Shown: one piece after another, positions 1 to 64,000 of the stretch
How the letters are laid out: the number at the start of each line of letters is the position of its first letter
Position numbering within the stretch: the stretch's first letter is position 1
Assembly: GCA_023132155.1 (NCBI GenBank)
Contig: JAGLYP010000002.1
Location: 6,598-70,597 of the forward strand
Reading direction: 5' to 3'
DNA: 64,000 bases
Origin: Candidatus Parcubacteria bacterium
GTDB lineage: Bacteria > Patescibacteriota > Patescibacteriia > Patescibacteriales > UBA12075
Notes under the pieces: model-generated
The model's input: the letters and a program-made list of their open reading frames with translations, nothing else
The model's database searches: none
Told to the model about the DNA's origin: nothing
Translations under genes and position numbers: made by a program

Positions 1-1367
1 TGAATAGCCAAGTTTTTTAGTGAAGCATCATGAATATACGTACTGGCTTTATCATATACTTTTTTCCACTCAATAAGCGGTGAGTTAATGCCGTCAATTT
101 TTTTTATAGCTAATTGCCTTACTCGGCTTTCTTTCCATTTAGTTATAGATGGTACGGCCAGATATATAGCGACCCATTGTTCAAGTTTGAGCTGTATATT
201 CGTTCTGGTAAGAATTCCCGGTAAAATTTTATCCATTTCCGTGTCAGGATAGTCTTTTTTACACATGGTGATGATTTGTTTGAAACTGGTAATTGTAGCT
301 TCAATTCCATTGAGAGTTCCTTTGTCGTGAGAGCTAGACCATCCATGTGTGGCCATTCGCTGCTCAAATGTTTTTTTCTTTTCCTGAAGTTTATTTGTGA
401 CCATAACAAAGTGCTGTTTAAAGGCTTTACTGGAATGATCATAATGATTGAGCAATAAAGCGATTTCGTACCATTTCTCAAAAGCCACTTCTTTGGTTTT
501 TTCCTGTTTTGTTAATATTTCAAAGCATTTCTCTAGAGCAACATTTTTTATGACTTGCTCGGTGGCTTTTTCGCAGATTTCAACCCATGTTTCAAGGGGC
601 AGATTAATTGTTTTGGCTTTTTTGTGAATTTTTTTCTTGTATGGGTGTTTATAGAAATTACACTTTAGAATTTTTGCCCAATGTTTGTAGGTAATAGCGG
701 TATCAACTTTACCAGTCAATATTTTTTGCTGGATATCATATGACCATTGTGCCAAGCTTTCAATTTTAAACCAATGTTCTTGATTTTCCGCCGTTTCCAT
801 CATTTTTTCTAAAAGTGCATACTTAATGTTATCACCAAGACTGAAAAATTCATTAAACAGTTCAAACCAATCCTCAAAGGGTAGAATGGTTTTATTCATT
901 TCATCTACCGACCTAGTCCTGAATCCATAATTATATTTAAAGTTTCTAGACGCTTCCAGCCAATTTTTGACAGACGGTGAGGCTTTTGTGATTTTGTTGA
1001 ATATCATTTTGCACAATTTATCATCAGATTTGATTTTTTTGTCAGCATGCGCTTTTCGCAATGCTGCTAGCCAACTAGAAAGAGGCATATTTTCAGCACC
1101 CATCCTGATTAGAAATATCTCTTTAAGATTTTTGTTGGGTGTCGCAGTGTAATATTTAAGGGTCTGGTTGAAGCTGAGAGCATGTACGATTTTTTCAATC
1201 TGTTCGTCCATTTGTTCATTTAAGAGAACGCCGTATATTTTAAGCCACTGTTCTAAATTTGGCTCAAATGGCAAATCCTCTAAATTCGGGAAAGACACGA
1301 CAACCGCTAATTCAAAACCTAATTTTTTTTCTAAATCTTTGAATTTCTTTTTTTTATCTTTAGCCAT
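1..1367 (-). CDS. hypothetical protein with Trp-centred helical repeats; C-terminus cut by window edge (>=455 aa)
   Basis: Manual minus-strand translation from ATG at 1367 (GGAGG at 1374-1378) stays open to position 1. Absent from the ORF track because it runs off the window. Motif [EK]xW[FLVY]x[IL] recurs about every 30-35 aa (EQWLKIY, SSWLAAL, KNWLEAS, EDWFELF, EHWFKIE, KHWAKIL, ETWVEIC, EKWYEIA, EQWVAIY, IEWKKVY). Confidence 0.6.
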   Translation of the reverse strand, partial: MAKDKKKKFKDLEKKLGFELAVVVSFPNLEDLPFEPNLEQWLKIYGVLLNEQMDEQIEKIVHALSFNQTLKYYTATPNKNLKEIFLIRMGAENMPLSSWLAALRKAHADKKIKSDDKLCKMIFNKITKASPSVKNWLEASRNFKYNYGFRTRSVDEMNKTILPFEDWFELFNEFFSLGDNIKYALLEKMMETAENQEHWFKIESLAQWSYDIQQKILTGKVDTAITYKHWAKILKCNFYKHPYKKKIHKKAKTINLPLETWVEICEKATEQVIKNVALEKCFEILTKQEKTKEVAFEKWYEIALLLNHYDHSSKAFKQHFVMVTNKLQEKKKTFEQRMATHGWSSSHDKGTLNGIEATITSFKQIITMCKKDYPDTEMDKILPGILTRTNIQLKLEQWVAIYLAVPSITKWKESRVRQLAIKKIDGINSPLIEWKKVYDKASTYIHDASLKNLAI

Positions 1368-1428
1368 TTTTTTCCTCCATTTCTTAATTTAACGGAAACG
1401 CTTTTGATATTTTATAGTACGCAGATTA

Positions 1429-1776
1429 TTATTGTTTTGATAATTTGATTAATTTAACATTATTCCATCCATCGTGGTGAAAAATATCAGATAACCACAT
1501 ATCATTATATTGCTTATGAGACTTAATTCGCATGTTATATTTAATAATAATAGTCTGAATTTCTGCTGGTACATTCTGGCGATTTTGCAAAATTATTTCT
1601 ACATCTTCTCTTAATTGTTCAATTTCTGCCAACTCTCCAAAGAAAAGTATGTGCTTAACTCCTATTGATATAATTAAAAGGACAAACATTAAGCATATTA
1701 CACATTTTAATATTGGATATACGGTGTGTTGTTTCCGACAAGAGTCTGCATATTTTGATGCACTTGATTTTTCCAT
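1429..1776 (-). CDS. small membrane-anchored hypothetical protein
   Basis: 115-aa ORF with GGAG upstream of the ATG and one hydrophobic helix (ILKCVICLMFVLLIISIGV). Co-oriented with, and 61 nt upstream of, the 1367 gene. Confidence 0.45.
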   Translation of the reverse strand: MEKSSASKYADSCRKQHTVYPILKCVICLMFVLLIISIGVKHILFFGELAEIEQLREDVEIILQNRQNVPAEIQTIIIKYNMRIKSHKQYNDMWLSDIFHHDGWNNVKLIKLSKQ

Positions 1777-1951
1777 GGTTGAATCTCCTTTTTTATTAGA
1801 TTAAAGGTTTGCAAAAAATATTTATAATTAAATAAAATAATTTAATTTTTTTAACGAACGAATTACAATATATTAAAGTAGCAAAAAAACATTAATTTGT
1901 CAAGGCACATTTGTGTATTTGAATATTATTTTCATTATTTTGATTTTTTGT

Positions 1952-1980
1952 TTGCAAATTATCTTTATATTAGGTAAAAT
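1952..1980 (+). promoter_or_regulatory. sigma70-like promoter upstream of purL
   Basis: TTGCAA, 17-nt spacer, TAAAAT, about 30 nt before the purL ATG. Confidence 0.35.
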
Positions 1981-2011
1981 AAAGATATAGTCATTAAATA
2001 GATATAATATT

Positions 2012-5000
2012 ATGTATCATTTTTTTTATAAAGAAAAAAAGGATTTGGAGTATTGCTTTAATGTTAATACAAGCGAGCAATTAACTGAAAAAGAGGATGA
2101 AATATTGCGGGGAATATTAGCTGATGGCTTTGTACTGAAGAATATTCAAAAAAAGTCGTGTTTTAAAAATGATGAAGTAATAGAAATAGGTCCTCGCTTG
2201 AATGTTGCTACGGCTTTTTCAACCAACGCGATTGGAATCTGCCACGCATGCGGATTGGAAAAAGTTGTGAGAATAGAAAAATCCAGAAGATACAGGATTT
2301 TAGATGAAGTAAATAGAGATGAGTTTATAAAGAAAAATCATGATAAAATGACAGAATGCGTGTATGCTAAAACTTTGGAAAATTTTGAAACCGGAATTGA
2401 GCCGGAAAAGGTATTTGAAGTCCCGCTAATAGAAGAAGGGATTGGCGCGATAAAGAAGATAAATCAAGATATGGGATTGGGAATGGATGATTGGGATGAA
2501 AAATTTTATTATAATTTATTTGTAAACATAATTAAAAAAAATCCAAGCAATGTAGAATGTTTTCAGCTTGGTCAGGCTAATTCAGAGCATTCAAGACATT
2601 GGTTTTTTAAAGGAAAAATGGTAATAGACGAGATAGAGATGAATGAAACATTGCTTGAGATAATTTTTTCAAATCTTGAAAAAAATCCGGAAAATAGTTT
2701 AGTGGCCTTTAAGGATAATTCTAGCGCGATAAAAGGTTATGATATTTCAACTTTAATTCCGAATAGTCCTGGAAAGATGTCGCTGTATAAAAAAAATGAC
2801 TCAACTTATCATTTTATTTTTACCGCCGAAACACATAATTTTCCAACAGGAGTAGCTCCGTTTCCTGGAGCGGAAACCGGCGGTGGCGGAAGAATCAGGG
2901 ATGTGGAGGCGATTGGAAAAGGTGGCCTGGTAGTGGCAGGTACAACAGGGTATTGCGTTGGAAATTTGAATATTCCAAACTATGATTTGCCATGGGAAGA
3001 TAAGTCATTTAAGTATCCATCAAATTTAGCGGCTTCTTTAAAAATTGAAATTGACGCGAGCAATGGAGCGAGTGATTATGGAAATAAATTCGGTGAGCCT
3101 GTTATTCAAGGCTTTACCAGATCATTTGGAATGAAATTGCCGAATAATGAGCGGCAAGAATATTTAAAGCCGATCATGTTTACGGGCGGGGTCGGGCAGA
3201 TGGACGGCCGGCATCTTGAAAAAGACAAGCCAAAGAAGGGGATGCTTATAATTCAAATTGGCGGTCCGGCATATAGAATTGGAATGGGCGGAGGATCCGC
3301 TTCAAGTATGATTCAGGGCGAGAATGCTTCCGAACTTGATTTCAACGCGGTGCAAAGGGGAGATGCCGAGATGGAACAAAAGATGAATAGAGTGGTAAGA
3401 GCATGCGTTGAGCTCGGGAGTAAAAATCCGATTATCAGCATTCATGATCAGGGAGCGGGCGGGCCCTGTAATGTTGTTACGGAAATCGTAGAACCTGTAG
3501 GCGGCAAAGTTGATATACGAAAAATAAAAGTTGGCGACAACACGCTTTCCGTGTTGGAAATTTGGGGGGCTGAATATCAGGAAAGAAACGCTTTGCTAAT
3601 ACTCCCTGAAGAAATCAATGAATTTAAGGCGATTTGCGAGAGGGAGCGAACTAATTGTGAGATTCTGGGTGAGATAACGGAAAACGGCAGAATAGAATTG
3701 ATTGACAGTCTTGACAATTCAACGGTTGTTGATTTGGAGCTTGAAAAAATTCTTGGAAAAATGCCTCAAAAAGTATTTAACGATAAAAAGTTAAAAAAGA
3801 AATTTGAAGCAATTGATTATTCTGATAAATTAACAGTGGAAGACGTCTTAATCAATGTTTTAAAATTGTTATCAGTAGGTTCAAAAAGATTTTTAACCAA
3901 TAAAGTTGACAGAAGCGTAACCGGGTTAATTGCCAGACAGCAGTGTTGCGGTCCCTTGCAATTGCCGGTATCAGATATGGCCGTAATAGCTCAAACCCAT
4001 TTTAATAAAACAGGAGCGGCTATTTCAATTGGTGAACAGCCGATAAAGATGATTATTGATTCTAAGGCAGGAGCCAGAATGTCGGTTGGCGAAGCTTTGA
4101 CAAATATGGTTTGGGCGCGAATAAGCAATATTAAAGATATAAAATGTTCAGGCAATTGGATGTGGGCGGCAAAATTGGAAGGAGAAGCGTCCAGAATGTA
4201 TGATGCCGCGGTCGCGACTCGCGATTTAATGATAGATCTTGGAATAGCAATTGATGGCGGAAAGGATAGCTTGTCAATGGCGGCAAAAGTTGGTGGTGAG
4301 ATAGTAAAATCTCCGGGCGAGCTTGCGATTTCGGCTTATGCCAGCATGCCTGATATTGCAAAAGTTATTACTCCTGACATTAAAAAAGCGGGAATGAGCG
4401 AACTCTGGTTTATTGATTTAGGAGATAATAAAAATCGGCTTGGCGGTTCGGCTTTTGCCCAGACTTTAAACCAGATAGGCAATGAATCTCCTGACGTAGT
4501 TGATTCAAAAAATTTGAAAAATTCTTTTAACGCTATTCAAGAAATGATTGATAATGATATTATTTTATCGGGTCATGATAAATCTGACGGCGGGCTTGTA
4601 ACAACAATGCTTGAGATGGCGTTTTCCGGCAATTGCGGGTTTGATATTGATTGTAAAAATGAAAATACTGATGCTATTTCATTTTATTTTAATGAAGAGC
4701 TTGGGCTGGTAATAGAAGTTAGCGATGACAAAATAGAGGAATTGAATAATATTTTGAAAAAATATAACATTGATAACATAGCGTGTAAGCTCGGAAGAAC
4801 CATAAAAGACGAAATAATAAAAATAAAATATAATAATACGGAAATATTAAATAGAGATATGAAAGAATTGCGGCAAATTTGGGAAGAAACGAGTTATCAA
4901 TTGGAAAAACTGCAAATGAATTTGCGAAACGCGGATGAAGAAAAGAAAAATATTTTTGATTTGAAAAATCCGGCTTATAAATTGTCGTTTACTCCAAAAG

Positions 5001-5830
5001 CAGTGTCAGCAGAAATTTTAGGAAGCAATAAAAAGCCGAAGATCGCGGTTATTCGCGAAGAAGGAAGCAATGGCGACAGGGAGATGGTGAGTGCGTTTTA
5101 TTCTGCCGGTTTTGAAGTGTGGGATGCGACCATGTCGGACGTCTTAGCAGGTATTGCCTTAGATGATTATAGAGGAATAGTATTTGTGGGAGGTTTTTCT
5201 TACGCGGATGTTTTAGGTTCGGCAAAAGGCTGGGCTAGCACAATTAAATATAATAAAAAAGCAAAGGAAATGTTTGAAAAATTTTATAATAGAACGGATA
5301 CTTTTTCATTAGGTGTTTGCAATGGCTGTCAGTTGATGGGGCTTTTGGGTATTGTGCCATGGAGCGGAATTGAAAGCGAAAAACAGCCCAGGTTTATTCA
5401 TAATAATTCAGGCCGGTTTGAGTCGCGCTGGACGACTGTAAAGATATTAGAAAGTTCCGCTATAATGTTTAAGGATATGGCAGGTTCAGTACTTGGCGCG
5501 TGGGTAGCGCATGGCGAAGGGAAATTGAATTTCCCGGATGTTAATATTTTAAAAGATGTTAAGGATAAGAATTTGGCAACAATTGCTTATGTTGATGACA
5601 GTGGAGCGCGGACTGAAAAATACCCGTTTAATCCAAATGGATCAATAGAGGGAATTACCGGGCTTTGCTCGGAGGATGGAAGGCATTTGGCGATGATGCC
5701 GCATCCTGAAAGATCATTTTTAAAGTGGCAATGGCCGTGGATGCCAAGCGAGCTTAATAAAGAATGGGAAGTTTCTCCTTGGTTGAAAATGTTTCAGAAT
5801 GCCAGAGAGTGGTGTGAGGATAATAAATAA
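2012..5830 (+). CDS. purL: phosphoribosylformylglycinamidine synthase, single-chain large type (synthetase plus C-terminal glutamine amidotransferase)
   Basis: 1272 aa. Has the FGAM synthase motifs (ETHNFPT, GAETGGGGRIRD, duplicated AIR-synthase-like domains). C-terminal GATase has the nucleophile GVCNGCQ and HPER. Confidence 0.95.
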   Translation: MYHFFYKEKKDLEYCFNVNTSEQLTEKEDEILRGILADGFVLKNIQKKSCFKNDEVIEIGPRLNVATAFSTNAIGICHACGLEKVVRIEKSRRYRILDEVNRDEFIKKNHDKMTECVYAKTLENFETGIEPEKVFEVPLIEEGIGAIKKINQDMGLGMDDWDEKFYYNLFVNIIKKNPSNVECFQLGQANSEHSRHWFFKGKMVIDEIEMNETLLEIIFSNLEKNPENSLVAFKDNSSAIKGYDISTLIPNSPGKMSLYKKNDSTYHFIFTAETHNFPTGVAPFPGAETGGGGRIRDVEAIGKGGLVVAGTTGYCVGNLNIPNYDLPWEDKSFKYPSNLAASLKIEIDASNGASDYGNKFGEPVIQGFTRSFGMKLPNNERQEYLKPIMFTGGVGQMDGRHLEKDKPKKGMLIIQIGGPAYRIGMGGGSASSMIQGENASELDFNAVQRGDAEMEQKMNRVVRACVELGSKNPIISIHDQGAGGPCNVVTEIVEPVGGKVDIRKIKVGDNTLSVLEIWGAEYQERNALLILPEEINEFKAICERERTNCEILGEITENGRIELIDSLDNSTVVDLELEKILGKMPQKVFNDKKLKKKFEAIDYSDKLTVEDVLINVLKLLSVGSKRFLTNKVDRSVTGLIARQQCCGPLQLPVSDMAVIAQTHFNKTGAAISIGEQPIKMIIDSKAGARMSVGEALTNMVWARISNIKDIKCSGNWMWAAKLEGEASRMYDAAVATRDLMIDLGIAIDGGKDSLSMAAKVGGEIVKSPGELAISAYASMPDIAKVITPDIKKAGMSELWFIDLGDNKNRLGGSAFAQTLNQIGNESPDVVDSKNLKNSFNAIQEMIDNDIILSGHDKSDGGLVTTMLEMAFSGNCGFDIDCKNENTDAISFYFNEELGLVIEVSDDKIEELNNILKKYNIDNIACKLGRTIKDEIIKIKYNNTEILNRDMKELRQIWEETSYQLEKLQMNLRNADEEKKNIFDLKNPAYKLSFTPKAVSAEILGSNKKPKIAVIREEGSNGDREMVSAFYSAGFEVWDATMSDVLAGIALDDYRGIVFVGGFSYADVLGSAKGWASTIKYNKKAKEMFEKFYNRTDTFSLGVCNGCQLMGLLGIVPWSGIESEKQPRFIHNNSGRFESRWTTVKILESSAIMFKDMAGSVLGAWVAHGEGKLNFPDVNILKDVKDKNLATIAYVDDSGARTEKYPFNPNGSIEGITGLCSEDGRHLAMMPHPERSFLKWQWPWMPSELNKEWEVSPWLKMFQNAREWCEDNK

Positions 5831-5883
5831 AAAAGGCCGTCCTTAATGGGCGACCTTGCGAAGGGTTTCTTGTAATTGTCGAG

Positions 5884-6732
5884 CTACGTACAAACGCGGC
5901 TACGAAATGTTTGCCGGATGAATTTATTAGAATCATCCCATGTGTCTGTTTGGGCCATAGCATTCCCTAGTTTGCTGGCGGCAGTTATTGCGTTCAACAT
6001 GGTAGGAAAACAACCCTGTAGAGAATCATGCAACTTCACAAAACGATTGCCTTCATTACCTGACATCAATCGTGGTTGTTGCGACTTAGTTTCTGCTTGG
6101 TAGAACATCCATTGTTCGTCTTTATGGTTTGGATTTAGTTGTCCTTCAACGGCAATATCTTGATTTACATAGAGCATGTCGCCGTTTCTCCGTAAAAGCA
6201 ACCAGCCAAGAGAGTAGTCGTTTTGGAAATATATCGTCCCTATTTGTCCAGATAATGTTTTATCCCCGTACAGAACTGTGAATTTTTGGCCGTTTGGTGC
6301 AATATTTTTCCAATCCGGACCGTAGCAAGCAATTTTTTTATTTGTCCAGTCTGGTAGCCATCCTGTGTATCCGCAAGCAATCATTTGATAGCCAAGTTTT
6401 TCTTTTGACCAATAGTCAGGATAGTGATTATTGTGGAATTTCAGCGGAAGCTGAAGTATGTCGAAAATGATAGCTCCGCAGTCATCATTTGATATTGGAA
6501 GCTGAGTTTTACAATCAAAAGATCCAATTTCAATTTTGTAAGATTGGAGATAACTCTCGTATGAATTAAATTTGACTGTGGCAGATATTCCATCCAGATG
6601 GATGTCAAATGATGAGTGAACAAACCCAAGCCATATCCGTTTTCCGTTATCCATGATTTTGATTGAAAGTTTTTTAAAATCAGCCTTACCATAGATTTCC
6701 TCGCGTTTTTCCTGAATTTTTGAAATGATCAT
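5884..6732 (-). CDS. hypothetical protein, antisense insertion between purL and purM
   Basis: 282-aa ORF, Trp/Tyr-rich, with no motif I can name. Visibly more G+C-rich than the flanks. GGAG upstream of the ATG. Confidence 0.5.
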   Translation of the reverse strand: MIISKIQEKREEIYGKADFKKLSIKIMDNGKRIWLGFVHSSFDIHLDGISATVKFNSYESYLQSYKIEIGSFDCKTQLPISNDDCGAIIFDILQLPLKFHNNHYPDYWSKEKLGYQMIACGYTGWLPDWTNKKIACYGPDWKNIAPNGQKFTVLYGDKTLSGQIGTIYFQNDYSLGWLLLRRNGDMLYVNQDIAVEGQLNPNHKDEQWMFYQAETKSQQPRLMSGNEGNRFVKLHDSLQGCFPTMLNAITAASKLGNAMAQTDTWDDSNKFIRQTFRSRVCT

Positions 6733-6840
6733 TTTATCTCCTTTTTATCAATTTAAAGGGTGGATAATATTTATATATTACTATTAACAATTTTATACTT
6801 TAGCATATAATATTAAAGTTGTCAAGTTAGCGTTAAATTT

Positions 6841-8028
6841 ATGTCAAATACAAGCAAATACAAAGAACTCGGGGTTGATCCAGGGAAATCAAATGTAAGA
6901 AAAATATTTATTAAATATATCGCAAATGATTATCCTGATGCTTTTGTAAATATCGTAACTGATCCGGAAAATATCGGGAATGTTTTTACAATGCATACAG
7001 ATGGTGACGGCAGTAAGATTGTGCAAAGAGTATTGCATTATCTGGAAACAGGAGACGCAACAATATTTCAAGGCGCGGTTGATGACGCGATATCTATGAA
7101 TACCGGGGATATCGCGGCTAGCGGGTTTATTACGGGAAAATGGGTGGTTACTGATGTTATAAATATCAACGCGATGAACATTCCAAAAGATATAATAATG
7201 GAGCAAGTGGCCAAGCGATTTTCGGAGTTAATTAATATTTATAAAGAGAACGGATTTGATATGTTTTATTTTCTCGGAGGAGAGACCGCGGATCTGCCCA
7301 CTCAAATTTCAAGTATGGTTTTTGACGTGGGAATATATGCCAGAACCGAAAAAAAGAATATAGTTGCCGGAAATGTGAGGCCGGGCGATAAAATATATGG
7401 TTTTGCAAGCAATGGAAAGGCTAGCTGGGAAGATACTGATAATTCCGGCATGATGTCAAACGGAGTTACTTTAGCCAGGATTGATTTGATGCATAGGAAA
7501 TACGCGGAAAAGTATCCGTTTTTAAATAATAAAGAATGCGCTTATAGGGGAAAATATAAGATTAATGATAAACCAAAAATACTGAACGGAATGACAGTGA
7601 GTGAAGCAATTTTATCTCCAACCAGGCAATGGGCGATTGTTATAAAAGGAATTGTAGAAAAATTGAAAGAAAAAAATAAATTATCATTGCTTCACGGAAT
7701 ATCAATGAACACCGGAGGTGGCGCTACTAAAATTGGGCATGTCGGAAGCGGAATATTATACAAAAAAATAATGCCGAAAGTGCCCCCAATTTTTAAATTA
7801 ATCAAAGAAGAGTCAGGGGATTCTTGGAGAAATATGTTTGAGACCTTTAATTGCGGCGTGGGAATTGACGTTGTCGGTGGGAATAATCCGGAATTTCGTA
7901 AAATTTTAAAAGAAGTGTCTGAAGAAGTTCATGTTAAGATGTTTGATTTGGGAATTTGTGAGCAATTTAAAGGAGAAAAGAATAAAGTGGAAATTGAAAC
8001 ACCATACGGATTTTTTAATGACTATTAA
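6841..8028 (+). CDS. purM: phosphoribosylformylglycinamidine cyclo-ligase (AIR synthase family, long form)
   Basis: Motifs YKELGVD, DGDGSK (cf. DGVGTK), GGETADLP (cf. GGETAEMP), LSPTR, NTGGG, FNCGVG. Confidence 0.85.
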   Translation: MSNTSKYKELGVDPGKSNVRKIFIKYIANDYPDAFVNIVTDPENIGNVFTMHTDGDGSKIVQRVLHYLETGDATIFQGAVDDAISMNTGDIAASGFITGKWVVTDVININAMNIPKDIIMEQVAKRFSELINIYKENGFDMFYFLGGETADLPTQISSMVFDVGIYARTEKKNIVAGNVRPGDKIYGFASNGKASWEDTDNSGMMSNGVTLARIDLMHRKYAEKYPFLNNKECAYRGKYKINDKPKILNGMTVSEAILSPTRQWAIVIKGIVEKLKEKNKLSLLHGISMNTGGGATKIGHVGSGILYKKIMPKVPPIFKLIKEESGDSWRNMFETFNCGVGIDVVGGNNPEFRKILKEVSEEVHVKMFDLGICEQFKGEKNKVEIETPYGFFNDY

Positions 8029-8135
8029 AAAATGAATCGTAGGAACGCGCAGCGGCGCGTTCTTGCGAATTAAAATAAACGCTTATTGTCATCAAGGAAA
8101 GTGAAAAATATTTCAATTAGCACGCATTAAACAAA

Positions 8136-8172
8136 AAAAACCGCGTATTTAAACCCGCGGTTTTTATTTTTT
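8136..8172 (+). terminator. rho-independent terminator
   Basis: Stem AAAACCGCG / CGCGGTTTT followed by a T-run. A second GC hairpin (GAACGCGC agcg GCGCGTTC, 8053-8072) sits just after the purM stop. Confidence 0.6.
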
Positions 8173-8201
8173 TATAACTATCCCCAATTTTTTTGCCATT
8201 C

Positions 8202-8230
8202 TTGACATAACAAAGAAAATATGATATGAT
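8202..8230 (+). promoter_or_regulatory. sigma70-like promoter
   Basis: TTGACA, 17 nt, TATGAT, 25 nt before the 8255 start. Confidence 0.45.
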
Positions 8231-8254
8231 GCAAGGTTAAAAAAATAAATTTAC

Positions 8255-9622
8255 ATGTCTAATAATATTAAAAAAATCAATAAAAACAGGGATATTTTAT
8301 TGAGGCGCGCGCTTTGGGTAATTGTGCCGTTTTTGCTTGCTATTTTAGCGCTGGATAAGGTTAGCTTAATAACAATTTTTGGAATATTAGCAGTTTATTT
8401 GATTTTTGTCTTTGCCAAAGATAAAATTTGGTATCTATTGGTATTGGCGGTGCCAAGCCTTGTTTTTGGAAAAATTTTATATATTCCAATTACCAATACC
8501 TGGGTATACGAAGCTCGTTTCGCGGAAGTCTTTTTGGGCATGGTTTTAATAGTTTTTATTTCGGATGTATTTTTAAATAATAAAATAATAAATTTAAAAT
8601 TTGATAAGATCAGTTTTGGGCTGCTTATTTTTTTAATCGCGTCGCTTGCTTCAATATATTCGGCGCTTGACTTTCGTTTGTTTGTTTTTGCTTTAAAAAC
8701 AATTGTTTTTAGTTTTTTAGCTTATTTTTTGGCTTTGAATTTGCTTGATAATAAAAAGAAAGTCTTTTATTTTTTATACAGCATGGCAATAACCGGAATG
8801 ATTCTTAGCGCGCAAATTTTTTGGAAATTTTATCAGATGGGCTTTTCAATTGATTTCTTTTTTAATCGTTCCGATATTTTAATTCCAATCGGGCCGATTG
8901 CCACGACCGCGGCAATTTTAACTTTTTTAGCGCCGATACTTTTGGCTTTTTATTTTCAGCTTAATGATTTGAATAAATGGAAGCCGTTTGTGTTTTTGGG
9001 ATTTTTTATGAGTTTTTTCGCGGTTTTTTTAACTTTAGGAAAAGGCGCGATTATCAGTTTGTTTTTCGGCTTGTTTGTGGTTTTTTGCATGCATAAGCAG
9101 AAAAGAATTGCTTATATTTTATTTTTTATGTGGTTCGCGGCCTTGCTGTATTTCGGTTTTCAGCCCTATTTTGCCGGATTGTTCGAGCGGTTTAAAACTA
9201 CCTTGGTTGATGTCAACACGGAGTTTAGAGTGAAAGAGTATAAGTTAAGCTTTGATTTAATTAAGAATCATCCATGGATGGGGGTTGGCGTCGGCCAGCA
9301 ATTGTATTATTATAAAAAGATTCTTAATCAAGAGCAAGGTAATTTTGTAAATAATTTTATTTTGCAAACCGTAATTGATCTAGGGCTAGCCGGCCTGTTT
9401 TTGATGTTATTTATAATTAAAAATATTATAAAAAAAATAAAAGATGTTTGGCGCGCGGGCGGGAAAGAATCGGTTTTAGTTATCGGTTTTATTGCCGCAT
9501 TTGCCGCCGCGTTTTTAAACGGTATGGTAGAAGTAACGATTTATGCCTTGCCTTACGCGATTGTTTTTTGGTTAACGCTTGGAGTTTTTGAAAATGCCGC
9601 GGAAAGGGAGGAAAAACCATGA
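8255..9622 (+). CDS. O-antigen ligase/polymerase-like (Wzy_C-type) polytopic membrane protein
   Basis: 455 aa with about 10-12 hydrophobic helices and a periplasmic loop carrying HPWMGVGVGQ, typical of the O-antigen ligase family. ATGA overlap with the next gene. Confidence 0.65.
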   Translation: MSNNIKKINKNRDILLRRALWVIVPFLLAILALDKVSLITIFGILAVYLIFVFAKDKIWYLLVLAVPSLVFGKILYIPITNTWVYEARFAEVFLGMVLIVFISDVFLNNKIINLKFDKISFGLLIFLIASLASIYSALDFRLFVFALKTIVFSFLAYFLALNLLDNKKKVFYFLYSMAITGMILSAQIFWKFYQMGFSIDFFFNRSDILIPIGPIATTAAILTFLAPILLAFYFQLNDLNKWKPFVFLGFFMSFFAVFLTLGKGAIISLFFGLFVVFCMHKQKRIAYILFFMWFAALLYFGFQPYFAGLFERFKTTLVDVNTEFRVKEYKLSFDLIKNHPWMGVGVGQQLYYYKKILNQEQGNFVNNFILQTVIDLGLAGLFLMLFIIKNIIKKIKDVWRAGGKESVLVIGFIAAFAAAFLNGMVEVTIYALPYAIVFWLTLGVFENAAEREEKP

Positions 9623-10461
9623 AAAAATTATCAGTTATAATAATTAATTACGGCACGGCAGAGATGACGGAAAAGGTTATCAAGAATTTTATTGTTAAAG
9701 AAAAGTCTTTAAGTTATGAAATAATTTTGATTGATAATAAGTCTGTTGAAAAAATTAATGAAAAGAAATTTTTGGATTTGGGCGCGGAATTAATTAAGAA
9801 TCAAGAGAACCTAGGCTTTGCCAAAGCTGTTAATCAAGGAATAAAACGCGCCCAAGGAGAGTATATTTTATTATTGAACTCCGATGTATTTATTAAGGAA
9901 AACGCTATTTCTAAAATGATTGAATATTTAGAAAGCGATTTGGACGCGGCAATAGCCGCCCCGAAAATATTTTTCCCGAATGGAAGAGTACAAATTAGCG
10001 CCGGAAGATTTCCAAATTTAACAAGGGAATTTTTGCGTTTGTTTAAGCTGTATAATCTAATTCCAAAATCCACTTTAATGAGTAAAAATGAAATGGAAAG
10101 CCATCGCGAGCGCGAAATTGATTGGGTAAGCGGCGCGTGCATGCTTTTTAAACGGGAGTTGACGGACAAAATCGGTTTTTTTGATGAAAAATATTTTTTA
10201 GGGGTTGAAGATATTGATTTTTGCTATCGCGCGCGAAAAAAAGGCTTTAAAAATATTTATTATCCAATGTCAACAGTAATCCATTATCACGGATTTTCGT
10301 CCGGCGGAACTGCGGCAATCAAACGCATTAAATATGATCGAGATGGCATGATATATTTTATGCGAAAGCATTTCCCGAAAAAAGTTTTTAGTTGGATATT
10401 AATCAAACTAATGCATGATTTGAAAATTTTTTTTCTTTTCTGTCATTCCTGTAAAAGTTAA
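9619..10461 (+). CDS. family 2 glycosyltransferase
   Basis: N-terminal SVIIINYG, then IDN.S and LLLNSD (DxD region), then EDIDFCYRA. The last codons run into a GTCATTCCTG word resembling the repeat-element terminus. Confidence 0.8.
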   Translation: MKKLSVIIINYGTAEMTEKVIKNFIVKEKSLSYEIILIDNKSVEKINEKKFLDLGAELIKNQENLGFAKAVNQGIKRAQGEYILLLNSDVFIKENAISKMIEYLESDLDAAIAAPKIFFPNGRVQISAGRFPNLTREFLRLFKLYNLIPKSTLMSKNEMESHREREIDWVSGACMLFKRELTDKIGFFDEKYFLGVEDIDFCYRARKKGFKNIYYPMSTVIHYHGFSSGGTAAIKRIKYDRDGMIYFMRKHFPKKVFSWILIKLMHDLKIFFLFCHSCKS

Positions 10462-10490
10462 TTCATTGACAAAAAAACTCTCTTTTATTT

Positions 10491-10699
10491 GTCATCCTGG
10501 AATTTTTATCGTAGCGACAGCGGAGATAAAAATATCCGGGATCCAGGAGCGCGAGAATTAACTGATAATTAAAATTAACTAATGCCACGTATTAATTTAT
10601 TTATGTAATTGGTCATAATATAATAATTATACATATTACCCCTGGATCCCGGATATTTTTTCTTGTCGCTATCGCTCCAAGAAAAAATTCCAGGATGAC
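10491..10699. mobile_element. miniature (ORF-less) copy of the hairpin-armed GIY-YIG-associated element (copy A)
   Basis: Left arm GTCATCCTGGAATTTTTATC...GATAAAAATATCCGGGATCCAGG (10491-10547). Right arm CCTGGATCCCGGATATTTTTTCTTG...CAAGAAAAAATTCCAGGATGAC (10641-10699). The arms are inverted copies of each other and each folds on itself. AT-rich core of about 90 bp with no ORF. Confidence 0.7.
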
Positions 10700-10782
10700 A
10701 AAATATAGAGGTTTATTAATTTTTGTCAACGGATTTGGTTGACAATATTCAAGACATTAAAAAATTAAAAGCTAGTATAACA

Positions 10783-11781
10783 ATGAAATTAAAAATAACA
10801 CAAAAAAAATATACCCCCAAAGACGCGACAATCGCGGTTACTTATTTTTGCAATTCGCGCTGTAGAATGTGCAATATTTGGCAGGATAAAAATCCGCGGA
10901 GTTTGAAAAAGGAAGATTTTTATAACTTAAGTCCTGATTTAAGATATATTAATTTATCAGGCGGAGAGCCTTTTCTGCATCCTGAATTGCCGGAAATTGT
11001 CCGTATTATAAATAAAGTCAGTCCAAAAGCGAAAATTATCATATCCAGCAATGGATTGGCAACCGGCTTGATTATAAAAACGATGAAAGAGATTAAAAAA
11101 ATTGATTCGCGTGTTGGTATTAGAATTTCAATTGACGGATTGCGAAAAACCCATGATCGTATGCGTGGGATTGATGGAATATATGAGGCTGCTATGAAGA
11201 CGCTTGCCGGTCTTAAGATAATCGGCATTAAAAATTTAGGATTAAGTTTTACGATTATGAATGAAAATGCTGATGAATTGAAAGATATATATAATTTGTC
11301 AAAAGATTTGCAAATTGAATTGGCTTTGGCCTTGGTGCAGAATTCTGAAATATATTTTACAAAAAATGACAACCAGTTAACTTATATTGATAAAGTTAAG
11401 AGCGGCCTGAATTATATTATTAAGCAAGAATTAAAAAGCGCGAACCCAAAGCGCTGGGGGCGAGCTTTTTATGATTACGGTTTGCTAAAATACGCGGAAA
11501 GCAAAGAACGCCTGCTAAAAAGCGGCGCCGCTTACGATTCTTTGTTTATTGATTCCTTGGGAAATGTTTATCCCAGTAATTTGATAAATTTGAAATTAGG
11601 CAGCATCAAAAAAGACAAGCTGGACAATATCTGGCGGTCTGGCAAAGCGCAAGCGGTTCGCGATAAAATAGAAGCGGAAAATATCACGGAAAGCTGGATA
11701 ATTTGTACAATCCGCGGCGAGATGAAAAAAAATATATTTAAGGTTTTGTTTTGGGTGTTAAAGAATAAGTTATGTGTGTAA
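10783..11781 (+). CDS. radical SAM protein in glycan locus
   Basis: CNSRCRMCNIW (CxxxCxxC) near the N-terminus, then GGEPFL. The track starts at TTG 10723; I prefer ATG 10783 because 10723 lies just after the repeat element. The start is uncertain. Confidence 0.7.
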   Translation: MKLKITQKKYTPKDATIAVTYFCNSRCRMCNIWQDKNPRSLKKEDFYNLSPDLRYINLSGGEPFLHPELPEIVRIINKVSPKAKIIISSNGLATGLIIKTMKEIKKIDSRVGIRISIDGLRKTHDRMRGIDGIYEAAMKTLAGLKIIGIKNLGLSFTIMNENADELKDIYNLSKDLQIELALALVQNSEIYFTKNDNQLTYIDKVKSGLNYIIKQELKSANPKRWGRAFYDYGLLKYAESKERLLKSGAAYDSLFIDSLGNVYPSNLINLKLGSIKKDKLDNIWRSGKAQAVRDKIEAENITESWIICTIRGEMKKNIFKVLFWVLKNKLCV

Positions 11782-11871
11782 TGCTAATAATGCGAATAAA
11801 TGCTAATTTGCTAATTGCGAATACTATTCATTAGCAATTCGCAAATTAGCATTTATTCGCGGAATTAGCAT
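11781..11871. repeat. imperfect 91-bp palindrome, family P2 (GCGAATAAATGCTAAT words)
   Basis: ATGCTAAT..GCGAATAAATGCTAATTTGC...GCAAATTAGCATTTATTCGC..ATTAGCAT fills the whole spacer between the radical SAM stop and the GT4 start. Confidence 0.6.
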
Positions 11872-11878
11872 CGTTTAT

Positions 11879-13087
11879 ATGAAGATATTGCAAATAAATA
11901 AATTTTATTATTTTAAAGGCGGAAGTGAGCGCTATCTTTTTGATTTGTCTGAAATTTTAAAGAAAAACGGTCATAAAATTGTGCCGTTTTCTATGCAAAA
12001 TGACAATAATTTGCCAAGCAATCACGCGAAGTATTTTATTAAAGAAGTTGGTTTAAATAAATTTAATTTAATTAATATTTTTAAATTTTTTTATAATTAC
12101 GATGCCGTTAACAGGCTGAAAAAATTAATTAAAGACGAAAAGCCGGATATCGCGCATTTGCATAACATCGCCCATCAGCTAAGTCCCGCGATTATTAGAG
12201 TTTTGAAGCGGCACAATATTCCCATCGTACAGACTTTGCATGATTATAAATTAATCTGCCCCAATGCCAAACTTTTTGTTGATAATAAAAATTGCGAAAA
12301 GTGCCGCGGTGGCAAATATTATAATTGCCTGAAAAACAAATGCATGAAAGATTCTTATTTAAAAAGTTTTATGGCTGTGCTTGAGGCGTATTTATGGAAC
12401 CGTTTAATAAAAATATATGACAGGGTTGATGTGTTTATCGCGCCTAGCAAGTTTATGCGGGATAAGTGCGTTGATTTCGGAGTTCCAGCCGAGAAAATAA
12501 GAGTTGCTTATAATTTTTATGACGCACCCGTTAACAATCAGATGGAATTAGCAAGTGATGAAAAATATGTTTTGTATTACGGAAGATTGTCAAAAGAAAA
12601 GGGCGTGGATGTTTTACTGGAAGCAATGAAAAGCGTTAAACACGGAATTAAATTAAAAATAGTCGGTCCGGGGCCGGAATATAAAAATTTGGAAGAAAAA
12701 ATCAGCAAATTCAATTTGCAAGACAGGGTTTTTCTATTGGGTCCGAAATATGGCGGGGATTTGCAAACAATTATTAATCAAGCAATAGCCGTTATTGTGC
12801 CGTCGCTTTGGCCGGAGAATATGCCTTATTGCCTTTTAGAGCCGATGGCAATCGGCAAGATTGTGATTGTTTCCCGCGTAGGCGGTATGACCGAGATTAT
12901 TAAAAATCAAAAAAACGGTTTTTCTTTTGAGCCGGAAAATTTTCAGGCTTTAACAAAAATAATAAATAATTTGCAAAATTTTAATCAAGAAGAGATTGGA
13001 AAAAGAGCTATGGAAACAATAAAAAGATTAAATTCAAAAAAGCATTATCAGGAAATTTTAAAAATTTATTCTGAGTTGAGAAGATAA
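11879..13087 (+). CDS. family 4 (GT-B) glycosyltransferase
   Basis: MKILQINKFYYFKGGSE at the N-terminus. C-terminal E(x7)E-type region LLEPMAIGKIVIVSRVGGMTEII. Confidence 0.8.
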   Translation: MKILQINKFYYFKGGSERYLFDLSEILKKNGHKIVPFSMQNDNNLPSNHAKYFIKEVGLNKFNLINIFKFFYNYDAVNRLKKLIKDEKPDIAHLHNIAHQLSPAIIRVLKRHNIPIVQTLHDYKLICPNAKLFVDNKNCEKCRGGKYYNCLKNKCMKDSYLKSFMAVLEAYLWNRLIKIYDRVDVFIAPSKFMRDKCVDFGVPAEKIRVAYNFYDAPVNNQMELASDEKYVLYYGRLSKEKGVDVLLEAMKSVKHGIKLKIVGPGPEYKNLEEKISKFNLQDRVFLLGPKYGGDLQTIINQAIAVIVPSLWPENMPYCLLEPMAIGKIVIVSRVGGMTEIIKNQKNGFSFEPENFQALTKIINNLQNFNQEEIGKRAMETIKRLNSKKHYQEILKIYSELRR

Positions 13088-13188
13088 TTTTTGTTTTAAT
13101 TTTTTCAAGTAGTTTGGAAAAATTTGTGTTGGCTAAAATTGTCCCGCCTCCCAGCCCAGGTACAGAATGCCTAGGCTGCGTTTTTTCA

Positions 13189-13258
13189 ATCCCGCTAAAA
13201 GCGGGATATTTTTTATTGATGTTTTTATATATAGCCCCGCCCTTCGCGAAAGGCGGGG
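13189..13258. repeat. two REP-like GC hairpins (ATCCCGCT aaa AGCGGGAT; CCCCGCCCTTCGCGAAAGGCGGGG, family P3)
   Basis: Read directly. The second hairpin shares the CCCCGCC...GGCGGGG core with 27841-27880 and 52134-52187. Confidence 0.7.
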
Positions 13259-13340
13259 CGGCGGGTGGATGAGCGGAGCTGATTTTTTTTGACAGATTTT
13301 TACCCTCATGCTAAATTTAAAATAGAAATTTATTAAAAAT

Positions 13341-13955
13341 ATGATGAATAAAAAAATAACAATTTTAGTTTTGGTTTTAGCCGTGATGGCGGTTGTTTCG
13401 GGATGTGGGAAAAAAATAGAAAAATTTGTTACTAATGACAATATTACCAAAGATGATAATAAGTTACAGAAGACTGAAAAAAAAGCAACTACGACAGGAG
13501 AAATTATAGAATATATTGAAGGCAGTGAAATAGATATATCTAATTGGGAAATTTACCATAATAAACTACATGGATTTCAAGTAAGATATCCATTAAAATA
13601 TTTAGATAATAAAGATTATGAGATTTGGGAGATTGATAAAAATGTAAAATTTGAAGGTAACGATTGGGGCGTTAACAAATATCAAGAAACTATAATTCAT
13701 ATACAGACGTATCCCGCAGAAAAGGAAAATGATGTTTTTCAACATTTTAAATTTAGTTTTTTAAACAAGAAAATTATTTTGACTAACAATATTATAGCAA
13801 AAAGGGTTAAAGGACTGGGATGTGAAACTTGGTATATTAGACATAAAAAAAATATTTATATTATTTCTAGTAGTTTTTGTTTTGATTCTAAGGGAGCAGA
13901 GCTTGAATATTCAGAATATAGAAATATTATGAATAGTATTAAATTTGATAAATAA
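13341..13955 (+). CDS. lipoprotein, function unknown
   Basis: Signal peptide with lipobox VVSGC at residues 18-22. Confidence 0.6.
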   Translation: MMNKKITILVLVLAVMAVVSGCGKKIEKFVTNDNITKDDNKLQKTEKKATTTGEIIEYIEGSEIDISNWEIYHNKLHGFQVRYPLKYLDNKDYEIWEIDKNVKFEGNDWGVNKYQETIIHIQTYPAEKENDVFQHFKFSFLNKKIILTNNIIAKRVKGLGCETWYIRHKKNIYIISSSFCFDSKGAELEYSEYRNIMNSIKFDK

Positions 13956-14151
13956 AATAAAAAATAATCCTGTTTATAATTTAAAAGTTAAACTTCAACT
14001 AAGTTTTTAATTTTTTATTAAAATTGTAAATAGAATAGTTTTTTAACAGTTCTTTGACAACAAAATAAAATTAAGGAGGTGATAAATTAAACAAGTAAGT
14101 TGAATTATAGATGTTGGTATAAACCATTGACAACAAAAAGGAGAAACTGCA

Positions 14152-16431
14152 ATGAAAAAGAAAAAAAGTTTATTAGATTTTTGTATTATTGTGACATTTA
14201 TTGCTATAACAACGTTTTGTTTTTCTAGTAATGCTCAGGCACTTAATTATGGCGATGAAATGGGTTTTTTAAAAAATGTAATTGCCTATAGCAATGGATC
14301 CTATGCCGGCACTAGTCAAGGTAATTATCAATGTGTGGAATATGTAAAAAGATTTTATAGAGATGCTTTTGGTGTTTGTTTATTCCAGCAAGCTATCGGT
14401 GTTGCAAGAAATTATTATCTGGAATATGATGCAAGAAATTTAGATCGATTTGGTTTGGTTCGCTATCAAAATGGACAAAGTGCTGAATTACCAAAGCCTG
14501 GTGATATTTTAGTATTTAATCATACAAATAGAATTGGTCATGTGGCTATTATAAGGTATGTCCAAAATAATTCAGTATTTTTTATTGAACAAAACTGGGA
14601 TAGCGACGAATGTTTTAACAGTTTATCAATCACTGGAAATGCCAGCAATGGAAATTATACAATAACTAATAGAGAAAATTATACTGTGCTTGGTTGGTTG
14701 CATCTGTCAGTAGGCGAATATAGTACTGGTTGGCACTTTGAAGATATGTGTACTCAGTATTCTGACGAACAATCCCAACCATTTGTAGATGCTTATTTGA
14801 ACAATAATGACTCTGATATATTAGGGTTACCAACTGGCTATGTTAGCAGTATGCCGTATGGCTCAGGAGAAATATGGTGGCAGAATTTTGAAAAAAACGG
14901 TCACATATATTCTCTTGTACGTAATGATTTTGTGTACAATACAGTTCGTTTGTATTTAGGCGCTGTATATCCAGTTCATGGGCAAATAAGAAATTATTGG
15001 ATAAACGCATATTGGGTTTTTGGTCCTCCTGTGTGTAATGAATATTATTATCCAGAAGGCACAAGGGATTATGTGGTGCAATGGTTTGAACCATCTGACA
15101 ATTATTTTGTGTCAATTGCTTATCAAACCGCTACTGGCGAATTTTATGAAAATTTGTCGTGTATTAGTCCTGATGCAGAATATTTTAATCAGGATAAATT
15201 AAAAAATTGCGCGTCTAATTCTGAAGGATGTGGTGGCGGCGAAGATCCACCCCCACCCCCCGACTACACCTACTCCGGCTCCTGGATCTGCGAAGGCAAA
15301 GACAGTGACGGTCAGCCGATTAACCAAAGAACCGAGTTTGCCGCCGGAGACAGCGTATGCGCGTTAACCACTGTTACCGACATTAGCATTCCTCATCGCT
15401 GGCTAACAGAGTTTTATTGCAATGGAGGATTCTCATGGGATGATGAATCTCCTTGGCTGAATCCTAACGGAACTTGGGCAAGTTCATCTGCGGCCCCTGT
15501 TTGGGAAAATATTAATCCGGGAAGTTACACCACTGAAACATTTTTAGACACAGGAAACGGCTATGAGCTAAAGTCTGAAAATGCGTTTACCGTGACTAAT
15601 GACGGACCTGATTATGTGTTTGAATGCGCTTGCGTATGCGAAGGCTGGGAATACGGTTCGTCTGACCCCAATTCACCTGATTATTGGAATCTGCAGCCGA
15701 TTAATTCCGGCAGTGTATTTATCGCCGGAGATACAATATATTCGTTTGCGAAAGCAAGCGATATTTTTGTTGACCATAGTTGGAAAACGGAATTTTATTG
15801 CGACGGAGTATTTTCATGGGCTGATGAATCTCCATGGATGGATGTCGGAAGCGGCTGGAGTTATTCAACAGCAAAACCGCCTTGGGCTAATATAGGCGCA
15901 GGGAGTTATGAAGCCAGAGTTTTACTTGATACCGGTTCCGGGTATGAACTCAAAGCCGCTAATAGCTTTACTGTTAATCCGCCATCAGCGCAAACAATTC
16001 CTTATTCGGAATCGTTTGGCGATGATCAGGGCGGTTTTATTTTGGAAAATAATAACGGACAAGGCTCAATGAGCCAGACAACTTATGATAATCGCGAATG
16101 CTTGATGATAAGCAATAATCAAGCCGGCGAATGCTGGCATGTGCAAGCAAAAAAAGTCGGTCTTGTTATAGATAACGGAACTCCGTATATGCATCAAATT
16201 ATTGCCAAAGCTGATCAGCCGTGCCGGATTTACGTTGTTGTACAACGCGATGTTGACCCATGGGATAATCTTGGTTTGTGGCATGAGATTGATTTGACAA
16301 ATGAATGGCAAAGTTTTACTTTGCAATTCAACGCAAATGACACCCCTGATCCGTACGAAGTGCGTTACTCCATAATGATCGGGAATATTGCAGGTACTGT
16401 TTATGTTGACTTTATCGGACTGCAAAATTAA
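14152..16431 (+). CDS. secreted CHAP-domain cell-wall hydrolase with Pro linker, two tandem Cys/Trp-rich repeats and a C-terminal CBM-like module
   Basis: GGAG RBS and a signal peptide. CHAP catalytic context is NYQCVEYVKRFY ... GHVAII. PPPPP linker at 15247-15261. C-terminal beta-sandwich-like region (WQSFTLQF...VYVDFIGL). Confidence 0.75.
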   Translation: MKKKKSLLDFCIIVTFIAITTFCFSSNAQALNYGDEMGFLKNVIAYSNGSYAGTSQGNYQCVEYVKRFYRDAFGVCLFQQAIGVARNYYLEYDARNLDRFGLVRYQNGQSAELPKPGDILVFNHTNRIGHVAIIRYVQNNSVFFIEQNWDSDECFNSLSITGNASNGNYTITNRENYTVLGWLHLSVGEYSTGWHFEDMCTQYSDEQSQPFVDAYLNNNDSDILGLPTGYVSSMPYGSGEIWWQNFEKNGHIYSLVRNDFVYNTVRLYLGAVYPVHGQIRNYWINAYWVFGPPVCNEYYYPEGTRDYVVQWFEPSDNYFVSIAYQTATGEFYENLSCISPDAEYFNQDKLKNCASNSEGCGGGEDPPPPPDYTYSGSWICEGKDSDGQPINQRTEFAAGDSVCALTTVTDISIPHRWLTEFYCNGGFSWDDESPWLNPNGTWASSSAAPVWENINPGSYTTETFLDTGNGYELKSENAFTVTNDGPDYVFECACVCEGWEYGSSDPNSPDYWNLQPINSGSVFIAGDTIYSFAKASDIFVDHSWKTEFYCDGVFSWADESPWMDVGSGWSYSTAKPPWANIGAGSYEARVLLDTGSGYELKAANSFTVNPPSAQTIPYSESFGDDQGGFILENNNGQGSMSQTTYDNRECLMISNNQAGECWHVQAKKVGLVIDNGTPYMHQIIAKADQPCRIYVVVQRDVDPWDNLGLWHEIDLTNEWQSFTLQFNANDTPDPYEVRYSIMIGNIAGTVYVDFIGLQN
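15265..15981 (+). repeat. intragenic tandem duplication of a domain of about 110-120 aa (15265-15600 and 15610-15981)
   Basis: The repeats align by eye: CEGK/CEGW, AGDS.CA/AGDTIYS, H.W.TEFYC.G.FSW.DESPW, G.W..S.A.P.W.NI..GSY, LDTG.GYELK..N.FTV. Confidence 0.75.
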
Positions 16432-16491
16432 AAACAAAAAATACAAAGTGCCCTTTGGGTAGAAAAAACAAAAAAATAAATTAACATTAGC

Positions 16492-16531
16492 ATCCGATAG
16501 GCGGAACAAATTCCGCCTATCGGATTTTTTA
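16492..16531 (+). terminator. rho-independent terminator
   Basis: ATCCGATAGGCGGA acaaat TCCGCCTATCGGAT followed by TTTTTT. Confidence 0.8.
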
Positions 16532-16597
16532 TTTATGTCGGAGCTAGGGATAATAATGTTAAAATATAAGTTGTCAAAAAAATGTCAAAAAATTTCC

Positions 16598-16625
16598 TTG
16601 ACAAAACAAAAAGAAGTGCTAATAT
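16598..16625 (+). promoter_or_regulatory. sigma70-like promoter
   Basis: TTGACA, 16 nt, TAATAT, about 50 nt before the 16678 start. GGAGGG RBS at about 16657. Confidence 0.45.
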
Positions 16626-16677
16626 TTAGTATTATCTACTACTTAAATTAATTTTTGGAGGGAATTATATATGTTTT

Positions 16678-17946
16678 ATGAAAAAATATATTAAGTTTTT
16701 AGCAGTTTTTGTTTTAATATTAGCAGTTTTTTTTGTTATCCCAAAAGCGAAAAGCGATATTAAGCCGTATTACGCGGGAGAAGCGATTAATTTTCAGAAT
16801 AAGATTATTTTCGGTACTGCCAATATGGGGGTTTTGGAGATTTTTCAGTTGGAAAACGGCCAAATAATCAAGAAAAGCGTAATCAAGTCAGATGATGATC
16901 GGTATATAAATTTTTCTGATTTAATTTTTAATATTGAAAATAACCGCTTGTATATTTACGCGACTAACGGCCGTTATTTATATAAGTATGACGCTACCTA
17001 CCTTGATTCATTAAAATTAATAAAAAAAATCAAGGATAATTCCTGGGATTGGTTTCATGCTTTGTCTAAAACAAACAATAGGATTGTAACAATCGGAACG
17101 CAAGGCCTAAAATTATGGAACTATGATCCTGATATTATAAATTCATATGACATTCATAGCACCCAATCAAAAAATATCGGCGTTAGTAATGGCGCTGATT
17201 TTATTTATAAGCTAAATGAAGATAAATTTCAAGTAATTGACGGCTTGTTTAGAAATGTTGTAGCTGAAACGAATATCGCCATAAAAGATGATCATATACG
17301 CCATATGTATAATGATGAAGTTAACGGCGGAATATTTGTCGTTGACGACTCAACTTTAAAAAGAATTCTTTTTGACGGCTCTTATTTTGAGTTCCGGCAT
17401 ATTTCCGATTATGGCTATGATGTTGACGGCGTTGATGGGAGCGAATATGTTTATTTTTCCGACGGTATTGGCGTAGTAAAAATCCGCGAAGCGGATATGG
17501 CGCCGGTTGATTGGATTTATACTTCACAATTGGGCGACGGCAATGGCTGGGCAATGGGTCTCAGAGTCGTGCCTCATCAGTATGGAGAGGTAATAATAGT
17601 TTTTAATGGCAGTAATATTTTGGCGCTAGATAATAATTTGAATTTAATCGCTTATCATCAAGCGCAAGAAAGCGAGATGATTATAGTTGATCCGTTATCA
17701 TTGCGCGTGGACAAATATTGGGGCTGGGGCGGCTCCTATGTGTATGTTTACGGCAAGGGTTTTGGTTTTAATGAAGAAGTGGAAGTGAAATTTGTTAATG
17801 AAAGATATGAAGCCTTGACCAATAAAGACGGTTCATTTTCGATTAGAATTACCGTTCCTCATAAAAAATGCGGAAAATACGATATCAAAGCCACCGGTCT
17901 TGTTTCCGAAAAAACTTATAGCGTAAGTTATGAGATTGTGAGATAG
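16678..17946 (+). CDS. secreted/anchored hypothetical protein, repeat-rich beta fold with C-terminal Ig-like (IPT-like) domain
   Basis: N-terminal hydrophobic signal. The C-terminal YVYVYGKGFGFNEEVEVKF...FSIRITVP resembles IPT/TIG strands. Confidence 0.5.
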   Translation: MKKYIKFLAVFVLILAVFFVIPKAKSDIKPYYAGEAINFQNKIIFGTANMGVLEIFQLENGQIIKKSVIKSDDDRYINFSDLIFNIENNRLYIYATNGRYLYKYDATYLDSLKLIKKIKDNSWDWFHALSKTNNRIVTIGTQGLKLWNYDPDIINSYDIHSTQSKNIGVSNGADFIYKLNEDKFQVIDGLFRNVVAETNIAIKDDHIRHMYNDEVNGGIFVVDDSTLKRILFDGSYFEFRHISDYGYDVDGVDGSEYVYFSDGIGVVKIREADMAPVDWIYTSQLGDGNGWAMGLRVVPHQYGEVIIVFNGSNILALDNNLNLIAYHQAQESEMIIVDPLSLRVDKYWGWGGSYVYVYGKGFGFNEEVEVKFVNERYEALTNKDGSFSIRITVPHKKCGKYDIKATGLVSEKTYSVSYEIVR

Positions 17947-17955
17947 AATATATAT

Positions 17956-18006
17956 AAAAAAATCAAAAAAATAAGAAGCTTAGCTTCTTATTTTTTTGAT
18001 TTTTTG
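17956..18006 (+). terminator. long AT-rich hairpin terminator
   Basis: AAAAAAATCAAAAAAATAAGAAGC tta GCTTCTTATTTTTTTGATTTTTT. Confidence 0.6.
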
Positions 18007-18135
18007 CCTCTTTTTTTACCCTTGACAACATTCTAAATCTATGCTAAATTAAATTGTTTTAGCAATTAATTTTTATTTATTAAATAATTTTTACCAAGAT
18101 TAAACAAAATTTTAATATTTTTTAAAAGTAAGCTT

Positions 18136-20649
18136 ATGAAAACAGCAAAAAAACAAGAAAAAATGTTTAAAATTCTGAATATAATGCTGATTGCGGTATT
18201 TTTATTCAGTATTTCTATCTGTGTTACATCTCAAAAAAATACAGCCCAAGCTGCTGCCAATTTAATTAAAGAAAGCAGTTTTGAAGGTGATATTGACGCT
18301 TATTGGGGCACTTGGCAAGAAGAAGGTTTAGCTCGCGAATTTGAGTTTTACCGCGCCTATAACGCTCCTTACGGCTATGGATCATATTGTGCCGCGATTG
18401 ACGCTAAAGGAACACCGGGACAAGCGTTTTCAGCTTTATTGTCGTCAGGTAATATAAAAAATAAATTCGCGGTTGACGCAACTAAAGATTATTATTTAAT
18501 TTTTTATGCTCGCTCCACGGTTAATATGGATTTGATAGCATATATGCAGAGAGCTGATTCTCATGATGCGATTACCGAGCATAAAGCAAGAACCATTAAT
18601 AGCCAATGGCAAAAATATGTAATCAGCCTTTCGCCAACCGTAACAACAGACGCATTATTGGCTTTTGTGTATGGCGATATGCCTGATAATGCCACGCTAT
18701 ATCTTGACGGCATTCAAGTTATTGAAGCTAATCTTTCCGTGGCTACCGCCGAGGTAAGAGCTTATATCGGGGATGAAAAATATATAGCTATTAGAAATAT
18801 AAACAATTTTTCTGAAAATGATATAAATATTGAAGTTCCATATTATGATAATTTAACCAAAACAGCTACAACTAAAAAAATTAGCATAAAAAAAATGACT
18901 TCTTCCAACGTTTATTTTGACATGGAGGAAGGCACATATTCGGGGATAGGCAATGTTTATGTTAATGATAATTATGTGGGAAGTTTTAACTATAATGTTT
19001 TATTAAAGCTTAATGCTTTTCATCCCGGTTTTATTCGCGTTGACGAAGATATGGTTGTCAGCGGCAGCGGTTTTATGCCAATGGAATCAGAAAGCGTTTT
19101 TTTGGTGGTAAATGCTTTAAATGAAGAGAAAAGAGTGGTACAAAAATGGATTGAACCGATAACAATGGATTCCAAATTAAGCCAGATGTCGTTTAAGCTG
19201 CCGGTTGGAACGATTTCCGGATCAATGTTTATACAGACTTCATTTTTTAATAAAGACGGAGTTGAAAAAATAAATAAATCCAATTCTTTATCTTATAAAT
19301 TAAAACCGATTGTTTTCGCGACTGATTGGAGCAAAAGGGGCTATGAACATGTCGGTGATAAATTAAGAATTTACGGCAAGGGCTTAGGCACATCCCCGAG
19401 CGTGGTTTATTATGATGCCGAAGGCAATAAGCTGGATATAATAAGAGCCAAAGTTATCAGTATCGGCGATTTGGAGGAAATTGAAGTGCCAACAACAAAA
19501 AAATCCAATAGTTTTGATATTACGATTCTTTCCAATGGCGTTGAATCCGATCGGAGTGAATATTTAAGCTATTTGGCTAAGCCGAAGTTAAAGACTATTA
19601 AAACTAAATACAGCCGCGTAATGTATTCCAGCTCGGAAAGGATTCAGGCCGCTAAAATCGGCGATGAAATAACAATTAACGGCGAAGGTTTTCGATCATC
19701 GGCCATTTCCGCGATAGTGGAATTTCAAGGCTATAATCAAAGAATTATAGTAAATATTGACAATGCGGCAATTAACGCAAACGGAACACAGCTTAAAGTT
19801 ATTGTTCCTTTAGGCGCTCAGAACGGTTATATTAATGTCCGGGTAAATGAAAAAGGTTCAAATTATATGCCGATTGAGATTATTCCAACTGTGATTAGCG
19901 TTTCTCCCGACCCTGTCGTACCTGGCGAAAATATAATTATTACAGCTGACGGCGTTGGAGATAATTTGAATTTAGCAAAAATTCATTTTCAATTAAATAG
20001 CGCGGAGAAAATAACCGTTGCGCCTTACGCGATTGATTTAAGCGGAGCGCAAGCGGTTGTTTACGCTAAAGCGCCAATGGCCATGTCAAATAACGCTACA
20101 AAGGTTACTTTGCAATATGATCGCTGGAGCGATGATGGAAGTTCGGTTTTGAATGTCAGGCCGCATATTAGCGGCGCCAATATTAATATAGATAATAAAA
20201 TTTTATCCATAAAAGGCTATGGCTTTTCCATTAATCCTCGGGAAAATATAATTACATATAAATACGCTGACGAAGACAAAACGGTAATCACTCCGAATGT
20301 AAGAATGCTTGGTGTTTATCCTACCGAAGAAGGCCAGGAAATACGCGTACAAATACTGGATAATTATCATTATGGATTTGTTAGCGTTCAAGTAGGGGAT
20401 TACGCAAGCAATGAAGTAAATTTCGGTCCGACATCAATCCATAATATTGCCAGGCGGATTGAGTATGTTGAAAGCGCTAGCGCGGTAAAAGGCGTGTTAT
20501 ATATTTCCGGATATAATTTCGGTACAAGCGGCGAAGTTTATGTCGGCGATCAGCAAGCGCAAGAGCATTATCGCAGTGAGTTCTTTATTATCGCGGTAAT
20601 TGACGAGCAGTATATTGATAATAATCCAATAGTTGTAACTAGAGAATAG
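18136..20649 (+). CDS. secreted surface protein: N-terminal CBM_4_9-like module plus multiple IPT/TIG-like repeats
   Basis: Signal peptide ending AQAAA. The N-terminal region resembles the C-terminal module of the CHAP protein (W..W...Y.L.F.A......LYLDGIQV). Recurrent G(D/E)x(L/I)xIxGxGF strands. Confidence 0.6.
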   Translation: MKTAKKQEKMFKILNIMLIAVFLFSISICVTSQKNTAQAAANLIKESSFEGDIDAYWGTWQEEGLAREFEFYRAYNAPYGYGSYCAAIDAKGTPGQAFSALLSSGNIKNKFAVDATKDYYLIFYARSTVNMDLIAYMQRADSHDAITEHKARTINSQWQKYVISLSPTVTTDALLAFVYGDMPDNATLYLDGIQVIEANLSVATAEVRAYIGDEKYIAIRNINNFSENDINIEVPYYDNLTKTATTKKISIKKMTSSNVYFDMEEGTYSGIGNVYVNDNYVGSFNYNVLLKLNAFHPGFIRVDEDMVVSGSGFMPMESESVFLVVNALNEEKRVVQKWIEPITMDSKLSQMSFKLPVGTISGSMFIQTSFFNKDGVEKINKSNSLSYKLKPIVFATDWSKRGYEHVGDKLRIYGKGLGTSPSVVYYDAEGNKLDIIRAKVISIGDLEEIEVPTTKKSNSFDITILSNGVESDRSEYLSYLAKPKLKTIKTKYSRVMYSSSERIQAAKIGDEITINGEGFRSSAISAIVEFQGYNQRIIVNIDNAAINANGTQLKVIVPLGAQNGYINVRVNEKGSNYMPIEIIPTVISVSPDPVVPGENIIITADGVGDNLNLAKIHFQLNSAEKITVAPYAIDLSGAQAVVYAKAPMAMSNNATKVTLQYDRWSDDGSSVLNVRPHISGANINIDNKILSIKGYGFSINPRENIITYKYADEDKTVITPNVRMLGVYPTEEGQEIRVQILDNYHYGFVSVQVGDYASNEVNFGPTSIHNIARRIEYVESASAVKGVLYISGYNFGTSGEVYVGDQQAQEHYRSEFFIIAVIDEQYIDNNPIVVTRE

Positions 20650-20718
20650 GTAATTAGGAAACAGAATGTGTCTTGACAGAAAGCGTAAAATAGTTTTAAG
20701 TTTTTAATATAAAGATAA

Positions 20719-21843
20719 ATGAAAATAGCGATAATCGGACAAAAAGGCATTCCGTCTGTTTCCGGAGGAGTGGAAACGCATGTTGAGGAATTGTCTGTAA
20801 AATTGGCAAAAAAAGGGCATGAAGTATATGTTTATACCCGGCCTAATTATACTGATAAAAATTTGAAAGAATATAAGGGAGTTAATTTAATCAGTTTGCC
20901 AAGCATCCCAACTAAGCATTTGGACGCGATCAGCCATACTTTTTTTGCTTGTTTAGATGTGCTTCGCAGAGATGTTGATATTATACATTTTCATTCAATC
21001 GGTCCGTCGTTTTTAATTTGGCTGATTAAGATATTAAAACCGAAAACTCCTGTTGCGGCGACTTTCCACACTTTGTGCTATCAACATAAAAAATGGAAAC
21101 CGTTTGCCAGATTCAGCTTGAAACTGGGGGAGCATGTGTGCTGTAATATGGCGGACAAGGTAATTGCCATTTCCAATGGCCTAAAAGATTATGTTTTTAA
21201 AAAATATAAAAAAGAAGCTGAGTATATACCGAATGGCGTTAATAAAAGTGAATTTTATAAAGCCGAAGAAATTAAGCGAAAATGGGGGCTTGAAAAAAAT
21301 TCATACATAATTATAGTTTCACGCTTAATTCAGCACAAAGGCATTCATTACGCGATTAAAGCATTTAAAAAAATAAATACCGATAAAAAATTAGTGATTG
21401 TCGGTGACGGATTTTTTACCGATACTTACACAGAAGAACTGCGCGCCTTGGCGGTTGATGATAAAAGAATAATTTTTACCGGCAGCCAAAATGGAAATGT
21501 TTTAAAAGAACTTTTTTCAAATGCTTATGCGTTCATCCAACCTTCAGAATCGGAAGGTTTGTCTATTTCGCTTTTGGAGGCTATGTCATACGGACTGGGA
21601 GTGCTGGTAAGCGATATTCCCGAGAATCTGGAGCCGATTGAAGATACCGGTTTTAGTTTTAAAAATAAAAATGTTGATGATTTGGCAAAAAAAATAAATT
21701 ATATTATTAATCATCCGGAAGAGTTAAAAAATAAAGGGGCCTTGGCTAAGAAAAGAGTTGAAGAAAATTACAACTGGGATGTTATTGTTGATAGGGTTTT
21801 AGGGGTTTATCAGAAGGCCATTAAAGATAAAAAAGGGTTGTAA
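20719..21843 (+). CDS. family 4 (GT-B) glycosyltransferase
   Basis: KIAIIGQKGIPSVSGGVETHVEEL at the N-terminus. PSESEGLSISLLEAMSYG motif. Confidence 0.8.
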   Translation: MKIAIIGQKGIPSVSGGVETHVEELSVKLAKKGHEVYVYTRPNYTDKNLKEYKGVNLISLPSIPTKHLDAISHTFFACLDVLRRDVDIIHFHSIGPSFLIWLIKILKPKTPVAATFHTLCYQHKKWKPFARFSLKLGEHVCCNMADKVIAISNGLKDYVFKKYKKEAEYIPNGVNKSEFYKAEEIKRKWGLEKNSYIIIVSRLIQHKGIHYAIKAFKKINTDKKLVIVGDGFFTDTYTEELRALAVDDKRIIFTGSQNGNVLKELFSNAYAFIQPSESEGLSISLLEAMSYGLGVLVSDIPENLEPIEDTGFSFKNKNVDDLAKKINYIINHPEELKNKGALAKKRVEENYNWDVIVDRVLGVYQKAIKDKKGL

Positions 21844-21856
21844 ATTTTGTTATATA

Positions 21857-21900
21857 AAAGCTAAGTCAAGTAAACACCTAGCTTAGCTTTTTTATTTTTT
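21857..21900 (+). terminator. rho-independent terminator
   Basis: AAAGCTAAG ... CTTAGCTTT followed by a T-run. Confidence 0.55.
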
Positions 21901-21918
21901 TTCTGTTATTATATTTAT

Positions 21919-22284
21919 ATGACTCTCCATATAGACACAAGCAAAAATAATTTAATATATCTGGCCTTAAAAAATGGCGATGAATTAATTTTGGAAAAGA
22001 AAATTACCGTGCGATATAATCAAGCGGAAAAATTATTGCCCGGAATTGATGAGATTTTAAAATCGGCAAATAGTGATATAGCGAAGATTCAAGAGATTAT
22101 AGTTGTTAATTCAGGCGAGGGTTTTACTGCCTTAAGAATTGGCATAATTACGGCAAACGCGCTTGGTTTTGCTTTAAATATTCCGGTTTTTAGCAGTGAT
22201 AATAAGCAGATAAAAAGTAATTATGATTTTAGCGTTATTGAGCCAAAATATAAAAAAGAACCTAATATTACAACAAGGAACTAA
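21919..22284 (+). CDS. tsaB: TsaB-like protein (N-terminal domain only)
   Basis: 121 aa. IDTS at the N-terminus and SGEGFTALRIGIITANALGFALNIPV (cf. GPGSFTG[LV]RIG of TsaB). The last two codons and the stop (AGG AAC TAA) lie inside palindrome P1a. Confidence 0.55.
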   Translation: MTLHIDTSKNNLIYLALKNGDELILEKKITVRYNQAEKLLPGIDEILKSANSDIAKIQEIIVVNSGEGFTALRIGIITANALGFALNIPVFSSDNKQIKSNYDFSVIEPKYKKEPNITTRN

Positions 22285-22359
22285 GTACCTACGATTTCTT
22301 TTGTTAACTTGGGTTTTAAAACCCAAGTTAACAAAAGAAATCGTAGGTACTTAGTTCCT
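22276..22359. repeat. perfect 84-bp palindrome, family P1 (copy a)
   Basis: AGGAACTAAGTACCTACGATTTCTTTTGTTAACTTGGGTTTT | AAAACCCAAGTTAACAAAAGAAATCGTAGGTACTTAGTTCCT. Two 42-nt arms with no mismatch and no loop. Confidence 0.95.
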
Positions 22360-22530
22360 GATTAATCATTGACAAATATCAATAAATATTATAACTTATA
22401 TATGTGGTGAAAGCCCATTTTTTTATTTAATAAACTTAAAATTAACTTCCAATTACTTATTATTTTTCCTTGATAATTTAATTTTTTAAATTATTAAATA
22501 ATAAGAAAATGGATTTAAAGGAAAAAAATT

Positions 22531-23223
22531 ATGTCAACAATTCCAACAATTGAACAGATGCTTAAAGCGGGTATGCATTTTGGGCATCGCACCAGCAAAT
22601 GGCATCCTAAAATGGAGCCGTTTATTTTTGACGCTCGCAATGGCGTGCATATTATTGATTTAATAAAATCAAGAAAAATGCTGGAAGAAGCGCTTGATTT
22701 TATTAAAAAATTAGTATCTGACGGCAAAATAATCATGTTTGTCGGCACAAAAATTCAGGCAAAAAAAATAATTGAAAAAACCGCCAAAGAATGTGAAATG
22801 CCGTATGTGCATGAAAAATGGATGGGCGGCTGTTTAACTAATTTTTTAGTGATTAAAAAAGTTATTAAGAAATATAACGACTTAATTCGCGATAAGGCTG
22901 TCGGCAAATTGGAAAAATATACTAAAAAAGAAAGAGTTGATATTGATAAAGATTTGGCAAAATTAAAATTAAAAGTCGGCGGCTTAACTAATTTAAACCG
23001 TTTGCCGGACGCGTTATTTATTTGGGATATTAACGAAGAAAAAACAGCCGTCACCGAGGCTAAAAAGAAGAATATTCCCATAATCGCGGTTTGTGATACT
23101 AATACCAACCCAAAAGATATAAATTATATTATTCCGGCTAATGACGACGCCGCTAAAACAATCAAATTAATTTTAAACACCGTAAAAGATGCTATTATTG
23201 ACGCAAAGAAAATAAAAAAATAA
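22531..23223 (+). CDS. rpsB: 30S ribosomal protein S2
   Basis: MLKAGMHFGHRTSKWHPKM, and the IIAVCDTNTNP motif. Confidence 0.95.
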   Translation: MSTIPTIEQMLKAGMHFGHRTSKWHPKMEPFIFDARNGVHIIDLIKSRKMLEEALDFIKKLVSDGKIIMFVGTKIQAKKIIEKTAKECEMPYVHEKWMGGCLTNFLVIKKVIKKYNDLIRDKAVGKLEKYTKKERVDIDKDLAKLKLKVGGLTNLNRLPDALFIWDINEEKTAVTEAKKKNIPIIAVCDTNTNPKDINYIIPANDDAAKTIKLILNTVKDAIIDAKKIKK

Positions 23224-23325
23224 ATTATTTAGTTAATTGGGGAATTAGTGAATTAGTTAATTGGGATATAATTAAAATACTCTTTTAAATTCCTAATTAA
23301 CTATTCAACTAATTAACTAACACAT

Positions 23326-24120
23326 ATGGAAAAAATTAAAAAATTACGAGAGCAAACAGGAGCCGGAATAGTTGACTGTAAAAAAGCCTTGGATGAGGCT
23401 AATGGCGATATTGAAAAAGCAACGGAAATTTTGCGGAAAAAAGGCATTGCCAAAGCGGCTAAGCGCGGAGAAAGGGAAGCGGGCGAAGGAATTATTAAGA
23501 CAGCGGTTAATGATGAAAAAAACGAAGGTTATATTTTAGAAATAAACGCTGAAACTGATTTTGTCGTCCGCAATGAAAAATTTCAGGATTTTACCAATAA
23601 AGTTTTTCAAATTATTAAAGACAAGAAACCGACAGGTTTGGATGAACTTTTTGGTTTGGAAATGGAAGGCGTAAGCGTTAAAGACGCAGTTGATAGTTTA
23701 AGCGGAACTATTGGAGAAAAAATCAGCATCAGCCGTTTTGATATTTTGAGCGGTCCAACCGTTGCCTGCTACAAGCATTTAGGCGGTAGAATCGGCGTTT
23801 TATTGTCATTGGATAGGGCGGGAAAAGATGATTTGGCCTATGATTTGGCTATGCATACGGCAGCGGCCAATCCGCGCTATTTAAAACCGGAAGAAGTTAA
23901 AGAGGAAGAAGTAAATAAAGAAAAAGAAATTTATCAAGAGCAATTAAAGGCGGAAGGCAAGCCGGAACAGATTATTGGCAAGATTTTAGAGGGTAAAATT
24001 AATAAATTTTATGAAGAGGTTTGCTTGCTTAAACAAGAGTATATTAAAGATGACAAAAAAAAGGTTGAAGAAATTTTAGGAGGAGCAAATATAGAAAAAT
24101 ATATTCGTTATAGCTTGTAG
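23326..24120 (+). CDS. tsf: elongation factor Ts
   Basis: IKKLREQTGAGIVDCKKALDEANGDIEKA (UBA-like N-terminus), AETDFV, and synteny with rpsB. Confidence 0.95.
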   Translation: MEKIKKLREQTGAGIVDCKKALDEANGDIEKATEILRKKGIAKAAKRGEREAGEGIIKTAVNDEKNEGYILEINAETDFVVRNEKFQDFTNKVFQIIKDKKPTGLDELFGLEMEGVSVKDAVDSLSGTIGEKISISRFDILSGPTVACYKHLGGRIGVLLSLDRAGKDDLAYDLAMHTAAANPRYLKPEEVKEEEVNKEKEIYQEQLKAEGKPEQIIGKILEGKINKFYEEVCLLKQEYIKDDKKKVEEILGGANIEKYIRYSL

Positions 24121-24204
24121 ATTATTAGCTTAACGTAAAGGAATTTGAATATTAATATTCGGATGTCCCGCATTTGTAGCGCGGGTTCGCGAAGCGAATA
24201 ACTT

Positions 24205-25068
24205 ATGAAAATCGCTAAAGTAAAATTTATTGATTGGGACAAAGAATATAATTTTTCTTTTAATGGTTTGGAATTGAAAGAAGGCGACAAGGTGGTGGTT
24301 AAAACCGAATTAGGTTTGGAGCTGGGTGATGTTGTTGGTTTTAGCGATTTGGATGATAGTGAATATGTTTTGGAAAGTGAAGCGGGCGAGACCGATGAAA
24401 ATGGCGAGCAGACGGAAAAAAATATTATAAAACCGATATTAAGAAAGGCGGTATTGCGTGATTTAGAGAAAATGGTGTCTTTTGATGAAAAGAAAGAGGC
24501 TTTGGAAGTTTGCCGTAAAACCAAGGATCGGCATGATTTGCCAATGAAATTTATTGATGTTCATTATTCTTTTGACGGTTCTCGCGTTACTTTTGCTTTT
24601 ATTGCCGATGGCCGGATTGATTTTCGCGAGTTAGTAAAAGATTTAACAAGGCATTTTGGCAAAACCATTCGTTTGCAGCAAATCGGCATTCGTGATGAAG
24701 CGAAAATAATGGGCGATGTCGGCCATTGCGGGCAAAGACTTTGTTGCCGCGGGCATTTAAAAAATTTAGAATCAATAACATCGGAGATGGCGGATATCCA
24801 GGGTTGCGCCCATCGCGGTTCTGACAGAATCTCCGGAGTATGCGGGCGATTGATGTGCTGTCTGGCTTATGAACAGCGCGGGTATGAGGAATTGGTTAAG
24901 AATTTGCCGCCCATTGGAGCCAAGGTTAATGTTGACGGTAAGCGCGGAATTGTTGTCGGCCATAATCCCTTAAAACAAGCGGTTAAGGTTGAGTTTCAAA
25001 GCGATGGTGAAAATGGCGGCAGGGTTGTTGTTGAAGTTGATTTGAATCGGCATAAAAAACAGATATAA
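24205..25068 (+). CDS. PSP1 C-terminal domain protein (RicT/YaaT-like)
   Basis: ILRKA..RD, the IRLQQIG region, and the Cys cluster CGQRLCC...CGRLMCCLAYE. Confidence 0.7.
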   Translation: MKIAKVKFIDWDKEYNFSFNGLELKEGDKVVVKTELGLELGDVVGFSDLDDSEYVLESEAGETDENGEQTEKNIIKPILRKAVLRDLEKMVSFDEKKEALEVCRKTKDRHDLPMKFIDVHYSFDGSRVTFAFIADGRIDFRELVKDLTRHFGKTIRLQQIGIRDEAKIMGDVGHCGQRLCCRGHLKNLESITSEMADIQGCAHRGSDRISGVCGRLMCCLAYEQRGYEELVKNLPPIGAKVNVDGKRGIVVGHNPLKQAVKVEFQSDGENGGRVVVEVDLNRHKKQI

Positions 25069-25169
25069 TGCCAATCTGCGAATAAATGCTAATCTAGCGA
25101 ATTGCTAATATAATATATTCGTACATTAGCAATTAGCGGCATTCGCGTTTATTCGCAGATTGGCATTAT
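25065..25169. repeat. 105-bp palindrome, family P2 (copy b), shared by convergent genes
   Basis: Outer 22-bp arms are perfect (ATAATGCCAATCTGCGAATAAA / TTTATTCGCAGATTGGCATTAT); the inner part is imperfect. Shares the GCGAATAAATGCTAAT and GCGAATTGCTAAT words with 11781-11871. Confidence 0.8.
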
Positions 25170-27110
25170 ATTTTTTATAAATTTAAAAATATAAACCTCG
25201 CCATTGTCAATTTTTTGCCAAGAATCGGCTTCAAGTTTTGCTTCGGCAAGAATTTTATCAAAAGCCCACCAGTATTTATTTAAAACAAAATATCCGGTGT
25301 TAACCCCAACTAAATCCATGGCGGCTTCCATTGTTTTTTTATTTGGCTTTTTGTAAACCATATCTAAATAATACAGATAAAGACTGCCGCCGGTTGGAAT
25401 CGGGTAATAAAAAATTTCTTCTTCAGCGCTTTGATAATATTTTTTAAAGCCAAAACTGTAAAGGCTGGCAACGCTGGTTTGTTGGTTAGCTAAAACAACA
25501 AAATCTTCTTTTGTATTATATTCTATCCATTTAACCGCGTTTAAATCGCTTTTGCCAACTGAATAGCCGTGAGAATTAAAGTAATGGTCATAGCGCGGAT
25601 AAGAAAAATATAAAGATACGCATATTAGTAGACAGAAAAAGCCTAGAAGCGAGTATTTGATAACTTTATTTTGCGCGAGTATTTTTATTATTAATTGATA
25701 AAAAGCGATTACAATAAACGGTAGCAGAAAAAAGCAGGCCGAAGTTAAAATTCGCTTGCTGTAATTTGCTTGTTCATAGTTGATAAGAAAAGCAAAAGAA
25801 AGTTTTGTGCTTAAAAGGTAGGAAGAAAATAACGCTAAGGATGAAAAAAAATAGAGTGCTAATATTCGGCATTCTTTTTTGTGTTTCAGAGCGATAATTA
25901 TTCCGCTGATAACAAAAAATATTAAAATATATTTAATATTAAATATGAAAAAATATACTGTATTTAAAATGATATTTTCTTTGTCTGGGAGAGAAAATTT
26001 TAAGCAGCTAAAAGAAAAAGTTTCCTGGCTTGTTGAAATGTCTGCCGGTTTTTTTGTATTTTTTTCAAAAAAGAAAAAAGCTAAAGGAAGAGCCAATGCT
26101 AGACTTGAATAAATTATAAAATATCCAAATTTTTTAATTTTTAGCTTGTTATTATAAATTATGATTAAACAGCTGAAAAGCAGAGCGGGAATACCGGCAA
26201 GCGGATGGATAAAAAAAGCGGTCGCGGATAATAAAAAGATGTTTATATAATCAAGAGCGTATTTGCACTTAAGCGAGTAGGCCAGAGTTAAAATTAAAAA
26301 GACGTAAGCTAAATTTTGCGGAGTAGTAACAATTAAAAAAGAAAAAGGCAATATTAATAAAAAAAGAATTGATAGTTGAATAATTTTTTTGTTTTCCAGC
26401 CATTTTGTCAGAACTGAAAGCATAGCGGCCGGTAAAATTATCCCCCCAAAAAAAGGAACTAAAATTTTATCTAAATAAACGATTGGAATTAACGTAATTT
26501 TATTCAGCACCACCACTAAAGCGTATTGTCCTAAATAATAAAATGGCTTAGGATTGACTTCGCCGGTTTTACTGATTAACTCTTCGGTAGCTTGGTGGAT
26601 GAAGGGATCAAAACCATAACCGATTTTGTATATTATTAAAGCAATTGAAAAACTTAAGAAGTAATGAAAAATTATTAAAAGATTTGCCAAGGGCTTGTTT
26701 TTGATGATAATAAACATCAAACAAGCGGTAAGCATAAAGTATAGCGCGTAAAAAATATAGGGGATTGTCTGCCAAGGTGAAATAATAGCTTCTGCTGTTC
26801 TTGAGATAAACAATATATAAGCGGACGCTGTAAATAAAAGCAGATATATAATCGGGGCGAAAAACGCAAAAAAAGTTTTTTTCCGCTTTTCTGTTTTTAT
26901 AATGTTTGTTTTTGGTTTGATTATTATTTGCTTGTTGAATTTTTTTGTAAAGCGGAGTATAATTATAAATGATAAAAAGGCTAATATTAAAATAATAATT
27001 ACGCCGGTAATATTTAATTTATATAGGCGATAGATAATTGCTCCCCAAGAAACAAAAAGACTGAGGGCAATCAGAAGATATTTTAAGATTTTATCAAATT
27101 TAATTGGCAT
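25149..27110 (-). CDS. large polytopic membrane protein, function unknown (possibly GT-C-like)
   Basis: 653 aa with more than 12 hydrophobic helices and a soluble C-terminal domain. The last six codons (IMPICE) and the stop lie inside palindrome P2b. Confidence 0.45.
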   Translation of the reverse strand: MPIKFDKILKYLLIALSLFVSWGAIIYRLYKLNITGVIIILILAFLSFIIILRFTKKFNKQIIIKPKTNIIKTEKRKKTFFAFFAPIIYLLLFTASAYILFISRTAEAIISPWQTIPYIFYALYFMLTACLMFIIIKNKPLANLLIIFHYFLSFSIALIIYKIGYGFDPFIHQATEELISKTGEVNPKPFYYLGQYALVVVLNKITLIPIVYLDKILVPFFGGIILPAAMLSVLTKWLENKKIIQLSILFLLILPFSFLIVTTPQNLAYVFLILTLAYSLKCKYALDYINIFLLSATAFFIHPLAGIPALLFSCLIIIYNNKLKIKKFGYFIIYSSLALALPLAFFFFEKNTKKPADISTSQETFSFSCLKFSLPDKENIILNTVYFFIFNIKYILIFFVISGIIIALKHKKECRILALYFFSSLALFSSYLLSTKLSFAFLINYEQANYSKRILTSACFFLLPFIVIAFYQLIIKILAQNKVIKYSLLGFFCLLICVSLYFSYPRYDHYFNSHGYSVGKSDLNAVKWIEYNTKEDFVVLANQQTSVASLYSFGFKKYYQSAEEEIFYYPIPTGGSLYLYYLDMVYKKPNKKTMEAAMDLVGVNTGYFVLNKYWWAFDKILAEAKLEADSWQKIDNGEVYIFKFIKNIMPICE

Positions 27111-27212
27111 TATTTTTAATTGTTTTAATATTTTTAATTATATAATATTTTTCGTAATTTTGCTAATTCATCTTACGCATCACAAAAGAAAATATAAGTT
27201 AATAATAAATAA

Positions 27213-27800
27213 ATGTTTGATAAAAGTTTTCAAAAAGCGGAAAAAATATTTTTTCATGATAAAGTGTTGGCTGCTACAATTTTGAAATTAATTCCAAAGC
27301 GCGTTCAACCGAACCATATAACGATATTTCGTCTTATGGCTACGCCGATAGTAATATTTTTAATGATTTCCGAGAAATATTATATTGGTTTATGGGCGTT
27401 TTTGTTAACAGCTTTTACTGACGCGATTGACGGATCTTTGGCAAGAACAAGAAATCAAATAACTGACTGGGGCAAGATGTACGATCCGCTGGCTGATAAA
27501 ATTTTGATTGGCAGCATGGTTTTTATTATTGTGTTAAGATATGTTGATTTTTGGACCGCGATAATTATAATTGGCATTGAAATAATTATTATTATTGCCG
27601 CATGGGCAAGAAAGGGAAAAGGGCAAGAGATACAGGCGAATATTTGGGGTAAAATTAAGATGAATCTGCAAGTTTTAGGCGTGGCAATATTGCTTTTGGC
27701 GGTTGTGTTTGACTGGGCAAGCCTTTTACCTTTAGCCTCAAAAGCGCTTTATTTGGCAATCGCGTTTGCAGTTGTGAGTTTATTGACGCATGGAATATAG
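27213..27800 (+). CDS. CDP-alcohol phosphatidyltransferase family protein
   Basis: The DAIDGSLARTRNQITDWGKMYDPLADK motif matches D(x)2DG(x)2AR(x)8G(x)3D(x)3D. Confidence 0.75.
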   Translation: MFDKSFQKAEKIFFHDKVLAATILKLIPKRVQPNHITIFRLMATPIVIFLMISEKYYIGLWAFLLTAFTDAIDGSLARTRNQITDWGKMYDPLADKILIGSMVFIIVLRYVDFWTAIIIIGIEIIIIIAAWARKGKGQEIQANIWGKIKMNLQVLGVAILLLAVVFDWASLLPLASKALYLAIAFAVVSLLTHGI

Positions 27801-27840
27801 TAGGGAACAAAAATTTTTGTTCTCAAATATAAAAACAACC

Positions 27841-27880
27841 CCGCCCCTCGCGAGGGGCGGGGTTGTTTTTTTTAAGAATA
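27841..27880 (+). terminator. perfect 40-bp palindrome / terminator, family P3
   Basis: AAAAACAACCCCGCCCCTCG | CGAGGGGCGGGGTTGTTTTT followed by a T-run. Confidence 0.85.
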
Positions 27881-27920
27881 TCTGCTAGTATTAAATAATA
27901 ATTTTTAATACTATTTTTTA

Positions 27921-29819
27921 ATGAAATTTTTTTCTATAAAAAAAATTAAGAAAAATTGGCAGCTTTTGACGGTTATTTTTTTAAGCCTTGTTTTTTTTAT
28001 TGGCACAAGCAGTTTTAACTACTATACGCAGCAATTTATAGACGAAAACGGGAAAAAGCAAGAGTTTGTAAAATGGGCGTCTCCTGATGAAACAGCGAAC
28101 TATATTTTTACCAAGCTTTACGCGCAAGAAAATAAATTAAGCATTGAAGAGAACTATAATTTATTTACCAACGACATAATGCATCCGCGCAGTTTTCGTT
28201 CGGATTACGGGACCTTAAAACCGGTTAGTTTTTTGGGAATAATATTGGTTTATGGAAAAATCGCTTCAATTTTCGGATATAAAGTTATTCCATATTTAAC
28301 GCCTTTTTTCGCTTCGCTTGGCGTTATTTATTTTTATTTGCTGGTCAAAAGACTTTTTAATAAAAGCAATGCTTGGTTTTCGGCTTCACTTCTTGCGGTT
28401 TTCCCGCCATACATATATTTTACCGCCAGAAGTATGTTCCACAATGTTTTGTTTGTGGTTTTTTTGATTATCAGCTTGTATTATTGCTTGCTTTTAGCGC
28501 GCGGACGGCTTAAATATTTAAAAAGCAAATCCAAAAGTAAAATTAAATTATCAAAAAAAATAAAATTTTTTTTTAAGAATAATGAAAAAAATAAAAAATA
28601 TTATTTGGATTTTTTATTTGCGGGATTAGCCGGCGTTTTTATGGGCCTTGCCATAATTATCCGTTCCTCCGAATTGTTATGGCTTTTGCCTTTGCTTATT
28701 TTTTTATGGCTGTTCAATATTAAAAAAATCGGATTTAGCCGCTTGCTTGTTTATCTTGTTTTTTTATTATTGGCTATTTTACCGGCATTGCATTTTAATA
28801 AGGCGCTTTACTCTTCGTATTATTTGGGCGGATATTCGGAAATGAATCAGTCAATTATCGCGATTGTTGAAGCAAGTTCTGATTTAGTTGGATCAACGGT
28901 CAGGGGTGAATTTTCTTTATATGGAGAGTTATTGAATAAAATCAAGAGTGTTGTTTTTTATTTCGGTTTGCATCCGCGCCAAAGCATGGATATGGCTGTT
29001 ATTTATTTTGTAAAAATGTTTTCTTGGCTTTTTTGGGCGTCTTGCGCCGGCTTGTTGGCATTTCTTATAAATTTTCGCAAATACAAAAAAAGGCATTGGC
29101 TGTATATTTTTTCTTTATTAATAATTTCCGGAATATTAATAATATATTACGGCAGCTGGGAATTTTATGATAATCCGGATAAGACCAGGCACACGATCGG
29201 CAATTCTTATACGCGCTATTGGCTGCCGATTTATTTGGGAGTAATGCCTTTCGCCAGTTTGTTTGTAATGCGTTTTAGCCGCGCAATTGTTTCGCTTTTT
29301 AATAAATTTTATCAAGAAAAAAATAAAAACAGCGCAGGGAATTTAAATTTATTTTCTTATAAAATTAATAAGAAATTTTATTATGTTGGCTTGAGAATTG
29401 TTTTGCTGATAATATTTTTTTACGGATCATTGTCATTTGTTTTGTATGGCTCGGAAGAAGGCTTAATATTTTTAGCTCAGCGCCAAAAGGGAAGCAGGAC
29501 AGAGTGTCAACAGATTTTAAGATTAACCGAAAATAATTCCGCGATTATAACTTTTTATCATGATAAATTGCTTTTTCCGGAACGCAAAGTGATTGTCGGC
29601 TTGTTTGATGATAAAAATATGGTGGCTGAGTACGCGAATTTGGTTGAATTACTGCCGGTTTATTATTACAATTTCACATTGCCTGAAAAAGATGTTGATT
29701 ATTTGAATAACAGGCGTTTAGCTGAAGCGGGATTGGGAATAGAAAAAGTTAGGCAAATAACAAGCGATTTTACCTTATATCGGCTGGTTAAAAAAGTTGA
29801 AAAAGAGGATGGGTCGTAG
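27921..29819 (+). CDS. polytopic membrane protein, possibly GT-C (ArnT/PMT-like) glycosyltransferase
   Basis: 632 aa with many helices, a large first loop, and a soluble C-terminal domain. No catalytic motif confirmed. Confidence 0.4.
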   Translation: MKFFSIKKIKKNWQLLTVIFLSLVFFIGTSSFNYYTQQFIDENGKKQEFVKWASPDETANYIFTKLYAQENKLSIEENYNLFTNDIMHPRSFRSDYGTLKPVSFLGIILVYGKIASIFGYKVIPYLTPFFASLGVIYFYLLVKRLFNKSNAWFSASLLAVFPPYIYFTARSMFHNVLFVVFLIISLYYCLLLARGRLKYLKSKSKSKIKLSKKIKFFFKNNEKNKKYYLDFLFAGLAGVFMGLAIIIRSSELLWLLPLLIFLWLFNIKKIGFSRLLVYLVFLLLAILPALHFNKALYSSYYLGGYSEMNQSIIAIVEASSDLVGSTVRGEFSLYGELLNKIKSVVFYFGLHPRQSMDMAVIYFVKMFSWLFWASCAGLLAFLINFRKYKKRHWLYIFSLLIISGILIIYYGSWEFYDNPDKTRHTIGNSYTRYWLPIYLGVMPFASLFVMRFSRAIVSLFNKFYQEKNKNSAGNLNLFSYKINKKFYYVGLRIVLLIIFFYGSLSFVLYGSEEGLIFLAQRQKGSRTECQQILRLTENNSAIITFYHDKLLFPERKVIVGLFDDKNMVAEYANLVELLPVYYYNFTLPEKDVDYLNNRRLAEAGLGIEKVRQITSDFTLYRLVKKVEKEDGS

Positions 29820-29924
29820 AAGAAAATTAAATTTGCGTTAAAATAGCATTTTGGGGTATAATATAGGTAAGTTAATCCGCGAAAAATTAGCTGTAGATAA
29901 TTTTTTGAGTATTCAAATTACCCC

Positions 29925-32693
29925 ATGCAAAATTTGAAGAAAAATAATATTGGCAATTTTAATCAAGACGCGCGGCCGTCTCGTTTTATGCTGGATTTGA
30001 AGGCAAAGCAAAGAAAGCAGAAAGCAGAAGAAACGGAATTAAAAAAAAGCAAGAAGCCAATTAATAATTTTTTTGAGCAGATAAACAAATTTAAAGAGTT
30101 TAGCCAAAATAAATTTTGTAAAAGCAATAAAGAATTAAATCAAAAGAAAACGGCAGAGTCTGAAGAAAAAATAAAAAAGCCAAAAACATTTGCTTATAAA
30201 AAACGCAAAAATTTAATTTTAAATTATTTTAAAAATTTTCACCTTAGACAAGGAAGACATCTTAAGCGCATGGCGTTTTTTCCTTTTTTTAAGGTATTTT
30301 TTATTGCGATTAAAACAAGTTTCAAGGTTTGCCACGCGGCCGGTTTTTCAGTTTTGTTTATAGCGCGTTTTATTTTTTTCTTTTTTAAGAAAATATTTTC
30401 CGCTGTTGCCGGTTTTAAGAAAAACAAAAAACAAAAAATAAAAACCGTTGATATTAATATTGAGAGAATTTTCAAGCATAGCAAAAAGCCTAAGAGTAGA
30501 ATATCTAATATTTTTAAGCCACGTAAAGCCGGCTATTTTATTCCAAAAAGGTTTGGACATCTAAATTTTAAGCCCTTTTTAGCCTTTTTGTTAATTTTAA
30601 TTGTTTTAACCCTGCCTTTTAAAGCTTTAATTTTTTACAGTGGAATAAGCAATTTAAAAGACAGGGTTTTTGGAATTTCAGCTAACGCGGTTGAGGATAT
30701 TAAATCCGCTTCAAGCTACGCTATTGAGCGAGAGTTTGAAAAAGCGGATAGCGGTTTTACCGAAGCAAGCCGTAATTTTTTAGAAGCTAAAAGCGAACTT
30801 GATGAAATAAGTGTTTTTTTAGATACAATGGGCGCGATTATTCCAAATAAAGAATTAAAACTGGCAAAAGAAGCGGATTTATTTTTAGAGGCAGGCAGTT
30901 TAAGCGCGGAAATTTGCGCTGAATTAAGCCGCGCTTTAAACGTATTTAATGAGCCTGAGGCAAGCGTGAAAAAGATTTTTGACAATTTTCAGGATTCCGG
31001 CAGAAATTTAAGCTTAAAAACATCTCAGTTTGCCGCGGTTATTAAAGAAATTAACGCGAAAGCGCTCCCCGAAGAATATCAGGCGCTTTTTAATGATATT
31101 AAGAAAAAGATTGTTTTGATTGATGAGAATTTAAATGAATTTTTAAGCATAATTGACTTGGCGCGAATATTTTTAGGCTTTGAGCGGGATCAAAGATATC
31201 TTTTTGTTTTTCAAAATAATGCCGAGCTAAGAGCAAGCGGCGGTTTTATCGGCAGTTTTGCCTTGGTTGATTTCAGTAATGGCGAAATAAAAAATATGGA
31301 AGTGCCGGGTGGCGGCAGTTATGACACTAAAGGCGGTTTGTATGAAAAGATTATCGCGCCCGAACCTTTACATTTGGTTGATCCGCAGTGGCATTTTTGG
31401 GATGCAAATTGGTGGCCGGACTGGCCGACGAGTGCCGCAAAATTAATGTGGTTTTATGAAAAAAGCGGCGGTCCCACAGTTGACGGCATTATTAGCTTTA
31501 CTCCTACGGTTTTGGAAAAATTGTTGGAAACTATCGGAGAAATTGATATGACGGAAGAGTATGGTATTGTGTTTAACTCTGAAAATGTTTGGCAGATTTT
31601 GCAAGTTATATCAGAACAAAAAGAAAAAGATCATCCTGATTATGCCAAGTACGCGAAATTATATAAAGATATAATCGGCGAAGAAAAATTCATGTTGCTT
31701 GAACAAAAAAATGATACAGTTTCTAGCAGCGCTAATATAGTCAGAGGCACGGAAGAAATAATTAGAAAGCGGCATGAGCCGAAAAAAATAATCGGAGATT
31801 TAATGGAGAAGATTGTTTTTAAATCAAAAAATGGATTAAACAAGGATATGTTTTTCGGTTTAGTTGATGTATTTTTAAGCAATTTAAATGAAAAGCATTT
31901 TATGCTTTATTTTGTTGATGGCGCGCTGCAAAAAAAGATTATTGAATATGGCTGGTCCGGAGAAATGAAAAAAAGCAATTGGGATTATTTAATGGTAATA
32001 AATACCAATATTGCCGGCGCTAAAACCGATAAAGTTATCAAGGAAGAAATTTCGCACAAAAGCAGTGTTGCCGAAGACGGTACCATAACCAATACAGTAG
32101 CAATTACACGCAGGCATACCGGTTACGCCGGTGATCCGATACTTGGGGTAAGAAATGTTGATTGGTTGAGAGTTTACGCGCCTTTAGGCAGTAAATTGCT
32201 TTCCGCGAGCGGATTTAGCGCGCCTGACAAGGAGTATTTTAATAATCCGGAAGCATATTGGCAACAGGACGCTTATATCTCGGCGACAGAGGGCAGGGGA
32301 GTGGTTGATAAACAGTCGGGCACGAAAATTTATCAGGAAAAATATAAAACAGTTTTCGCGAATTGGTGCATGGTTAATCCTGGTGAAACGATTGTTATCC
32401 GTTTGAAATATGTTCTGCCTTTTAAAATGCGAATCGCGCAAAAAGAGAATAATTTGCAAAATAAGCTTAATCAATTTTTAAATCCTGAACAAAAAGATTT
32501 ATGTCCGCACGCGCTTTTAGCGCAAAAACAGCCGGGATCAATCGGCAGTAAATTTAAAAGCGAGCTTGTTTTGCCAAGTAATTTTACAATCAAATGGCAA
32601 TACGGGCAAGATGCGAGTAAACAAAATTCATGGCTTATTTCCGATGTTTTAAATACGGATAAATATTGGGCGGCTTTGTTGGAAATAAATTAA
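29925..32693 (+). CDS. DUF4012-like membrane-anchored protein
   Basis: Basic low-complexity N-terminus and TM helices. The motif FVFQNNAELRASGGFIGSFALVD is recalled as the DUF4012 signature. Confidence 0.55.
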   Translation: MQNLKKNNIGNFNQDARPSRFMLDLKAKQRKQKAEETELKKSKKPINNFFEQINKFKEFSQNKFCKSNKELNQKKTAESEEKIKKPKTFAYKKRKNLILNYFKNFHLRQGRHLKRMAFFPFFKVFFIAIKTSFKVCHAAGFSVLFIARFIFFFFKKIFSAVAGFKKNKKQKIKTVDINIERIFKHSKKPKSRISNIFKPRKAGYFIPKRFGHLNFKPFLAFLLILIVLTLPFKALIFYSGISNLKDRVFGISANAVEDIKSASSYAIEREFEKADSGFTEASRNFLEAKSELDEISVFLDTMGAIIPNKELKLAKEADLFLEAGSLSAEICAELSRALNVFNEPEASVKKIFDNFQDSGRNLSLKTSQFAAVIKEINAKALPEEYQALFNDIKKKIVLIDENLNEFLSIIDLARIFLGFERDQRYLFVFQNNAELRASGGFIGSFALVDFSNGEIKNMEVPGGGSYDTKGGLYEKIIAPEPLHLVDPQWHFWDANWWPDWPTSAAKLMWFYEKSGGPTVDGIISFTPTVLEKLLETIGEIDMTEEYGIVFNSENVWQILQVISEQKEKDHPDYAKYAKLYKDIIGEEKFMLLEQKNDTVSSSANIVRGTEEIIRKRHEPKKIIGDLMEKIVFKSKNGLNKDMFFGLVDVFLSNLNEKHFMLYFVDGALQKKIIEYGWSGEMKKSNWDYLMVINTNIAGAKTDKVIKEEISHKSSVAEDGTITNTVAITRRHTGYAGDPILGVRNVDWLRVYAPLGSKLLSASGFSAPDKEYFNNPEAYWQQDAYISATEGRGVVDKQSGTKIYQEKYKTVFANWCMVNPGETIVIRLKYVLPFKMRIAQKENNLQNKLNQFLNPEQKDLCPHALLAQKQPGSIGSKFKSELVLPSNFTIKWQYGQDASKQNSWLISDVLNTDKYWAALLEIN

Positions 32694-32701
32694 CAATTAA
32701 T

Positions 32702-32734
32702 AATTAAGAATTAATTATTAATTCTTAATTTTTA
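32702..32734 (+). terminator. AT-only hairpin plus T-run
   Basis: AATTAAGAATTAAT t ATTAATTCTTAATT then TTTT. Confidence 0.4.
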
Positions 32735-32745
32735 ATCAAAGTAAC

Positions 32746-35232
32746 ATGGCAAACAACGATATATTTCTTAATTCATTGATTGTTTTTATTTTTTTATTTT
32801 TGTCCGCGTTGCTTGTTCTTTTTGCCGCAAAAATTATTATTAGAAAAGTAATTTCAAAAAATGAGCATTTTGACCATATTATTTATTTAATCCGCCTGCC
32901 AAAAGATAAGCCCGGCAATCAAGAGAGGGAGGATTCTGTCCAACAGCTAAGAGAAGAGATAGCCAAGGGCGAAACTATTTTTTCCAGTATTGGCGGTTTG
33001 CGCGCGCAAAGGGGTTTTTGGGCTTGGTTTAAAGGCAGAAGCGACCATTTTTCATTTGAGATTGCGGCAAGTAAAAAGAAAATCGTTTTTTACGCTGTTG
33101 CTCCGCGAAAATTAGGCCGCTATATAGAACAGCAGATTCATGCCCATTACCCCGAAGCCGTAATTGAGGAAGTGGATGATTATAATATTTTTACGGCAAA
33201 ATCCCACGTGGTTGCCGGATTTTTAAAAGCAAGTAGAAGTTTTATTTTCCCCTTAAAGACATACAATAAAATGGAGGCTGATCCAATGAATTCAATTATT
33301 AATGTTATGTCAAAATTGGAGGTTGACGAAGGATTATCCATCCAGTATTTAGTCAGAAGCGCCAAGCCGGCTTGGCACGCCGGCGCCGCTAAAATCGCGG
33401 CTTGCATCCATAAAGGTGAAACAATGAAAGAAGCTTTAAAGAGCTTTAATAAAAATCCTTTTTTTGTTTTTTTAAGCGAAGCTATAAAGGCAGCCAAAAC
33501 AGAAAGCCCGGAAGAAAAGCAAAAAAAAATAAGCCAACAGCCGCCGCGCTTGACCGCGATGGAAGAGGAGATGCTAAAGGGGATTGAAGAAAAAAATTCC
33601 AAGGCCGGTTTGGACGTAAATTTGCGCGTAATTGTCAGCGCCAAGAACGCGGGGCAGGCGCGATTGTATCTTGATAATCTTTCCAGCGCTTATAGCCAAT
33701 ATAATTATTATGAATACGGCAATAGTTTTGGCAATAAAATAAAGATTAAAAAACAGAAAAAATTGATTAGCGATTATATTTATCGCCGCTTTGATGATCG
33801 TATCGGATTTTTGCTTAACACCGAGGAATTGGCAAGCCTTTATCATTTGCCTTTAAAAACTTCGGAAACGCCGAATATTTTATGGCTAACAGCGCGGCAT
33901 GCGGCAGCGCCTGTAAATATCCCCGGAGAAGGATTGCTCTTGGGGCGGAATATTTATCGCGGAGAAGTGTCTGATGTCAGAGTTAAAAGAGCGGATCGCA
34001 GGCGGCATACATATGTCGTCGGTAAGTCCGGTACCGGTAAATCAAAGCTAATCGCCGGTATGGCAATTCAGGATATTTTAAACGGCGAAGGGATATGTTT
34101 GCTTGATCCTCACGGCGATTTGGTGGCTGATGTTTTAAATCGTATTCCGCCGGAAAGAGCCGAGGATGTAATTTTATTCGCGCCGGCCGACACTGAAAGG
34201 CCTTTGGCTTTTAATTTATTGGAATACGATCCTAAGTATCCGGAACAAAAAACTTTTGTAATTAATGAGATGATTAAGATTTTTGATAAATTGTACGATT
34301 TAAAGGCAACCGGCGGACCGATTTTTGAACAATACGTGCGCAATGCCATGCTTTTGATTATGAGCGATCCGGCATCGGGCTCAACTTTGATGGAAATTCC
34401 GAAAGTATTGGCTGACGCGGATTTCAGGAAAATGAAATTAAAAAAATGTTCCGACCCTACTGTTGTGGATTTTTGGAAAAAAGAGGCTGAAAAAGCCGGC
34501 GGCGACGCGGCCCTGGCCAATGTAGTGCCGTATGTTACTTCAAAATTGACGCAATTTATTTCCAATGATACGATGAGGCCGATTATCGGCCAGCAAAAAA
34601 GCTCTTTTAGCATTCGGGATGTAATGGATAAGCAAAAAATACTGTTAGTGGATTTGTCCAAGGGGCAAGTCGGGGAAATGAATTCATATTTGCTCGGTAT
34701 GATTTTGGTGGGAAAAATTTTAATAGCGGCATTATCGCGTACGGATATTAGCGAGGAAAAACGCAAGGATTTTTATTTGTATATTGATGAGTTTCAAAAT
34801 TTTACCACTGATTCAATCTGCTCAATTCTTTCAGAAGCCCGCAAATATAATTTAAATTTAATTATCGCGCATCAATATTTGGGGCAATTGGCTAAAAATC
34901 AGGATACGTCAATCAAGGATGCTGTTTTCGGCAATGTCGGCACGATGATGGTGTTTAAGATCGGCTCTGAAGACGCGGAATTTTTATCAAAAGAATTCAG
35001 CCCGGTGTTTAATCAGTTTGATTTGATAAATATTGAAAAATATACTACTTATGTAAAATTATTGATTGACAATACGGCAGGCCGCCCTTTTTCAATGGCA
35101 ACCCTGTGGCCTTTGCCTGGAATTGAGCGCGAAGGCATGGCTGGAAAAATCAAAACATTAAGCCGTTTAAAGTTCGGCCAAGATAGAAACATAATTGAAG
35201 CGGAAATCAGAAAAAGAACCGTTGGCGGGTAA
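32746..35232 (+). CDS. membrane-anchored VirD4/TraG/TraD-like (type IV coupling protein-like) P-loop ATPase
   Basis: N-terminal TM helix. Walker A is VVGKSGTGKS, followed by LLDPHGDL. Walker B is FYLYIDEFQNF. C-terminal region has IIAHQY. Confidence 0.65.
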   Translation: MANNDIFLNSLIVFIFLFLSALLVLFAAKIIIRKVISKNEHFDHIIYLIRLPKDKPGNQEREDSVQQLREEIAKGETIFSSIGGLRAQRGFWAWFKGRSDHFSFEIAASKKKIVFYAVAPRKLGRYIEQQIHAHYPEAVIEEVDDYNIFTAKSHVVAGFLKASRSFIFPLKTYNKMEADPMNSIINVMSKLEVDEGLSIQYLVRSAKPAWHAGAAKIAACIHKGETMKEALKSFNKNPFFVFLSEAIKAAKTESPEEKQKKISQQPPRLTAMEEEMLKGIEEKNSKAGLDVNLRVIVSAKNAGQARLYLDNLSSAYSQYNYYEYGNSFGNKIKIKKQKKLISDYIYRRFDDRIGFLLNTEELASLYHLPLKTSETPNILWLTARHAAAPVNIPGEGLLLGRNIYRGEVSDVRVKRADRRRHTYVVGKSGTGKSKLIAGMAIQDILNGEGICLLDPHGDLVADVLNRIPPERAEDVILFAPADTERPLAFNLLEYDPKYPEQKTFVINEMIKIFDKLYDLKATGGPIFEQYVRNAMLLIMSDPASGSTLMEIPKVLADADFRKMKLKKCSDPTVVDFWKKEAEKAGGDAALANVVPYVTSKLTQFISNDTMRPIIGQQKSSFSIRDVMDKQKILLVDLSKGQVGEMNSYLLGMILVGKILIAALSRTDISEEKRKDFYLYIDEFQNFTTDSICSILSEARKYNLNLIIAHQYLGQLAKNQDTSIKDAVFGNVGTMMVFKIGSEDAEFLSKEFSPVFNQFDLINIEKYTTYVKLLIDNTAGRPFSMATLWPLPGIEREGMAGKIKTLSRLKFGQDRNIIEAEIRKRTVGG

Positions 35233-35365
35233 ATTTGCTGAAATATTTACAAAATCATTGAAATGGTTTAATATAGATATTAAGAATTTAATAAAAATTG
35301 TTTTTTTAAAGAAAAAATAAAAATTAGCTAAAATTAAATAAAAATAATTAAAATAAACAAAATTT

Positions 35366-36067
35366 ATGACTGATGCAAATATTTTATTAAATGATGATTT
35401 AGACGAAAATGAAAATACTGATTTTATTGATGATTTGGACTTAAACCATAATTTAGGCGCGGATAAAAATGAAAACGCGGAAAACGCGGAAAAAGACGAG
35501 ATAATAATAAGTAAATCAAAGGCGATTTTAATTAAAAAATTATTAGAAAATATTCAGGAAAACAGTGATAGAATTACAAAACTTTTAGCAGGTTTAATTA
35601 GCGAAGAAGATGAAAGCAGAATAAGCATTGGGCAGATGAGTGAATTTTTGAAAAGTGATGTTTCAGATAATAACGAAAGCCAGGATGAGGGCGGCAGAAT
35701 TATTGAGGGTGTGTTTGACGGAGAAAATATGATCGGTCCGGACGGAAAACAATACAGCGTTCCTGCCAATTACGCCAGTAAGTCCAAATTGATTGAAGGA
35801 GATATTTTAAAATTAACAATTACCCCGACAGGCACTTTTGTCTATAAGCAAATCGGTCCGATTGAAAGAATAAGGGTTATGGGAAATTTGGAGCAAGGAG
35901 AAAACGGCAGCTTTACCGTAGTGTCTGATGATAAAAGGTGGAATGTTTTAACCGCCAGCGTAACATATTATAAAGGGCAAGACGGTGATGAGATTATTGT
36001 GTTAGTGCCGAAAACCGGAGGCAGCAAATGGGCGGCGGTTGAAAATATTGTAAGAAAAAACGTTTAA
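35366..36067 (+). CDS. hypothetical protein, acidic N-terminus plus beta-rich C-terminal domain
   Basis: 233-aa ORF with a D/E/N-rich first 60 aa. No recognised motif. Confidence 0.45.
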   Translation: MTDANILLNDDLDENENTDFIDDLDLNHNLGADKNENAENAEKDEIIISKSKAILIKKLLENIQENSDRITKLLAGLISEEDESRISIGQMSEFLKSDVSDNNESQDEGGRIIEGVFDGENMIGPDGKQYSVPANYASKSKLIEGDILKLTITPTGTFVYKQIGPIERIRVMGNLEQGENGSFTVVSDDKRWNVLTASVTYYKGQDGDEIIVLVPKTGGSKWAAVENIVRKNV

Positions 36068-36078
36068 AATTATTTATC

Positions 36079-36146
36079 AAAAAACCTTTTTTTGCTGTTA
36101 GCCTTGGTCTTAAAACCCGCGCTAACAGCAAGAAAAGGTTTTTTGT
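36079..36146 (+). terminator. long hairpin terminator
   Basis: AAAAAACCTTTTTTTGCTGTTAGC ... GCTAACAGCAAGAAAAGGTTTTTT. Confidence 0.6.
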
Positions 36147-36184
36147 ACTTGATTTATTTTTTTAAAATAGGTAATATATAGAGC

Positions 36185-37948
36185 ATGGTAACATTATATC
36201 GCAGCTATCGCCCGCGTAATTTTAAGGAGATAGTTAACCAAAATCACATAAAAATAACTTTGGAGCATGAGATTGAATTAAATAAAATCGCGCATGCTTA
36301 TTTGTTTTGCGGTCCGCGCGGAATCGGCAAGACTACGATCGCGCGCGTTTTTTCCAAAGCGGTTAATTGCGTGAACAGAAAAGACGGAGAACACGAGCCT
36401 TGCGATAATTGCGATATTTGCGATGAGATTAACGCGGGCCGCAATATGGATATAATAGAAATTGACGCGGCCAGCCATACCGGAGTGGACAATGTCAGGG
36501 ATAATATTATCAGCGCCGCCAGGGTGGCTCCAAGCCGTTCAAAATATAAAGTGTTTATTATTGACGAGGTGCACATGCTTTCCATTTCCGCCTTTAACGC
36601 TTTGTTAAAAATTTTGGAAGAGCCGCCGCAAAATGTAATATTTATTTTATGCACTACCGAGGTCCACAAAATTCCGGCAACGATTATTTCCCGCTGCCAG
36701 CGATTTGACCTTAAGCGCATTAGCGTAACCGATATAGCCAAGAAATTGCAATATATCGCGGAACATGAAAAGATTGAAATTGGCAAAGAGATACTGGAAG
36801 CTATCGCGCGCCGCAGCGAGGGGCATATGCGCGATGCTGAAAGTCTGCTCGGACAAGTGGTGGTGATTGGCGGCAATAAAATTACGCAAAAGGAGGCGGA
36901 CTTGGTTATTCCGAGAAGCGATTTGAACGAGGCGATAAATTTAATTCAAGCCATGATTAACAATGATGCCGGTTCGGGCATAGCAATAGTGAATAATCTG
37001 CTTAATGAGGGCGTTGATTTAAAAAGATTTTTGTCTGATGTAATTGAACTGCTAAGAAAAATAATGTTAAGCAAAATTAATCCGGCTTTATCCGAGAAAT
37101 TGGGGCTTGAACTGGGGGAGTCTATTGAAGTGAAATTGAATAACGCGGGAATGAGCGCTAAATTACCTCAACTTATAATGATGATTGAAAAATTGATAAG
37201 CGCTAAAAATGATTTAAAAAGCAGTTTTATAATTCAATTGCCTTTGGAAATGGCGATTGTGGAAATTTGCAGCGGCCAGCAGGAAGTAAAATCAACAAAT
37301 TTTAATCAGCGATTTGCAAATCCTGTTTCGCCGCCGCCGGCTCCCATTCAAACCGCGCTTCATCAGAATATCGGGGATAGCGCCAATCAGCAAGATTCAC
37401 AAAAAAATAAAAATATTGAAGCCGCTGAAAGTCAAAAAGTTGAGAAAAATTTGCATTCTCAGGTATTAACAGAGAAAGTTAAAATTAGCAAAGAGGAAAT
37501 TTTGTCAAAGTGGAACGAGGTTTTGGTTTATGTAAAAAAATATAACCATTCATTAACTTTTATTCTTCGCGTCTGTGAGCCGCGCGGCATTGAAAATAAT
37601 AAATTATGCCTTGCATTCAAGTATAAGTTTCATAAAGACCGTATTAGCGATATTAGCATAAAAAATATCATTGAGGAAGTGTTATTAGAAGTGTATAAAC
37701 AGCCGATTTTGATTGAGGCGATTGTGGATGAGTCAATAGAAACGGAAACGGTTGGCGCAAGCGAAAATAATGTTTTAAATTCACCCGAAACGGAAAATAA
37801 TTCAGAAATAGCGGATAAGCCGATTGGAGACGGTAACATCGGCAATGATAAGAATTCTGTTGTTGAGGCAAATGCTTCCGGCAAAAACGAAGGCGACAAA
37901 ATGATTGACAATCTTTTAAAAACTTTTGGCGGCAAAGTGGTTGGTTAA
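36185..37948 (+). CDS. dnaX: DNA polymerase III subunit gamma/tau
   Basis: HAYLFCGPRGIGKTT (Walker A), the Zn module CxxCxxC (CDNCDICDEI), VFIIDEVHMLS, and SRCQRF. Confidence 0.9.
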   Translation: MVTLYRSYRPRNFKEIVNQNHIKITLEHEIELNKIAHAYLFCGPRGIGKTTIARVFSKAVNCVNRKDGEHEPCDNCDICDEINAGRNMDIIEIDAASHTGVDNVRDNIISAARVAPSRSKYKVFIIDEVHMLSISAFNALLKILEEPPQNVIFILCTTEVHKIPATIISRCQRFDLKRISVTDIAKKLQYIAEHEKIEIGKEILEAIARRSEGHMRDAESLLGQVVVIGGNKITQKEADLVIPRSDLNEAINLIQAMINNDAGSGIAIVNNLLNEGVDLKRFLSDVIELLRKIMLSKINPALSEKLGLELGESIEVKLNNAGMSAKLPQLIMMIEKLISAKNDLKSSFIIQLPLEMAIVEICSGQQEVKSTNFNQRFANPVSPPPAPIQTALHQNIGDSANQQDSQKNKNIEAAESQKVEKNLHSQVLTEKVKISKEEILSKWNEVLVYVKKYNHSLTFILRVCEPRGIENNKLCLAFKYKFHKDRISDISIKNIIEEVLLEVYKQPILIEAIVDESIETETVGASENNVLNSPETENNSEIADKPIGDGNIGNDKNSVVEANASGKNEGDKMIDNLLKTFGGKVVG

Positions 37949-37954
37949 ATATAT

Positions 37955-38028
37955 TCGGGGATCGTCTAATGGTAGGACATCAGGTTCTGGTCCTGGGTAT
38001 CGGGGTTCGAATCCCTGTCCCCGAGCCA
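37955..38028 (+). tRNA. tRNA-Gln (anticodon CTG), CCA encoded
   Basis: Hand-folded. Acceptor TCGGGGA/TCCCCGA. D arm GTCT-AATGGTA-GGAC. Anticodon stem TCAGG/CCTGG with loop TT-CTG-GT. T arm CGGGG-TTCGAAT-CCCTG. Discriminator G plus CCA. Confidence 0.9.
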
Positions 38029-38234
38029 CGAAAAATGGCTTCGCCATCTCGTGGCAGGCCGTATAAATAGCACATAAACCACTTACGTGAATTTCGTTAA
38101 TACTTTTAAAGAGGTATGGCGAAGTCCATTTTGAGTGAGCCGCGTGATGCGCTTGCGCATTTTACGCGGCAAGGAACGTGAATTACGCACAGGCTTGCCA
38201 TATAAAAAATACGTCTTAAAAGACGTGTTTTTTT
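38029..38234 (+). other. G+C-enriched, hairpin-dense 200-nt segment ending in a terminator; candidate small ncRNA or recombination-site relic
   Basis: Nested hairpins CCACGA..ATGGC ttc GCCAT..TCGTGG and GCCGCGT..ACGCGGC. Long-range pairing TGGCAGGCC(38052-38060)/GGCTTGCCA(38192-38200). Terminator ACGTCTT aaa AGACGT plus T7 (38211-38234). Confidence 0.3.
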
Positions 38235-38312
38235 GTGCTACAATAACAAATATAATTATTTTTAAAAAGCGGATCAGGCAGGAAATATTTAAATAAGCAG
38301 TTAAGAAATTAT

Positions 38313-38555
38313 TTAGGCCGCAATCTTCAATTTTGTTAATTTTGCGTTTAAAGCTAACTTTATATATTCAATCATCCGGCTAAATCCTGTCCGTCCGGCG
38401 CTTTCAGCAGTTTCGTCGTCCTCAAATTCTTTGACCACTTCAAAATCATTTGCTTTGGCATAATCGGCAAGCAATTTTCTTTGAGCGGGGATTGAGTATC
38501 CCTCTTGTTTTTGTTCTTTGGATGATACGCGGACGTAGATTATTGATTTTGGCAT
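38313..38555 (-). pseudogene. serine recombinase, N-terminal catalytic stub only (about 68 homologous aa)
   Basis: IIYVRVSSKEQKQEGYSIPAQ (catalytic Ser motif) and GRTGFSRMIEYI. Homology stops after about 68 aa and the ORF ends at 80 aa. No recombinase-like sequence downstream. Confidence 0.7.
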
Positions 38556-38559
38556 AAAT

Positions 38560-40419
38560 TTATAATTCCATGGTTGTCTGCTTATGCTTTTTTTCTAGTT
38601 TTTTATTAATTTTTTCTATCTTCTTTCTCTGTGTTTCAAGCATATTTTCCGTTCTTTTTGAAATTATTGTGTAATGAGATTCTGGTAATTCTTTTTTAAG
38701 AAATAAACCTTCAATATAGCGCATCCTTTCTTCAAGTTCTTGAATATTGTCTTTCGTTTCTTCATATTCTAAATCTAACGACTCTTCTTCTAGGGCGATA
38801 TCTAAAACATATGTAAATCCCCTGTATGCGGCTTTATGAATATCGGAATTACACACTTCTAATAACCTTGAAGGTACTTTTGGAATAATACCTCTGTGTA
38901 GGGCAACCCCAAAATCAAGCGAGCACAAAATTCCTGACCCTTTCCAGTTGGCTAAACTAGTTTTTCTGGATCTTGTTCTTTTTTTATCATGGATAATACC
39001 GACGGAAATTAAATTTGCTATTTCACCTGCGCTTCTAGCCGCAGTAGTAAAATATATTGTAATAGGTGTTTTTTTATCTGTATCAAGTCCGCTATTTTTA
39101 GTTTCAATACCCTTATTTCTCCGAGCAAATTTTTTTATTATTTTTTCCAATATTATGTTATCTTGATCGGTTAATGTGCTGTCGATTAATAAAGATGGTC
39201 CTTCTATAACTTGCGCTACTGCTGAAATTATATAGTTTATATCAATTTTTTTTGGAGTTTCAGTTTTTTTCTTTTCAAAATCTCTGATTAATTGTGTGTA
39301 GGCTTGTTTTAATATTTCAAGAAATCGTCTTGGCACACCTCCGGAGCAATAAGCAGCAATTGTTATTAAATTTTCATTTTCAAATACTTCGCTAATTGAT
39401 TTTTGAGTCTTTGTGTTTTTTGTCAATCTATTTTCAATTAATTGTTTAAAAAATGGCTCGTATTCATCGTTTAACTCATCTAATTCTAAATATTCCAATG
39501 TACAATCATGGCCAGGCTGAAAATTAAAATCATCCCCTCGAGTTGTTGCGGGATAATACGTGCTATGTGGAGGATAAACAGCAGCAATAAATACAATGTC
39601 AGGATTACATAAGTCCTTACCTCCACTTGCAGACCCCCTTATTTGTTTGCAGAGTCGAAAAATTTCGATTTGCATTTTTTTTGTTGATTCTGAACACTCA
39701 TCCAATAGTATGTAAATATAATTTAAGTTAAGTAATTTTTTTACAGTTTTTAGAAATGATATTAGGATATCAATTCCGTAGATATCAGATAGTTTTTGAG
39801 TCGTGTATTCTTTAATTTTTTCATCCTCAGAAACATTTTCCATTTTCGCTGTTGCAGATAGGGGCGGCATATCTATTCCAACGCCGCCTTCAGAATTAAA
39901 TTTTTTGCATACCCTTGTTATAATTTTATCTGGGTTGTCATACAAATCGCTTATGATATTATTTGCAAGTAACAATATTTTTTTTATATTTTTTTCAAGA
40001 GTAGCTTCTTCGCTTATTCCAAATAAATTTACTAATTTTTTAACCATTCCAGCTTCCGTTTCGTTTATAAATTTTTCTTTATTATCATTAATAAATTTCA
40101 TTACATATTTGATAACACTGATATATAAAAAAACTCTAAAATATTTAGGATCCTTTTTAGTTAATTGCGGCGCACTTGCGACAGTAACATATGCGGGGAT
40201 AATCCTAGTTTTGTTTAAATTATTTGATGCTTCTGTGATTATCATTTTTAATATGTGCGTTTTTCCCGTTCCTCTTATTCCTTCTAATATATAATTCCCG
40301 CCTTTTTGAGAAATCAATTTTTTAAAATCGATACATAAATCTACGTGGGTATCTGGAGAAAAACCAGAACTTTGTGCATCATGGTTAAATATTGTTGAAT
40401 CTATTTGTATTACACTCAT
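38560..40419 (-). CDS. ORC/Cdc6-like AAA+ ATPase with C-terminal coiled coil, function unknown
   Basis: Walker A GIRGTGKTH. Walker B YIYILLDECSES. Sensor-2-like GGVPRRFLEILKQA. K/E-rich coiled coil in the last 80 aa or so. Confidence 0.6.
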   Translation of the reverse strand: MSVIQIDSTIFNHDAQSSGFSPDTHVDLCIDFKKLISQKGGNYILEGIRGTGKTHILKMIITEASNNLNKTRIIPAYVTVASAPQLTKKDPKYFRVFLYISVIKYVMKFINDNKEKFINETEAGMVKKLVNLFGISEEATLEKNIKKILLLANNIISDLYDNPDKIITRVCKKFNSEGGVGIDMPPLSATAKMENVSEDEKIKEYTTQKLSDIYGIDILISFLKTVKKLLNLNYIYILLDECSESTKKMQIEIFRLCKQIRGSASGGKDLCNPDIVFIAAVYPPHSTYYPATTRGDDFNFQPGHDCTLEYLELDELNDEYEPFFKQLIENRLTKNTKTQKSISEVFENENLITIAAYCSGGVPRRFLEILKQAYTQLIRDFEKKKTETPKKIDINYIISAVAQVIEGPSLLIDSTLTDQDNIILEKIIKKFARRNKGIETKNSGLDTDKKTPITIYFTTAARSAGEIANLISVGIIHDKKRTRSRKTSLANWKGSGILCSLDFGVALHRGIIPKVPSRLLEVCNSDIHKAAYRGFTYVLDIALEEESLDLEYEETKDNIQELEERMRYIEGLFLKKELPESHYTIISKRTENMLETQRKKIEKINKKLEKKHKQTTMEL

Positions 40420-40546
40420 ATGTTTTGTTAAGTATAAAAATTATCTCCGTCTTTTTAAAATAAATTGTTAGCTAATTTTTATATTTATTAATTAATATCA
40501 ATTTTTTCCAAATTATTGCTTGCAATACATGATTTTAAATTCCTCA

Positions 40547-42106
40547 TTAATTTAATTTTGATCTAAATTTTTCAAACACCTTGCTTGTATATTGTTCCAT
40601 ATCAACAAAATTTTCTTTTTTAAGAGTTATGTCAACAAAATCTTCTATGTTGTAAGGCTTGATGTTTATCTCATTTTTTTCAGTTTTGCTTTCCACGACA
40701 GAAAAATCATAAAACTTTTTTGTGTCTTCATGAATTACCGGAGCGATAAAAGATAAATATTTTTTTGCATGATCAATAAATTCCTCGCCTGAACTTAGAT
40801 GCCTAATCACGGAAGTTGTTTCATTATTTAATTGCTGGGATTTATTTCTTATTAATGTAACTTCAATTAGCCAATACAATTTTAGAGAATAAATTTCAAT
40901 ATCACCTATATTGCCTGGCGCGTGAGAATAAGGTTTGCCTATGTGGTCGGCTTTATAATTGGGTCGTATTGCAAACTCTTTGCCGTATTTAAGCGCCACC
41001 AGTATAGTAATATAAAATTCTAATTTTAATGGTTTAGGTATTTCCTGAAATTCTTCAATGATTTCCTTTTTCGAATCAATTAAATTTATGCTTTGACAAA
41101 TTATTTTTTCATTTATTTTGTAAGTATTTATAATATTGAATACTTTGTTTGCGTATTCTTCACCGTCTATTCGATCAACTTCACGATATTTTTCTACAAT
41201 CGCCAAATATTCATCGTTGGTGCTATCTAATTTGTTAAAATATTTTTTTGCGTCTTCCTTTTCTGTTGAGTCCAATGAGAACTCAACGGATAATATTTTT
41301 TTAATGTAGTCTAATTTATTTTCATTAATTTGCATTAATTTAATTCCGTCATAACGAATTGTCACAAACCCGGAAATAATTAAAACTCGTCTTACAACAT
41401 CTGGATAATCCCTAACTATGGTTTCTGTTTTATTTGTAGCGCCATAATTTTTTCTCACAAAATTTTCTGCAGCGTTAGCGTCTTTGAATTTATTATTTTT
41501 TATAATATTTAAAAATTCCCTAACATCACCATCGCAACTGAACATGGACACAATAAATTGCTCATAGCTTAAAGATTTATTTTTTTTACGCAAAGTAAAA
41601 AGGACTTCAAGGATAAATTTGAAAAAATTATAATCATTTTTTATATTTCTATAAGGAGATTTACGATTTGATTTCATTGCCTGAATTGAAAAAGCCTCTT
41701 GTTCATCAATTTTTTCCTCAATTAGCATTTTAGCAATTTTTGAAAATTTAAATTCTTCATTATATTGCGCATAAACCATTCCTAATTCTGACATGGTTCG
41801 CATGTACGTCCAGAATCTTGAAGTGTATCCAGCAGGAAAGCCGCCGTCTGCTCTTCGCGTACTATTTACTTTAATAACTTTATTTTTAATATTAGCTACG
41901 GTCGAAGTTTCTGTAATAACTATTCCGTCACTCTTGAATTCTCCGATTAAATATAGATTGCTGACAATCTCCAGTAAACGTTTCTTGTCTAAAATTTTAC
42001 CTTCATATTTTTTTAAAGCCTTTAAAATTCCTAAATATCTTTCAGGATTTCTAACAGCAGTTTCAAAAGCCATTTGTTTATAAGTAGGTTTTCTTTTTGT
42101 CGTCAT
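40547..42106 (-). CDS. AlwI/MlyI/PleI/N.BstNBI-family type IIS restriction endonuclease-like protein
   Basis: Recalled family motifs: N-terminal RNPERYLGILKALKKYEG (cf. RSPEK...L..L..FEG of N.BstNBI) and catalytic region HAPGNIGDIEIY...LIEVTL (cf. HAAGNQPDMEII...GEVTT). Operonic with two adenine MTases. Confidence 0.7.
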   Translation of the reverse strand: MTTKRKPTYKQMAFETAVRNPERYLGILKALKKYEGKILDKKRLLEIVSNLYLIGEFKSDGIVITETSTVANIKNKVIKVNSTRRADGGFPAGYTSRFWTYMRTMSELGMVYAQYNEEFKFSKIAKMLIEEKIDEQEAFSIQAMKSNRKSPYRNIKNDYNFFKFILEVLFTLRKKNKSLSYEQFIVSMFSCDGDVREFLNIIKNNKFKDANAAENFVRKNYGATNKTETIVRDYPDVVRRVLIISGFVTIRYDGIKLMQINENKLDYIKKILSVEFSLDSTEKEDAKKYFNKLDSTNDEYLAIVEKYREVDRIDGEEYANKVFNIINTYKINEKIICQSINLIDSKKEIIEEFQEIPKPLKLEFYITILVALKYGKEFAIRPNYKADHIGKPYSHAPGNIGDIEIYSLKLYWLIEVTLIRNKSQQLNNETTSVIRHLSSGEEFIDHAKKYLSFIAPVIHEDTKKFYDFSVVESKTEKNEINIKPYNIEDFVDITLKKENFVDMEQYTSKVFEKFRSKLN

Positions 42107-42113
42107 ATGAATA

Positions 42114-43019
42114 TTAATAATTAGTAATCAAAACCTCCTTTATCTTTTTTTTCTTGTTATTATGATAGCTAATATAATTACTTATTATTTTATGTGCTTT
42201 ATATTTTTTCATCCATTTAATTAATAATTCGTTTCTATCTCCGTTATAGTGTGTTACATTTGAGAGCGCGAATTTTACCCCTTGTTTATTTAATGAATCG
42301 GCTAAATCTAATAAATCAGCTTCTGATTTTTTATCCCAAAGTTTGTTGTATTCACTTGCAGCAATTAGGTATGGCGGATCTAAGTAGATAAAATCATTCT
42401 TTGTAATTTTTTTTCTAGAGAAAAACGTCCGAAAATCTTTTGTGCTTAAATATATTTTTTTATCAAAAACAAAATCAAAATAATTATTTAAAGCGTTGAC
42501 AACATTTTTGTTAAAATCCACGTTACCAACTGGCAGATTAAATTTGCCACCTCCATTAAATCTAAGCATTCTGTTAAAACCGTAAATAAGCAAAATATAC
42601 AAAATTAACGGATTGTTTTGTTTGTTCTTGTTGACCTGTACTCTGAGTTTTTCATAGCCTTCTTTGTTGAATTTGGCAAAATAAGTTTTAACCCACTCTT
42701 TTCTTAGAGTGGCCGGAATTATATTTTTTTTATATGATCTTGATAAATTGTATTTGTAAATTATTTTTTCAACATCTCGAAAAAATTTATTAGGATTTTT
42801 AGCGCTCTTGATTAAGAAGTTATGAATGTTAACAAGATTTTTATCAATATCATTCAAATAATATTTATTTGCGTTTATATTTAAAAAAACTGTTCCTCCG
42901 CCAGTAAAAGGTTCATAAAAATTATTTATTTTATTTGGAAACAAATCAATTAGCTGTTTCATCAGCTTATATTTATCTCCGACATAAAATAAAGGTGATC
43001 TTTTTATTTTTTTATTCAT
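42114..43019 (-). CDS. D12-class (Dam-like, alpha) N6-adenine DNA methyltransferase
   Basis: FYVGDKYKL, EPFTGGGTV (motif I), FNRMLRFN..GKFNLPVG, and LDPPY (motif IV). Confidence 0.85.
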   Translation of the reverse strand: MNKKIKRSPLFYVGDKYKLMKQLIDLFPNKINNFYEPFTGGGTVFLNINANKYYLNDIDKNLVNIHNFLIKSAKNPNKFFRDVEKIIYKYNLSRSYKKNIIPATLRKEWVKTYFAKFNKEGYEKLRVQVNKNKQNNPLILYILLIYGFNRMLRFNGGGKFNLPVGNVDFNKNVVNALNNYFDFVFDKKIYLSTKDFRTFFSRKKITKNDFIYLDPPYLIAASEYNKLWDKKSEADLLDLADSLNKQGVKFALSNVTHYNGDRNELLIKWMKKYKAHKIISNYISYHNNKKKKIKEVLITNY

Positions 43020-43020
43020 G

Positions 43021-44823
43021 TTAAACCTTGGTTACAAATAAATATTCTTTATGATTGTTAAAATTTGTGTTGCCAGCGTTAAAATGTCTATATTTTTTTT
43101 CAAAAATTTTCGTTTTGCCTTTTTTTGCTAATATGTCTTTAATCTCCTGAAGTGTAATTTTATTTTTTGATGAATTACTTTTTGATTCGTAAGTATTATT
43201 ATATGAAACCACAAGATATTTTACATTAAGGTCTTGAACTAATTTATTAAATTTGTCTTTAGCTTGAACTCGACAATAATCGCTCATATTTTCAGGCTCT
43301 GGCTTTAAGGCTACTCCATATAGGCTTGGTTTATCCCATTTCGTCAAAGTTTCTAAAACATGATAAAAACGGCTGTATTGTCTTGAATTATATGGTGGGT
43401 CTATATAAACAATATCTGCGTTAATTTTTTTGGCAAGTTGATTTGTATCTTCTCTATAAATAGAAATATTTTTTACACTAATTGGATCTATTGGTCGCAT
43501 AAAGAATTTATCATCAATAAAATCCTTTTTAAAATACGCATCATAGTGTCCAACAGTATTTGCAATTTTGTCAATTGAATATAGTAATGACGAAATAAGC
43601 ATGTAATATTCCTTGGTTGTCAAATTATCTTTGTTATCTTCAATATTATTTCTAATGGTACCAATAATTTTTGATGAATTTTGACTAAAATATTTTCCGC
43701 CAAAATTTTTAGAAAAATAATTATCACTTAGATTTTCTCTTTCAATACTATTATAGTCTTTGATTATATTTTCAATTTTTTCTTTGTTCCATTCACCGTT
43801 CCCAAAAAAGGCTTGATAAATGGCATAATTGGAAAATAAAAAATCATTCAATATTATTTTTTTAAAATGTTTTGCTGCGACAGCAGAGACAACGCCTGTT
43901 CCCGCGAATACATCAACAAACGAATCACCGCTGCACTCTTTTTCAAGAATGGAAAAAATCCACTCAATTAATTTATATTTACTGCCAATATATCTACGAT
44001 TTTGTAATTGAATATAATTTTTTTTAACTGGTGGTATATAAAAATATGTTTCTTGAATTTTTTCAGCGTTTACTTCATAAGTTGGTTTTTCCGCTTCCAT
44101 TAAATCAAATAAAGTTCCTTGTACACCATCTGCTACATAGTCAACGTTTGCGCTTTGACCTTTTAATTTATTATAAAAACTATAACTACCCTTGCTGGCT
44201 GTAATTATAAAGTCTATAACAGGAATGCCCATTAAATCACTAGCGCCTGTTATTCTTTTAACAATTTTGATATCTTTTTCACTCGGATTTGGATTTCCTG
44301 AAGGATGATTATGTACTAGAATAATACACGCAGCATTTAATTCAACGGCTGGTTGAAAAATTTCTCTTGGGTGCAATAAACTCTTATCCAAAAGACCGAC
44401 ACTTATTATTTCCTTTTTAATTAAAATATTTCTGGCATTTAAATATAAGCATACCAAATACTCCTTTTTTTTGTCCCTTAAATCATAAGTTAATGATAAA
44501 ATATTTTTTGAGTTTTTTATTATTATTTCATTACTTTCTTTATCTTCATAAAATCTTTTTACTAACGAAATAGCTGAAATTATTTGCAAAGCCTTGGCTT
44601 GTCCAATACCGGAAATTTTTAGAAGATCATCAATGGAAATATTTAGAAAATTATTACCAAATTTTTTTATTATCTGCTGAGAAAGTTTTTGTACATTTTT
44701 ACCTTTTATGCCGCTTCCTAGCAGGATAGCTAATAAATCACTTTTGGAAAGCGAGTCAGGACCTTTTTGCAAAAATTTTTCCCTAGGCCTATCAACTTGT
44801 GGAATGTCTTTTATCTTTGGCAT
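43021..44823 (-). CDS. fusion protein: RadC-like JAB/MPN domain (aa 1 to about 225) plus D12-class N6-adenine DNA methyltransferase (aa about 270-600)
   Basis: RadC motifs DRPREKF, GIGQAKA and HNHPSGNPNPSEKD. MTase motifs RYIGSKYKL, DVFAGTGVV and YIDPPYNSRQY. Confidence 0.8.
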   Translation of the reverse strand: MPKIKDIPQVDRPREKFLQKGPDSLSKSDLLAILLGSGIKGKNVQKLSQQIIKKFGNNFLNISIDDLLKISGIGQAKALQIISAISLVKRFYEDKESNEIIIKNSKNILSLTYDLRDKKKEYLVCLYLNARNILIKKEIISVGLLDKSLLHPREIFQPAVELNAACIILVHNHPSGNPNPSEKDIKIVKRITGASDLMGIPVIDFIITASKGSYSFYNKLKGQSANVDYVADGVQGTLFDLMEAEKPTYEVNAEKIQETYFYIPPVKKNYIQLQNRRYIGSKYKLIEWIFSILEKECSGDSFVDVFAGTGVVSAVAAKHFKKIILNDFLFSNYAIYQAFFGNGEWNKEKIENIIKDYNSIERENLSDNYFSKNFGGKYFSQNSSKIIGTIRNNIEDNKDNLTTKEYYMLISSLLYSIDKIANTVGHYDAYFKKDFIDDKFFMRPIDPISVKNISIYREDTNQLAKKINADIVYIDPPYNSRQYSRFYHVLETLTKWDKPSLYGVALKPEPENMSDYCRVQAKDKFNKLVQDLNVKYLVVSYNNTYESKSNSSKNKITLQEIKDILAKKGKTKIFEKKYRHFNAGNTNFNNHKEYLFVTKV

Positions 44824-44826
44824 ACT

Positions 44827-44986
44827 TTATTTTATTAAATCATCTTCAATCTCAATAATATCATCCCTATTAATATCCAATGCCTCTGCAATTGAATCAA
44901 AAAATAATCCGTCATCTCTTAATTTGTTGCAGGTTTCAGACGAGCATTTAATTTGAATTGTTATTTTATCATTATTTTTATTCATA
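44827..44986 (-). pseudogene. frameshifted small HTH (XRE-like) regulator, 4 nt upstream of the RadC-MTase gene
   Basis: ATG at 44986 opens MNKNNDKITIQIKCSF then TGA. The +1 frame continues SETCNKLRDDGLFFDSIAEALDINRDDIIEIEDDLIK* (helix-turn-helix-like). One extra T near 44940 breaks the frame. Confidence 0.45.
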
Positions 44987-45121
44987 GCATTTTATTTTAT
45001 TAAATCATCAATACCAATTTCCAAGACTTTGGCAATTTTAAAATTTTATTACACTGTTGTAAGCATTATTATATCACAATTTTAATAATAGATAAACAAC
45101 TAAAAAGTTGTGTAATAAAAG

Positions 45122-45337
45122 CTAAAATTCACAAGCAACCCCATCAGAATCGTCATCCAAATTATGAACATCATAACCGACTTTTTGCATACAACAATCA
45201 TACATATCACGCGCCTTACGGCGCGTTTTAAAGTCCGCGCAATTATAATGGTCAGAGCGGCAAGAACGGGCTATGTTAATTTTTGCGGAATAAAAATGGA
45301 CAAAAAGGTTAGCATAAATTAAAAAATGTACGTACAA
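45122..45337 (-). CDS. Excalibur calcium-binding domain protein (short, possibly a fragment)
   Basis: C-terminal NCADFKTRRKARDMYDCC....DVHNLDDDSDGVACEF matches the Excalibur DxDxDGxxCE signature. Confidence 0.55.
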   Translation of the reverse strand: MYVHFLIYANLFVHFYSAKINIARSCRSDHYNCADFKTRRKARDMYDCCMQKVGYDVHNLDDDSDGVACEF

Positions 45338-45629
45338 ATGTACGTACTCCGCCCGTACATAATTTTTTATCCAGACGTAATAGCATATTAATAAGCAAAC
45401 CGGCTGTTTGCTTGCTTATCGGCAATTCCGAAATAATAGCTGATAAACGAGCGCCCTCTAAAAGAGAATTTTGATAGGCAAACCAAGTCCGAGAAGGCTC
45501 GATATGCGCTTTTACATATCACATTGCCGAAGTAATAGATGATTTTTCCAAATATGACCTTGGTAGTTTTCATTTTTTACATAAACAAGTTCCATATATA
45601 AACTTCTATGATTTTGAATTAGCAAAGAA

Positions 45630-45659
45630 AAAAGCCTTTTCGCGCGCGAAAAGGCTTTT
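45630..45659. terminator. perfect 30-bp palindrome, terminator of the 45689 gene
   Basis: AAAAGCCTTTTCGCG | CGCGAAAAGGCTTTT, flanked by A/T runs on both sides. Confidence 0.75.
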
Positions 45660-45688
45660 TGCTAATATTTTTTATAAATATCGCCTTT

Positions 45689-46354
45689 CTATTTATTATT
45701 TCCATTCCCATTCCCATTCCCCATGGAAATAATTGTCTGTTTGAATAGATTGGCAAGCTCTATTGGAATTTTTTTTATTTTTTCTTGTATCAGTTCGGAA
45801 ACCCAAAGCTCAAGCGGCCCGTCCTCTCTCAAATAAATTTGATAGAGTTTGTTGTAAATTTCCGAATTGTATTCTTGAAGTACGCAGAAAAGGATTTCTC
45901 GCAATTGATTAATTGTTTCTTCAATTTCAAAAAATTCATCTTCTTTTGCCGCGAAAATTTGATTCATATCCAATAAATCAATAATGCGCTTATCATCCAT
46001 GTCTTTTTCATTTCCATTCTGCGCGTCTAACACCTCAATTTTTTTTTCTATCTCCTCTGATTCTCTGATTAGGCAAACGGCTTTTTTGTTTAGTTTTTCT
46101 AATTTTTGACAGACTTTAGCCACTTCCGGGTGCAGTTTGCTCCAATCGCGGGTTGCAGGTTTAATTAAAAATCGTGTAATCGAAATTTCATCTTGGCCAT
46201 TAAGGGTAATTGCCAAGGTGGTGCTGGTCGTCCGCAGGTCTTTAATACTTTCTTTGGTTTTGAGTTTGACGTCAGTAAACTCAGTCAAGTCATGTCCGTT
46301 TAAGATGAGGTTAAAGATAGTGCTTGGGTTGCTTACGGAAACGTTTTGTATCAT
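45689..46354 (-). CDS. hypothetical protein with coiled-coil middle and (GN)n tail
   Basis: 221-aa ORF with GGAG upstream. The C-terminus MGNGNGNGNNK is encoded by an imperfect hexanucleotide repeat (GGGAAT-type units on the coding strand, about 45703-45726). Confidence 0.5.
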   Translation of the reverse strand: MIQNVSVSNPSTIFNLILNGHDLTEFTDVKLKTKESIKDLRTTSTTLAITLNGQDEISITRFLIKPATRDWSKLHPEVAKVCQKLEKLNKKAVCLIRESEEIEKKIEVLDAQNGNEKDMDDKRIIDLLDMNQIFAAKEDEFFEIEETINQLREILFCVLQEYNSEIYNKLYQIYLREDGPLELWVSELIQEKIKKIPIELANLFKQTIISMGNGNGNGNNK

Positions 46355-46556
46355 AGCAATTCTCCTTTTTATTTAATGGTTGTATGTTTTGGCGTGATAT
46401 AATCTTGGTTTGATATAGAAAAATAGAACACATTTTTTGATATTTATGAAATGATCGCACCCCCTTAGTTTTTTTGTTTAAATATTATTAAACTTACATT
46501 ACATTAAACTCATCTTAAAGTCAATTGGGCAGTTTTTAAATAGTATTTTAATAGTA

Positions 46557-46585
46557 TTGACATAAGCAAAGAATACGATTAATAT
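46557..46585 (+). promoter_or_regulatory. consensus-like sigma70 promoter
   Basis: TTGACA, 17 nt, TAATAT. Confidence 0.5.
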
Positions 46586-46638
46586 ATAATAATAGTACAA
46601 ATATTATTTAATTTATGCGTGAATACTAAAATATTTAT

Positions 46639-46761
46639 ATGGCAAAAAGAAGTACCGGGGTTGGGAAGAAGAAAAAAACACATTCCCACAAAACCGCAAA
46701 GCGGCTTGAAATCAAGCGAGTTATGCTTGAGGAAAAGGCTAATAAAAAAAAGTGTAAATAA
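46639..46761 (+). CDS. candidate 40-aa highly basic small protein
   Basis: MAKRSTGVGKKKKTHSHKTAKRLEIKRVMLEEKANKKKCK. It lies between a near-consensus promoter and a GC hairpin. No clear SD. A different frame from the 67-aa ORF in the track. Confidence 0.3.
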   Translation: MAKRSTGVGKKKKTHSHKTAKRLEIKRVMLEEKANKKKCK

Positions 46762-46769
46762 CGATACAA

Positions 46770-46790
46770 AACCCCGGGAACCCCGGGGTT
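46770..46790. terminator. GC hairpin shared by convergent transcripts
   Basis: AACCCCGG gaacc CCGGGGTT. Confidence 0.55.
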
Positions 46791-46826
46791 TAGTTGTTTT
46801 TTCTGCCAATTTAGGCATTTAACCGA

Positions 46827-48275
46827 TTATTTTGGCGGTGGCGGCACAAAACAGCTAACATTATCACTCTCGTTACCGCTAGTGTCAATTGCGTAAATTA
46901 TAGCATCGCTATTCAGCATTATGTGGGCGGAAATGGCTCCGGCTTGTCCTTTGGCGCTTCCCATGGGCTTTAACTTTGGCGTTGCTCCCGGACTTTCCGT
47001 GATTTTAACCTTATCGCCAGGCGCGAAAGGCCCGAACGGACCGGCTCCATATTTATCAGTTACAAAAATTTCAAGTGTTTCGTTAACATTGTCAACGGCC
47101 AACAGTTCATAGAATCCATCTTCATTTTTTCCTCCTTTGGATCCCGGCAGAGTAGTGCTTCCGGCTGGCGGGATTTTTTTGCCGTGCGGATTAACCGTTT
47201 CAACACAGCTTGCCTCCGGCGGAGTGGTGTCTGGCACGTAGATTGAAATTTTTTGGCGCCCAATCGGTTTTCCTTCTTCAGGGTAGCTATTGGCGATAAA
47301 TGTGACGATGCATTCCAGAGTTTTACCTTGAAGTTCCGGATCATCGTCTACGGCAATTGTTTCAGTAAAGTCAACAGTAGCGCCTCCGAGAACGTCTTTG
47401 TGGACAATTGGATCAAGCGTCACTGAAAGGCCTTCGTCGCAGTCGCCTTCCTTAATATTCCACCACACGTCAGTGGTTACTTCTTTAAGTCCGTTTAAGA
47501 TTGCCTCGGCGATATTGGCGCCGTCCGGACTTAAGGGCTGTACAGAGCCTCTGGTAGCGGCAGCCAGTACATCAAGCTCCGAATCAGTACCTGTTGCCTT
47601 AAGGCCGATTACAACGATGTTCTGAGCTTGAAGTGCGGCGATTGTTGAGGTTGCGTTATTGACATGCGGCTTGCCAACGCCGGGCAAGTGAAATGTCGCG
47701 TCAGTAGCTACTACAAGGACGCGCTGAACACCTGGTGTGATAGCTGGATCGCGCCATCCGCAGTCAGGCGTACCATCTCCAGGTCCTGTCGCGGCAACAA
47801 TAGCGTCGTACTGGGCTTCCGGCCAATCTCCGCCGCCGGCCGCGGTTAACGCGTTAACGCCGTTCATCCATGCATCTTTATCAGGACTCATGGTGCTTAA
47901 CAAACGATAAACATGATCGCCTGGAGAGCCGTAAGGCGGTTCATAATCACGAAAACCGGCAACAGCGAATTGAGCATCCGGACTTTCCGCTGTAATAGCA
48001 TCATAAATATCACTGGATGTAGTACCCTGCAGATTGTCAATATCATCCCAAAATGAGCCGGTTTCATCTTCAAGCAGACAAATATCCACAACAGTAGGAA
48101 CTTCAGGCGTGGTTATTTGTTTTTTTACTACCATGGATCCGCCCGGAGGCAACTCGCCCTCCACTGAAGGCGGTTCAATTTGTCCGTTAGCTCGCGATAC
48201 GCTAACAGCATTAGAGAAAACCATGCCCATACCGATAATAATGGTAAAGACAAGAAAAATTTTAGGTTTTTTCAT
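46827..48275 (-). CDS. secreted VWA/integrin-beta-like domain protein
   Basis: GGAGGG RBS and a signal peptide. MIDAS-like LEDETGSF (DxTGS) after a beta strand. Pro-rich C-terminus ending PPPPK. Strongly G+C-enriched relative to the window. Confidence 0.5.
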   Translation of the reverse strand: MKKPKIFLVFTIIIGMGMVFSNAVSVSRANGQIEPPSVEGELPPGGSMVVKKQITTPEVPTVVDICLLEDETGSFWDDIDNLQGTTSSDIYDAITAESPDAQFAVAGFRDYEPPYGSPGDHVYRLLSTMSPDKDAWMNGVNALTAAGGGDWPEAQYDAIVAATGPGDGTPDCGWRDPAITPGVQRVLVVATDATFHLPGVGKPHVNNATSTIAALQAQNIVVIGLKATGTDSELDVLAAATRGSVQPLSPDGANIAEAILNGLKEVTTDVWWNIKEGDCDEGLSVTLDPIVHKDVLGGATVDFTETIAVDDDPELQGKTLECIVTFIANSYPEEGKPIGRQKISIYVPDTTPPEASCVETVNPHGKKIPPAGSTTLPGSKGGKNEDGFYELLAVDNVNETLEIFVTDKYGAGPFGPFAPGDKVKITESPGATPKLKPMGSAKGQAGAISAHIMLNSDAIIYAIDTSGNESDNVSCFVPPPPK

Positions 48276-48720
48276 ATTGTTGGTTTTTCAAAATCCCTCC
48301 CTTTATTTTTTTTGCGCGTGTTGTTAAATAGAGAACATTTGGAATAAGGCAAGGAAATTGGAAATTATTAATTATTAATTATTTAAGCTTCGACCTTTAG
48401 TCTTTTAAGCGTAATAATTAATACCGTTAAAGTTCTTGCCGGAGTTACATGCAATAAATTTAAAACTTAGCATAAAGATATTAAGGATGTATTAATTTAC
48501 AAAATAATTGCCTTATTTTAATATTTGTGATATTTTTAGAATAAAGAAAAATTATTTTAGGAAAAGACCATTCCGTTTGTATTAAAATTAGAAAATGATT
48601 TTAATCAGCCATATGACGGAATTTACGGATGAAATTAAAGTTGATGATTATTTGGATTTGGGCAAGTTGTAGGAGTTTTTTTAATAAATTATTAATATTA
48701 TTTTGATTTAATATTAATAT

Positions 48721-49755
48721 ATGGAAGAATGCCTTAATTACAAAAAAATAGACTCTCAAACTCTTCAATGCCAAACATGCAATCATTTTTGCGAAATCAA
48801 AGAAGGAAGAGTGGGAATATGCGGGATACGCCAAAATATAGGCGGGAAACTTTATTTATTGGCATATGGAAAAGCAACGGCAGCGCATGTTGATCCAATT
48901 GAAAAAAAACCGTTTTTTCATTTTTTGCCGGGATCGTTCGCGTATTCATTCGCGGCAATCGGCTGTAATTTCCGCTGTAAAAATTGCCAAAATTACGATA
49001 TTTCTCAAATGTTCGGACTTAAAGGCCGTGTTGGAGAATACGGTAAATTAAATTGGGGTTATTTTCTCTCTCCCAAGAAAATAGTTGAAGAAGCATTAAA
49101 AAATCAGTGCCAAAGCATCGCCTATACCTACACGGAGCCGACTGTCTTTATGGAATATGCTCTTGACACAATGAAGCTGGCAAAAGAAAAAGGATTGAAA
49201 AATGTCTGGGTTTCTAATGGATTTATGTCAGATAAAACGCTGGATGAAATAATCCCTTATCTTGACGCGATTAATATTGATATTAAATCCTTTAACGATG
49301 ATTTTTATAAATCCAACTGCGGGGCCGGAGTTCAGCCAATTTTGAATAATTGCAAAAGATTAGCAAGGGAAAAAATATGGCTGGAAACAACAACCCTTGT
49401 CATACCAACTCTTTCTGATAATGAGGAAATGCTGCGCCAAATTGCCGGATTTATAAAAAATGAATTAGGTGATTTTGTGCCGTGGCATATAAGCGCTTTT
49501 TCAGGAGAAATTTCATGGAAGCTTCAGAATATTCCTGATACGCCGATTAAGACAATTAAAAATGCCTGCCAAATAGGCGAAGAAGAAGGGCTTAAATATG
49601 TTTATGGGGGAAATGTTCCGGGAAGCGGCATGGAAAATACTTATTGCCCCAAGTGCGGTAATATAATTATTAAGAGAGATAATTATTATATAAGCAGACA
49701 GGATAAAAAAGGAAATTGTCCTAAGTGCGGTGAGAACATTATAAAATTTTATTAA
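48721..49755 (+). CDS. AmmeMemoRadiSam-system radical SAM enzyme (PflA-like activase fold)
   Basis: N-terminal Cys cluster CQTCNHFC..GICG. Radical SAM motif GCNFRCKNCQN. C-terminal CPKCG...CPKCG. Confidence 0.8.
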   Translation: MEECLNYKKIDSQTLQCQTCNHFCEIKEGRVGICGIRQNIGGKLYLLAYGKATAAHVDPIEKKPFFHFLPGSFAYSFAAIGCNFRCKNCQNYDISQMFGLKGRVGEYGKLNWGYFLSPKKIVEEALKNQCQSIAYTYTEPTVFMEYALDTMKLAKEKGLKNVWVSNGFMSDKTLDEIIPYLDAINIDIKSFNDDFYKSNCGAGVQPILNNCKRLAREKIWLETTTLVIPTLSDNEEMLRQIAGFIKNELGDFVPWHISAFSGEISWKLQNIPDTPIKTIKNACQIGEEEGLKYVYGGNVPGSGMENTYCPKCGNIIIKRDNYYISRQDKKGNCPKCGENIIKFY

Positions 49756-49783
49756 AAAGTTATAAAAATATTAAAAAAATTAT

Positions 49784-50560
49784 ATGATATGTTTTGCCGC
49801 GATTGCTCCGCATCCTCCCGTTATTGTTCCCGGAATCGGGAAAAAACATGATTTGGAATTAGTTTCCCAAACAATTGAAGCCATGGAAAAGCTTAGGGAG
49901 AATTTGGAAAAAGCAAATCCGGATGTTATTTTGATTATTTCTCCTCACGCGCCGTTTGAGCCATGGTCTTTTGGAATAAACTCGGCAAAAATCCTTGAAG
50001 GAAGCTTGCTGGATTTTGGCTTGGAAAAAACTTTTAAATTTGAAAATGACTTGGCGCTGGCGGAAAAAATCCTCAATGCCAGCCTGAAAGCGGGAATTGA
50101 TGCTCATTTTTATGCCGGTTTTCTTGACCACGGCGCCTTAGTTCCTCTTTATTATTTGGCTAAAAATATTAAGGCCGAGCTTATCCATCTTTCTTTTTCT
50201 TTTATGGATTTTCAAGTTCATTATGATTACGGAAAAATTATTGGAAATATCTGCGCGCCCGACCCGCAAAGAATAGCCATAATTGCCAGCGGTGATTTAT
50301 CGCATCGGCTTGTCCCCGGCGCTCCGGCAGGATATTCTCCTCAAGGAAAAATTTTTGATAAGAAAATTATTGAACTTTTGGGACAGATAAAGGTTGAAGA
50401 AATTTTAAATCTTGACCGGGAATTTGTTGGAGAAGCGGGAGAATGCGGCTTACGCTCTTTTATTATTCTTTTGGGAATATTAAAAAGCAAATACAATTTC
50501 AGGCTTCTAAGCTATGAAGGGCCTTTCGGGGTTGGTTATTTAACCGCCCGGTTAATATAA
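49784..50560 (+). CDS. LigB/Memo-superfamily (class III extradiol dioxygenase-like) protein paired with the radical SAM enzyme
   Basis: AAIAPHPPVIVP, LIISPHAP and SGDLSHRL metal-ligand-like motifs. Adjacent to the AmmeMemoRadiSam enzyme. Confidence 0.5.
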   Translation: MICFAAIAPHPPVIVPGIGKKHDLELVSQTIEAMEKLRENLEKANPDVILIISPHAPFEPWSFGINSAKILEGSLLDFGLEKTFKFENDLALAEKILNASLKAGIDAHFYAGFLDHGALVPLYYLAKNIKAELIHLSFSFMDFQVHYDYGKIIGNICAPDPQRIAIIASGDLSHRLVPGAPAGYSPQGKIFDKKIIELLGQIKVEEILNLDREFVGEAGECGLRSFIILLGILKSKYNFRLLSYEGPFGVGYLTARLI

Positions 50561-50654
50561 TTATATTTATTAAAAAATAGATATCAATAAATTCACTTTA
50601 ATTTTTATTAATAATATGCTAAAGTAAGAATATTAAATATGTATTTTTTAAGCA

Positions 50655-51068
50655 ATGAATAGCCTGAAATTATTTAATATTTTTTATATTTTTCAAAAAA
50701 ATTCAGCAAACGCGTTTTCTTGCGTTTTTGCTTTTTTTTATGTTAAAATTTATTTGGCTTTTTTGATTTTTATTAATATTTTAATTTGGCTATTTGCCGG
50801 GTACATTAAAACGGCAACAGGCGTGGAGCAGATTGCCTTGCATTACACGGTTGATTTTGGCATAGATTTTTATGGGGACGCCAGACAAATATTTATAATT
50901 CCGCTTTTAGGATTGATAATTATTTTATTTAATTTTATAATAGTTTTAATTTTAAGCCAAAATAAGGACTTTATTTTGCTTTCGCACATATTACTGCTCG
51001 CGGCTATGCTGTCCAATATTGTTTTGCTAGCCGCGATTTTATCGGTGTATTTAATAAATTTTAGATAA
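50655..51068 (+). CDS. small integral membrane protein
   Basis: 137 aa with three or four hydrophobic helices, immediately upstream of mraY. Confidence 0.4.
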   Translation: MNSLKLFNIFYIFQKNSANAFSCVFAFFYVKIYLAFLIFINILIWLFAGYIKTATGVEQIALHYTVDFGIDFYGDARQIFIIPLLGLIIILFNFIIVLILSQNKDFILLSHILLLAAMLSNIVLLAAILSVYLINFR

Positions 51069-51075
51069 AATATTT

Positions 51076-52125
51076 ATGGAAGATTTTTATATTATAAAAA
51101 TTTTATTTTTTACGGCCTTGGCTTTTGTTTTTACGATTGCGTGGACTCCGCTTTTAACTTATTTTTTGTATAAATATAAAATCGGCAAACAAATCAGGGA
51201 TGACGGTTCAACTCCGTTTTTTACAAAATTACACGCCCACAAGGCAGGCACGCCGACAATGGGGGGATTGTTAATATGGGGAACGGTTTTAATATTTAGT
51301 TTAGCCTTTTTTTATTTAGCAAAGTTTTTGCCATGGGAAATATTCAAGCAATTGAATTTTTTATCGCGCGCGCAAACTTTATTGCCGCTTGGCTGTTTAG
51401 TGGCTTCCGCTCTTGTAGGACTGGCTGACGATTATCTTGATGTTAAAAAAATGGGGTATAAAAAAAGAGGTATAAAATTTATGAATAAATTATTAATATA
51501 TACCTTTATTGCCCTTGTTGGAGCGTGGTGGTTTTATTTTAAGTTGGATTGGAGCCTTATTCATATTCCTTTTGTCGGTTTTGTGCAACTGAATTTATGG
51601 TATATCCCATTTTTTATCGCAGTTGTGGTTGGAACGGCTTTTTCCGTAAATCAAACCGATGGTTTGGACGGTTTGGCGGGCGGCACGCTTTTGAGCGCTT
51701 TTGCTTCATACGCGGTAATCGCTTTTGCGACAGGCAAATACGACTTAGCTGTTTTTTGCGGCGTGATTACCGGTGCTTTATTGGCTTTTCTTTGGTTTAA
51801 TATTAATCCCGCGCGTTTTATTATGGGTGATACCGGTTCAATATCTTTGGGAGTAACATTGGCTTTAGTGGCTTTATACACTAATACGGTTTTTATATTG
51901 CCGTTTTTAGGGTTAATTTTTGTGATAGAAGCTTTGTCTACTATTGTTCAGATTTTATCCAAGAAATTTCGCGACGGTAAAAAAGTTTTTTTGTCAGCGC
52001 CAATTCATCATCACCTTGAGGCCAAGGGCTGGCCGGAACCGAAAATCGTAATGCGCTTTTGGCTTTTATCAGGAGTTTTTTCCGTTGTCGGTTTGATTAT
52101 ATTTTTATTGGATAAGACTTTATAA
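51076..52125 (+). CDS. mraY: phospho-N-acetylmuramoyl-pentapeptide transferase
   Basis: KAGTPTMGG, NQTDGLDGLA, GDTGS and APIHHH motifs. Confidence 0.95.
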   Translation: MEDFYIIKILFFTALAFVFTIAWTPLLTYFLYKYKIGKQIRDDGSTPFFTKLHAHKAGTPTMGGLLIWGTVLIFSLAFFYLAKFLPWEIFKQLNFLSRAQTLLPLGCLVASALVGLADDYLDVKKMGYKKRGIKFMNKLLIYTFIALVGAWWFYFKLDWSLIHIPFVGFVQLNLWYIPFFIAVVVGTAFSVNQTDGLDGLAGGTLLSAFASYAVIAFATGKYDLAVFCGVITGALLAFLWFNINPARFIMGDTGSISLGVTLALVALYTNTVFILPFLGLIFVIEALSTIVQILSKKFRDGKKVFLSAPIHHHLEAKGWPEPKIVMRFWLLSGVFSVVGLIIFLLDKTL

Positions 52126-52133
52126 TTATTAAA

Positions 52134-52187
52134 GAGACTAAGTCGCTACCCCGCCTCTCGCGAGAGGCGGGGTAGCGACTTAGTCTC
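52134..52187. repeat. perfect 54-bp palindrome, family P3, in the mraY-ftsW spacer
   Basis: GAGACTAAGTCGCTACCCCGCCTCTCG | CGAGAGGCGGGGTAGCGACTTAGTCTC. Confidence 0.95.
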
Positions 52188-52200
52188 GGTTACACATGAG

Positions 52201-53349
52201 GTGGTTTTAAAGAAAAAAGTAAAAAAAATTTTAGGTCAAAGAGTCGGTTATCATGAACCGGATAACGCGTTAATAATTGTTGTTGGAATTATCTTGCTTT
52301 TTGGCCTTATAAGCCTGTCTAGCGCTTCCGCTATAATGGCTTATTCTAATTTCGCGGATGTTTATTATTATTTTAAGCATCAATTAGTCGGCTTGGGTTT
52401 TGGGATTGTTGCTTTTATTTTTTTCTCGCGCGTTGATTATCACATTTGGCGCAAATACGCGTTTTGGTTTTTAGTCGGCTCGGTCGTTCTGCTGTTATTG
52501 GTATTTATTCCCGGTCTTAGCAGACACTATGGAAAGGCCAGGAGCTGGATTAATGTTTTTGGCTTTTCATTGCAGCCGGCGGAATTTGTAAAATTGTCAT
52601 TTCTTTTGTATTTGGCGGCTTGGCTGGAAACAAGAAAAAAGAATTTAGGCGATATTTCGCAAGGCATCGGCTCTTTTGTGGCTGTGCTTGGGCTGATTGC
52701 TTTTTTAATGATTTTACAGCCGGATATCGGAACTCTTTCAATTATAGCGATAACATCTTTAATTGTATATTTTGTCGGCGGCGGGAAAGTTAAGCATATT
52801 ATTATAATAGGAGTTTTCGGCTTGCTGGCTTTTGCTTTAATGGTTCAAATTAAGGACTATCAGCATGATCGTTTTAAATGTTTGCTTGATCCGAGTTATG
52901 ATAAAAAAGGCGTTTGTTATCAAGTCAATCAATCTTTGATTGCGGTTGGTTCCGGCGGAATAACAGGACGCGGTTTAGGCGCGAGCCGCCAAAAATATAT
53001 GTACCTGCCGGAGGTTAGCGGCGATTCCATATTCGCGATTATCGCCGAAGAAACCGGCATGATTTTCAGTATTTTGTTAATAGCCGCTTTTTCTTTTTTA
53101 TTTTACCGCGGTTTTTTAATTGCGAAAAAAGCACCGGATGATTTTGGCAGAATTTTAGCTATTGGCATTGTGAGTTGGATTGTAATTCAAGCAATAATAA
53201 ATATTGGCGGGATTATTAATGTTTTGCCAATGACCGGCGTGCCTTTGCCGTTGATTTCGTATGGCGGATCCGCTATATTGGCGACATTGGCCGCGATTGG
53301 GATATTGGTGAATATTAGCAAGCAGACTCGGCGTTCAATTAAAAATTAA
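52201..53349 (+). CDS. ftsW: SEDS family lipid II flippase/PG polymerase (FtsW/RodA)
   Basis: GTG start. LQPAEF.K, PDIGT, and the PLPLISYGGS motif. dcw synteny. Confidence 0.85.
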   Translation: MVLKKKVKKILGQRVGYHEPDNALIIVVGIILLFGLISLSSASAIMAYSNFADVYYYFKHQLVGLGFGIVAFIFFSRVDYHIWRKYAFWFLVGSVVLLLLVFIPGLSRHYGKARSWINVFGFSLQPAEFVKLSFLLYLAAWLETRKKNLGDISQGIGSFVAVLGLIAFLMILQPDIGTLSIIAITSLIVYFVGGGKVKHIIIIGVFGLLAFALMVQIKDYQHDRFKCLLDPSYDKKGVCYQVNQSLIAVGSGGITGRGLGASRQKYMYLPEVSGDSIFAIIAEETGMIFSILLIAAFSFLFYRGFLIAKKAPDDFGRILAIGIVSWIVIQAIINIGGIINVLPMTGVPLPLISYGGSAILATLAAIGILVNISKQTRRSIKN

Positions 53350-53386
53350 AAATTACACCCGTCAAGCGAGTACAAGCGAATTAAGA

Positions 53387-54493
53387 ATGATTAATAAAAA
53401 GGTCAAAATAATATTAAGTGGGGGCGGTACCGGCGGGTCGGTTACGCCGCTTTTGGCAATGGTTGATTTGTTGAAGCGCGGAAAGTTTGAAAGGCATACT
53501 GAAATTGAATTTCTTTGGATTGGGACTAAAGACGGGCAGGAAAGGCAGTTGGTTAACTCGTCTGGAATTCGGTTTATGTCTATACCGGCGGGTAAATTAA
53601 GGCGTTATTTGTCATTGCAAAATTTTTTGGATTTTTTTCAAATTTATCTTGGTTTTTGGCAGTCTTGTTATATTATTTTAAAAGAAAAACCAAATTTAAT
53701 TATTAGCGCGGGTTCATTTGTGAGCGTGCCGCTTGCGTGGGCGGCATGGTTTTTACGCGTTCCGGTTTTGATCCATCAGCTTGACGCGCGTCCGGGGCTG
53801 GCTAATAAATTAATGGCTCCGTTCGCAAAAACAATTTCAGTAATTTTTAAAAAGTCTTTGGCGGATTTTGGGAAAAAGGCGGTTTTAACAGGCAATTTGA
53901 TTCGCAAGGAATTTATTGAAAATAAAATCAGTAAGCGCGAGGCAGCGCAAAAAATCGGCATGCGGACAGATAAACCGATTTTGCTCGTTATCGGCGGTGG
54001 AACAGGAGCGGGAGCGATTAATGATTTTATTTTGGAAAATATAAGCAGTTTGACAAAATTTTGCCAGATTTTGCATATAACAGGCAAAGGCAAGTCAAAC
54101 AAAAAAATGGAAGAAATAATGGAAAAAAATTCCGGTTATAAATTTTTTGAATTTTTAGATGCTTTCGGTTTAATCAAGGCGTTTGCCGCAGCGGATATTA
54201 TTATTTCACGCGCCGGAATGGGCACCTTAACCGAATTATCCTACATTGCCAAACCGGCAATTATAATTCCCATGCCGAATTCGCATCAGGAAGAAAACGC
54301 TGAAATTTTTTCCAAGGAAGAGGCGGCCGTAGTTTTAAATCAAAAAGAATTGGATGGCGAGGTATTGCTAAATAATATAAAAAAGATTTTAAAAGATGAG
54401 GAGTTAAGAAATAAATTAAAAAATAATATTAAAAAAATTATTAATACGGAGTGTGGGGATGAGATTTTTAATATTGTTAAAGGATTGATTTGA
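53387..54493 (+). CDS. murG: UDP-N-acetylglucosamine--N-acetylmuramyl-(pentapeptide) pyrophosphoryl-undecaprenol GlcNAc transferase
   Basis: GGGTGGSVTP at the N-terminus, VIGGGTGA, and SRAGMGTLTEL. Confidence 0.9.
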   Translation: MINKKVKIILSGGGTGGSVTPLLAMVDLLKRGKFERHTEIEFLWIGTKDGQERQLVNSSGIRFMSIPAGKLRRYLSLQNFLDFFQIYLGFWQSCYIILKEKPNLIISAGSFVSVPLAWAAWFLRVPVLIHQLDARPGLANKLMAPFAKTISVIFKKSLADFGKKAVLTGNLIRKEFIENKISKREAAQKIGMRTDKPILLVIGGGTGAGAINDFILENISSLTKFCQILHITGKGKSNKKMEEIMEKNSGYKFFEFLDAFGLIKAFAAADIIISRAGMGTLTELSYIAKPAIIIPMPNSHQEENAEIFSKEEAAVVLNQKELDGEVLLNNIKKILKDEELRNKLKNNIKKIINTECGDEIFNIVKGLI

Positions 54494-54519
54494 GAAATTG
54501 CAGTTTGATTTTCTCTCTT

Positions 54520-55000
54520 GTCATCCTGGGGCTTGACTGGAGCAACAGCGCGCCCAACGGAAGTGCCCTTGGGGTAGAAGTCAAGAACCCGGGATCCAGG
54601 AGAAAAAGCTCAAACTATAAATTAATTTTCAAAGACGAAAAAAGAATACATTTATTACACATACATTTTAGCAAGCAAAAGAAACGGGACATTATATATA
54701 GGAGTAACAAACAGTTTATATTCAAGAATATTACAACATAAGCTAAAACAAAATAAAAACAGTTTTACGGCAAAATATAATACAGATAAACTTGTTTATT
54801 ATGAAGAATATCAAAATATTCAAGACGCGATAGCCCGTGAAAAAAAATTAAAAAGATATAAAAGACAGTGGAAAATAGAATTGATTGAAAAGGATAATCC
54901 CGTTTGGAGAGATTTTTTTAAAGACATGGAATGAGCTTTTACCCCTGGATCCCGGATATTTTTATTTCCGCTGCCGCTCCAATAAAAATTCCAGGATGAC
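54520..55000. mobile_element. hairpin-armed element carrying a GIY-YIG nuclease ORF (copy B, putative autonomous copy)
   Basis: Left arm 54520-54600 (GTCATCCTGGGGCTTGACT...AGTCAAGAACCCGGGATCCAGG). Right arm 54944-55000 (CCTGGATCCCGGATATTTTTATT...AATAAAAATTCCAGGATGAC). The termini are inverted repeats, shared with copies at 10491-10699 and 62851-63000. Confidence 0.75.
54626..54934 (+). CDS. GIY-YIG nuclease (UPF0213/YhbQ-like), open frame without a canonical start codon
   Basis: Translation is ..KKEYIYYTYILASKRNGTLYIGVTNSLYSRILQHK...KYNTDKLVYYEEYQNIQDAIAREKKLKRYKRQWKIELIE... (GIY...YIG, catalytic R, E). No ATG/GTG/TTG between the upstream in-frame TAA (54623-54625) and the domain, so it is missing from the ORF track. 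Confidence 0.7.
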   Translation, partial: FSKTKKEYIYYTYILASKRNGTLYIGVTNSLYSRILQHKLKQNKNSFTAKYNTDKLVYYEEYQNIQDAIAREKKLKRYKRQWKIELIEKDNPVWRDFFKDME

Positions 55001-55037
55001 AAAAAACGGGAACATTCGTTAAAATGACAAAAAATTT

Positions 55038-56339
55038 ATGAAAAATTGCAGCTTAATTATAAAAGGAAAATATGTTTTAACAATGGATGACAAAATGTCT
55101 GTTTTTAATGATGGGGTTGTGGCGGTTGATGATGATGAAATAATAGCAATTGGCGAAAAGGAAATTTTAGAAAAGTACAAGAGTGAAAAAATTATTGATG
55201 CGGGAAACAGTATTATTATGCCGGGGCTGATTAATACGCATACGCACGCGGCCATGGCGTATTTTCGCGGGTTAGCTGATGATTTGCCTTTGCCGGTATG
55301 GTTGGAAAAGCATATTTGGCCGGCTGAGGCTAAATATGTTAATAAGAATTTTGTTAAAAAGGCTTCAGCGCTTGCTTGTTTGGAAATGATAAAATCGGGA
55401 GTTACTTGTTTTAATGATATGTATTTTTTTGAACAAGAAACCGCTTCGGTTGCAAGCCGGATCGGAATGCGCGCTTTAATCGGCGAAGTAATATTGGATT
55501 TTCATACGCCAAGCTGTAAAACTCCAAAAGAAGCGCTGAAAAAAACAGAAGAAATGATATTAAAATATAAAGACAGCGAATTAATTTCAGTGGCAGTCGC
55601 GCCTCATTCTATCTATACTTGTTCAGAGGAAAATTTAAGCAAATCGAAAGAATTAGCAGACAAATATTCAATTAATTTGCATATACATATAAGCGAAACT
55701 GAAAAAGAAAATAAAGATTGTTTGAGAGATAATGAAAAAAGTCCGGTTAAATATTTGGATGAGCTGGGAATTTTGAATAATAAAACAATTGCCGCGCACA
55801 GTATTTGGCTTGATGATGAAGATATTGAGATATATAAAAATAGGCAGGTAAAAATAAGCCATTGCCCGATTAGCAATATGAAATTAGCCTCCGGTATTAT
55901 GAATTTTAAAAAAATGCGTGAATCGGGTTTGGTAATCAGTTTGGGAACGGACGGCGCGGCAAGCAATAATACTTTGGATTTATTTTCTGAAATGCGCGCT
56001 TGCGCTTTATTGCATAAAGTAAACAATTTGAATCCGGAAATAGCCTCTGCAACTGAAATCGTAAAAGCCGCGACAATTAACGGCGCCAAGATCTTGGGAA
56101 TGGATGATAAAATCGGTTCGCTTGAAATTGGCAAAAAAGCTGATATAATAACTGTTAATTTGAATAAGCCTCATTTGACCCCGATTTATAATCCATGTTC
56201 GCATTTGGTTTACGCGGTTAATTTAGCGGATGTGGAGAATGTGATTGTTAACGGCAAGCTGATTATGCAAAACAGGGAAGTTTTGGGTTTGGATGAGGAT
56301 AGAATATTAGAAGAGGCATGTAAGTTCAAAAGGAACTAA
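55038..56339 (+). CDS. mtaD: amidohydrolase, 5-methylthioadenosine/S-adenosylhomocysteine deaminase-like
   Basis: MPGLINTHTHAAMAYFRGLADDLPLPVWLEKHIWPAE, HISET, and GTDGAASNN. The last two codons and the stop lie in palindrome P1b. Confidence 0.75.
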   Translation: MKNCSLIIKGKYVLTMDDKMSVFNDGVVAVDDDEIIAIGEKEILEKYKSEKIIDAGNSIIMPGLINTHTHAAMAYFRGLADDLPLPVWLEKHIWPAEAKYVNKNFVKKASALACLEMIKSGVTCFNDMYFFEQETASVASRIGMRALIGEVILDFHTPSCKTPKEALKKTEEMILKYKDSELISVAVAPHSIYTCSEENLSKSKELADKYSINLHIHISETEKENKDCLRDNEKSPVKYLDELGILNNKTIAAHSIWLDDEDIEIYKNRQVKISHCPISNMKLASGIMNFKKMRESGLVISLGTDGAASNNTLDLFSEMRACALLHKVNNLNPEIASATEIVKAATINGAKILGMDDKIGSLEIGKKADIITVNLNKPHLTPIYNPCSHLVYAVNLADVENVIVNGKLIMQNREVLGLDEDRILEEACKFKRN

Positions 56340-56414
56340 GTACCTACGATTTTTTTTGTTAACCTGGATTTTAAAATCCAGGTTAACAAAAAAAATCGTA
56401 GGTACTTAGTTCCT
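56331..56414. repeat. perfect 84-bp palindrome, family P1 (copy b)
   Basis: AGGAACTAAGTACCTACGATTTTTTTTGTTAACCTGGATTTT | AAAATCCAGGTTAACAAAAAAAATCGTAGGTACTTAGTTCCT. Fills the whole mtaD-murC spacer, ending 2 nt before the murC ATG. Confidence 0.95.
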
Positions 56415-56416
56415 TC

Positions 56417-57874
56417 ATGCAATATATTATGGATTTAGAAAATATTAAAAAAATATACATGATAGGCATTAAGGGCGTGGGCATGACTATGCTCGCTCAG
56501 TTTTTGGCTTCAAAAGGATATAATGTAAGTGGCTCCGACGTGGATGAGGTTTTTATGACTGATGAAGTTTTGAAGACGGCCGGAATAAAATTTTATAATG
56601 GCTTTAATAAGAATAATGTTCCATTAGACACTGATTTAGTAATATATTCAACCGCCCATGAAAAAAACAATAAAGAGCTTGAATTTGTAAAAAGCCGCAA
56701 TAAAAAAATAATGACTTACGCCGAAGCGCTTGGCGTAGTTTTTAAAGATTATTATGGCATAGCGGTTTGCGGATCGCACGGCAAGACAACCACGACTGCT
56801 TGGCTAGCTTATGTTTTAAAAAAGGCTAATCGCGAGCCGAACGCAATGATTGGCGCCAGAGTGGAGCAGCTTGACGGAGCAAGTATTATCGGCAGTTCCC
56901 AATATTTAATAATTGAAGCTGATGAATATCAGAATAAATTAAAATATTTGGAATCGCGCGCGGTTTTGTTGAATAATATTGATTATGACCATCCGGATTT
57001 TTTTCCTACTGAGGATGATTATAATCAAGTTTTTATTGAGTTTATTAAAAAGATTCCGAAAAAGGGCTGGGTGGTTGCCAATTTTGATGATCCAATAATT
57101 AGAAAAATCGCTCTGGTAAACACGCGAGCGAAAGTTATCAGCTATGCGATAAACGAGTCGGCTGATTATGTGGCTTATGATATTAAGCAATTAAATGACA
57201 AACAATATTTTAAAGTAAAAATCGGACCAAGCGTTTTTGAAGAAAATGATTTATTAGCGGATACGGAACTTGGGAATTTTTCAATTCAATTGATTGGCGA
57301 GCATAATATCTATAATGCTCTGGCGGTAATCGCGGCGTCAATTGAATTGGGGGTTGACTTGGTGGATATCAGGACTTATTTAGATGAATTCAAGGGAACG
57401 TCCAGGCGCATGGAAATGATGGGAAAATTTAACGGCGCTGTTATTCTTGACGACTATGCGCATCATCCGACAGAAATTAAAACCACTTTAAAAGGCGCGC
57501 GGCAAAAGTATGGCAATAAAAAAATCCGCGTTGTTTTTCATCCGCATACTTTTACTCGCACAAAAGCCTTGTTTGATAATTTTGCTAAAAGTTTTGACGA
57601 TGCCGATGAAGTGGTTGTTTTGGATATTTACGGGAGCGCTCGCGAGGAGCATGGCGGAGTGCATAGTAGGGATTTGGTTGAAAAAATAAAATCACAAATC
57701 CCCACTTCACTAAAGCTACGCGGGGCAAGCACAAATCAAAAATTAAAAATTCATCATATTCCAACATTAGACAAATGTGAAAAATATTTGCGCGGTACAA
57801 TTCAGCGTGATGAAGTTATTATTTTAATGGGCGCGGGGGATGTGTTTCGGATCGGGGAAAAATTGGTAAAATAA
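56417..57874 (+). CDS. murC: UDP-N-acetylmuramate--L-alanine ligase
   Basis: IGIKGVGMTMLA, GSHGKTTTT, DDYAHHP and GAGDV. Confidence 0.9.
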   Translation: MQYIMDLENIKKIYMIGIKGVGMTMLAQFLASKGYNVSGSDVDEVFMTDEVLKTAGIKFYNGFNKNNVPLDTDLVIYSTAHEKNNKELEFVKSRNKKIMTYAEALGVVFKDYYGIAVCGSHGKTTTTAWLAYVLKKANREPNAMIGARVEQLDGASIIGSSQYLIIEADEYQNKLKYLESRAVLLNNIDYDHPDFFPTEDDYNQVFIEFIKKIPKKGWVVANFDDPIIRKIALVNTRAKVISYAINESADYVAYDIKQLNDKQYFKVKIGPSVFEENDLLADTELGNFSIQLIGEHNIYNALAVIAASIELGVDLVDIRTYLDEFKGTSRRMEMMGKFNGAVILDDYAHHPTEIKTTLKGARQKYGNKKIRVVFHPHTFTRTKALFDNFAKSFDDADEVVVLDIYGSAREEHGGVHSRDLVEKIKSQIPTSLKLRGASTNQKLKIHHIPTLDKCEKYLRGTIQRDEVIILMGAGDVFRIGEKLVK

Positions 57875-57885
57875 AATGGAAATAC

Positions 57886-59214
57886 ATGACATACCATATA
57901 ATCACAATCGGTTGCCAGATGAATAAGAGCGATTCGGAGCGGATTGCCGCTTGTTTGGAGGATATGGGTTATCGCGAGTCTGAAAATAGGAATCAGGCTG
58001 ATTTGGTAGTACTTACGACTTGCGGTGTTCGGCAATCAGCTGAAGATCGGATTTATGGTTTGGTTCCGAAAATTAAAAAAGAAAATAAGGACGTAAAAAT
58101 ATTGCTAACCGGATGTTTATCTGAACGGAAAGATGTTATTAAAAGATTAAAAGAAAAAATTGATATTTGGCTGCCGGTAAATCAAATTTCAAATTTAAAA
58201 CAAGTATTAATTGATTCAGGTTTTAAGAATTCAGAAATTGAAGCTTGCGATTATTTGAAAATAAAACCGAAATATACTTCAAAATTTAGCGCGTTTGTGC
58301 CGATTGGCAATGGCTGTGATAATTTTTGCGCTTATTGCGTTGTGCCTTACGCGCGCGGACGCGAAGTTTATCGGGATGTGGAAGAGATTTTGAATGAAGT
58401 GGAAAGTTTGATTAAAAAAGGATATAAAGAAATAATTTTGATTGCGCAGAATGTAAATAGCTATTATTCTGAAATTACAAATTACAAATTACAAATTACA
58501 AATAAATCACAAATATTAAATTCAAAATATTTAAGATTTTTTGATTTACTAAAACTGGTAAACAGTATCCCCGGGGATTTTTGGGTGCGGTTTGCGAGCA
58601 GTCATCCGAAAGATATGAGTGATGATTTGATTTTGGCGATTTTAGAATGTGAAAAAGTTTGTAAGCACATCCATTTGCCGGCGCAGTCAGGGGATAACGG
58701 AGTTTTAAAGTCTATGAATAGGAAATATAAAATTGAGCATTATTTGGATTTGATTAGAAAAATTAAAGATAACACAAAAAGCAAATTGCCGGTAGCGCTT
58801 ACCACTGATATTATTGTCGGTTTTCCCGGTGAGACAGAAGAACAGTTTGGCAATACTATAAAATTATTTGAAAAAGTAAAATATGACATGGCCTACATCG
58901 CGCGGTATAGTCCGCGTTACGGAACAGCTGCGGAAAAGATAAAGGATAATGTTGGGGCGGATGAGAAAAAAAGAAGGGAAGGAGAGTTAATGAAAGTATT
59001 AAGAAAAACCGCGCTGAAAAATAATCAAAAATATTCAGGCAGAACGGTTAAAGTTTTGGCTGAAGGCAAAAATAAGAAAGGAATTTTGTTTGGAAAAACC
59101 GAAACAAATAAAACCGTTAAATTTTGGGGGGATAAAAATTTTGTTGGAAAATTTGTGAGTGTTAATATAACAGCAGTGGAAGATTTTAGTTTGAGCGGTG
59201 ATTTACAAAAATAA
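57886..59214 (+). CDS. miaB: tRNA-2-methylthio-N6-dimethylallyladenosine synthase (MTTase family)
   Basis: IGCQMNKSDSE (UPF0004 Cys). Radical SAM motif GCDNFCAYCVVP. C-terminal TRAM domain. Confidence 0.85.
   Translation: MTYHIITIGCQMNKSDSERIAACLEDMGYRESENRNQADLVVLTTCGVRQSAEDRIYGLVPKIKKENKDVKILLTGCLSERKDVIKRLKEKIDIWLPVNQISNLKQVLIDSGFKNSEIEACDYLKIKPKYTSKFSAFVPIGNGCDNFCAYCVVPYARGREVYRDVEEILNEVESLIKKGYKEIILIAQNVNSYYSEITNYKLQITNKSQILNSKYLRFFDLLKLVNSIPGDFWVRFASSHPKDMSDDLILAILECEKVCKHIHLPAQSGDNGVLKSMNRKYKIEHYLDLIRKIKDNTKSKLPVALTTDIIVGFPGETEEQFGNTIKLFEKVKYDMAYIARYSPRYGTAAEKIKDNVGADEKKRREGELMKVLRKTALKNNQKYSGRTVKVLAEGKNKKGILFGKTETNKTVKFWGDKNFVGKFVSVNITAVEDFSLSGDLQK
58472..58499 (+). repeat. (AAATTAC)x4 heptanucleotide tandem repeat inside miaB
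   Basis: Read directly. Encodes part of EITNYKLQITNK within an apparent insertion relative to MiaB as I recall it. Confidence 0.9.
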
Positions 59215-59215
59215 A

Positions 59216-59245
59216 ACCCCCGCCAATAAAAAACTGAACGGGGGG
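59216..59245. terminator. convergent-gene hairpin
   Basis: CCCCCG ... CGGGGGG between miaB (+) and the 59251 gene (-). Confidence 0.5.
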
Positions 59246-59250
59246 CTCTG

Positions 59251-60030
59251 TTAAGCGTATAATATTGTATAAGGACAGTTGCCGGTAGTGGCAGTCAAGA
59301 GAACATCATGTTCTTGCAATTTACAAAATATCAAATTTCTTTCCATTTCCTGTCGGCGGTGAGAAAAAAGAATGTTTCTATCATCACCGTTATTGGTGAA
59401 ATTCCCAAAAGTATTATGATGGGAACAAATGTTAAGTAATTTGATATTGTCCGCGGCAATTCCGGATTCCATAAGTTTATAGCCAATTAATCCGGCTAGG
59501 TTAAATTGATATTTTTTCGGTTTTCCATTTTTCTTGAAAAATTTTTGATAGCCATGGTTTTGGCTGAAAGCGCCAAATACATCAAGGCCTACTTCGTAAC
59601 AATCTTGGCATATTCCAGAATAGATAAGTGCTTTTAGATTTTCAATTTTTTTATCTAGTGCCAATTTTACATAAGGCATAGTCCATTCTATTATCATATC
59701 AGCCAATGTAATGTGGCTGCAATGGATTATGCCAATATGATTTTCCGGCATTTTTTTGTCTTGATATAGCAGCGCGTCGCGTTCAAAACTTAAAAATTCA
59801 TCATTAGCCTCGTTAATAAGCGACATGGCAGAATCATGGCGCGGAATTATGTGCAGGCAAGAGCTGGCCCAAGCTTCTTTTGCTAAATTTTTAATTTTTT
59901 TTTGGTTTTTTTCAGTGTTGCCATTTTTTGAGCTGAAGTCGCCAAATTGAGTAGTGGTTAAACCAAAAAAAATGTTTTCATCCGAGAAAGTTATAGCTTT
60001 ACCGTCTTGTGAAAGAACACAATTTTTCAT
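59251..60030 (-). CDS. YfiH/PgeF-like (DUF152, laccase-domain) protein, divergent
   Basis: Family-like spacing of DALLY..., IYSGICQDCYEVG, NLAGL...L.ESG, C(S)HH and LFSHRR. Several canonical residues are not obvious. Confidence 0.4.
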   Translation of the reverse strand: MKNCVLSQDGKAITFSDENIFFGLTTTQFGDFSSKNGNTEKNQKKIKNLAKEAWASSCLHIIPRHDSAMSLINEANDEFLSFERDALLYQDKKMPENHIGIIHCSHITLADMIIEWTMPYVKLALDKKIENLKALIYSGICQDCYEVGLDVFGAFSQNHGYQKFFKKNGKPKKYQFNLAGLIGYKLMESGIAADNIKLLNICSHHNTFGNFTNNGDDRNILFSHRRQEMERNLIFCKLQEHDVLLTATTGNCPYTILYA

Positions 60031-60121
60031 TTATTCCCCCTCCTGTTTTTTATTGTTGTTTATGAAAAATGTTTAATTTTATTTTTTTATGTTAACATAA
60101 AATTATTAATAATTCAAGTAT

Positions 60122-61111
60122 ATGAAAAAAAAGAAAAAAGTGGTGGTGATTGTCGGAACTACTGCCAGCGGTAAGACCGCGTTAGCCGTGGATTTAGCCT
60201 ATAAATTCGGCGGAGAAGTGATTTCAGCCGATTCCCGGCAGGTTTATAAATATATGGATATTGGTACAGGTAAAGATTTGCAAGAATATATTTTAGAATT
60301 TCCAATTTCCAATTTCCAATTTCCAATTTTAAAATTTAAAAATAAAATTAAGATTAAAATTCCACATCATTTGTTAGATGTTGTTTCGCCAAATACAAGT
60401 TTTGATTTGGTGAAATGGTTAAAAAAGGCAAAAATTTCTATAAATGATATTTTAGATAGGGGGCGATTACCGATTGTTGCCGGCGGTACAGGCCTTTACG
60501 CGCAGGCTCTGGTGGATAATTATAATTTAAGTAAATATGGAGAAGACAAAAAATTACGGGAAAAATTGGAGAAGAAAGAAAAGACAGAATTATTTAAAAT
60601 ATTATTAAAATTAGATGAAAAATTTGCAAAAAAGCTTAATAATAGCGAAAAAAACAATAAACGAAGATTAATTCGATATATAGAAATATGCAGGCAGGGA
60701 GAGAAAATTAAAAATAAAAACTTAAATAAAAACAATGAATATGAATTTTTGCTTATTGGCATTACTTGGCCGCGGGAGATTCTTAGAAAGAAAATATACA
60801 AAAGATTAATAGAGCGTTTAGAAAAAGAAGATATGATCGGGGAGGTTATTCGGCTGCATAAAGATAAAAAAGTAAGCTGGAAACGGCTTGAATCTTTTGG
60901 CTTGGAGTATAGATTTATTTCCCAGTATTTGCGAAAAAAACTAAGTTACGATGAAATGGTGGAGAAATTAAATATTGCTATCGGCCAGTTTGCCAAAAAG
61001 CAGATTACTTGGCTGCGGCGATGGGAAAAGCAAGGCGCTAAAATTTATTGGGTTAAAAAAAGACAAGAAGCTGAAAAATTATGTAAAAATTTTTTGCGCA
61101 TTGACAATTAA
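60122..61111 (+). CDS. miaA: tRNA dimethylallyltransferase
   Basis: VVIVGTTASGKTALAVDLA, ISADSRQVYKYMDIGTGK, PHHLLD and GGTGLY. Confidence 0.9.
   Translation: MKKKKKVVVIVGTTASGKTALAVDLAYKFGGEVISADSRQVYKYMDIGTGKDLQEYILEFPISNFQFPILKFKNKIKIKIPHHLLDVVSPNTSFDLVKWLKKAKISINDILDRGRLPIVAGGTGLYAQALVDNYNLSKYGEDKKLREKLEKKEKTELFKILLKLDEKFAKKLNNSEKNNKRRLIRYIEICRQGEKIKNKNLNKNNEYEFLLIGITWPREILRKKIYKRLIERLEKEDMIGEVIRLHKDKKVSWKRLESFGLEYRFISQYLRKKLSYDEMVEKLNIAIGQFAKKQITWLRRWEKQGAKIYWVKKRQEAEKLCKNFLRIDN
60297..60324 (+). repeat. (AATTTCC)x4 heptanucleotide tandem repeat inside miaA
   Basis: Read directly. Encodes EFPISNFQFPI within an insert of about 20 aa between the GTGK and PHHL motifs. Confidence 0.9.
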
Positions 61112-61155
61112 ATAATAATATGCTAATTTATTCTATTGTAAGATAAGCATATTTT

Positions 61156-62013
61156 ATGAATATTCAAGAGTATATAAATGTCTTAAAACAAAAAAAGCAG
61201 ACTGTTTTTTCGGCTGTGGCTTTGTTTTTGGCCTTTGCCGTAATTTTGACTGTAATCCAGCCCTTTAAATACGGTTCAGAAGCGAAAATATTAGTAGTGC
61301 AAAAAACCCAATACGGCATAGACCCTTATCAGGTTAATAAGGCCAATGAATATGTGAGCGATGTTTTAGCTGATGTGATAAGCACTAATTCTTTTTTTAA
61401 TGAAGTAATTAATTCCGGTTTTGATGTTAATCGCAATTATTTTCCAGCCAGATTGGAGGATCAAAATAAAAAATGGAAAAAAACAGTAAAGGCAAATTCC
61501 AGCAGTCGCGGTATTATAACTTTGTCTGTTTTTCATGAAGACAAATATCAAGCCGATCAGATAATCCGGGCGATAAATGCCGCGCTTAAAGACAAGCATA
61601 CGCTTTATCATGGTTCAGGCGATCAGGTGGAAATAAGAATAATTGGCCAGCCTTTTACTTCGGAATCGCCGGTTAAACCGAATATTGTTTTAAATTTATT
61701 ATTTGGCGTTTTGTTCGGACTGTTGTTTGCCTTGACTTACGCTTATTTGTTTCCAGAAGATAAATATAATTTGCGTTTGTGGCCGAGAAAAAAAATCAGA
61801 CAAAGACATGACGAAGCGCAAGAAATGGATCTTGGCAGAGGCGTAAATAAGAGCGAGAATTATGACGTGGAAGAAGCGATTAGAAAATTGCGCCAAAGAG
61901 AGAAAATGCAAGCTTTTGTTCCGCAGCAGAATGAAAATGAAAACTATAAAAATAACGATGATTTGGATTATGACGATATATCAGGGCAGGGGGATATGAA
62001 GAATATTCTGTAG
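61156..62013 (+). CDS. Wzz-like polysaccharide chain-length determinant domain protein
   Basis: N-terminal TM helix after IQEYINVLKQKK, a periplasmic domain, a second TM helix (LLFGVLFGLLFALTYAYLF), and an acidic tail. Confidence 0.5.
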   Translation: MNIQEYINVLKQKKQTVFSAVALFLAFAVILTVIQPFKYGSEAKILVVQKTQYGIDPYQVNKANEYVSDVLADVISTNSFFNEVINSGFDVNRNYFPARLEDQNKKWKKTVKANSSSRGIITLSVFHEDKYQADQIIRAINAALKDKHTLYHGSGDQVEIRIIGQPFTSESPVKPNIVLNLLFGVLFGLLFALTYAYLFPEDKYNLRLWPRKKIRQRHDEAQEMDLGRGVNKSENYDVEEAIRKLRQREKMQAFVPQQNENENYKNNDDLDYDDISGQGDMKNIL

Positions 62014-62328
62014 AGTCTTAATGCGGTTTTCAATTTTTTGTGTTTCGTGTTAGATTTGAATAAAGTTAAAATATCTAATATTAGCTAAAATATTTCTAAG
62101 GCAAAACCCATTGACAAAAATAATTTTTTAGTGTAAGTTGTTATGTTATAATTGGTTAATAAATATTTTGTCCTTTAAATAAAAAACAGGGAGGTAACTC
62201 CAATTCATCTCCCTAAATTTTTTAGAGCTTTTAAAAAGTTTTGAAGGGAGGTGGTAATTTCAATTGTCAATTAAGGAATTAAAAATTACGAATTAATTTT
62301 TTTTAACCACAAAAATGGAGGAGTTATC

Positions 62329-62706
62329 ATGAAGAAAATTTTTTACGGAGTTTTTATTGCAATTTTTTGCGCACTGTTTATCGTCCCGGCCATGGCAGCG
62401 GATGTACTTGTCCCAACGGCATCTGGCAATGATGTAATTGTGCCGCATACTCTTATTGAGACGATTGATGGTTGGGAGGAAGGCGAGGTACAATGTGCTT
62501 TCCATGACCTGGTTGGTGCAAAATCCCGAGTACCTATGAATAGGCGGGGTAATAACTGGATCATCATAGGTGGCCATGGAGCCGACATCCATCCTGTCGT
62601 CGTGATAGACGGCAAGGATAATTGGACCAAGCTGGAAAATCTTTGGTCCATGACTTCGGACTTCGTCAAATATCGGGATGCTGGTCCTTGTATTCATGTT
62701 GATTGA
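62329..62706 (+). CDS. small secreted hypothetical protein
   Basis: GGAGG RBS and a signal peptide ending AMAAD. G+C-enriched relative to the flanks. Confidence 0.45.
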   Translation: MKKIFYGVFIAIFCALFIVPAMAADVLVPTASGNDVIVPHTLIETIDGWEEGEVQCAFHDLVGAKSRVPMNRRGNNWIIIGGHGADIHPVVVIDGKDNWTKLENLWSMTSDFVKYRDAGPCIHVD

Positions 62707-62740
62707 TCTCTTTTGCCCGGCCCGACAACGGCCGCTTCAA

Positions 62741-62781
62741 GGGGTATTTCGCTTGTATTTTAAGCGAAATACCCTTTTTTA
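62741..62781 (+). terminator. rho-independent terminator
   Basis: GGGTATTTCGCTT gtatttt AAGCGAAATACCC followed by TTTTTT. Confidence 0.8.
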
Positions 62782-62850
62782 TTTTTCCTGATTTCAATAA
62801 AATATTTAATTTTGCTATAATAAATCGTAAGAGCCTTTTCATTTCTTCAT

Positions 62851-63000
62851 GTCATTCCATGGGCGCGGAGCGCAACCTGGAATCCAGGAGGGCGAGAAAT
62901 AAATAAACAATAACAAATAAGTATAGTACGTGCATCTTACCCCTGGATCCCGGATATTTTTTCTTGTCGCTTAAGTTCCAAGAAAAAATTCCAGGATGAC
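62851..63000. mobile_element. miniature (ORF-less) copy of the hairpin-armed element (copy C)
   Basis: Left arm GTCATTCCATGGGCGCGGAGCGCAACCTGGAATCCAGG (62851-62888). The right arm (62942-63000) is 53/59 identical to copy A's right arm, and all differences fall in the hairpin loop. Confidence 0.7.
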
Positions 63001-63047
63001 AAAAGAGAGGGATGGCGTTGTGCGAATTGTAGTCTAATTATTTTTTT

Positions 63048-64000
63048 ATGAATTTTCATAAATTAAAATCAACCTTAAGAGATTTGCAAGAGCCGAATTT
63101 TCGGTATAAGCAAATCGTAAGCGCCTTTTGCAAGAAAGGAGTTTTGGACTATTCGCAAATCAGCAATATTTCCAAAAAATTGGTAAAAGATTTAAAAGAA
63201 AGAATAAAGCCGCTTAGCTTTAGTGCTGAAAAAATTTATTCCGCAAACAACAATCTTTCCTTTAAAGCGCGATTAAAATTAAATGACGGTGAATTGATTG
63301 AAACGGTTTTTTTATCGCCCTTGCCGGGCGCTTGGTCTGCTTGCGTATCCAGCCAAGCCGGATGCAAGCTTGCTTGCAAATTTTGCGCCACGGGACAAAG
63401 CGGCTTTAAAAGAAATTTAAGCTCTGAAGAAATAACCGATCAGGTAGTTTTTTGGAAGCATTTTTCGCGCGAAAAAAAATTAAACGGCAATTTTTCAAAT
63501 ATAATTTTTATGGGCATGGGTGAACCGTTTATGAATTGGGATGAAGTTAAAAGCGCTATCAAACAATTAGTTGATCCTGAATTTTTCGGTTTTGGCTCCC
63601 GGCATATCTCGGTTTCTACGAGCGGAGTTGTTGACGGCATAAAAAAACTTGCCAATGATTTTCCGCAAGTAAACTTGGCAATTTCATTAATATTTCCCGA
63701 AGATAGTTTGCGCAGTGAGTATATGCCGATAAACCGCAAATTTAATCTTAAAAAATTGCAGTTAGCAATATCTTCTTATTTAAACAAAACTAATCGCAAA
63801 GTTTTTTTGGAGTATGTTATGTTAAAAGGTATTAATGATGATTTAAAACAGGCGGATAATTTGATTGATTTTATAAATACGATTGAAAACGGCAGGAAGC
63901 TGTTGCATGTGAATTTAATTCGTTATAATACAACTATGGTTGAATTTATTCCGTCTGATCTGGGCACGGTAAACAAATTTAAAAATCATTTACTAAGAAA
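63048..64000 (+). CDS. rlmN: 23S rRNA/tRNA (adenine-C2)-methyltransferase RlmN (radical SAM), C-terminus cut by window edge
   Basis: Manual translation gives MNFHKLKSTLRDLQEPNFRYKQIVSAF..., SSQAGCKLACKFCATGQ, MGMGEPFMNW and ISVSTSG. Absent from the ORF track because it runs off the window. Confidence 0.85.
   Translation, partial: MNFHKLKSTLRDLQEPNFRYKQIVSAFCKKGVLDYSQISNISKKLVKDLKERIKPLSFSAEKIYSANNNLSFKARLKLNDGELIETVFLSPLPGAWSACVSSQAGCKLACKFCATGQSGFKRNLSSEEITDQVVFWKHFSREKKLNGNFSNIIFMGMGEPFMNWDEVKSAIKQLVDPEFFGFGSRHISVSTSGVVDGIKKLANDFPQVNLAISLIFPEDSLRSEYMPINRKFNLKKLQLAISSYLNKTNRKVFLEYVMLKGINDDLKQADNLIDFINTIENGRKLLHVNLIRYNTTMVEFIPSDLGTVNKFKNHLLR

Follow-up and report, generated by a model that had tools for sequence, protein, structure and literature searches.

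Two perfect palindromes in gene spacers of a 35%-GC Candidatus Parcubacteria genome are probably copies of a small, non-coding, mobile palindromic repeat, which we call P1, of the kind represented in other bacteria by MITEs and REPs. Like similar repeats in other bacteria, these two palindromes and a third, P2, are most likely small selfish insertions, and they are best read as a new family that resembles MITEs and REPs in its features. Small palindromic repeats have hardly been studied in Patescibacteria, and a full-text literature search returned no paper joining Patescibacteria with MITE or REP terms; P1 is consistent with selfish DNA of a familiar kind, so far undescribed in this group. 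If confirmed genome-wide, the family would show that genomes streamlined to below a megabase are still home to selfish hairpin DNA and exchange it, that gene ends and spacers within essential operons (the dcw cluster and rpsB-tsf) are reshaped by it, and that it breaks metagenome assemblies, with short contigs stopping within the palindrome. Throughout, the window denotes the whole stretch of 64 kb that was analysed, in which we found two P1 copies and one P2.

The first copy, P1a (22276..22359, no strand assigned), lies in the spacer between a tsaB-like ORF and rpsB and is an 84-bp palindrome made of two 42-nt arms with a spacer of 0 nt and no mismatches. The second, P1b, in the spacer between an mtaD-like gene and murC, is perfect at 56331-56414 and gains one further pair, giving 86 bp (56330..56415, no strand assigned). 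The original prediction of two loop-less, mismatch-free palindromes was thus confirmed, with the second copy one pair longer than described. The two loci are 34 kb apart, and the copies are identical at 78 of 84 positions (93%; 7% divergence), which supports their placement in one repeat family. A comparison of the arms also bore out the claim that the copies have their first 22 nt (AGGAACTAAGTACCTACGATTT) and GTTAAC in common and that their differences are matched in both arms. Each arm differs at three positions (C/T at arm position 23, and T/C plus G/A in ACTTGGG versus ACCTGGA), all of them transitions and all mirrored in the partner arm (3/3 compensated). These strictly mirrored differences make the pair a natural test case for hairpin-templated mutation.

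Such symmetry is far from what base composition would yield. The loop-less palindromes observed in the window have arms of 43, 42, 27, 20 and 16 nt, and none with arms of at least 12 nt was found in 100 shuffles of the window; similarly, the 20-mer AGGAACTAAGTACCTACGAT has four matches in the window, two per P1 copy, and none in 100 shuffles. Folded as RNA, P1a and P1b reach -66.4 and -64.9 kcal/mol (z about -17 and -19). The stem is AT-rich, and a stop codon is present in all three frames, in frame 1 at nt 7-9. P1a is flanked by ACA on the left and GAT on the right, and P1b by AAA and TCA. No family of Rfam 15 matched P1 at the gathering threshold, nor at the E-value threshold, the only hits being sub-threshold miRNA-precursor hairpin models.

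It could be argued that P1 arose from collapsed or fold-back reads. Several short k-mer contigs do stop within P1a, which is the behaviour expected at a true palindrome, and palindromes at contig ends do exist: a 90-bp perfect palindrome unrelated to P1 forms the very end of a metagenome contig (L021, 8050-8139), and represents a fold-back artefact of assembly or else a hairpin end. Against an artefact, the full P1a is internal to contigs of MAG GCA_030631305.1 and of two ENA assemblies, from different samples and with the correct genes on both sides. Furthermore, its 84 bp are shorter than a read, its flanks align cleanly with those of relatives, and P1a and P1b differ from one another at compensated positions. 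The P1b-bearing gene was likewise found on four contigs of 0.2-1 Mb. An origin in assembly, one of the ways in which the original prediction might have failed, is therefore very unlikely, and we give it next to no weight.

We then turned to the orthologous junctions of relatives whose proteins are 80-93% identical to those of the window. In three of these (L023, L024 and L025; TsaB 83% identical, same gene order), the tsaB/rpsB junction contains no palindrome, and ..AATATTACA is directly followed by GTTCCTAAAAATAATAATTGA. The relatives read ..AATATTACA GTTCCT AAAAATAATAA TTGACA.., and the window reads ..AATATTACA ACA AGGAAC(72 nt)GTTCCT GATTAATCA TTGACA.., so that the right-most hexamer of P1a, GTTCCT, corresponds to native Val-Pro codons of the tsaB tail in the relatives. 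Removing 81 nt restores ..NIT VPD and a stop, and about 78 of the 84 bp of P1a are without counterpart at the relative's locus. No target-site duplication is visible in this comparison with the empty site, only a tandem extra ACA and the native GTTCCT. These alignments support an insertion of P1a into the gene tail, with the direction of the event (gain here as opposed to loss in the relatives) suggested by the relatives' coding tails. Beyond P1a, the rpsB 5' region (22369-22530) consists of a TTGACA box and a leader of about 130 nt; it is about 90% identical in a relative whose tsaB tail differs, has no Rfam match, and is a possible regulatory RNA or conserved S2 leader. In L023, the place immediately upstream of tsaB, taken in the window by a glycosyltransferase, is occupied by an ORF for a 168-aa RVT_1 reverse-transcriptase fragment (9461-9967), and two copies of a 20-bp palindrome (GAACGCGCCGCGGCGCGTTC) stand 485 bp apart (13327-13346 and 13812-13831).

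The other two junctions are similarly variable. Between mtaD and murC, two relatives (L028 and L029; MtaD 84% identical) carry a 25-31-nt quasi-palindrome (GTAGGAACA G GGCA G TGCC A TGTTCCTAC), in which TAG is the mtaD stop and the outer AGGAAC/GTTCCT matches the ends of P1. In a further relative (L031, 82%), the hairpin is 49 nt long with a perfect stem of 23 bp (AGAGGCCGAACCTCTACGATTTT); it has CTACGATTTT in common with P1, and mtaD extends into it by 13 codons. No hairpin is found at this junction in L030 and L032. At the mtaD/murC spacer, then, three lineages each have a hairpin of their own, and a fourth lineage has no hairpin. Both L028 and L030 have AGGAA(C) where mtaD ends, and at both P1 sites AGGAAC/GTTCCT is native on one side. 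Between mraY and ftsW, the hairpin is absent from the 6-nt spacer of one relative (L036; MraY 91% identical), and three others (L033-L035, 93%) have a different insert of about 100 nt in place of P2; this insert (L033 9050-9129, and also in L034 and L035) is bounded by an imperfect inverted repeat, ATTCCCGA..TCGGGAAT. Each of the three window elements is accordingly missing from at least one close relative, with sites that are empty or different at 3/3 junctions, and the three junctions turn over quickly.

The tsaB-like ORF (21919..22284, plus strand, 121 aa) has its last two codons and stop (AGG AAC TAA, 22276-22284) within P1a, and the ORF for an mtaD-like amidohydrolase (55038..56339, plus strand, 433 aa) has its last codons and stop (56331-56339) within P1b; as had been proposed, both products end in ..RN and a stop, encoded by nt 1-9 of the palindrome. 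It had further been suggested that the element replaced or truncated native 3' ends, and here only one part of the claim stood: P1a appears to have inserted into the tsaB tail and supplied its stop, but neither gene has been shortened. The TsaB-like protein matches only the N-terminal half of the TsaB model, and its length had been attributed to the element; however, 100 homologues from Parcubacteria/Patescibacteria are mostly 116-130 aa, and all 100 have a conserved ..EPNIT end followed by 0-9 variable residues. The short TsaB is thus a lineage trait, and about six residues have been exchanged in the tail (VPKNNN in the closest relative versus TRN in the window). We also considered whether TRN might be an old, conserved product of an element, and rejected this; a distant homologue (P0016) ends in TRNT, encoded by ACA CGT AAC ACA TAA without a palindrome, so the resemblance is coincidental. 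The window MtaD-like protein ends in ..EACKFKRN, its closest homologues in ..EACKFQ or ..EACKFRKK, and its alignment reaches to 4-8 positions from the ends of the family models (NCBIfam). Two MtaD orthologues (P0103 and P0108) are also 433 aa long, with TAA at the same codon position and no palindrome, contrary to the idea that MtaD is truncated; orthologues ending at the same residue without a palindrome had been named in the original prediction as an outcome that would refute it. For annotation, the short TsaB and the MtaD C-terminus can be taken as native and undamaged. The start of murC (56440..57874, plus strand) is homologous to that of relatives (ATG GAT TTA GAA..) and lies 25 nt past P1b, which leaves no space for a promoter.

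P1 is composite, with an outer module that encloses a separate inner palindromic core. In P1a, the left arm of the outer module (AGGAACTAAGTACCTACGA; 22276..22294, mirrored at 22341-22359) contains ACTAAGT and CTAC (GTAG in the other arm), and the 46-nt inner core (22295..22340) is made up of a T-run, GTTAAC, TTGGGTTTT/AAAACCCAA, GTTAAC and an A-run. The core recurs (19/19 nt, with one compensated change) within an independent 66-bp perfect palindrome of a close relative (L033:3670-3735), where it is combined with another outer module; since the core also exists alone, one hairpin element appears to be nested in another. The outer module (ACTAAGT..CTACGATTT) is common to P2 and to elements of a related Parcubacterium. 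P2 (52134..52187, no strand assigned) is a 54-bp perfect palindrome in the mraY/ftsW spacer that begins 8 nt past the mraY stop and has an outer module (GAGACTAAGTCGCTAC) around a GC-rich core, the latter resembling the GC core of a terminator at 27831-27870. A search of the window with the pattern ACTAAGTNNCTAC..GTAGNNACTTAGT matched P1a, P1b and 52134-52187. When public genomes and metagenomes were scanned with the outer-motif pattern, essentially one further organism was found (L016, L018, L019, L005 and L020). Other scan matches (L006, L014, L015, L017, L021 and L022) look unrelated, of low complexity or like contig-end artefacts, and a hairpin-pattern scan of viral contigs gave no match. 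We discarded a DNA-uptake sequence as an explanation, unpaired single copies of ACTAAGTNNCTAC being no more frequent than expected by chance.

The related Parcubacterium has at least six elements. Four consist of a perfect 24-25-bp stem, AAAGAGACTAAGTCACTACGATTT(T), with an asymmetric loop of 35-38 nt, and are oriented 2:2 with respect to the flanking genes; a 56-bp perfect palindrome and a 24-bp-stem variant were also found. One of the loop-bearing elements (L005) likewise supplies a TAA stop to the upstream ORF. In the ksgA/rsmA gene of a metagenome contig (L020 637-1476; Ga0164318), two perfect-stem elements (875-930 and 1254-1305) keep the frame open, and the protein has 9 and 8 residues more than B. 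subtilis KsgA exactly at these two places; the first element encodes RLSPYD, where the B. subtilis equivalent is LSPYE. The element-bearing contigs are syntenic with L023 (nusG 91%, rplK 87% and thyA 87% identity), which identifies the host as a related Parcubacterium despite MAG labels of 'Gammaproteobacteria' and 'Helarchaeota'. In this connection, 7.6 kb of a contig of the Asgard MAG 'Helarchaeota Hel_GB_B' (L002, SUPR01000108.1) match a Parcubacteria-like contig at 100% identity, and CAZDHZ01 contigs of a MAG labelled Gammaproteobacteria (L001 and L003-L005) show synteny with Parcubacteria; both sets are likely to have been misbinned.

Across 12 related elements, the 351 stem bp (318+33) contain no mismatch and no G-T pair. 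Decayed relatives do exist, namely a hairpin in the spacer between the ORF at 35366-36067 and dnaX (36078..36145, no strand assigned; 85% complementary, with A6/T6 flanks), which by eye resembles the P1 inner core, and another at L023:12905-12940, and these show that not every element is kept symmetrical. Gene spacers also contain imperfect hairpins of a second family, unrelated to the first (11781-11871 and 25058-25176; 84-88% complementary, 42-55-nt arms) and built from GCGAATAAATGCTAAT-like units.

Several explanations other than mobility have to be weighed. The position of P1 directly 3' of a gene would suit an ordinary bidirectional Rho-independent terminator, and the perfect palindromes of the window at 27831-27870 (40 bp) and 45629-45660 (32 bp), with their A-tract/GC stem/T-tract form, are just such terminators. 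P1 departs from this form in its AT-rich stem, in an internal T8..A8 of the wrong polarity, and in what follows the stem (GATTAATC after P1a, TCATGCAA after P1b), where there is no T/U run on the transcribed strand and no T-run on either. A terminator scan called 27831-27870 on both strands and P2 on the antisense strand only, and did not call P1. The missing T-tract and the position of P1b 25 nt before murC, with no promoter space between, argue that P1 is no classical terminator. The earlier view that simple terminator selection explains P1 poorly is thereby supported, and a terminator has in our estimation only a slim chance of being correct. A more general role in RNA, in which the hairpins are selected cis-acting elements (RNase III sites, stabilisers of mRNA 3' ends or intercistronic insulators), with the stem under selection and the similarity of copies due to recruitment of a common protein-binding stem, is a possibility that we regard as doubtful. 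In its favour, each of the three window elements separates co-directional genes that are probably co-transcribed, RNA folding makes the stems very stable, the differences between P1a and P1b are all transitions and so compatible with G-U intermediates, and a strong hairpin is found at mtaD/murC in three lineages despite differing sequences. Selection on an RNA stem should, however, have left some G-U pairs behind, and the stems contain none; in transcribed REPs, G-T pairs are common (PMC3733652), as opposed to zero in about 350 stem bp here. In addition, close relatives are without a hairpin at tsaB/rpsB and mraY/ftsW, as are L030 and L032 after mtaD, and the loop-bearing relatives of P1 occur in both orientations, with two elements inside coding sequence. 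On sequence alone, a protelomerase or hairpin-telomere site, an integron attC and a CRISPR were rejected given the housekeeping-gene context and the absence of the associated genes from the window.

Each palindrome might instead have been born in place, through a replication template-switch (fold-back) that copied neighbouring native sequence in reverse complement, with no mobility and with the similarity of the copies due to conversion between hairpins. Perfect hairpins can arise by template switching in one step (PMC10710096, PMC7202029), the outermost 6 bp are native on one side at both sites, and the native murC leader of L028 (GTTCCTACGATATTATTT) resembles a P1 arm (GTACCTACGATTTTTTTT). 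This origin is nevertheless unlikely, as about 78/84 bp have no counterpart in the relative's tsaB locus, 84 bp that are 93% identical stand at two loci 34 kb apart, and the outer module recurs at unrelated loci in another organism. A further conception, to which we assign a low probability, is that the elements are transposase-independent mobile palindromes that make themselves symmetrical. A single-stranded hairpin or half-element would invade at the 6-bp AGGAAC match during replication and the second arm would be copied, so that copies would be born perfect, changes would always be mirrored, and nesting or 'inside-out' forms would be possible; the arms of P1 do resemble an A8-stem-T8 terminator palindrome whose two halves have been joined back to back. 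If true, this would amount to a new way for DNA to move, one that may be favoured in Patescibacteria. Members of this group are thought to depend on DNA uptake and to have reduced repair.

For small mobile repeats, our preferred reading, close parallels are available. MITEs such as Correia/NEMIS of Neisseria, ERIC/IRU and the pneumococcal SPRITE, BOX and RUP (PMC10969869) are, like P1, short and non-coding with inverted-repeat arms. They too lie at gene ends and in spacers, are co-transcribed with their neighbours, vary in presence among relatives and insert into one another, and SPRITE is terminator-like; nested and terminator-like MITEs (SPRITE, BOX and RUP), Correia hairpins cut by RNase III and in-frame RPEs have all been described (PMC10969869). 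P1 shares the terminal inverted repeats and non-coding character of this class (84-86 bp, two complementary arms, stops in all frames) and its presence or absence at orthologous sites (tsaB/rpsB, mraY/ftsW and mtaD/murC), and shows no target-site duplication at P1a or P1b. P1 also differs from these MITEs in being a perfect palindrome throughout, with no distinct internal region and no mismatches, in having no known cognate IS or transposase, and in the very few copies found so far.

P1 is also reminiscent of GTAG REPs and REPINs, which are mobilised by RAYT tyrosine transposases (PMC3733652). All outer modules contain GTAG/CTAC beside a weak 15-nt quasi-palindrome (AGGaACTaAGTaCCT in the P1 arm), and P1 is arranged like a REP 'TT dimer', an inverted pair with the GTAGs inside, around a variable and sometimes structured spacer. 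Like most REPs, P1-type elements usually follow a gene and separate ORFs that run in one direction, and REPs are in some cases located inside genes. REPs, however, are 20-40-bp stem-loops whose GTAG tag, at one end, stays unpaired; their stems are short (6-13 bp), GC-rich and frequently include G-T pairs, and they reach tens to hundreds of copies per genome. In P1 the GTAG is paired within a perfect, AT-rich stem of 42 bp, the copy number looks low at three elements (P1 and P2) in 64 kb, and no RAYT (Y1 transposase) was found within the 64-kb window. Rickettsia palindromic elements, compared here by description, are another case in which palindromic repeats are tolerated in genes or at their ends, where they add or replace residues; the ksgA gene of the related organism has two elements within an open frame. 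Rickettsia elements are about 100-150 bp, imperfect and Rickettsia-specific, whereas P1 replaces a few C-terminal residues and the stop. Lastly, quasi-palindrome template-switch mutagenesis (PMC7202029; de novo hairpins, PMC10710096) resembles P1 in that arm-to-arm copying at the DNA level keeps repeats perfect; as a process of mutation it defines no family of elements, and on its own it leaves identical unlinked copies unexplained.

Taken as a mobile repeat, the family would be defined by an outer arm module, AGGA-ACTAAGT-AC-CTACGA plus a T-run, common to P2 and the elements of the related Parcubacterium, which in P1 encloses a palindromic core, GTTAAC..TTTTAAAA..GTTAAC, that also exists independently. 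Copies would land in short spacers and in the dispensable 3' tails of co-directional housekeeping genes. Since every frame of P1 meets a stop, a gene that is hit would end inside the element, and 'stop-codon donation' would therefore be a by-product and no function in itself. The native AGGAAC/GTTCCT on one side of both P1 sites suggests insertion guided by a short match between element end and target, or else a preferred target. Insertion of IS200/IS605 type 3' of a fixed AGGAAC target is compatible with the left flanks; counting against it, the right flank is an inverted copy and no Y1/TnpB gene is present among the window ORFs. More broadly, several results count against this reading: no transposase, RAYT, TnpA or TnpB was identified among the roughly 50 ORFs of the window (Pfam/NCBIfam), the tsaB empty site shows no target-site duplication, the known copies number two P1 and one P2 in 64 kb, and the scans of public sequences detected the outer motif in a single further organism. 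The hairpins at mtaD/murC in three lineages could moreover reflect a selected function at that junction instead of repeated insertion.

As murC is without a promoter of its own, transcription probably runs through P1b, and the resulting mRNA would carry a double-stranded hairpin of 40 bp, a possible substrate of RNase III. The symmetry of the arms would have its origin or its upkeep in the DNA itself, either through intramolecular template switching at replicating hairpins, an established route by which quasi-palindromes become perfect (PMC7202029; PMC10710096), or through the use of one arm as template for the other when the element inserts. Active homogenisation or fold-back generation, as originally put forward, is a plausible source of this symmetry: the roughly 350 mismatch-free stem bp count in its favour, and the decayed relatives count against an all-pervasive process.

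Elsewhere in the window, an 828-aa protein (32746-35232) has VirD4/TrwB-type coupling-protein domains, of the type IV secretion/conjugation kind described for Patescibacteria. A minus-strand block beside tRNA-Gln (block 37955-44823; tRNA 37955-38028) looks like an integrated defence or mobile island, and encodes an N-terminal resolvase fragment (38313-38555), an ORC/Cdc6-like ATPase (38560-40419), an AlwI-family restriction endonuclease (40547-42106), a D12 adenine methyltransferase (42114-43019) and a fusion of RadC with a D12 methyltransferase (43021-44823).

Follow-up and report, generated by a model that had tools for sequence, protein, structure and literature searches.

A 64,000-nt stretch of a Candidatus Parcubacteria contig (JAGLYP010000002.1; hereafter, the window) contains five adjacent genes that raise a simple question: do a restriction-modification (R-M) operon, a RadC domain fused to one of its methyltransferases (MTases), a large AAA+ ATPase and a piece of a recombinase make up one machine, or do they merely lie side by side? 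The original prediction, made from the sequence alone, saw in them a candidate for an undescribed multi-component conflict system. Our analysis instead points to a small defence islet that is composite, its three pieces being evolutionarily separable: an AlwI-type R-M cassette, an ATPase independent of it and what remains of a recombinase. We assign this reading a probability of roughly 0.78. The features of the islet are as follows.

37955–38028, plus strand: tRNA-Gln (CTG), called by ARAGORN, bordering the islet
38313–38555, minus strand: large serine recombinase remnant, 80 aa (PF00239, 4e-11, aa 5–66)
38560–40419, minus strand: ORC/Cdc6-like AAA+ ATPase, 619 aa (PF24389, 45.3 bits; cut-off 27)
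40420–40546, minus strand: AT-rich spacer between REase and ATPase, 127 nt, with a promoter-like site at 40459–40431 (promoter scan)
40547–42106, minus strand: AlwI-family type IIS restriction endonuclease (REase), 519 aa (RE_AlwI, 3e-53, 181.9 bits; PADLOC REase_II, 4e-41)
42114–43019, minus strand: M2, Dam-family N6-adenine MTase, 301 aa (TIGR00571, 138.8 bits; cut-off 114.85)
43021–44823, minus strand: M1, RadC-D12 MTase fusion, 600 aa (UPF0758_N, RadC JAB and D12 MTase)
43024–43992, minus strand: D12 MTase of M1 (FAGTG at aa 306, DPPY at aa 475)
44101–44142, minus strand: fusion-specific conserved linker of M1, DYVADGVQGTLFDL
44170–44517, minus strand: RadC JAB of M1 (NCBIfam RadC equivalog, 207 bits; cut-off 180)
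44272–44313, minus strand: JAMM motif within the RadC JAB, HNHPSGNPNPSEKD
44590–44814, minus strand: UPF0758_N/HhH of M1 (domain search)
44827–44985, minus strand: 52-aa ORF ending in DDLIK and a stop, like the regulator (marginal HTH-like similarity, E 1e-3)
44826–45009, no strand: exact 19-nt direct repeat, copies at 44826–44844 and 44991–45009 (repeat search, family D18)
44992–45039, minus strand: 3' regulator remnant, the last 15 codons, KIAKVLEIGIDDLIK, plus the stop (tblastn, E 5e-6)

The five ORFs (38313–44823) all lie on the minus strand, separated in the direction of transcription by 1, 7, 127 and 4 nt; the predicted coordinates, lengths, strand and gaps were all reproduced, and Pfam, NCBIfam and PADLOC profile searches upheld the domain calls. 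The islet is also AT-rich as claimed, with a GC content of 29.0%, while the remainder of the window has 35.6%; in 221 segments of the same size taken elsewhere, GC never falls below 32.4%. Its description as a tRNA-Gln-flanked island holds only in part: the tRNA does adjoin the islet, but no tRNA-derived direct repeat bounds it, no att-like tRNA repeat was found in the window, and an exact-substring search returned no tRNA fragments of at least 14 nt elsewhere in the window. Thus, 'tRNA-flanked' describes a position only.

The core of the islet is a canonical AlwI-type type IIS R-M cassette, which runs from a small HTH regulator (degraded here) through M1 and M2 to the REase. In AlwI itself, a GGATC REase is accompanied by two MTases, each specific for one strand (PMC4081073); an AlwI-family REase always comes with a DNA-adenine and a Dam MTase, fused or separate (PMC12898733). 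M1 and M2 may divide the two strands of an asymmetric, probably GATC-containing site between them, each methylating the adenine of one, and the nuclease would cut unmethylated DNA; a point against this is that there is no depletion of GGATC in the window. The catalytic motifs are intact in M1, M2 and the REase. M2 (PADLOC MTase_II PDLC03383, 1.6e-106) carries FTGGG at aa 38 and DPPY at aa 214 and matches T4 Dam (1yfj, 6e-41) and DpnM (2dpm), while M1 is hit by MTase_II PDLC03373 (1.5e-127), and in the double-MTase models PDLC03292 and PDLC03287 the N half corresponds to its MTase part and the C half to M2. The REase, which NCBI names 'AlwI family type II restriction endonuclease', belongs to a minority subtype that shares only ~27% identity with its counterpart in most sister cassettes, and weakly matches the R.BspD6I small subunit (2p14). 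Residues D387, D402, E415, T417, E429 and H436 are invariant in both subtypes and in an annotated AlwI-family enzyme, and its catalytic core is intact.

More than 80 public loci, spread over several phyla, carry the same cassette, and among 80 metagenomic loci and 7 others every one of sufficient length keeps the order RadC-Dam, Dam, AlwI. The predicted type IIS system, with its asymmetric site, agrees with a textbook AlwI architecture. Content and order are shared with the AlwI system (GGATC 4/5) and with annotated AlwI-family cassettes such as the RadC-less one on Lactococcus lactis plasmid NZ_CP065734.1 (DNA-adenine MTase, Dam-family MTase, AlwI-family REase), whose enzyme is 56% identical to the MTase half of M1. 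The window cassette differs from these in the full RadC module (HhH and JAB) at the N-terminus of M1, in having its MTases as separate genes rather than one chain, and in its divergent REase subtype, and its specificity is inferred only.

An HTH gene lies upstream of the cassette in 28 loci, and an intact HTH_3 gene in loci L013–L016. What had been described in the window as a frameshifted HTH gene is in fact a 5'-truncated remnant: of a 68-70-aa regulator just the final 15 codons are left, and these match intact 66-70-aa HTH genes in two other loci (L059 and L070). The 52-aa ORF next to it had no family match in profile searches; the two copies of the 19-nt repeat bracket it and cover both DDLIK ends, which suggests a partial tandem duplication or a recombination scar. 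Given this degraded regulator, it is uncertain whether the cassette is expressed in this genome.

The ATPase has a Walker A motif (GIRGTGKTH, aa 47-55), a Walker B (DE, aa 240-241), an invariant RR (aa 364-365), a winged-helix region and a coiled-coil tail (aa ~547-618). Foldseek searches with its AF2 model (pLDDT 83) found archaeal Orc1/Cdc6 initiators as the best structural matches (2qby, 1e-6; also 1w5s and 2v1u). AAA+ base, lid and winged helix are held in common with these, but identity is only ~12%, a far larger helical insert separates strands 2 and 3, and a conserved N-terminal motif and the coiled-coil tail are added. Methylation-based defence systems also have an ORC/Cdc6-like AAA+ core in defence islands (BrxC/PglY and BrxD in BREX, DUF499/MtsA in MANTIS/Gao_RL, mad8 in MADS), and so does RdrA in RADAR. 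The ATPase matches RdrA in Foldseek (8e-4) and mad8 weakly (1.8e-5, 22 bits), the latter being the best of PADLOC's 5027 defence-protein models, none of which matched significantly; neither PADLOC nor Pfam gave a significant match to the BREX, MANTIS/Gao_RL, MADS or RADAR ATPases, and their partner genes are absent nearby. Its family is mostly from Firmicutes, sporadic and in variable regions, and the close clade includes DPANN archaea. No effector, nuclease or ACNase domain was found. The protein would be a DNA-binding, ATP-driven sensor or remodeller without a recognisable effector domain.

Could this ATPase work with the R-M enzymes, as originally proposed? At asymmetric sites it might load the MTases or the nuclease, or activate them, a role that the AAA+ ATPase MtsA has for the MTase in MANTIS/Gao_RL (bioRxiv 10.64898/2026.09.23.753747), or it might be a 'guardian' that fires upon inhibition of the R-M system, like PrrC with EcoprrI, or PARIS (PMC12707154). 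It lies on the same strand as the R-M genes across a gap of 127 nt, and the order, strand and adjacency of REase, ATPase and recombinase are kept in the sister lineage; this counts against independence and is compatible with some functional coupling there. In other cassettes, a fourth gene, often encoding a P-loop NTPase, begins 2-12 nt past the REase stop, a spacing that could reflect an R-M system with a guardian gene and not just an insertion hotspot. PrrC, RloC and PARIS do resemble the islet in having a P-loop NTPase gene beside or inside an R-M locus. The ATPase of the window, however, is of the ORC/Cdc6 type rather than an ABC ATPase and lacks a nuclease or ACNase domain, and its family shows no consistent link to R-M genes, whereas prrC is always linked to them (PMC3458546). 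A lack of linkage to R-M genes elsewhere had been set beforehand as the observation that could refute membership, and none of 28 genome loci with ATPase homologues has AlwI, Dam or RadC-MTase neighbours, nor does any of 80 related cassettes contain the ATPase; tight linkage as a component was therefore not borne out, and the five genes are a composite rather than one system. Close homologues stand alone or adjoin SLFN/AlbA_2 genes; one lies within an NgoPII R-M system, between the REase and its C5 MTase, a placement that also speaks for coupling to R-M. In the sister strain, both MTase domains and the N-terminus of the REase are lost, yet the ATPase is retained under purifying selection (dN/dS ~0.07). 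Its dS is six-fold that of the adjacent REase fragment (0.35 against 0.06), and nucleotide identity between the strains drops at the spacer from 97-100% to 84-97%. Dam-class MTases and AlwI-family REases are known to work without ATPases. Joint action with the R-M enzymes is thus improbable. The slot after the REase is filled in other cassettes by interchangeable defence genes (OLD/GajA, PrrC/RloC-like (AAA_13), Shedu, KAP), so the ATPase is best read as a separate module, a candidate stand-alone cargo of the defence island and not an R-M subunit.

About equally improbable is that the ATPase serves not defence but the upkeep of an integrative element that the adjacent serine recombinase had moved, as its Orc1/Cdc6-type replication initiator or recombination accessory. 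The 4-nt gap to the recombinase stub, kept in the sister strain, would fit this, as would the Orc1/Cdc6 fold, the DPANN members of the close clade, and the large serine recombinases within ~3.5 kb of ATPase homologues in 3 of 30 loci (rve integrases are near in 3). The ATPase was, however, found neither in 72,556 plasmid records nor in IMG/VR viral contigs, a structure comparison with BFVD gave no match at E <= 1e-3, and Firmicutes, where most of its family resides, do not use ORC-type initiators. Neighbourhood comparisons revealed no recurrent partner gene of its homologues, recombinase or other element gene included. The stub itself matches over its first ~65 residues, including the catalytic-Ser region YVRVSSKEQ, and the rest is deleted; four full-length large serine recombinases align by tblastn to 38555-38358 only, with no more recombinase sequence toward the tRNA. 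It is a dead 5' relic of past mobility.

The original prediction knew of no described R-M or defence architecture with a JAB domain fused to one MTase and a closely linked large AAA+ ATPase. The RadC-MTase fusion is real, and we found no description of it in the literature, including a 2025 R-M review that does not mention RadC (PMC12707154), but it is not specific to this locus: RadC-D12 fusions form more than 120 protein clusters with 75-80% full-length identity. One might still regard it as incidental, a housekeeping radC whose reading frame happened to run on into an R-M cassette that had inserted. NCBI names M1 just 'DNA repair protein RadC', some cassettes are RadC-less or JAB-deleted, and in the sister strain RadC (98% identical) persists with the MTase domain behind it replaced; yet that breakpoint lies inside the MTase domain and not at the RadC/MTase junction, and the regulator gene upstream of RadC makes RadC part of the cassette. 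Moreover, the fused gene moves as a unit across phyla, its RadC and MTase halves co-diverging (75% and 78%). RadC and linker recur as one module on MTases of three unrelated classes, and the restriction-type gene that comes next differs with the class (AlwI after D12, MTaX1 after C5, EcoRII-C after N6_N4). The JAMM metal site is intact in M1 and its residues are invariant among fusions, and the linker motif is found in fusions only. The AF2 model of the fusion (pLDDT 61) is too poor to inform on the linker. An incidental fusion is thus unlikely, and the RadC module is ancestral to the cassette clade. Among assessable cassettes, 57 have full RadC, 3 are JAB-deleted and 7 are RadC-less; since such deletion derivatives exist, the module is accessory rather than essential.

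The remaining novelty of the locus is this fusion. A RadC-type JAB with an N-terminal HhH, as in M1, has been described in another DNA-conflict setting, where a nucleic-acid-processing role was predicted. Papers on that RadC do not mention a RadC-MTase architecture; here, by contrast, the module sits, with a fusion-specific linker, on the protective MTase in a chromosomal R-M operon and hence on the side of host defence. The DpnII system offers an analogy, as a GATC-family R-M system with two MTases, one of which, the competence-induced ssDNA MTase DpnA, is specialised for a particular form of DNA (cited in PMC12707154). DpnA, unlike M1, has no RadC domain, and ssDNA action of M1 is an analogy only. 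In pneumococcus, radC reportedly belongs to the competence regulon (Attaiech 2008, cited in PMC3239186). We favour, by inference, a RadC module that is a DNA-directed helper of the MTase, which would tether or process incoming single-stranded, nicked or hemimethylated DNA for methylation; alternatively, RadC may act on the REase during establishment.

The AT-rich islet beside the tRNA-Gln consists of six minus-strand open reading frames, and the layout first described for it matches our ORF map exactly. Listed by position, together with the tRNA, they are:

37955-38028, plus strand: tRNA-Gln(CTG)
38313-38555, minus strand: recombinase stub, 80 aa (ORF map; Resolvase N-terminus, 4e-11)
38560-40419, minus strand: ORC/Cdc6-like ATPase, 619 aa (PF24389, 45.3 bits, cut-off 27)
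40547-42106, minus strand: AlwI-family restriction endonuclease (REase), 519 aa (RE_AlwI, 3e-53)
42114-43019, minus strand: M2, Dam-family methyltransferase (MTase), 301 aa (Dam/D12, TIGR00571 above cut-off)
43021-44823, minus strand: M1, RadC-D12 fusion, 600 aa (UPF0758_N, RadC JAB, and D12)
44827-44985, minus strand: 52-aa ORF (ORF map)

From the stub to the 52-aa ORF, the genes are separated by 4, 127, 7, 1, and 3 nt. Pfam and NCBIfam profile scores confirmed the domain identities first proposed for these proteins, and the islet is indeed rich in AT, with a GC content of 29.0% compared with 35.6% in the remaining window; none of 221 same-size windows outside the islet falls below 32.4%. Public annotation names M1 "DNA repair protein RadC", the REase "AlwI family type II restriction endonuclease", and the ATPase "hypothetical protein". 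A search for att sites among tRNA-Gln-derived direct repeats of at least 14 nt and general repeats found none that would define the edges of the islet. A perfect 14-bp bidirectional terminator-like hairpin (45629-45660) separates the islet from the next genes, and a 71-aa ORF at 45122-45337 contains an Excalibur Ca-binding motif that scores slightly under the Pfam cut-off (21 versus 22 bits). A minus-strand 482-aa ORF (46827-48275), with a signal-peptide-like N-terminus, 49% GC versus ~35% for the genome, and no Pfam match, borders the islet and was probably acquired horizontally in a separate event. Adjoining dnaX, a plus-strand gene (32746-35232) encodes an 828-aa VirD4/TraG-like coupling-protein homologue (DUF8128, T4SS-DNA_transf, and TraG-D_C), with a DUF4012 protein located beyond it; these two genes near the islet may represent conjugation or DNA-uptake machinery.

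M1, M2, and the REase form the core of a canonical AlwI-type cassette, a known kind of R-M system. In the literature, AlwI is described as a GGATC(4/5) nuclease whose two adenine MTases, each specific to one strand, make up a single chain (PMC4081073), and AlwI-family REases reportedly always come with a DNA-adenine and a Dam MTase, which are either fused or separate (PMC12898733). The 519-aa protein, previously assigned to this family, has a significant match to RE_AlwI (PF09491, 181.9 bits with a cut-off of 23.1), and its residues D387, D402, E415, T417, E429, and H436 do not vary among sequences that are only 23-65% identical, including an annotated AlwI-family enzyme. The MTase motifs are intact (FAGTG/DPPY in M1, FTGGG/DPPY in M2), and the MTase half of M1 and M2 align to the N- and C-terminal halves, respectively, of the double-MTase models PDLC03292 and PDLC03287; fused double-D12 relatives (P0230, P0238, P0261) were also recovered in a representative search. 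A Lactococcus lactis plasmid carries a similar arrangement, annotated as a DNA adenine methylase, a Dam family MTase, and an AlwI family type II restriction endonuclease; the first MTase of this plasmid shares 56% identity with the MTase half of M1. These motifs and models fit the original prediction of a type IIS system built from two adenine MTases and an AlwI-family nuclease. M1 would methylate one strand and M2 the other at an asymmetric site, probably one that contains GATC, with cleavage nearby by the REase; for the site itself, the strong resemblance of M2 to the GATC-specific T4 Dam (1yfj, 6e-41), and also to DpnM, is a hint drawn from sequence likeness. In the window, GGATC is not depleted (observed/expected [O/E] 1.39), GAGTC is weakly so (0.79), the GATC 4-mer occurs 210 times versus 332 expected under a Markov model, and the most depleted asymmetric 5-mer is GAGAC/GTCTC (O/E 0.45); the 5-mer and GATC statistics, taken over the whole window, establish no link to the specificity of the cassette.

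The cassette is recurrent and mobile. The fusion has relatives in over 120 protein clusters, 75-80% identical along the full length, from Patescibacteria lineages, Ca. Infernicultor (Atribacterota), and Nanoarchaeota bins. Three proteins that we looked up are encoded at seven loci (L011-L017) with RadC-Dam, Dam (301 aa), and RE_AlwI (505-555 aa) genes in that order and with differing flanks, and a metagenome scan added 80 loci, of which every one of sufficient length repeats this gene order. An apparent ~690-nt insertion within the fusion gene at some loci proved to be an artefact, in which a match was joined to the paralogous downstream Dam gene. When the window REase (40547-42106) and MTases were compared with loci L052-L131, the REase was only ~27% identical to that of the window in 55 of 58 complete cassettes, despite ~75% identity in M1 and M2; just L083, L092, and L123, plus the partial loci L091 and L114, carry a REase 59-76% identical. 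This mismatch reflects either a swap of the REase within a conserved MTase pair or far faster evolution of the REase.

In other cassettes, an intact HTH_3 gene of 49-71 aa lies upstream of M1. No intact C-protein-like HTH_3 regulator is present in the window: what was taken for a frameshifted HTH gene is instead a remnant, of which just the last 15 codons survive (KIAKVLEIGIDDLIK and stop codon, 45039-44992; tblastn E 5e-6), and the DNA upstream of it has no kinship to the regulator gene. The 52-aa ORF has no family match and no HTH Pfam match, its HTH-like similarity being marginal (E 1e-3). Both ends that read DDLIK followed by a stop codon are covered by a 19-nt direct repeat with identical copies at 44826-44844 and 44991-45009, which points to a scar left by partial duplication or recombination. 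The 80-aa stub is likewise a remnant and not a functional large serine recombinase: it retains only aa ~1-65 of the catalytic domain, without the set of Resolvase catalytic, Recombinase, and Zn-ribbon domains, and no further remnants lie downstream. The stub and the degraded regulator together point to an old, decaying insertion.

RadC is a near-universal bacterial protein, among the most widespread of unknown function, and its role has been unresolved for decades. The RadC half of M1 scores 207.4 bits against NCBIfam PRK00024 (cut-off 180), 121 against PF04002, and 82 against PF20582, and matches PDB 2qlc at 2e-21. Its JAMM residues E121, H171, H173, S181, and D184 are invariant in all aligned fused and free RadC sequences, and a DYVADGVQGTLFDL-like linker motif is common to all fusions and absent from free RadC proteins; the AF2 model of the RadC-Dam fusion is of low confidence (pLDDT 61, linker <50). 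Because the RadC and MTase halves of the fusion have diverged in step (75% versus 78% identity to the window protein) and the regulator gene sits upstream of RadC in other cassettes, RadC lies inside the mobile cassette. Clustering at 50% gave two full-length RadC-D12 clusters, of 76% and 40% identity. Full RadC is present in 57 of 67 assessable D12 cassettes, three have lost the JAB domain in frame with the HhH retained, and seven lack RadC; several of these seven are internal deletions in which the first 8-10 RadC codons are kept, and one has an HTH instead. This census of retention and deletion indicates that RadC is ancestral and usually kept, yet dispensable.

The RadC module is also portable. 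Related modules, 41-63% identical, are found on C5 MTases (P0237, P0240, P0328, P0234) and on an N6_N4 MTase (P0302), and RadC-C5 fusions make up ~45 of the best 120 clusters for P0240, including proteins from SUP05/Thioglobus symbionts, Beckwithbacteria, and Parcubacteria. An MTaX1 gene comes next after the C5 fusion, and an EcoRII-C REase lies 9 nt past the N6_N4 fusion. In-frame deletions of the JAB domain alone, with the HhH (UPF0758_N) still fused, were seen at L112/L113 and L111 and in P0389, P0390, and P0422. Such HhH-only variants arose in D12 and C5 fusion lineages alike, and suggest that the HhH part has a value of its own. The partners in published RadC fusions are HhH, ArdC, primase, and DinG, and polyvalent proteins can contain RadC as well (PMC3239186, PMC5512222, PMC11981726); whether RadC acts catalytically as a peptidase or a nuclease is still unknown across the family (PMC11981726). 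RadC does not appear anywhere in a 270-kb 2025 review of R-M biology, a 2026 survey of CPR methyltransferases mentions no fusions, and we found no description of the RadC-MTase architecture within the searchable literature. The RadC-fused methylase is recurrent but, apparently, undescribed. By analogy with DpnA of DpnII and with ArdC-RadC fusions, RadC would help the MTase with particular DNA forms, or would moderate the REase during establishment.

The ATPase next to these genes is an independent, uncharacterised module. Its widespread family, with 102 matches, includes a clade of ~610-630 aa from CPR and DPANN, a clade of ~545 aa from Firmicutes and Methanosarcinales, and cold-shock-domain fusions from Proteobacteria. 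The latter (P0075-P0100, from Colwellia and Alteromonas) are 620-960 aa long, and their cold-shock domain (PF00313) hints at nucleic-acid sensing. Consistent with PF24389 membership, GIRGTGKTH, DE240-241, and RR364-365 are invariant among 34 sequences. The AF2 model (pLDDT 83) has an AAA+ base, lid, and winged-helix architecture, and its top Foldseek matches are Orc1/Cdc6 proteins (2qby at 1e-6, 1w5s, 2v1u), with weaker matches to HslU, RFC, and RdrA. No effector domain was detected by Pfam or Foldseek, a PDB profile search with the ATPase alignment returned a spurious P450 match only, and IMG/VR viral contigs, PLSDB plasmids, and the BFVD structure library gave no match; a literature search for "PF24389" found no papers. 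The ATPase would be an ATP-dependent DNA-binding protein of defence or maintenance, working alone.

It had been proposed that this ATPase and the R-M genes make up a novel five-gene conflict system, with linkage of the ATPase to AlwI or RadC-MTase genes in other genomes as a check. The proposal is not supported, the ATPase being independent of the cassette: tblastn found no AlwI or Dam homologue near ATPase relatives in 28 genome loci, and both the ATPase and the recombinase are missing from all 80 metagenome loci. The location of the ATPase after the REase recalls PrrC-like R-M-linked genes (PMC12707154, PMC3458546), but position does not make it an R-M subunit, and a PrrC/RloC-type guardian of R-M was rejected on the same 0/28 count, the lack of a recurrent neighbour, and the lack of an effector domain. 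Flanking-ORF clustering revealed no conserved partner, the largest cluster being large serine recombinases in 3 of 30 loci; these were also dismissed as partners, since they lie within 3.5 kb in only 3 of 30 loci and are adjacent in none. Close homologues of the ATPase were found at a contig end, within an NgoPII/C5-MTase/Vsr island, and next to SLFN/AlbA_2 genes. Across 149 neighbours classified with Pfam and PADLOC, no family occurs in more than four, and the neighbours are scattered defence (MzaB/C/D, type I R-M, AbiK/DRT, Cas3-like), mobile-element, and housekeeping genes. Membership in BREX, MANTIS/Gao_RL, MADS, DISARM, or RADAR was rejected for want of a significant match or of partner genes in the region; against PADLOC the ATPase matches mad8 only (1.8e-5, 22 bits), and its homologues give P-loop noise. 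In Phosphitispora and a Carboxydocellales MAG (L033 and L037, 8001-15200), an ATPase homologue precedes MzaB/MzaC/MzaD-like genes (Z1, DUF4420, HATPase) by ~200 nt. These two homologues were considered as MzaA and rejected, with no PADLOC Mza or MADS match.

A sister strain, whose ATPase is 94% identical to that of the window, provides a natural experiment. Its contigs (L046-L049) share two segments with the window: 44645-43939, in the RadC part of M1 (98% identity), and 41517-38359, which covers the REase C-terminus, the ATPase, and the stub (94%). In place of the M1 MTase domain, the whole of M2, and the N-terminus of the REase, the sister has DUF3644, a nuclease of the PLD family, and an 85-aa ORF; the R-M system is therefore dead, and M and R were lost simultaneously. 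The replacement (708-2900 on sister contig L046) corresponds to window 43938-41518, with both breakpoints intragenic, and the PLD-family nuclease is NgoFVII-like. The sister ATPase is intact, with a dN/dS of 0.07. Its dS (38560-40419) is 0.35, six-fold that of the adjoining REase fragment (40547-41517, 0.06), and the 127-nt spacer, which contains a promoter-like site, marks the precise point where identity to the sister falls from 97-100% to 84-97%. The dS gap indicates allelic replacement or a distinct history of the ATPase segment, and, along with the dN/dS, the identity step, and the promoter-like site, it argues for a separate history and selection of the ATPase.

We also surveyed the gene that follows the REase, using 49 cassettes with at least 1.5 kb beyond it, and scanned 42 such genes (loci L052-L131). 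This fourth gene is usually on the same strand, often begins 2-12 nt past the REase stop codon with no shared intergenic recombination element, and varies in identity: OLD/GajA-type (9), AAA_13 PrrC/RloC-like (PDC-S06; 4), Shedu (2), HerA (2), DUF4357 (PDC-S14; 2), SIR2 domain (1), KAP NTPase (1), and a few transposases. Between the HTH gene and M1 there can be DUF4357/PDC-S14, 3 nt ahead of M1 (18 loci), or T5orf172 (4 loci). Given the varied defence genes around it, the cassette nucleates small defence islands. The window ATPase occupies a slot held elsewhere by known stand-alone defence NTPases, a positional equivalence that lends circumstantial backing to a defence role. The cassette family has a hot-swappable slot right after the REase, which nominates the PF24389 ATPase as a candidate single-gene defence protein.

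With the claimed multi-component conflict system absent, the locus is not worth pursuing as such, and its value rests on the RadC-MTase module and the candidate defence ATPase rather than on the locus as a unit. We tentatively put the odds at about one in three (0.35) that RadC and its linker are a portable, catalytically active accessory of R-M MTases and that, separately, PF24389 ATPases are a new single-gene defence family. As such an accessory, the RadC-linker module would license methylation through an effect on DNA or the cognate nuclease, possibly with incoming or single-stranded DNA as the target, or during the period when the cassette first establishes itself in a new host. If true, this would be the first defined functional context for RadC. 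With its intact active site, fusion-specific linker, and natural deletion variants, RadC on three classes of R-M MTase offers a concrete, clonable assay system for RadC function.

Follow-up and report, generated by a model that had tools for sequence, protein, structure and literature searches.

A RadC protein fused to an adenine methyltransferase in a Type IIS restriction-modification cassette of a Parcubacteria bacterium

Introduction

RadC is among the most widespread bacterial proteins lacking a known function, which papers from 2025-26 still call elusive. The stand-alone proteins, those of the YicR/YsxA type, consist of a helix-hairpin-helix (HhH) domain at the N-terminus (PF20582) followed by a JAB domain (PF04002; structure 2qlc). 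The fusions of RadC described previously (Iyer et al. 2011, 2017; DinG review 2025) include, in their passages on RadC, RadC–ArdC-N, RadC–DnaG primase and the RadC-like DinG helicase, in each of which the partner of RadC is an enzyme acting on DNA. The literature searched contained neither a report of a RadC–methyltransferase fusion nor a solved function of RadC.

Type IIS restriction-modification (R-M) systems of the AlwI family, such as AlwI, PleI, MlyI and N.BstNBI, employ two adenine methyltransferases (MTases), one for each strand (PMC9799307), which may be either separate or fused. In other R-M operons, those of the SsoII/EcoRII-type HTH-MTases and of C-protein control, the MTase carries an extra N-terminal DNA-binding module.

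The present study concerns a gene found in a stretch of 64,000 nucleotides from Candidatus Parcubacteria bacterium (hereafter the window), for which the original prediction, made from the letters of the DNA alone, had proposed a RadC joined in one open reading frame (ORF) to a Dam-class adenine MTase. The gene is here designated RadC-M1. The databases at present list such proteins under the name "DNA repair protein RadC" or under that of "adenine-specific DNA-methyltransferase", each of the two concealing the other half of the protein.

Results

The fusion gene

The RadC-M1 gene occupies positions 43021..44823 of the minus strand as a single uninterrupted ORF with an ATG start, encoding 600 residues plus the stop codon, and the deposited protein MCK4539580.1 is identical to it. 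All the motifs quoted in the original prediction were located, i.e. DRPREKF (residues 11–17), GIGQAKA (72–78) and HNHPSGNPNPSEKD (171–184) in the RadC part, as well as RYIGSKYKL (277–285), FAGTG (306–310) and DPPYNSRQY (475–483) in the MTase. The joint presence of both parts in one ORF, recognized by the Pfam and NCBIfam domains, is seen also in more than 120 clusters (at 90% identity) drawn from NCBI, JGI, ENA and Logan assemblies, all sharing the RadC plus MethyltransfD12 Pfam architecture, with lengths of 601–610 residues and identities of 75–80%.

It should be pointed out that the prediction itself had asked for the junction to be checked, since two neighbouring genes might have been falsely joined by an assembly or frameshift error. 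Split ORFs do exist in a few related loci (L062, L065 and L075, of the C5 family); there is, however, neither a stop nor a frameshift at the junction of RadC-M1, the frame is intact at 600–605 residues in 27 independently assembled genes, the clusters from all four sources are concordant, and conservation and purifying selection extend to the linker as well. The artefact reading is thus refuted by the clusters, the sister loci and the intact genes, and its probability is practically negligible. An apparent insertion of ~690 bp in some loci (match lengths of ~2488) proved to be a weak match of the query to the paralogous second MTase, rather than an intron or intein.

Across the 27 intact genes, pS is ~0.7 versus pN of ~0.1, and the dN/dS values amount to 0.058 for the HhH domain, 0.056 for the JAB domain, 0.128 for the linker and 0.032 for the MTase; every part of RadC-M1 is under purifying selection. 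The fusion was found in at least 10 phyla, the cassette to which it belongs being kept in 29 species-level genomes; the hosts include Atribacterota, Gammaproteobacteria, about 11 lineages of Patescibacteria, Planctomycetota, Margulisbacteria, Desulfobacterota, Nitrospirae and Bacillota. The fusion is ancient and spread across phyla.

The RadC part

The N-terminal HhH domain (44539..44823, minus strand) matches PF20582 (UPF0758_N) with 82 bits over residues 4–78, accompanied by weak HHH matches; it contains the hairpin GIGQAKA and is modelled by AF2 with pLDDT of 85–91. The JAB/MPN domain (44158..44538, minus strand; residues 96–222) matches the RadC family PF04002 with 121 bits over residues 103–218, and its AF2 model fits the structure 2qlc with a TM score of 0.88 and rmsd of 1.7 Å (Foldseek) at 35% sequence identity. 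Two NCBIfam models are matched above their cut-offs: the RadC equivalog NF000642 (207 bits versus 180) and TIGR00608 (199 bits versus 134). With regard to the JAMM metal site (44272..44364, minus strand), its residues—E154 within HPREIF, the stretch H171-N-H173-P-S175, and D184—align with HPREIF/HNHPSG/PS..D of 2qlc, the ligands E154, H171, H173 and D184 being invariant in the alignment A1 of 31 homologues, while position 175 is occupied by Ser or Thr.

The expectation of a full RadC with preserved JAMM ligands was therefore borne out; the RadC part is complete, and its site is apparently active. Since the selection acting on the JAB domain is as strong as that on the MTase, the JAB domain is probably catalytic. 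The protein as a whole departs from the ~220-residue stand-alone RadC by its length of 600 residues and by the fused MTase.

The linker and its conserved peptide

The two parts are connected by a predicted disordered linker (44014..44157, minus strand; residues 223–270), in which residues 224–265 exhibit pLDDT of only 29–40, both flanking domains being confident. These values come from an AF2 model with an overall pLDDT of 81 and pTM of 0.56, displaying two confident domains, for which an alignment of 117 sequences, including diverse RadC-only and M1-only rows, was used; it replaced a shallow alignment of 31 near-identical fusions, which had given a pLDDT of 57. The "short linker" of the original prediction is thus present, but with about 45 residues it is not very short, and it holds a conserved motif.

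Bacterial proteins that bind the β sliding clamp share the consensus QL[S/D]LF, which mostly lies in a tail or linker that is disordered. The linker peptide Q235-G-T-L-F-D-L241 (44101..44121, minus strand) resembles this motif: the stretch QGTLF (235–239) is QL[SD]LF-like, conserved and situated in a predicted disordered region, with Q235, L238 and F239 invariant in alignment A1 (31 homologues) in an otherwise variable linker. The pattern Q..LF is rare, occurring only twice in the 19,363 residues of the window ORFs, its chance expectation being ~0.04 per 70 residues. Related peptides are present in other fusions, such as QxS[LF]FDL in those of RadC with C5 MTases, the variants QKSLF and QMGLF, QLPLF in a LexA–MTase fusion and QRTLF in an apparently JAB-less variant; the QxxLF motif is kept also in the N-terminal tail of an MTase without RadC (L028). 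It is degenerate in some fusions (P0138, P0200), and the conservation extends over a longer segment, DYVA[DE]GxQxxLFDL. No dnaN gene was identified within the 64-kb window.

The methyltransferases and the endonuclease

The MTase domain M1 (43024..44013, minus strand; residues 271–600) contains motifs X (RYIGSK), I (FAGTG) and IV (DPPY), in the order characteristic of alpha-class D12 N6-adenine MTases. The Pfam family MethyltransfD12 (PF02086) covers residues 278–536 with 133 bits, i.e. positions 1–244 of the 253 in its profile, the fold matches the E. coli Dam (Foldseek), and the PADLOC model MTase_II PDLC03373, with its 339 positions, is matched in full with 424 bits, the match starting only at residue 271. 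The claim of a complete alpha-class D12 MTase accordingly stands, as does that of its location within an R-M operon, as seen from the two genes alongside.

The gene for the second MTase, M2 (42114..43019, minus strand; 301 residues), begins 2 nt past the M1 stop codon. M2 is a member of the Dam family of D12 MTases (PF02086, 104 bits; TIGR00571 dam, 139 bits versus the cut-off of 115; PADLOC PDLC03383) and adjoins M1 in all loci. It is followed by the gene for a Type IIS restriction endonuclease (REase) of the AlwI family (40547..42106, minus strand; 519 residues; PF09491, 182 bits; PADLOC REase_II PDLC03507), and an AlwI-family REase comes after M2 also in the related loci whose sequence reaches past M2. 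The REase of the window is ~27% identical to that of most sister cassettes, whereas the MTases share 75–80%. Judging from these domains and their order, RadC-M1 encodes M1, the first of two predicted adenine-N6 MTases in a mobile Type IIS cassette composed of RadC-M1, M2 and an AlwI-family endonuclease. On the precedent of the AlwI family, one strand would be modified by M1 and the other by M2. Concerning possible recognition sites, k-mer depletion gave no signal: GAGTC/GACTC and GGATC/GATCC were not notably depleted in the host part of the window or in the pooled flanks of 23 loci.

The island and the neighbouring genes

The cassette lies in an island with a GC content of 0.24–0.31, compared with ~0.35 in the flanks. 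At the far end of this low-GC island there is a tRNA-Gln(CTG) gene (37955..38028, plus strand; ARAGORN), and tRNA genes adjoin the cassette in 8 other loci. The island also contains a truncated serine recombinase, comprising 80 residues of the resolvase N-terminal part (38313..38555, minus strand; PF00239, 44 bits, positions 2–60 of 145), as well as a gene for an ORC/CDC6-like ATPase of 619 residues (38560..40419, minus strand; PF24389, 45 bits; a weak mad8 match in PADLOC). The latter found no tblastn match among 37 related loci and is not conserved with the cassette elsewhere.

Directly upstream of the fusion, a 52-residue ORF without a family match (44827..44985, minus strand) is flanked by a perfect 19-nt direct repeat (44826–44844 and 44991–45009). 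The upstream island edge is marked by the last 15 codons of an XRE-type HTH gene (44992..45039, minus strand), KIAKVLEIGIDDLIK followed by the stop. Intact HTH_3 genes of 66–70 residues, ending in KIAKALEVGVDDLIK and the stop, were found in four related loci (L026, L018, L015, L019), and on this resemblance the remnant is what is left of the HTH controller gene preceding the cassette in other genomes. Direct repeats of att type, sought for the tRNA-Gln end at the other border of the island, were not found, the 19-nt repeat around the 52-residue ORF being the only one there. A conserved operator upstream of RadC-M1 was not found either, the upstream DNA being conserved only where it codes for HTH or DUF4357 genes; the cassette neighbours examined comprise, besides R-M genes, one HTH and one DUF4357 gene. 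With its spread across phyla, the adjoining tRNA genes and the low-GC island, the cassette is clearly mobile.

Recurrence of RadC on other methyltransferases

RadC was found joined also to C5 MTases (P0135, P0138, P0132, P0226), to a beta-class N6_N4 MTase (P0200) and, in a second lineage, to a D12 MTase (P0123). The RadC–C5 gene is intact in 24 metagenome loci and split into two ORFs in three more (L062, L065, L075). It is directly followed in all loci, save one short contig, by an ORF of ~363 residues, the one scanned being an HpaII-family REase (350 bits). In the neighbour-joining tree, the fused RadCs are found in two clades, each mixing MTase classes; the closest relatives of the RadC of RadC-M1 are fused to C5 MTases of HpaII-type systems and to the beta-class MTase. 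It should be noted that a census of clade-2 RadCs returned mostly stand-alone or truncated proteins and offers no dependable count of fusions. The same MTases exist also without RadC (L028, L030, L031, L033; L066–L105). Taken by its sequence distribution, RadC with its linker is a portable accessory module of R-M MTases, gained and lost; since some relatives work without it, RadC is dispensable for basic R-M function. What is new here is the recurrence of RadC on MTases of three unrelated superfamilies.

Discussion

A possible role of the RadC module

We tentatively suggest, with a probability of roughly 40%, that the RadC–linker module tethers the MTase to replicating or newly made DNA. It would alter where and when methylation happens and not what is methylated: the HhH domain would bind DNA irrespective of its sequence, the QxxLF peptide would dock onto the β sliding clamp, and the two together would hold the MTase wherever new DNA is being synthesized, at replication forks or elsewhere, so that nascent unmodified sites may be methylated ahead of cutting by the cognate endonuclease. 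Such tethering would be most important while the cassette becomes established in a new host. Candidate substrates of the JAB domain may be sought in DNA, as an end or a flap, or in a protein bound to it. The E. coli radC is reportedly linked genetically to replication-fork defects (Saveson & Lovett 1999).

Several points weigh against the tethering. The candidate clamp-binding motif, recognized by sequence, is just 5–7 residues long; most of its instances are homologous and not independent; its second position is occupied by G, S or K instead of the usual L; and the motif is degenerate in the two fusions named above. The extended conserved segment could mean another partner or a small folded element. 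RadC is, moreover, dispensable for basic R-M, as seen from the relatives that go without it, and the JAB active site, despite its strong conservation, is left without a role in the model. A wider version, in which RadC in general would be a replisome- or clamp-associated factor, the RadC-tagged MTases would be—through QxxLF and HhH—a prokaryotic counterpart of the DNMT1–PCNA coupling, and the JAB domain would remove or process a target at the fork, for instance a protein stalled there or bound to DNA (possibly the cognate endonuclease), seems rather doubtful.

Alternative explanations

In place of tethering, the module could be regulatory, one of the two options named in the original prediction (as a regulatory/processing role), with RadC—DNA binding plus peptidase—sitting in the "controller" slot and either timing and setting the expression of MTase and REase, or releasing or inactivating the MTase by (auto)proteolysis upon a DNA signal, by analogy with LexA or the SsoII-type HTH-MTases. 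Other M1 homologues do carry regulators at the same N-terminal position, namely HTH_3 (P0124, P0189, P0136, P0177), a full LexA composed of wHTH and the self-cleaving S24 peptidase (P0149) or the S24 peptidase (P0129), and in L035 a decayed RadC-M1 has a LexA-like gene directly beside it. The separate HTH controller gene, moreover, has been lost in the window, leaving the 15-codon remnant; JAB domains are best known as peptidases, and metalloproteases are the only structural relatives reported for RadC-like domains (PMC11981726). An HhH motif, however, binds DNA without sequence specificity, unlike an operator-binding HTH, and the N-terminal domain of RadC-M1 is HhH, with no HTH found in it and no conserved operator upstream of the gene. 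Of the 24 cassettes examined, at least 10 (L002, L010, L015, L018, L019 and L026 among them) have a separate XRE-type HTH gene directly upstream of RadC-M1, so the controller role is already filled there; upstream of the cassette, no sequence other than the HTH and DUF4357 genes is conserved, and the linker contains no Gly-Gly or other known JAB cleavage site. Regulation by RadC is considered rather unlikely.

The original prediction had also raised the possibility of a polyvalent anti-restriction protein captured from a mobile element, and the related idea of an establishment factor would make the MTase fusion a two-in-one entry kit. RadC/ArdB modules are indeed present on mobile defence islands (PMC12458937), and the mobility of the cassette agrees with it. 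This RadC is, however, of the full-length HhH plus JAB type, scoring above the NCBIfam equivalog threshold; two scans of IMG/VR (2.9 million viral contigs) yielded MTase-only relatives of up to 59% identity and two RadC-only matches but no fusion, so that a viral origin of the fusion was rejected as well; and the ORFs examined near the cassettes included none noticed as a conjugation gene. Polyvalent proteins are defined by their location in phages, plasmids or conjugative elements together with early-entry or anti-defence genes (Iyer et al. 2017), a setting different from the one found here. An REase of its own accompanies the MTase in every case, which makes the latter a cognate modification enzyme as opposed to an orphan with a protective function. 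The idea of a captured anti-restriction protein is thus not supported, and an anti-restriction or establishment role as such is unlikely. It might be argued, finally, that a housekeeping radC became joined by chance and hitch-hikes with the cassette, doing its normal job unlinked to methylation: RadC is near-universal among bacteria, and a second radC was not seen within the 64-kb window, so that the host could have no radC other than the fused copy. Such neutrality is very improbable, given that fusion and cassette have moved together through at least 10 phyla possessing stand-alone RadC types of their own, that the fused RadCs form their own clades, that RadC has been joined to three unrelated MTase superfamilies, that the linker motif is conserved and that purifying selection is strong inside a mobile element.

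Significance

The link between RadC and three unrelated classes of R-M MTases, strongly selected and repeatedly reinvented, is a new guilt-by-association clue, connecting RadC with the way in which DNA that is newly made or unmodified is handled. With a single cassette, experiments would be easy to set up, methylation and self-restriction serving as the read-outs, and, should the replisome or clamp reading be true, the 40-year-old RadC question would become testable by a simple R-M read-out. Were the linker peptide to bind the sliding clamp, the RadC-tagged enzymes would be the first R-M MTases shown to be coupled to the replisome—the literature searched reported no bacterial R-M MTase as a sliding-clamp binder—and it would be explained how small-genome, R-M-reliant bacteria, such as those of the CPR, avoid self-cutting. 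A JAB domain acting at the fork would, if true, represent a "restriction alleviation" built into the MTase.

Comparison with known systems

The cassette resembles the AlwI-family systems in that a PF09491 REase adjoins two D12 m6A MTases in one operon, in that the Type II models of PADLOC are matched along their whole length by both the MTase and the REase, and in the M1-then-M2 order, which is that of the known fused M1–M2 models PDLC03292 and PDLC03287. Unlike the reference MTases of that family, M1 bears an N-terminal extension of 270 residues formed by RadC and the linker. With the stand-alone RadC it has in common the HhH N-terminal domain, the JAB fold and the JAMM residues, but it belongs to RadC clades of its own, the members of which are mostly fused to MTases, and RadCs of ~220 residues, such as P0286 and P0366, lack the linker peptide. 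It differs from the known RadC fusions in that the partner is a DNA MTase inside an R-M operon, a combination absent from the RadC passages of the works describing them. The SsoII/EcoRII-type HTH-MTases are similar in that the MTase of their R-M operon likewise has a DNA-binding module added at its N-terminus; the module of RadC-M1 is, however, HhH plus JAB without an HTH, and a separate HTH controller gene is often present too. RadC-M1 is comparable with the bacterial clamp-binding proteins Hda, Pol II/IV/V and MutS/L in its short Q-x-x-L-F peptide, situated in a predicted disordered segment adjoining a DNA-acting enzyme. The coupling of eukaryotes, in which DNMT1 binds PCNA through its PIP box, is comparable in the same respect.

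The fusion gene and its domains

The region 43021-44823 on the minus strand is a single reading frame of 600 aa, in which Pfam recognises the N-terminal HhH domain of RadC (UPF0758_N; residues 4-78), the RadC JAB domain (103-218) and a D12-class adenine methyltransferase (278-536), the RadC equivalog model of NCBIfam scoring 207 bits vs a cut-off of 180. The ORF and these matches bear out the original prediction of RadC fused in one frame to an adenine methyltransferase, and every motif cited for it is found there; the linker predicted between the two is also present, but it is not short, covering ~45 residues with conserved features. The identical protein has been deposited as MCK4539580.1, 'DNA repair protein RadC [Candidatus Parcubacteria bacterium]', encoded on a contig of 769 kb, the database names of the fusion proteins being half-correct.

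More than 120 clusters with the same Pfam architecture (601-610 aa, 75-80% identity), from NCBI, JGI, ENA and Logan assemblies, were retrieved from 5.8 billion proteins, and a scan of species-representative genomes revealed the full-length fusion at 29 loci, 27 of which were extracted, all with unbroken genes of 600-605 aa. The junction has neither a stop nor a frameshift, and in view of these unbroken genes and clusters the fusion is not an artefact, an assembly or frameshift origin having a negligible probability. Among the 27 genes, pS is near saturation (~0.7) vs non-synonymous differences of ~0.1, with dN/dS lowest in the methyltransferase (0.032), intermediate in the two RadC domains (HhH 0.058, JAB 0.056) and highest in the linker (0.128).

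The predicted JAMM ligands are retained: across 31 homologues E154, H171, H173 and D184 do not vary and S175 is Ser or Thr, the five residues lining up with HPREIF/HNHPSG/PS..D of 2qlc, a crystal structure of RadC. The RadC of the fusion is under selection and, by its sequence, apparently catalytic; a second radC was not found in the 64-kb window. In the AlphaFold model based on a deeper alignment (mean pLDDT 81), JAB can be overlaid on 2qlc (TM 0.88, rmsd 1.7 Å) and the methyltransferase domain on E. coli Dam. Both domains are confident, their mutual placement is undefined (pTM 0.56) and residues 224-265 have a pLDDT of 29-40, so that the modelled fusion looks like a beads-on-a-string protein.

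The restriction-modification cassette

M2, a second Dam-family D12 methyltransferase (301 aa, minus strand), lies 1 nt after RadC-M1, and downstream of it is an AlwI-family Type IIS endonuclease (519 aa; 40547-42106, minus strand; PF09491, 182 bits). All three proteins match Type II methyltransferase or endonuclease models of PADLOC, the reference M1 model (339 positions) aligning only from M1 residue 271 on, which means that it is a model without the RadC part. AlwI-family systems possess two methyltransferases, one per strand (PMC9799307). The product of the fusion gene is the M1 methyltransferase of such a Type IIS system. K-mer counts for the host DNA of the window and for the pooled flanks of 23 loci revealed no marked depletion of GAGTC/GACTC or GGATC/GATCC, and so gave no lead to the recognition sequence.

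Among 37 related loci, the RadC-M1/M2/AlwI-family endonuclease triplet is complete wherever the contig is long enough and M1 has RadC. The hosts cover Atribacterota, Gammaproteobacteria, ~11 Patescibacteria lineages, Planctomycetota, Margulisbacteria, Desulfobacterota, Nitrospirae, Bacillota and one Nanoarchaeota bin, labels that are those of metagenome bins and in some cases rest on short contigs, with several fusions on contigs of 87-294 kb. The window island has a GC content of 24-31% vs ~35% in its flanks, with a tRNA-Gln at its end, and in eight other loci a tRNA gene, in most cases for tRNA-Ser, is found no more than ~1.5 kb from the cassette. No fusion copy was found on viral contigs. 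The wide host range, the conserved triplet, the adjoining tRNA genes and the lack of viral copies indicate that the cassette is an old, horizontally mobile, chromosomal system.

Upstream of many cassettes there is an XRE-type HTH gene (66-70 aa), a 282-aa DUF4357 protein, or both. The latter, conserved, with a C-terminal DUF4357 and a weak RAMA ('Restriction Enzyme Adenine Methylase Associated') match, separates the HTH gene from RadC-M1 in roughly half of the cassettes (L012:9149-9997, L015:9150-9998, L018:9150-9998, L026:2744-3592 and others). The window lacks it, and of the HTH gene only the 15 codons at the 3' end are left there, along with a 52-aa ORF. This ORF, just upstream of the fusion, is flanked by a perfect 19-nt direct repeat, TTTATTTTATTAAATCATC, at 44826-44844 and 44991-45009. 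Its sequence is that of the 3' terminus (...DDLIK*) of the missing HTH controller gene, pointing to an insertion or a duplication there.

Several other features adjoin the cassette. Between the endonuclease and the tRNA-Gln are, both on the minus strand, an ORC/CDC6-like ATPase (619 aa; 38560-40419; weak PADLOC mad8 match) and an N-terminal fragment of a serine recombinase (resolvase; 80 aa; 38313-38555); neither was found in the 37 related loci, and the ATPase may be a defence gene in its own right, the fragment a leftover of integration machinery. On the other side are minus-strand ORFs of 71 aa (45122-45337; weak Excalibur calcium-binding match) and 221 aa (45689-46354; ending in a GNGNGNGN tail, no family match), with a strong bidirectional terminator hairpin at 45629-45660. 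A 482-aa ORF (46827-48275, minus strand) with a signal-peptide-like N-terminus, weak VWA-domain matches and a GC content of 45-56% vs ~35% for the genome looks like a separate foreign insertion adjoining the island.

In the sister cassettes L001-L032 the methyltransferases are 75-80% identical to those of the window, but the AlwI-family endonuclease (at ~12,700-14,200 in most loci, compared with window 40547-42106) only ~27%; the window type occurs only in L018 and L023 (Planctomycetia; 65-72% identity). Either the endonuclease was swapped behind conserved methyltransferases, or it evolves much faster. The cassette of L035 (Elusimicrobia) is decaying: a 1.36-kb insertion (10630-11992) splits the M1 gene, RadC has lost an internal segment, and a LexA-like gene (9550-10000) adjoins this RadC-M1.

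Recurrence of RadC with unrelated methyltransferases

When 1.84 billion representatives are searched with HMMER, the family collapses to one cluster, P0121, accompanied by a second RadC-D12 lineage, P0123 (40% identical). The nearest relatives of the RadC module are also fused to methyltransferases, of the C5 cytosine type in P0135, P0138 and P0132 (60-63% identity) and P0226 (42%), and of the beta-class N6_N4 type in P0200. A metagenome scan with P0135 yielded 27 loci matching RadC-C5 at full length, 24 with an intact gene and three split into two ORFs; directly 3' of it, at all loci except one short contig, is a ~363-aa ORF, the single example scanned with Pfam being an HpaII-family endonuclease (350 bits). 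In a quick neighbour-joining tree the fused RadCs form two clades, one of D12 and HpaII-type C5 fusions, the other of P0123, P0226 and P0200, with ordinary 220-aa RadCs outside both.

Related methyltransferases also exist without RadC, both D12 (L028, L030, L031, L033) and C5 (L066-L105; 57-82% identity), and variants reduced to HhH and linker are apparent in P0206 (by Pfam) and P0157 (by eye). RadC plus linker is thus, at the level of sequence, a portable N-terminal module of restriction-modification methyltransferases, gained, exchanged and lost repeatedly. JAB is apparently also deleted, with HhH and linker kept, in the M1 homologues P0215 and P0240, only P0206 being Pfam-confirmed; P0157 is full length (479 aa), the other three short and possibly truncated. 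If such variants are real, HhH and linker may supply most of the benefit to the methyltransferase.

Other modules were seen as well. P0149 (558 aa) carries a full LexA (DNA-binding domain and S24 self-cleaving peptidase) N-terminal to an M1-type D12 methyltransferase, and P0129 (773 aa) an S24 peptidase followed by M1-M2; together with the LexA-like gene of L035, they hint at SOS-linked control of restriction-modification methyltransferases. 3' of some RadC-C5/HpaII cassettes, a 463-aa protein (weak GmrSD_N match) precedes a 282-aa D12 methyltransferase (L050:3237-5480, L053:4886-7129, L062:3148-5391), suggesting defence-island clustering.

The linker peptide and a possible role of the module

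Q235, L238 and F239 never vary, and G236 and T237 hardly ever, in a linker that is variable elsewhere. HpaII-type C5 fusions have DYVAEGxQxS[LF]FDL at the equivalent position, further fusions QKSLF, QMGLF or QQSLF, the LexA-methyltransferase fusion QLPLF in its linker and an apparently JAB-less variant QRTLF; L028, an M1 without RadC, retains VQGTLFESL in its short N-terminal tail. QxxLF is expected by chance ~0.04 times per 70 residues, and Q..LF occurs only twice in the 19,363 residues of the window ORFs. The bacterial beta-clamp-binding consensus is QL[S/D]LF, typically located in disordered tails or linkers. We take the linker peptide to match it, as a candidate by sequence, the instances being mostly homologous, atypical at position 2 and degenerate in two fusions.

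Our preferred reading, to which we give a probability of about 0.4, is that RadC and linker tether the methyltransferase to DNA under synthesis. The HhH domain would bind DNA non-specifically and the QxxLF peptide the beta clamp, so that the enzyme would be held where new sites arise and could protect them ahead of the endonuclease, which would count most while the cassette becomes established in a new host. A regulatory or peptidase module seems unlikely: HTH_3, LexA and S24-peptidase modules do fill the same N-terminal slot in homologous methyltransferases, but an HhH domain is not sequence-specific, and often the cassette already has an HTH gene of its own.

Somewhat less probable still is an anti-restriction or establishment factor; the suggestion of a polyvalent anti-restriction protein is not supported, given that the RadC is of the full-length chromosomal type, that none was found on viral contigs and that the RadC fusion is always accompanied by its own endonuclease. 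A neutral, hitch-hiking fusion is highly improbable, contradicted by both recurrence and selection.

Comparison with known systems

Published fusion partners of RadC include HhH, ArdC-N, DnaG primase and DinG helicase, and its function is still termed elusive in papers of 2025-26. The literature searched mentions neither a RadC-methyltransferase fusion nor a restriction-modification methyltransferase with a clamp-binding motif. Compared with a standard Type II methyltransferase, M1 adds a recurrent accessory module of RadC and linker, previously undescribed in that literature.
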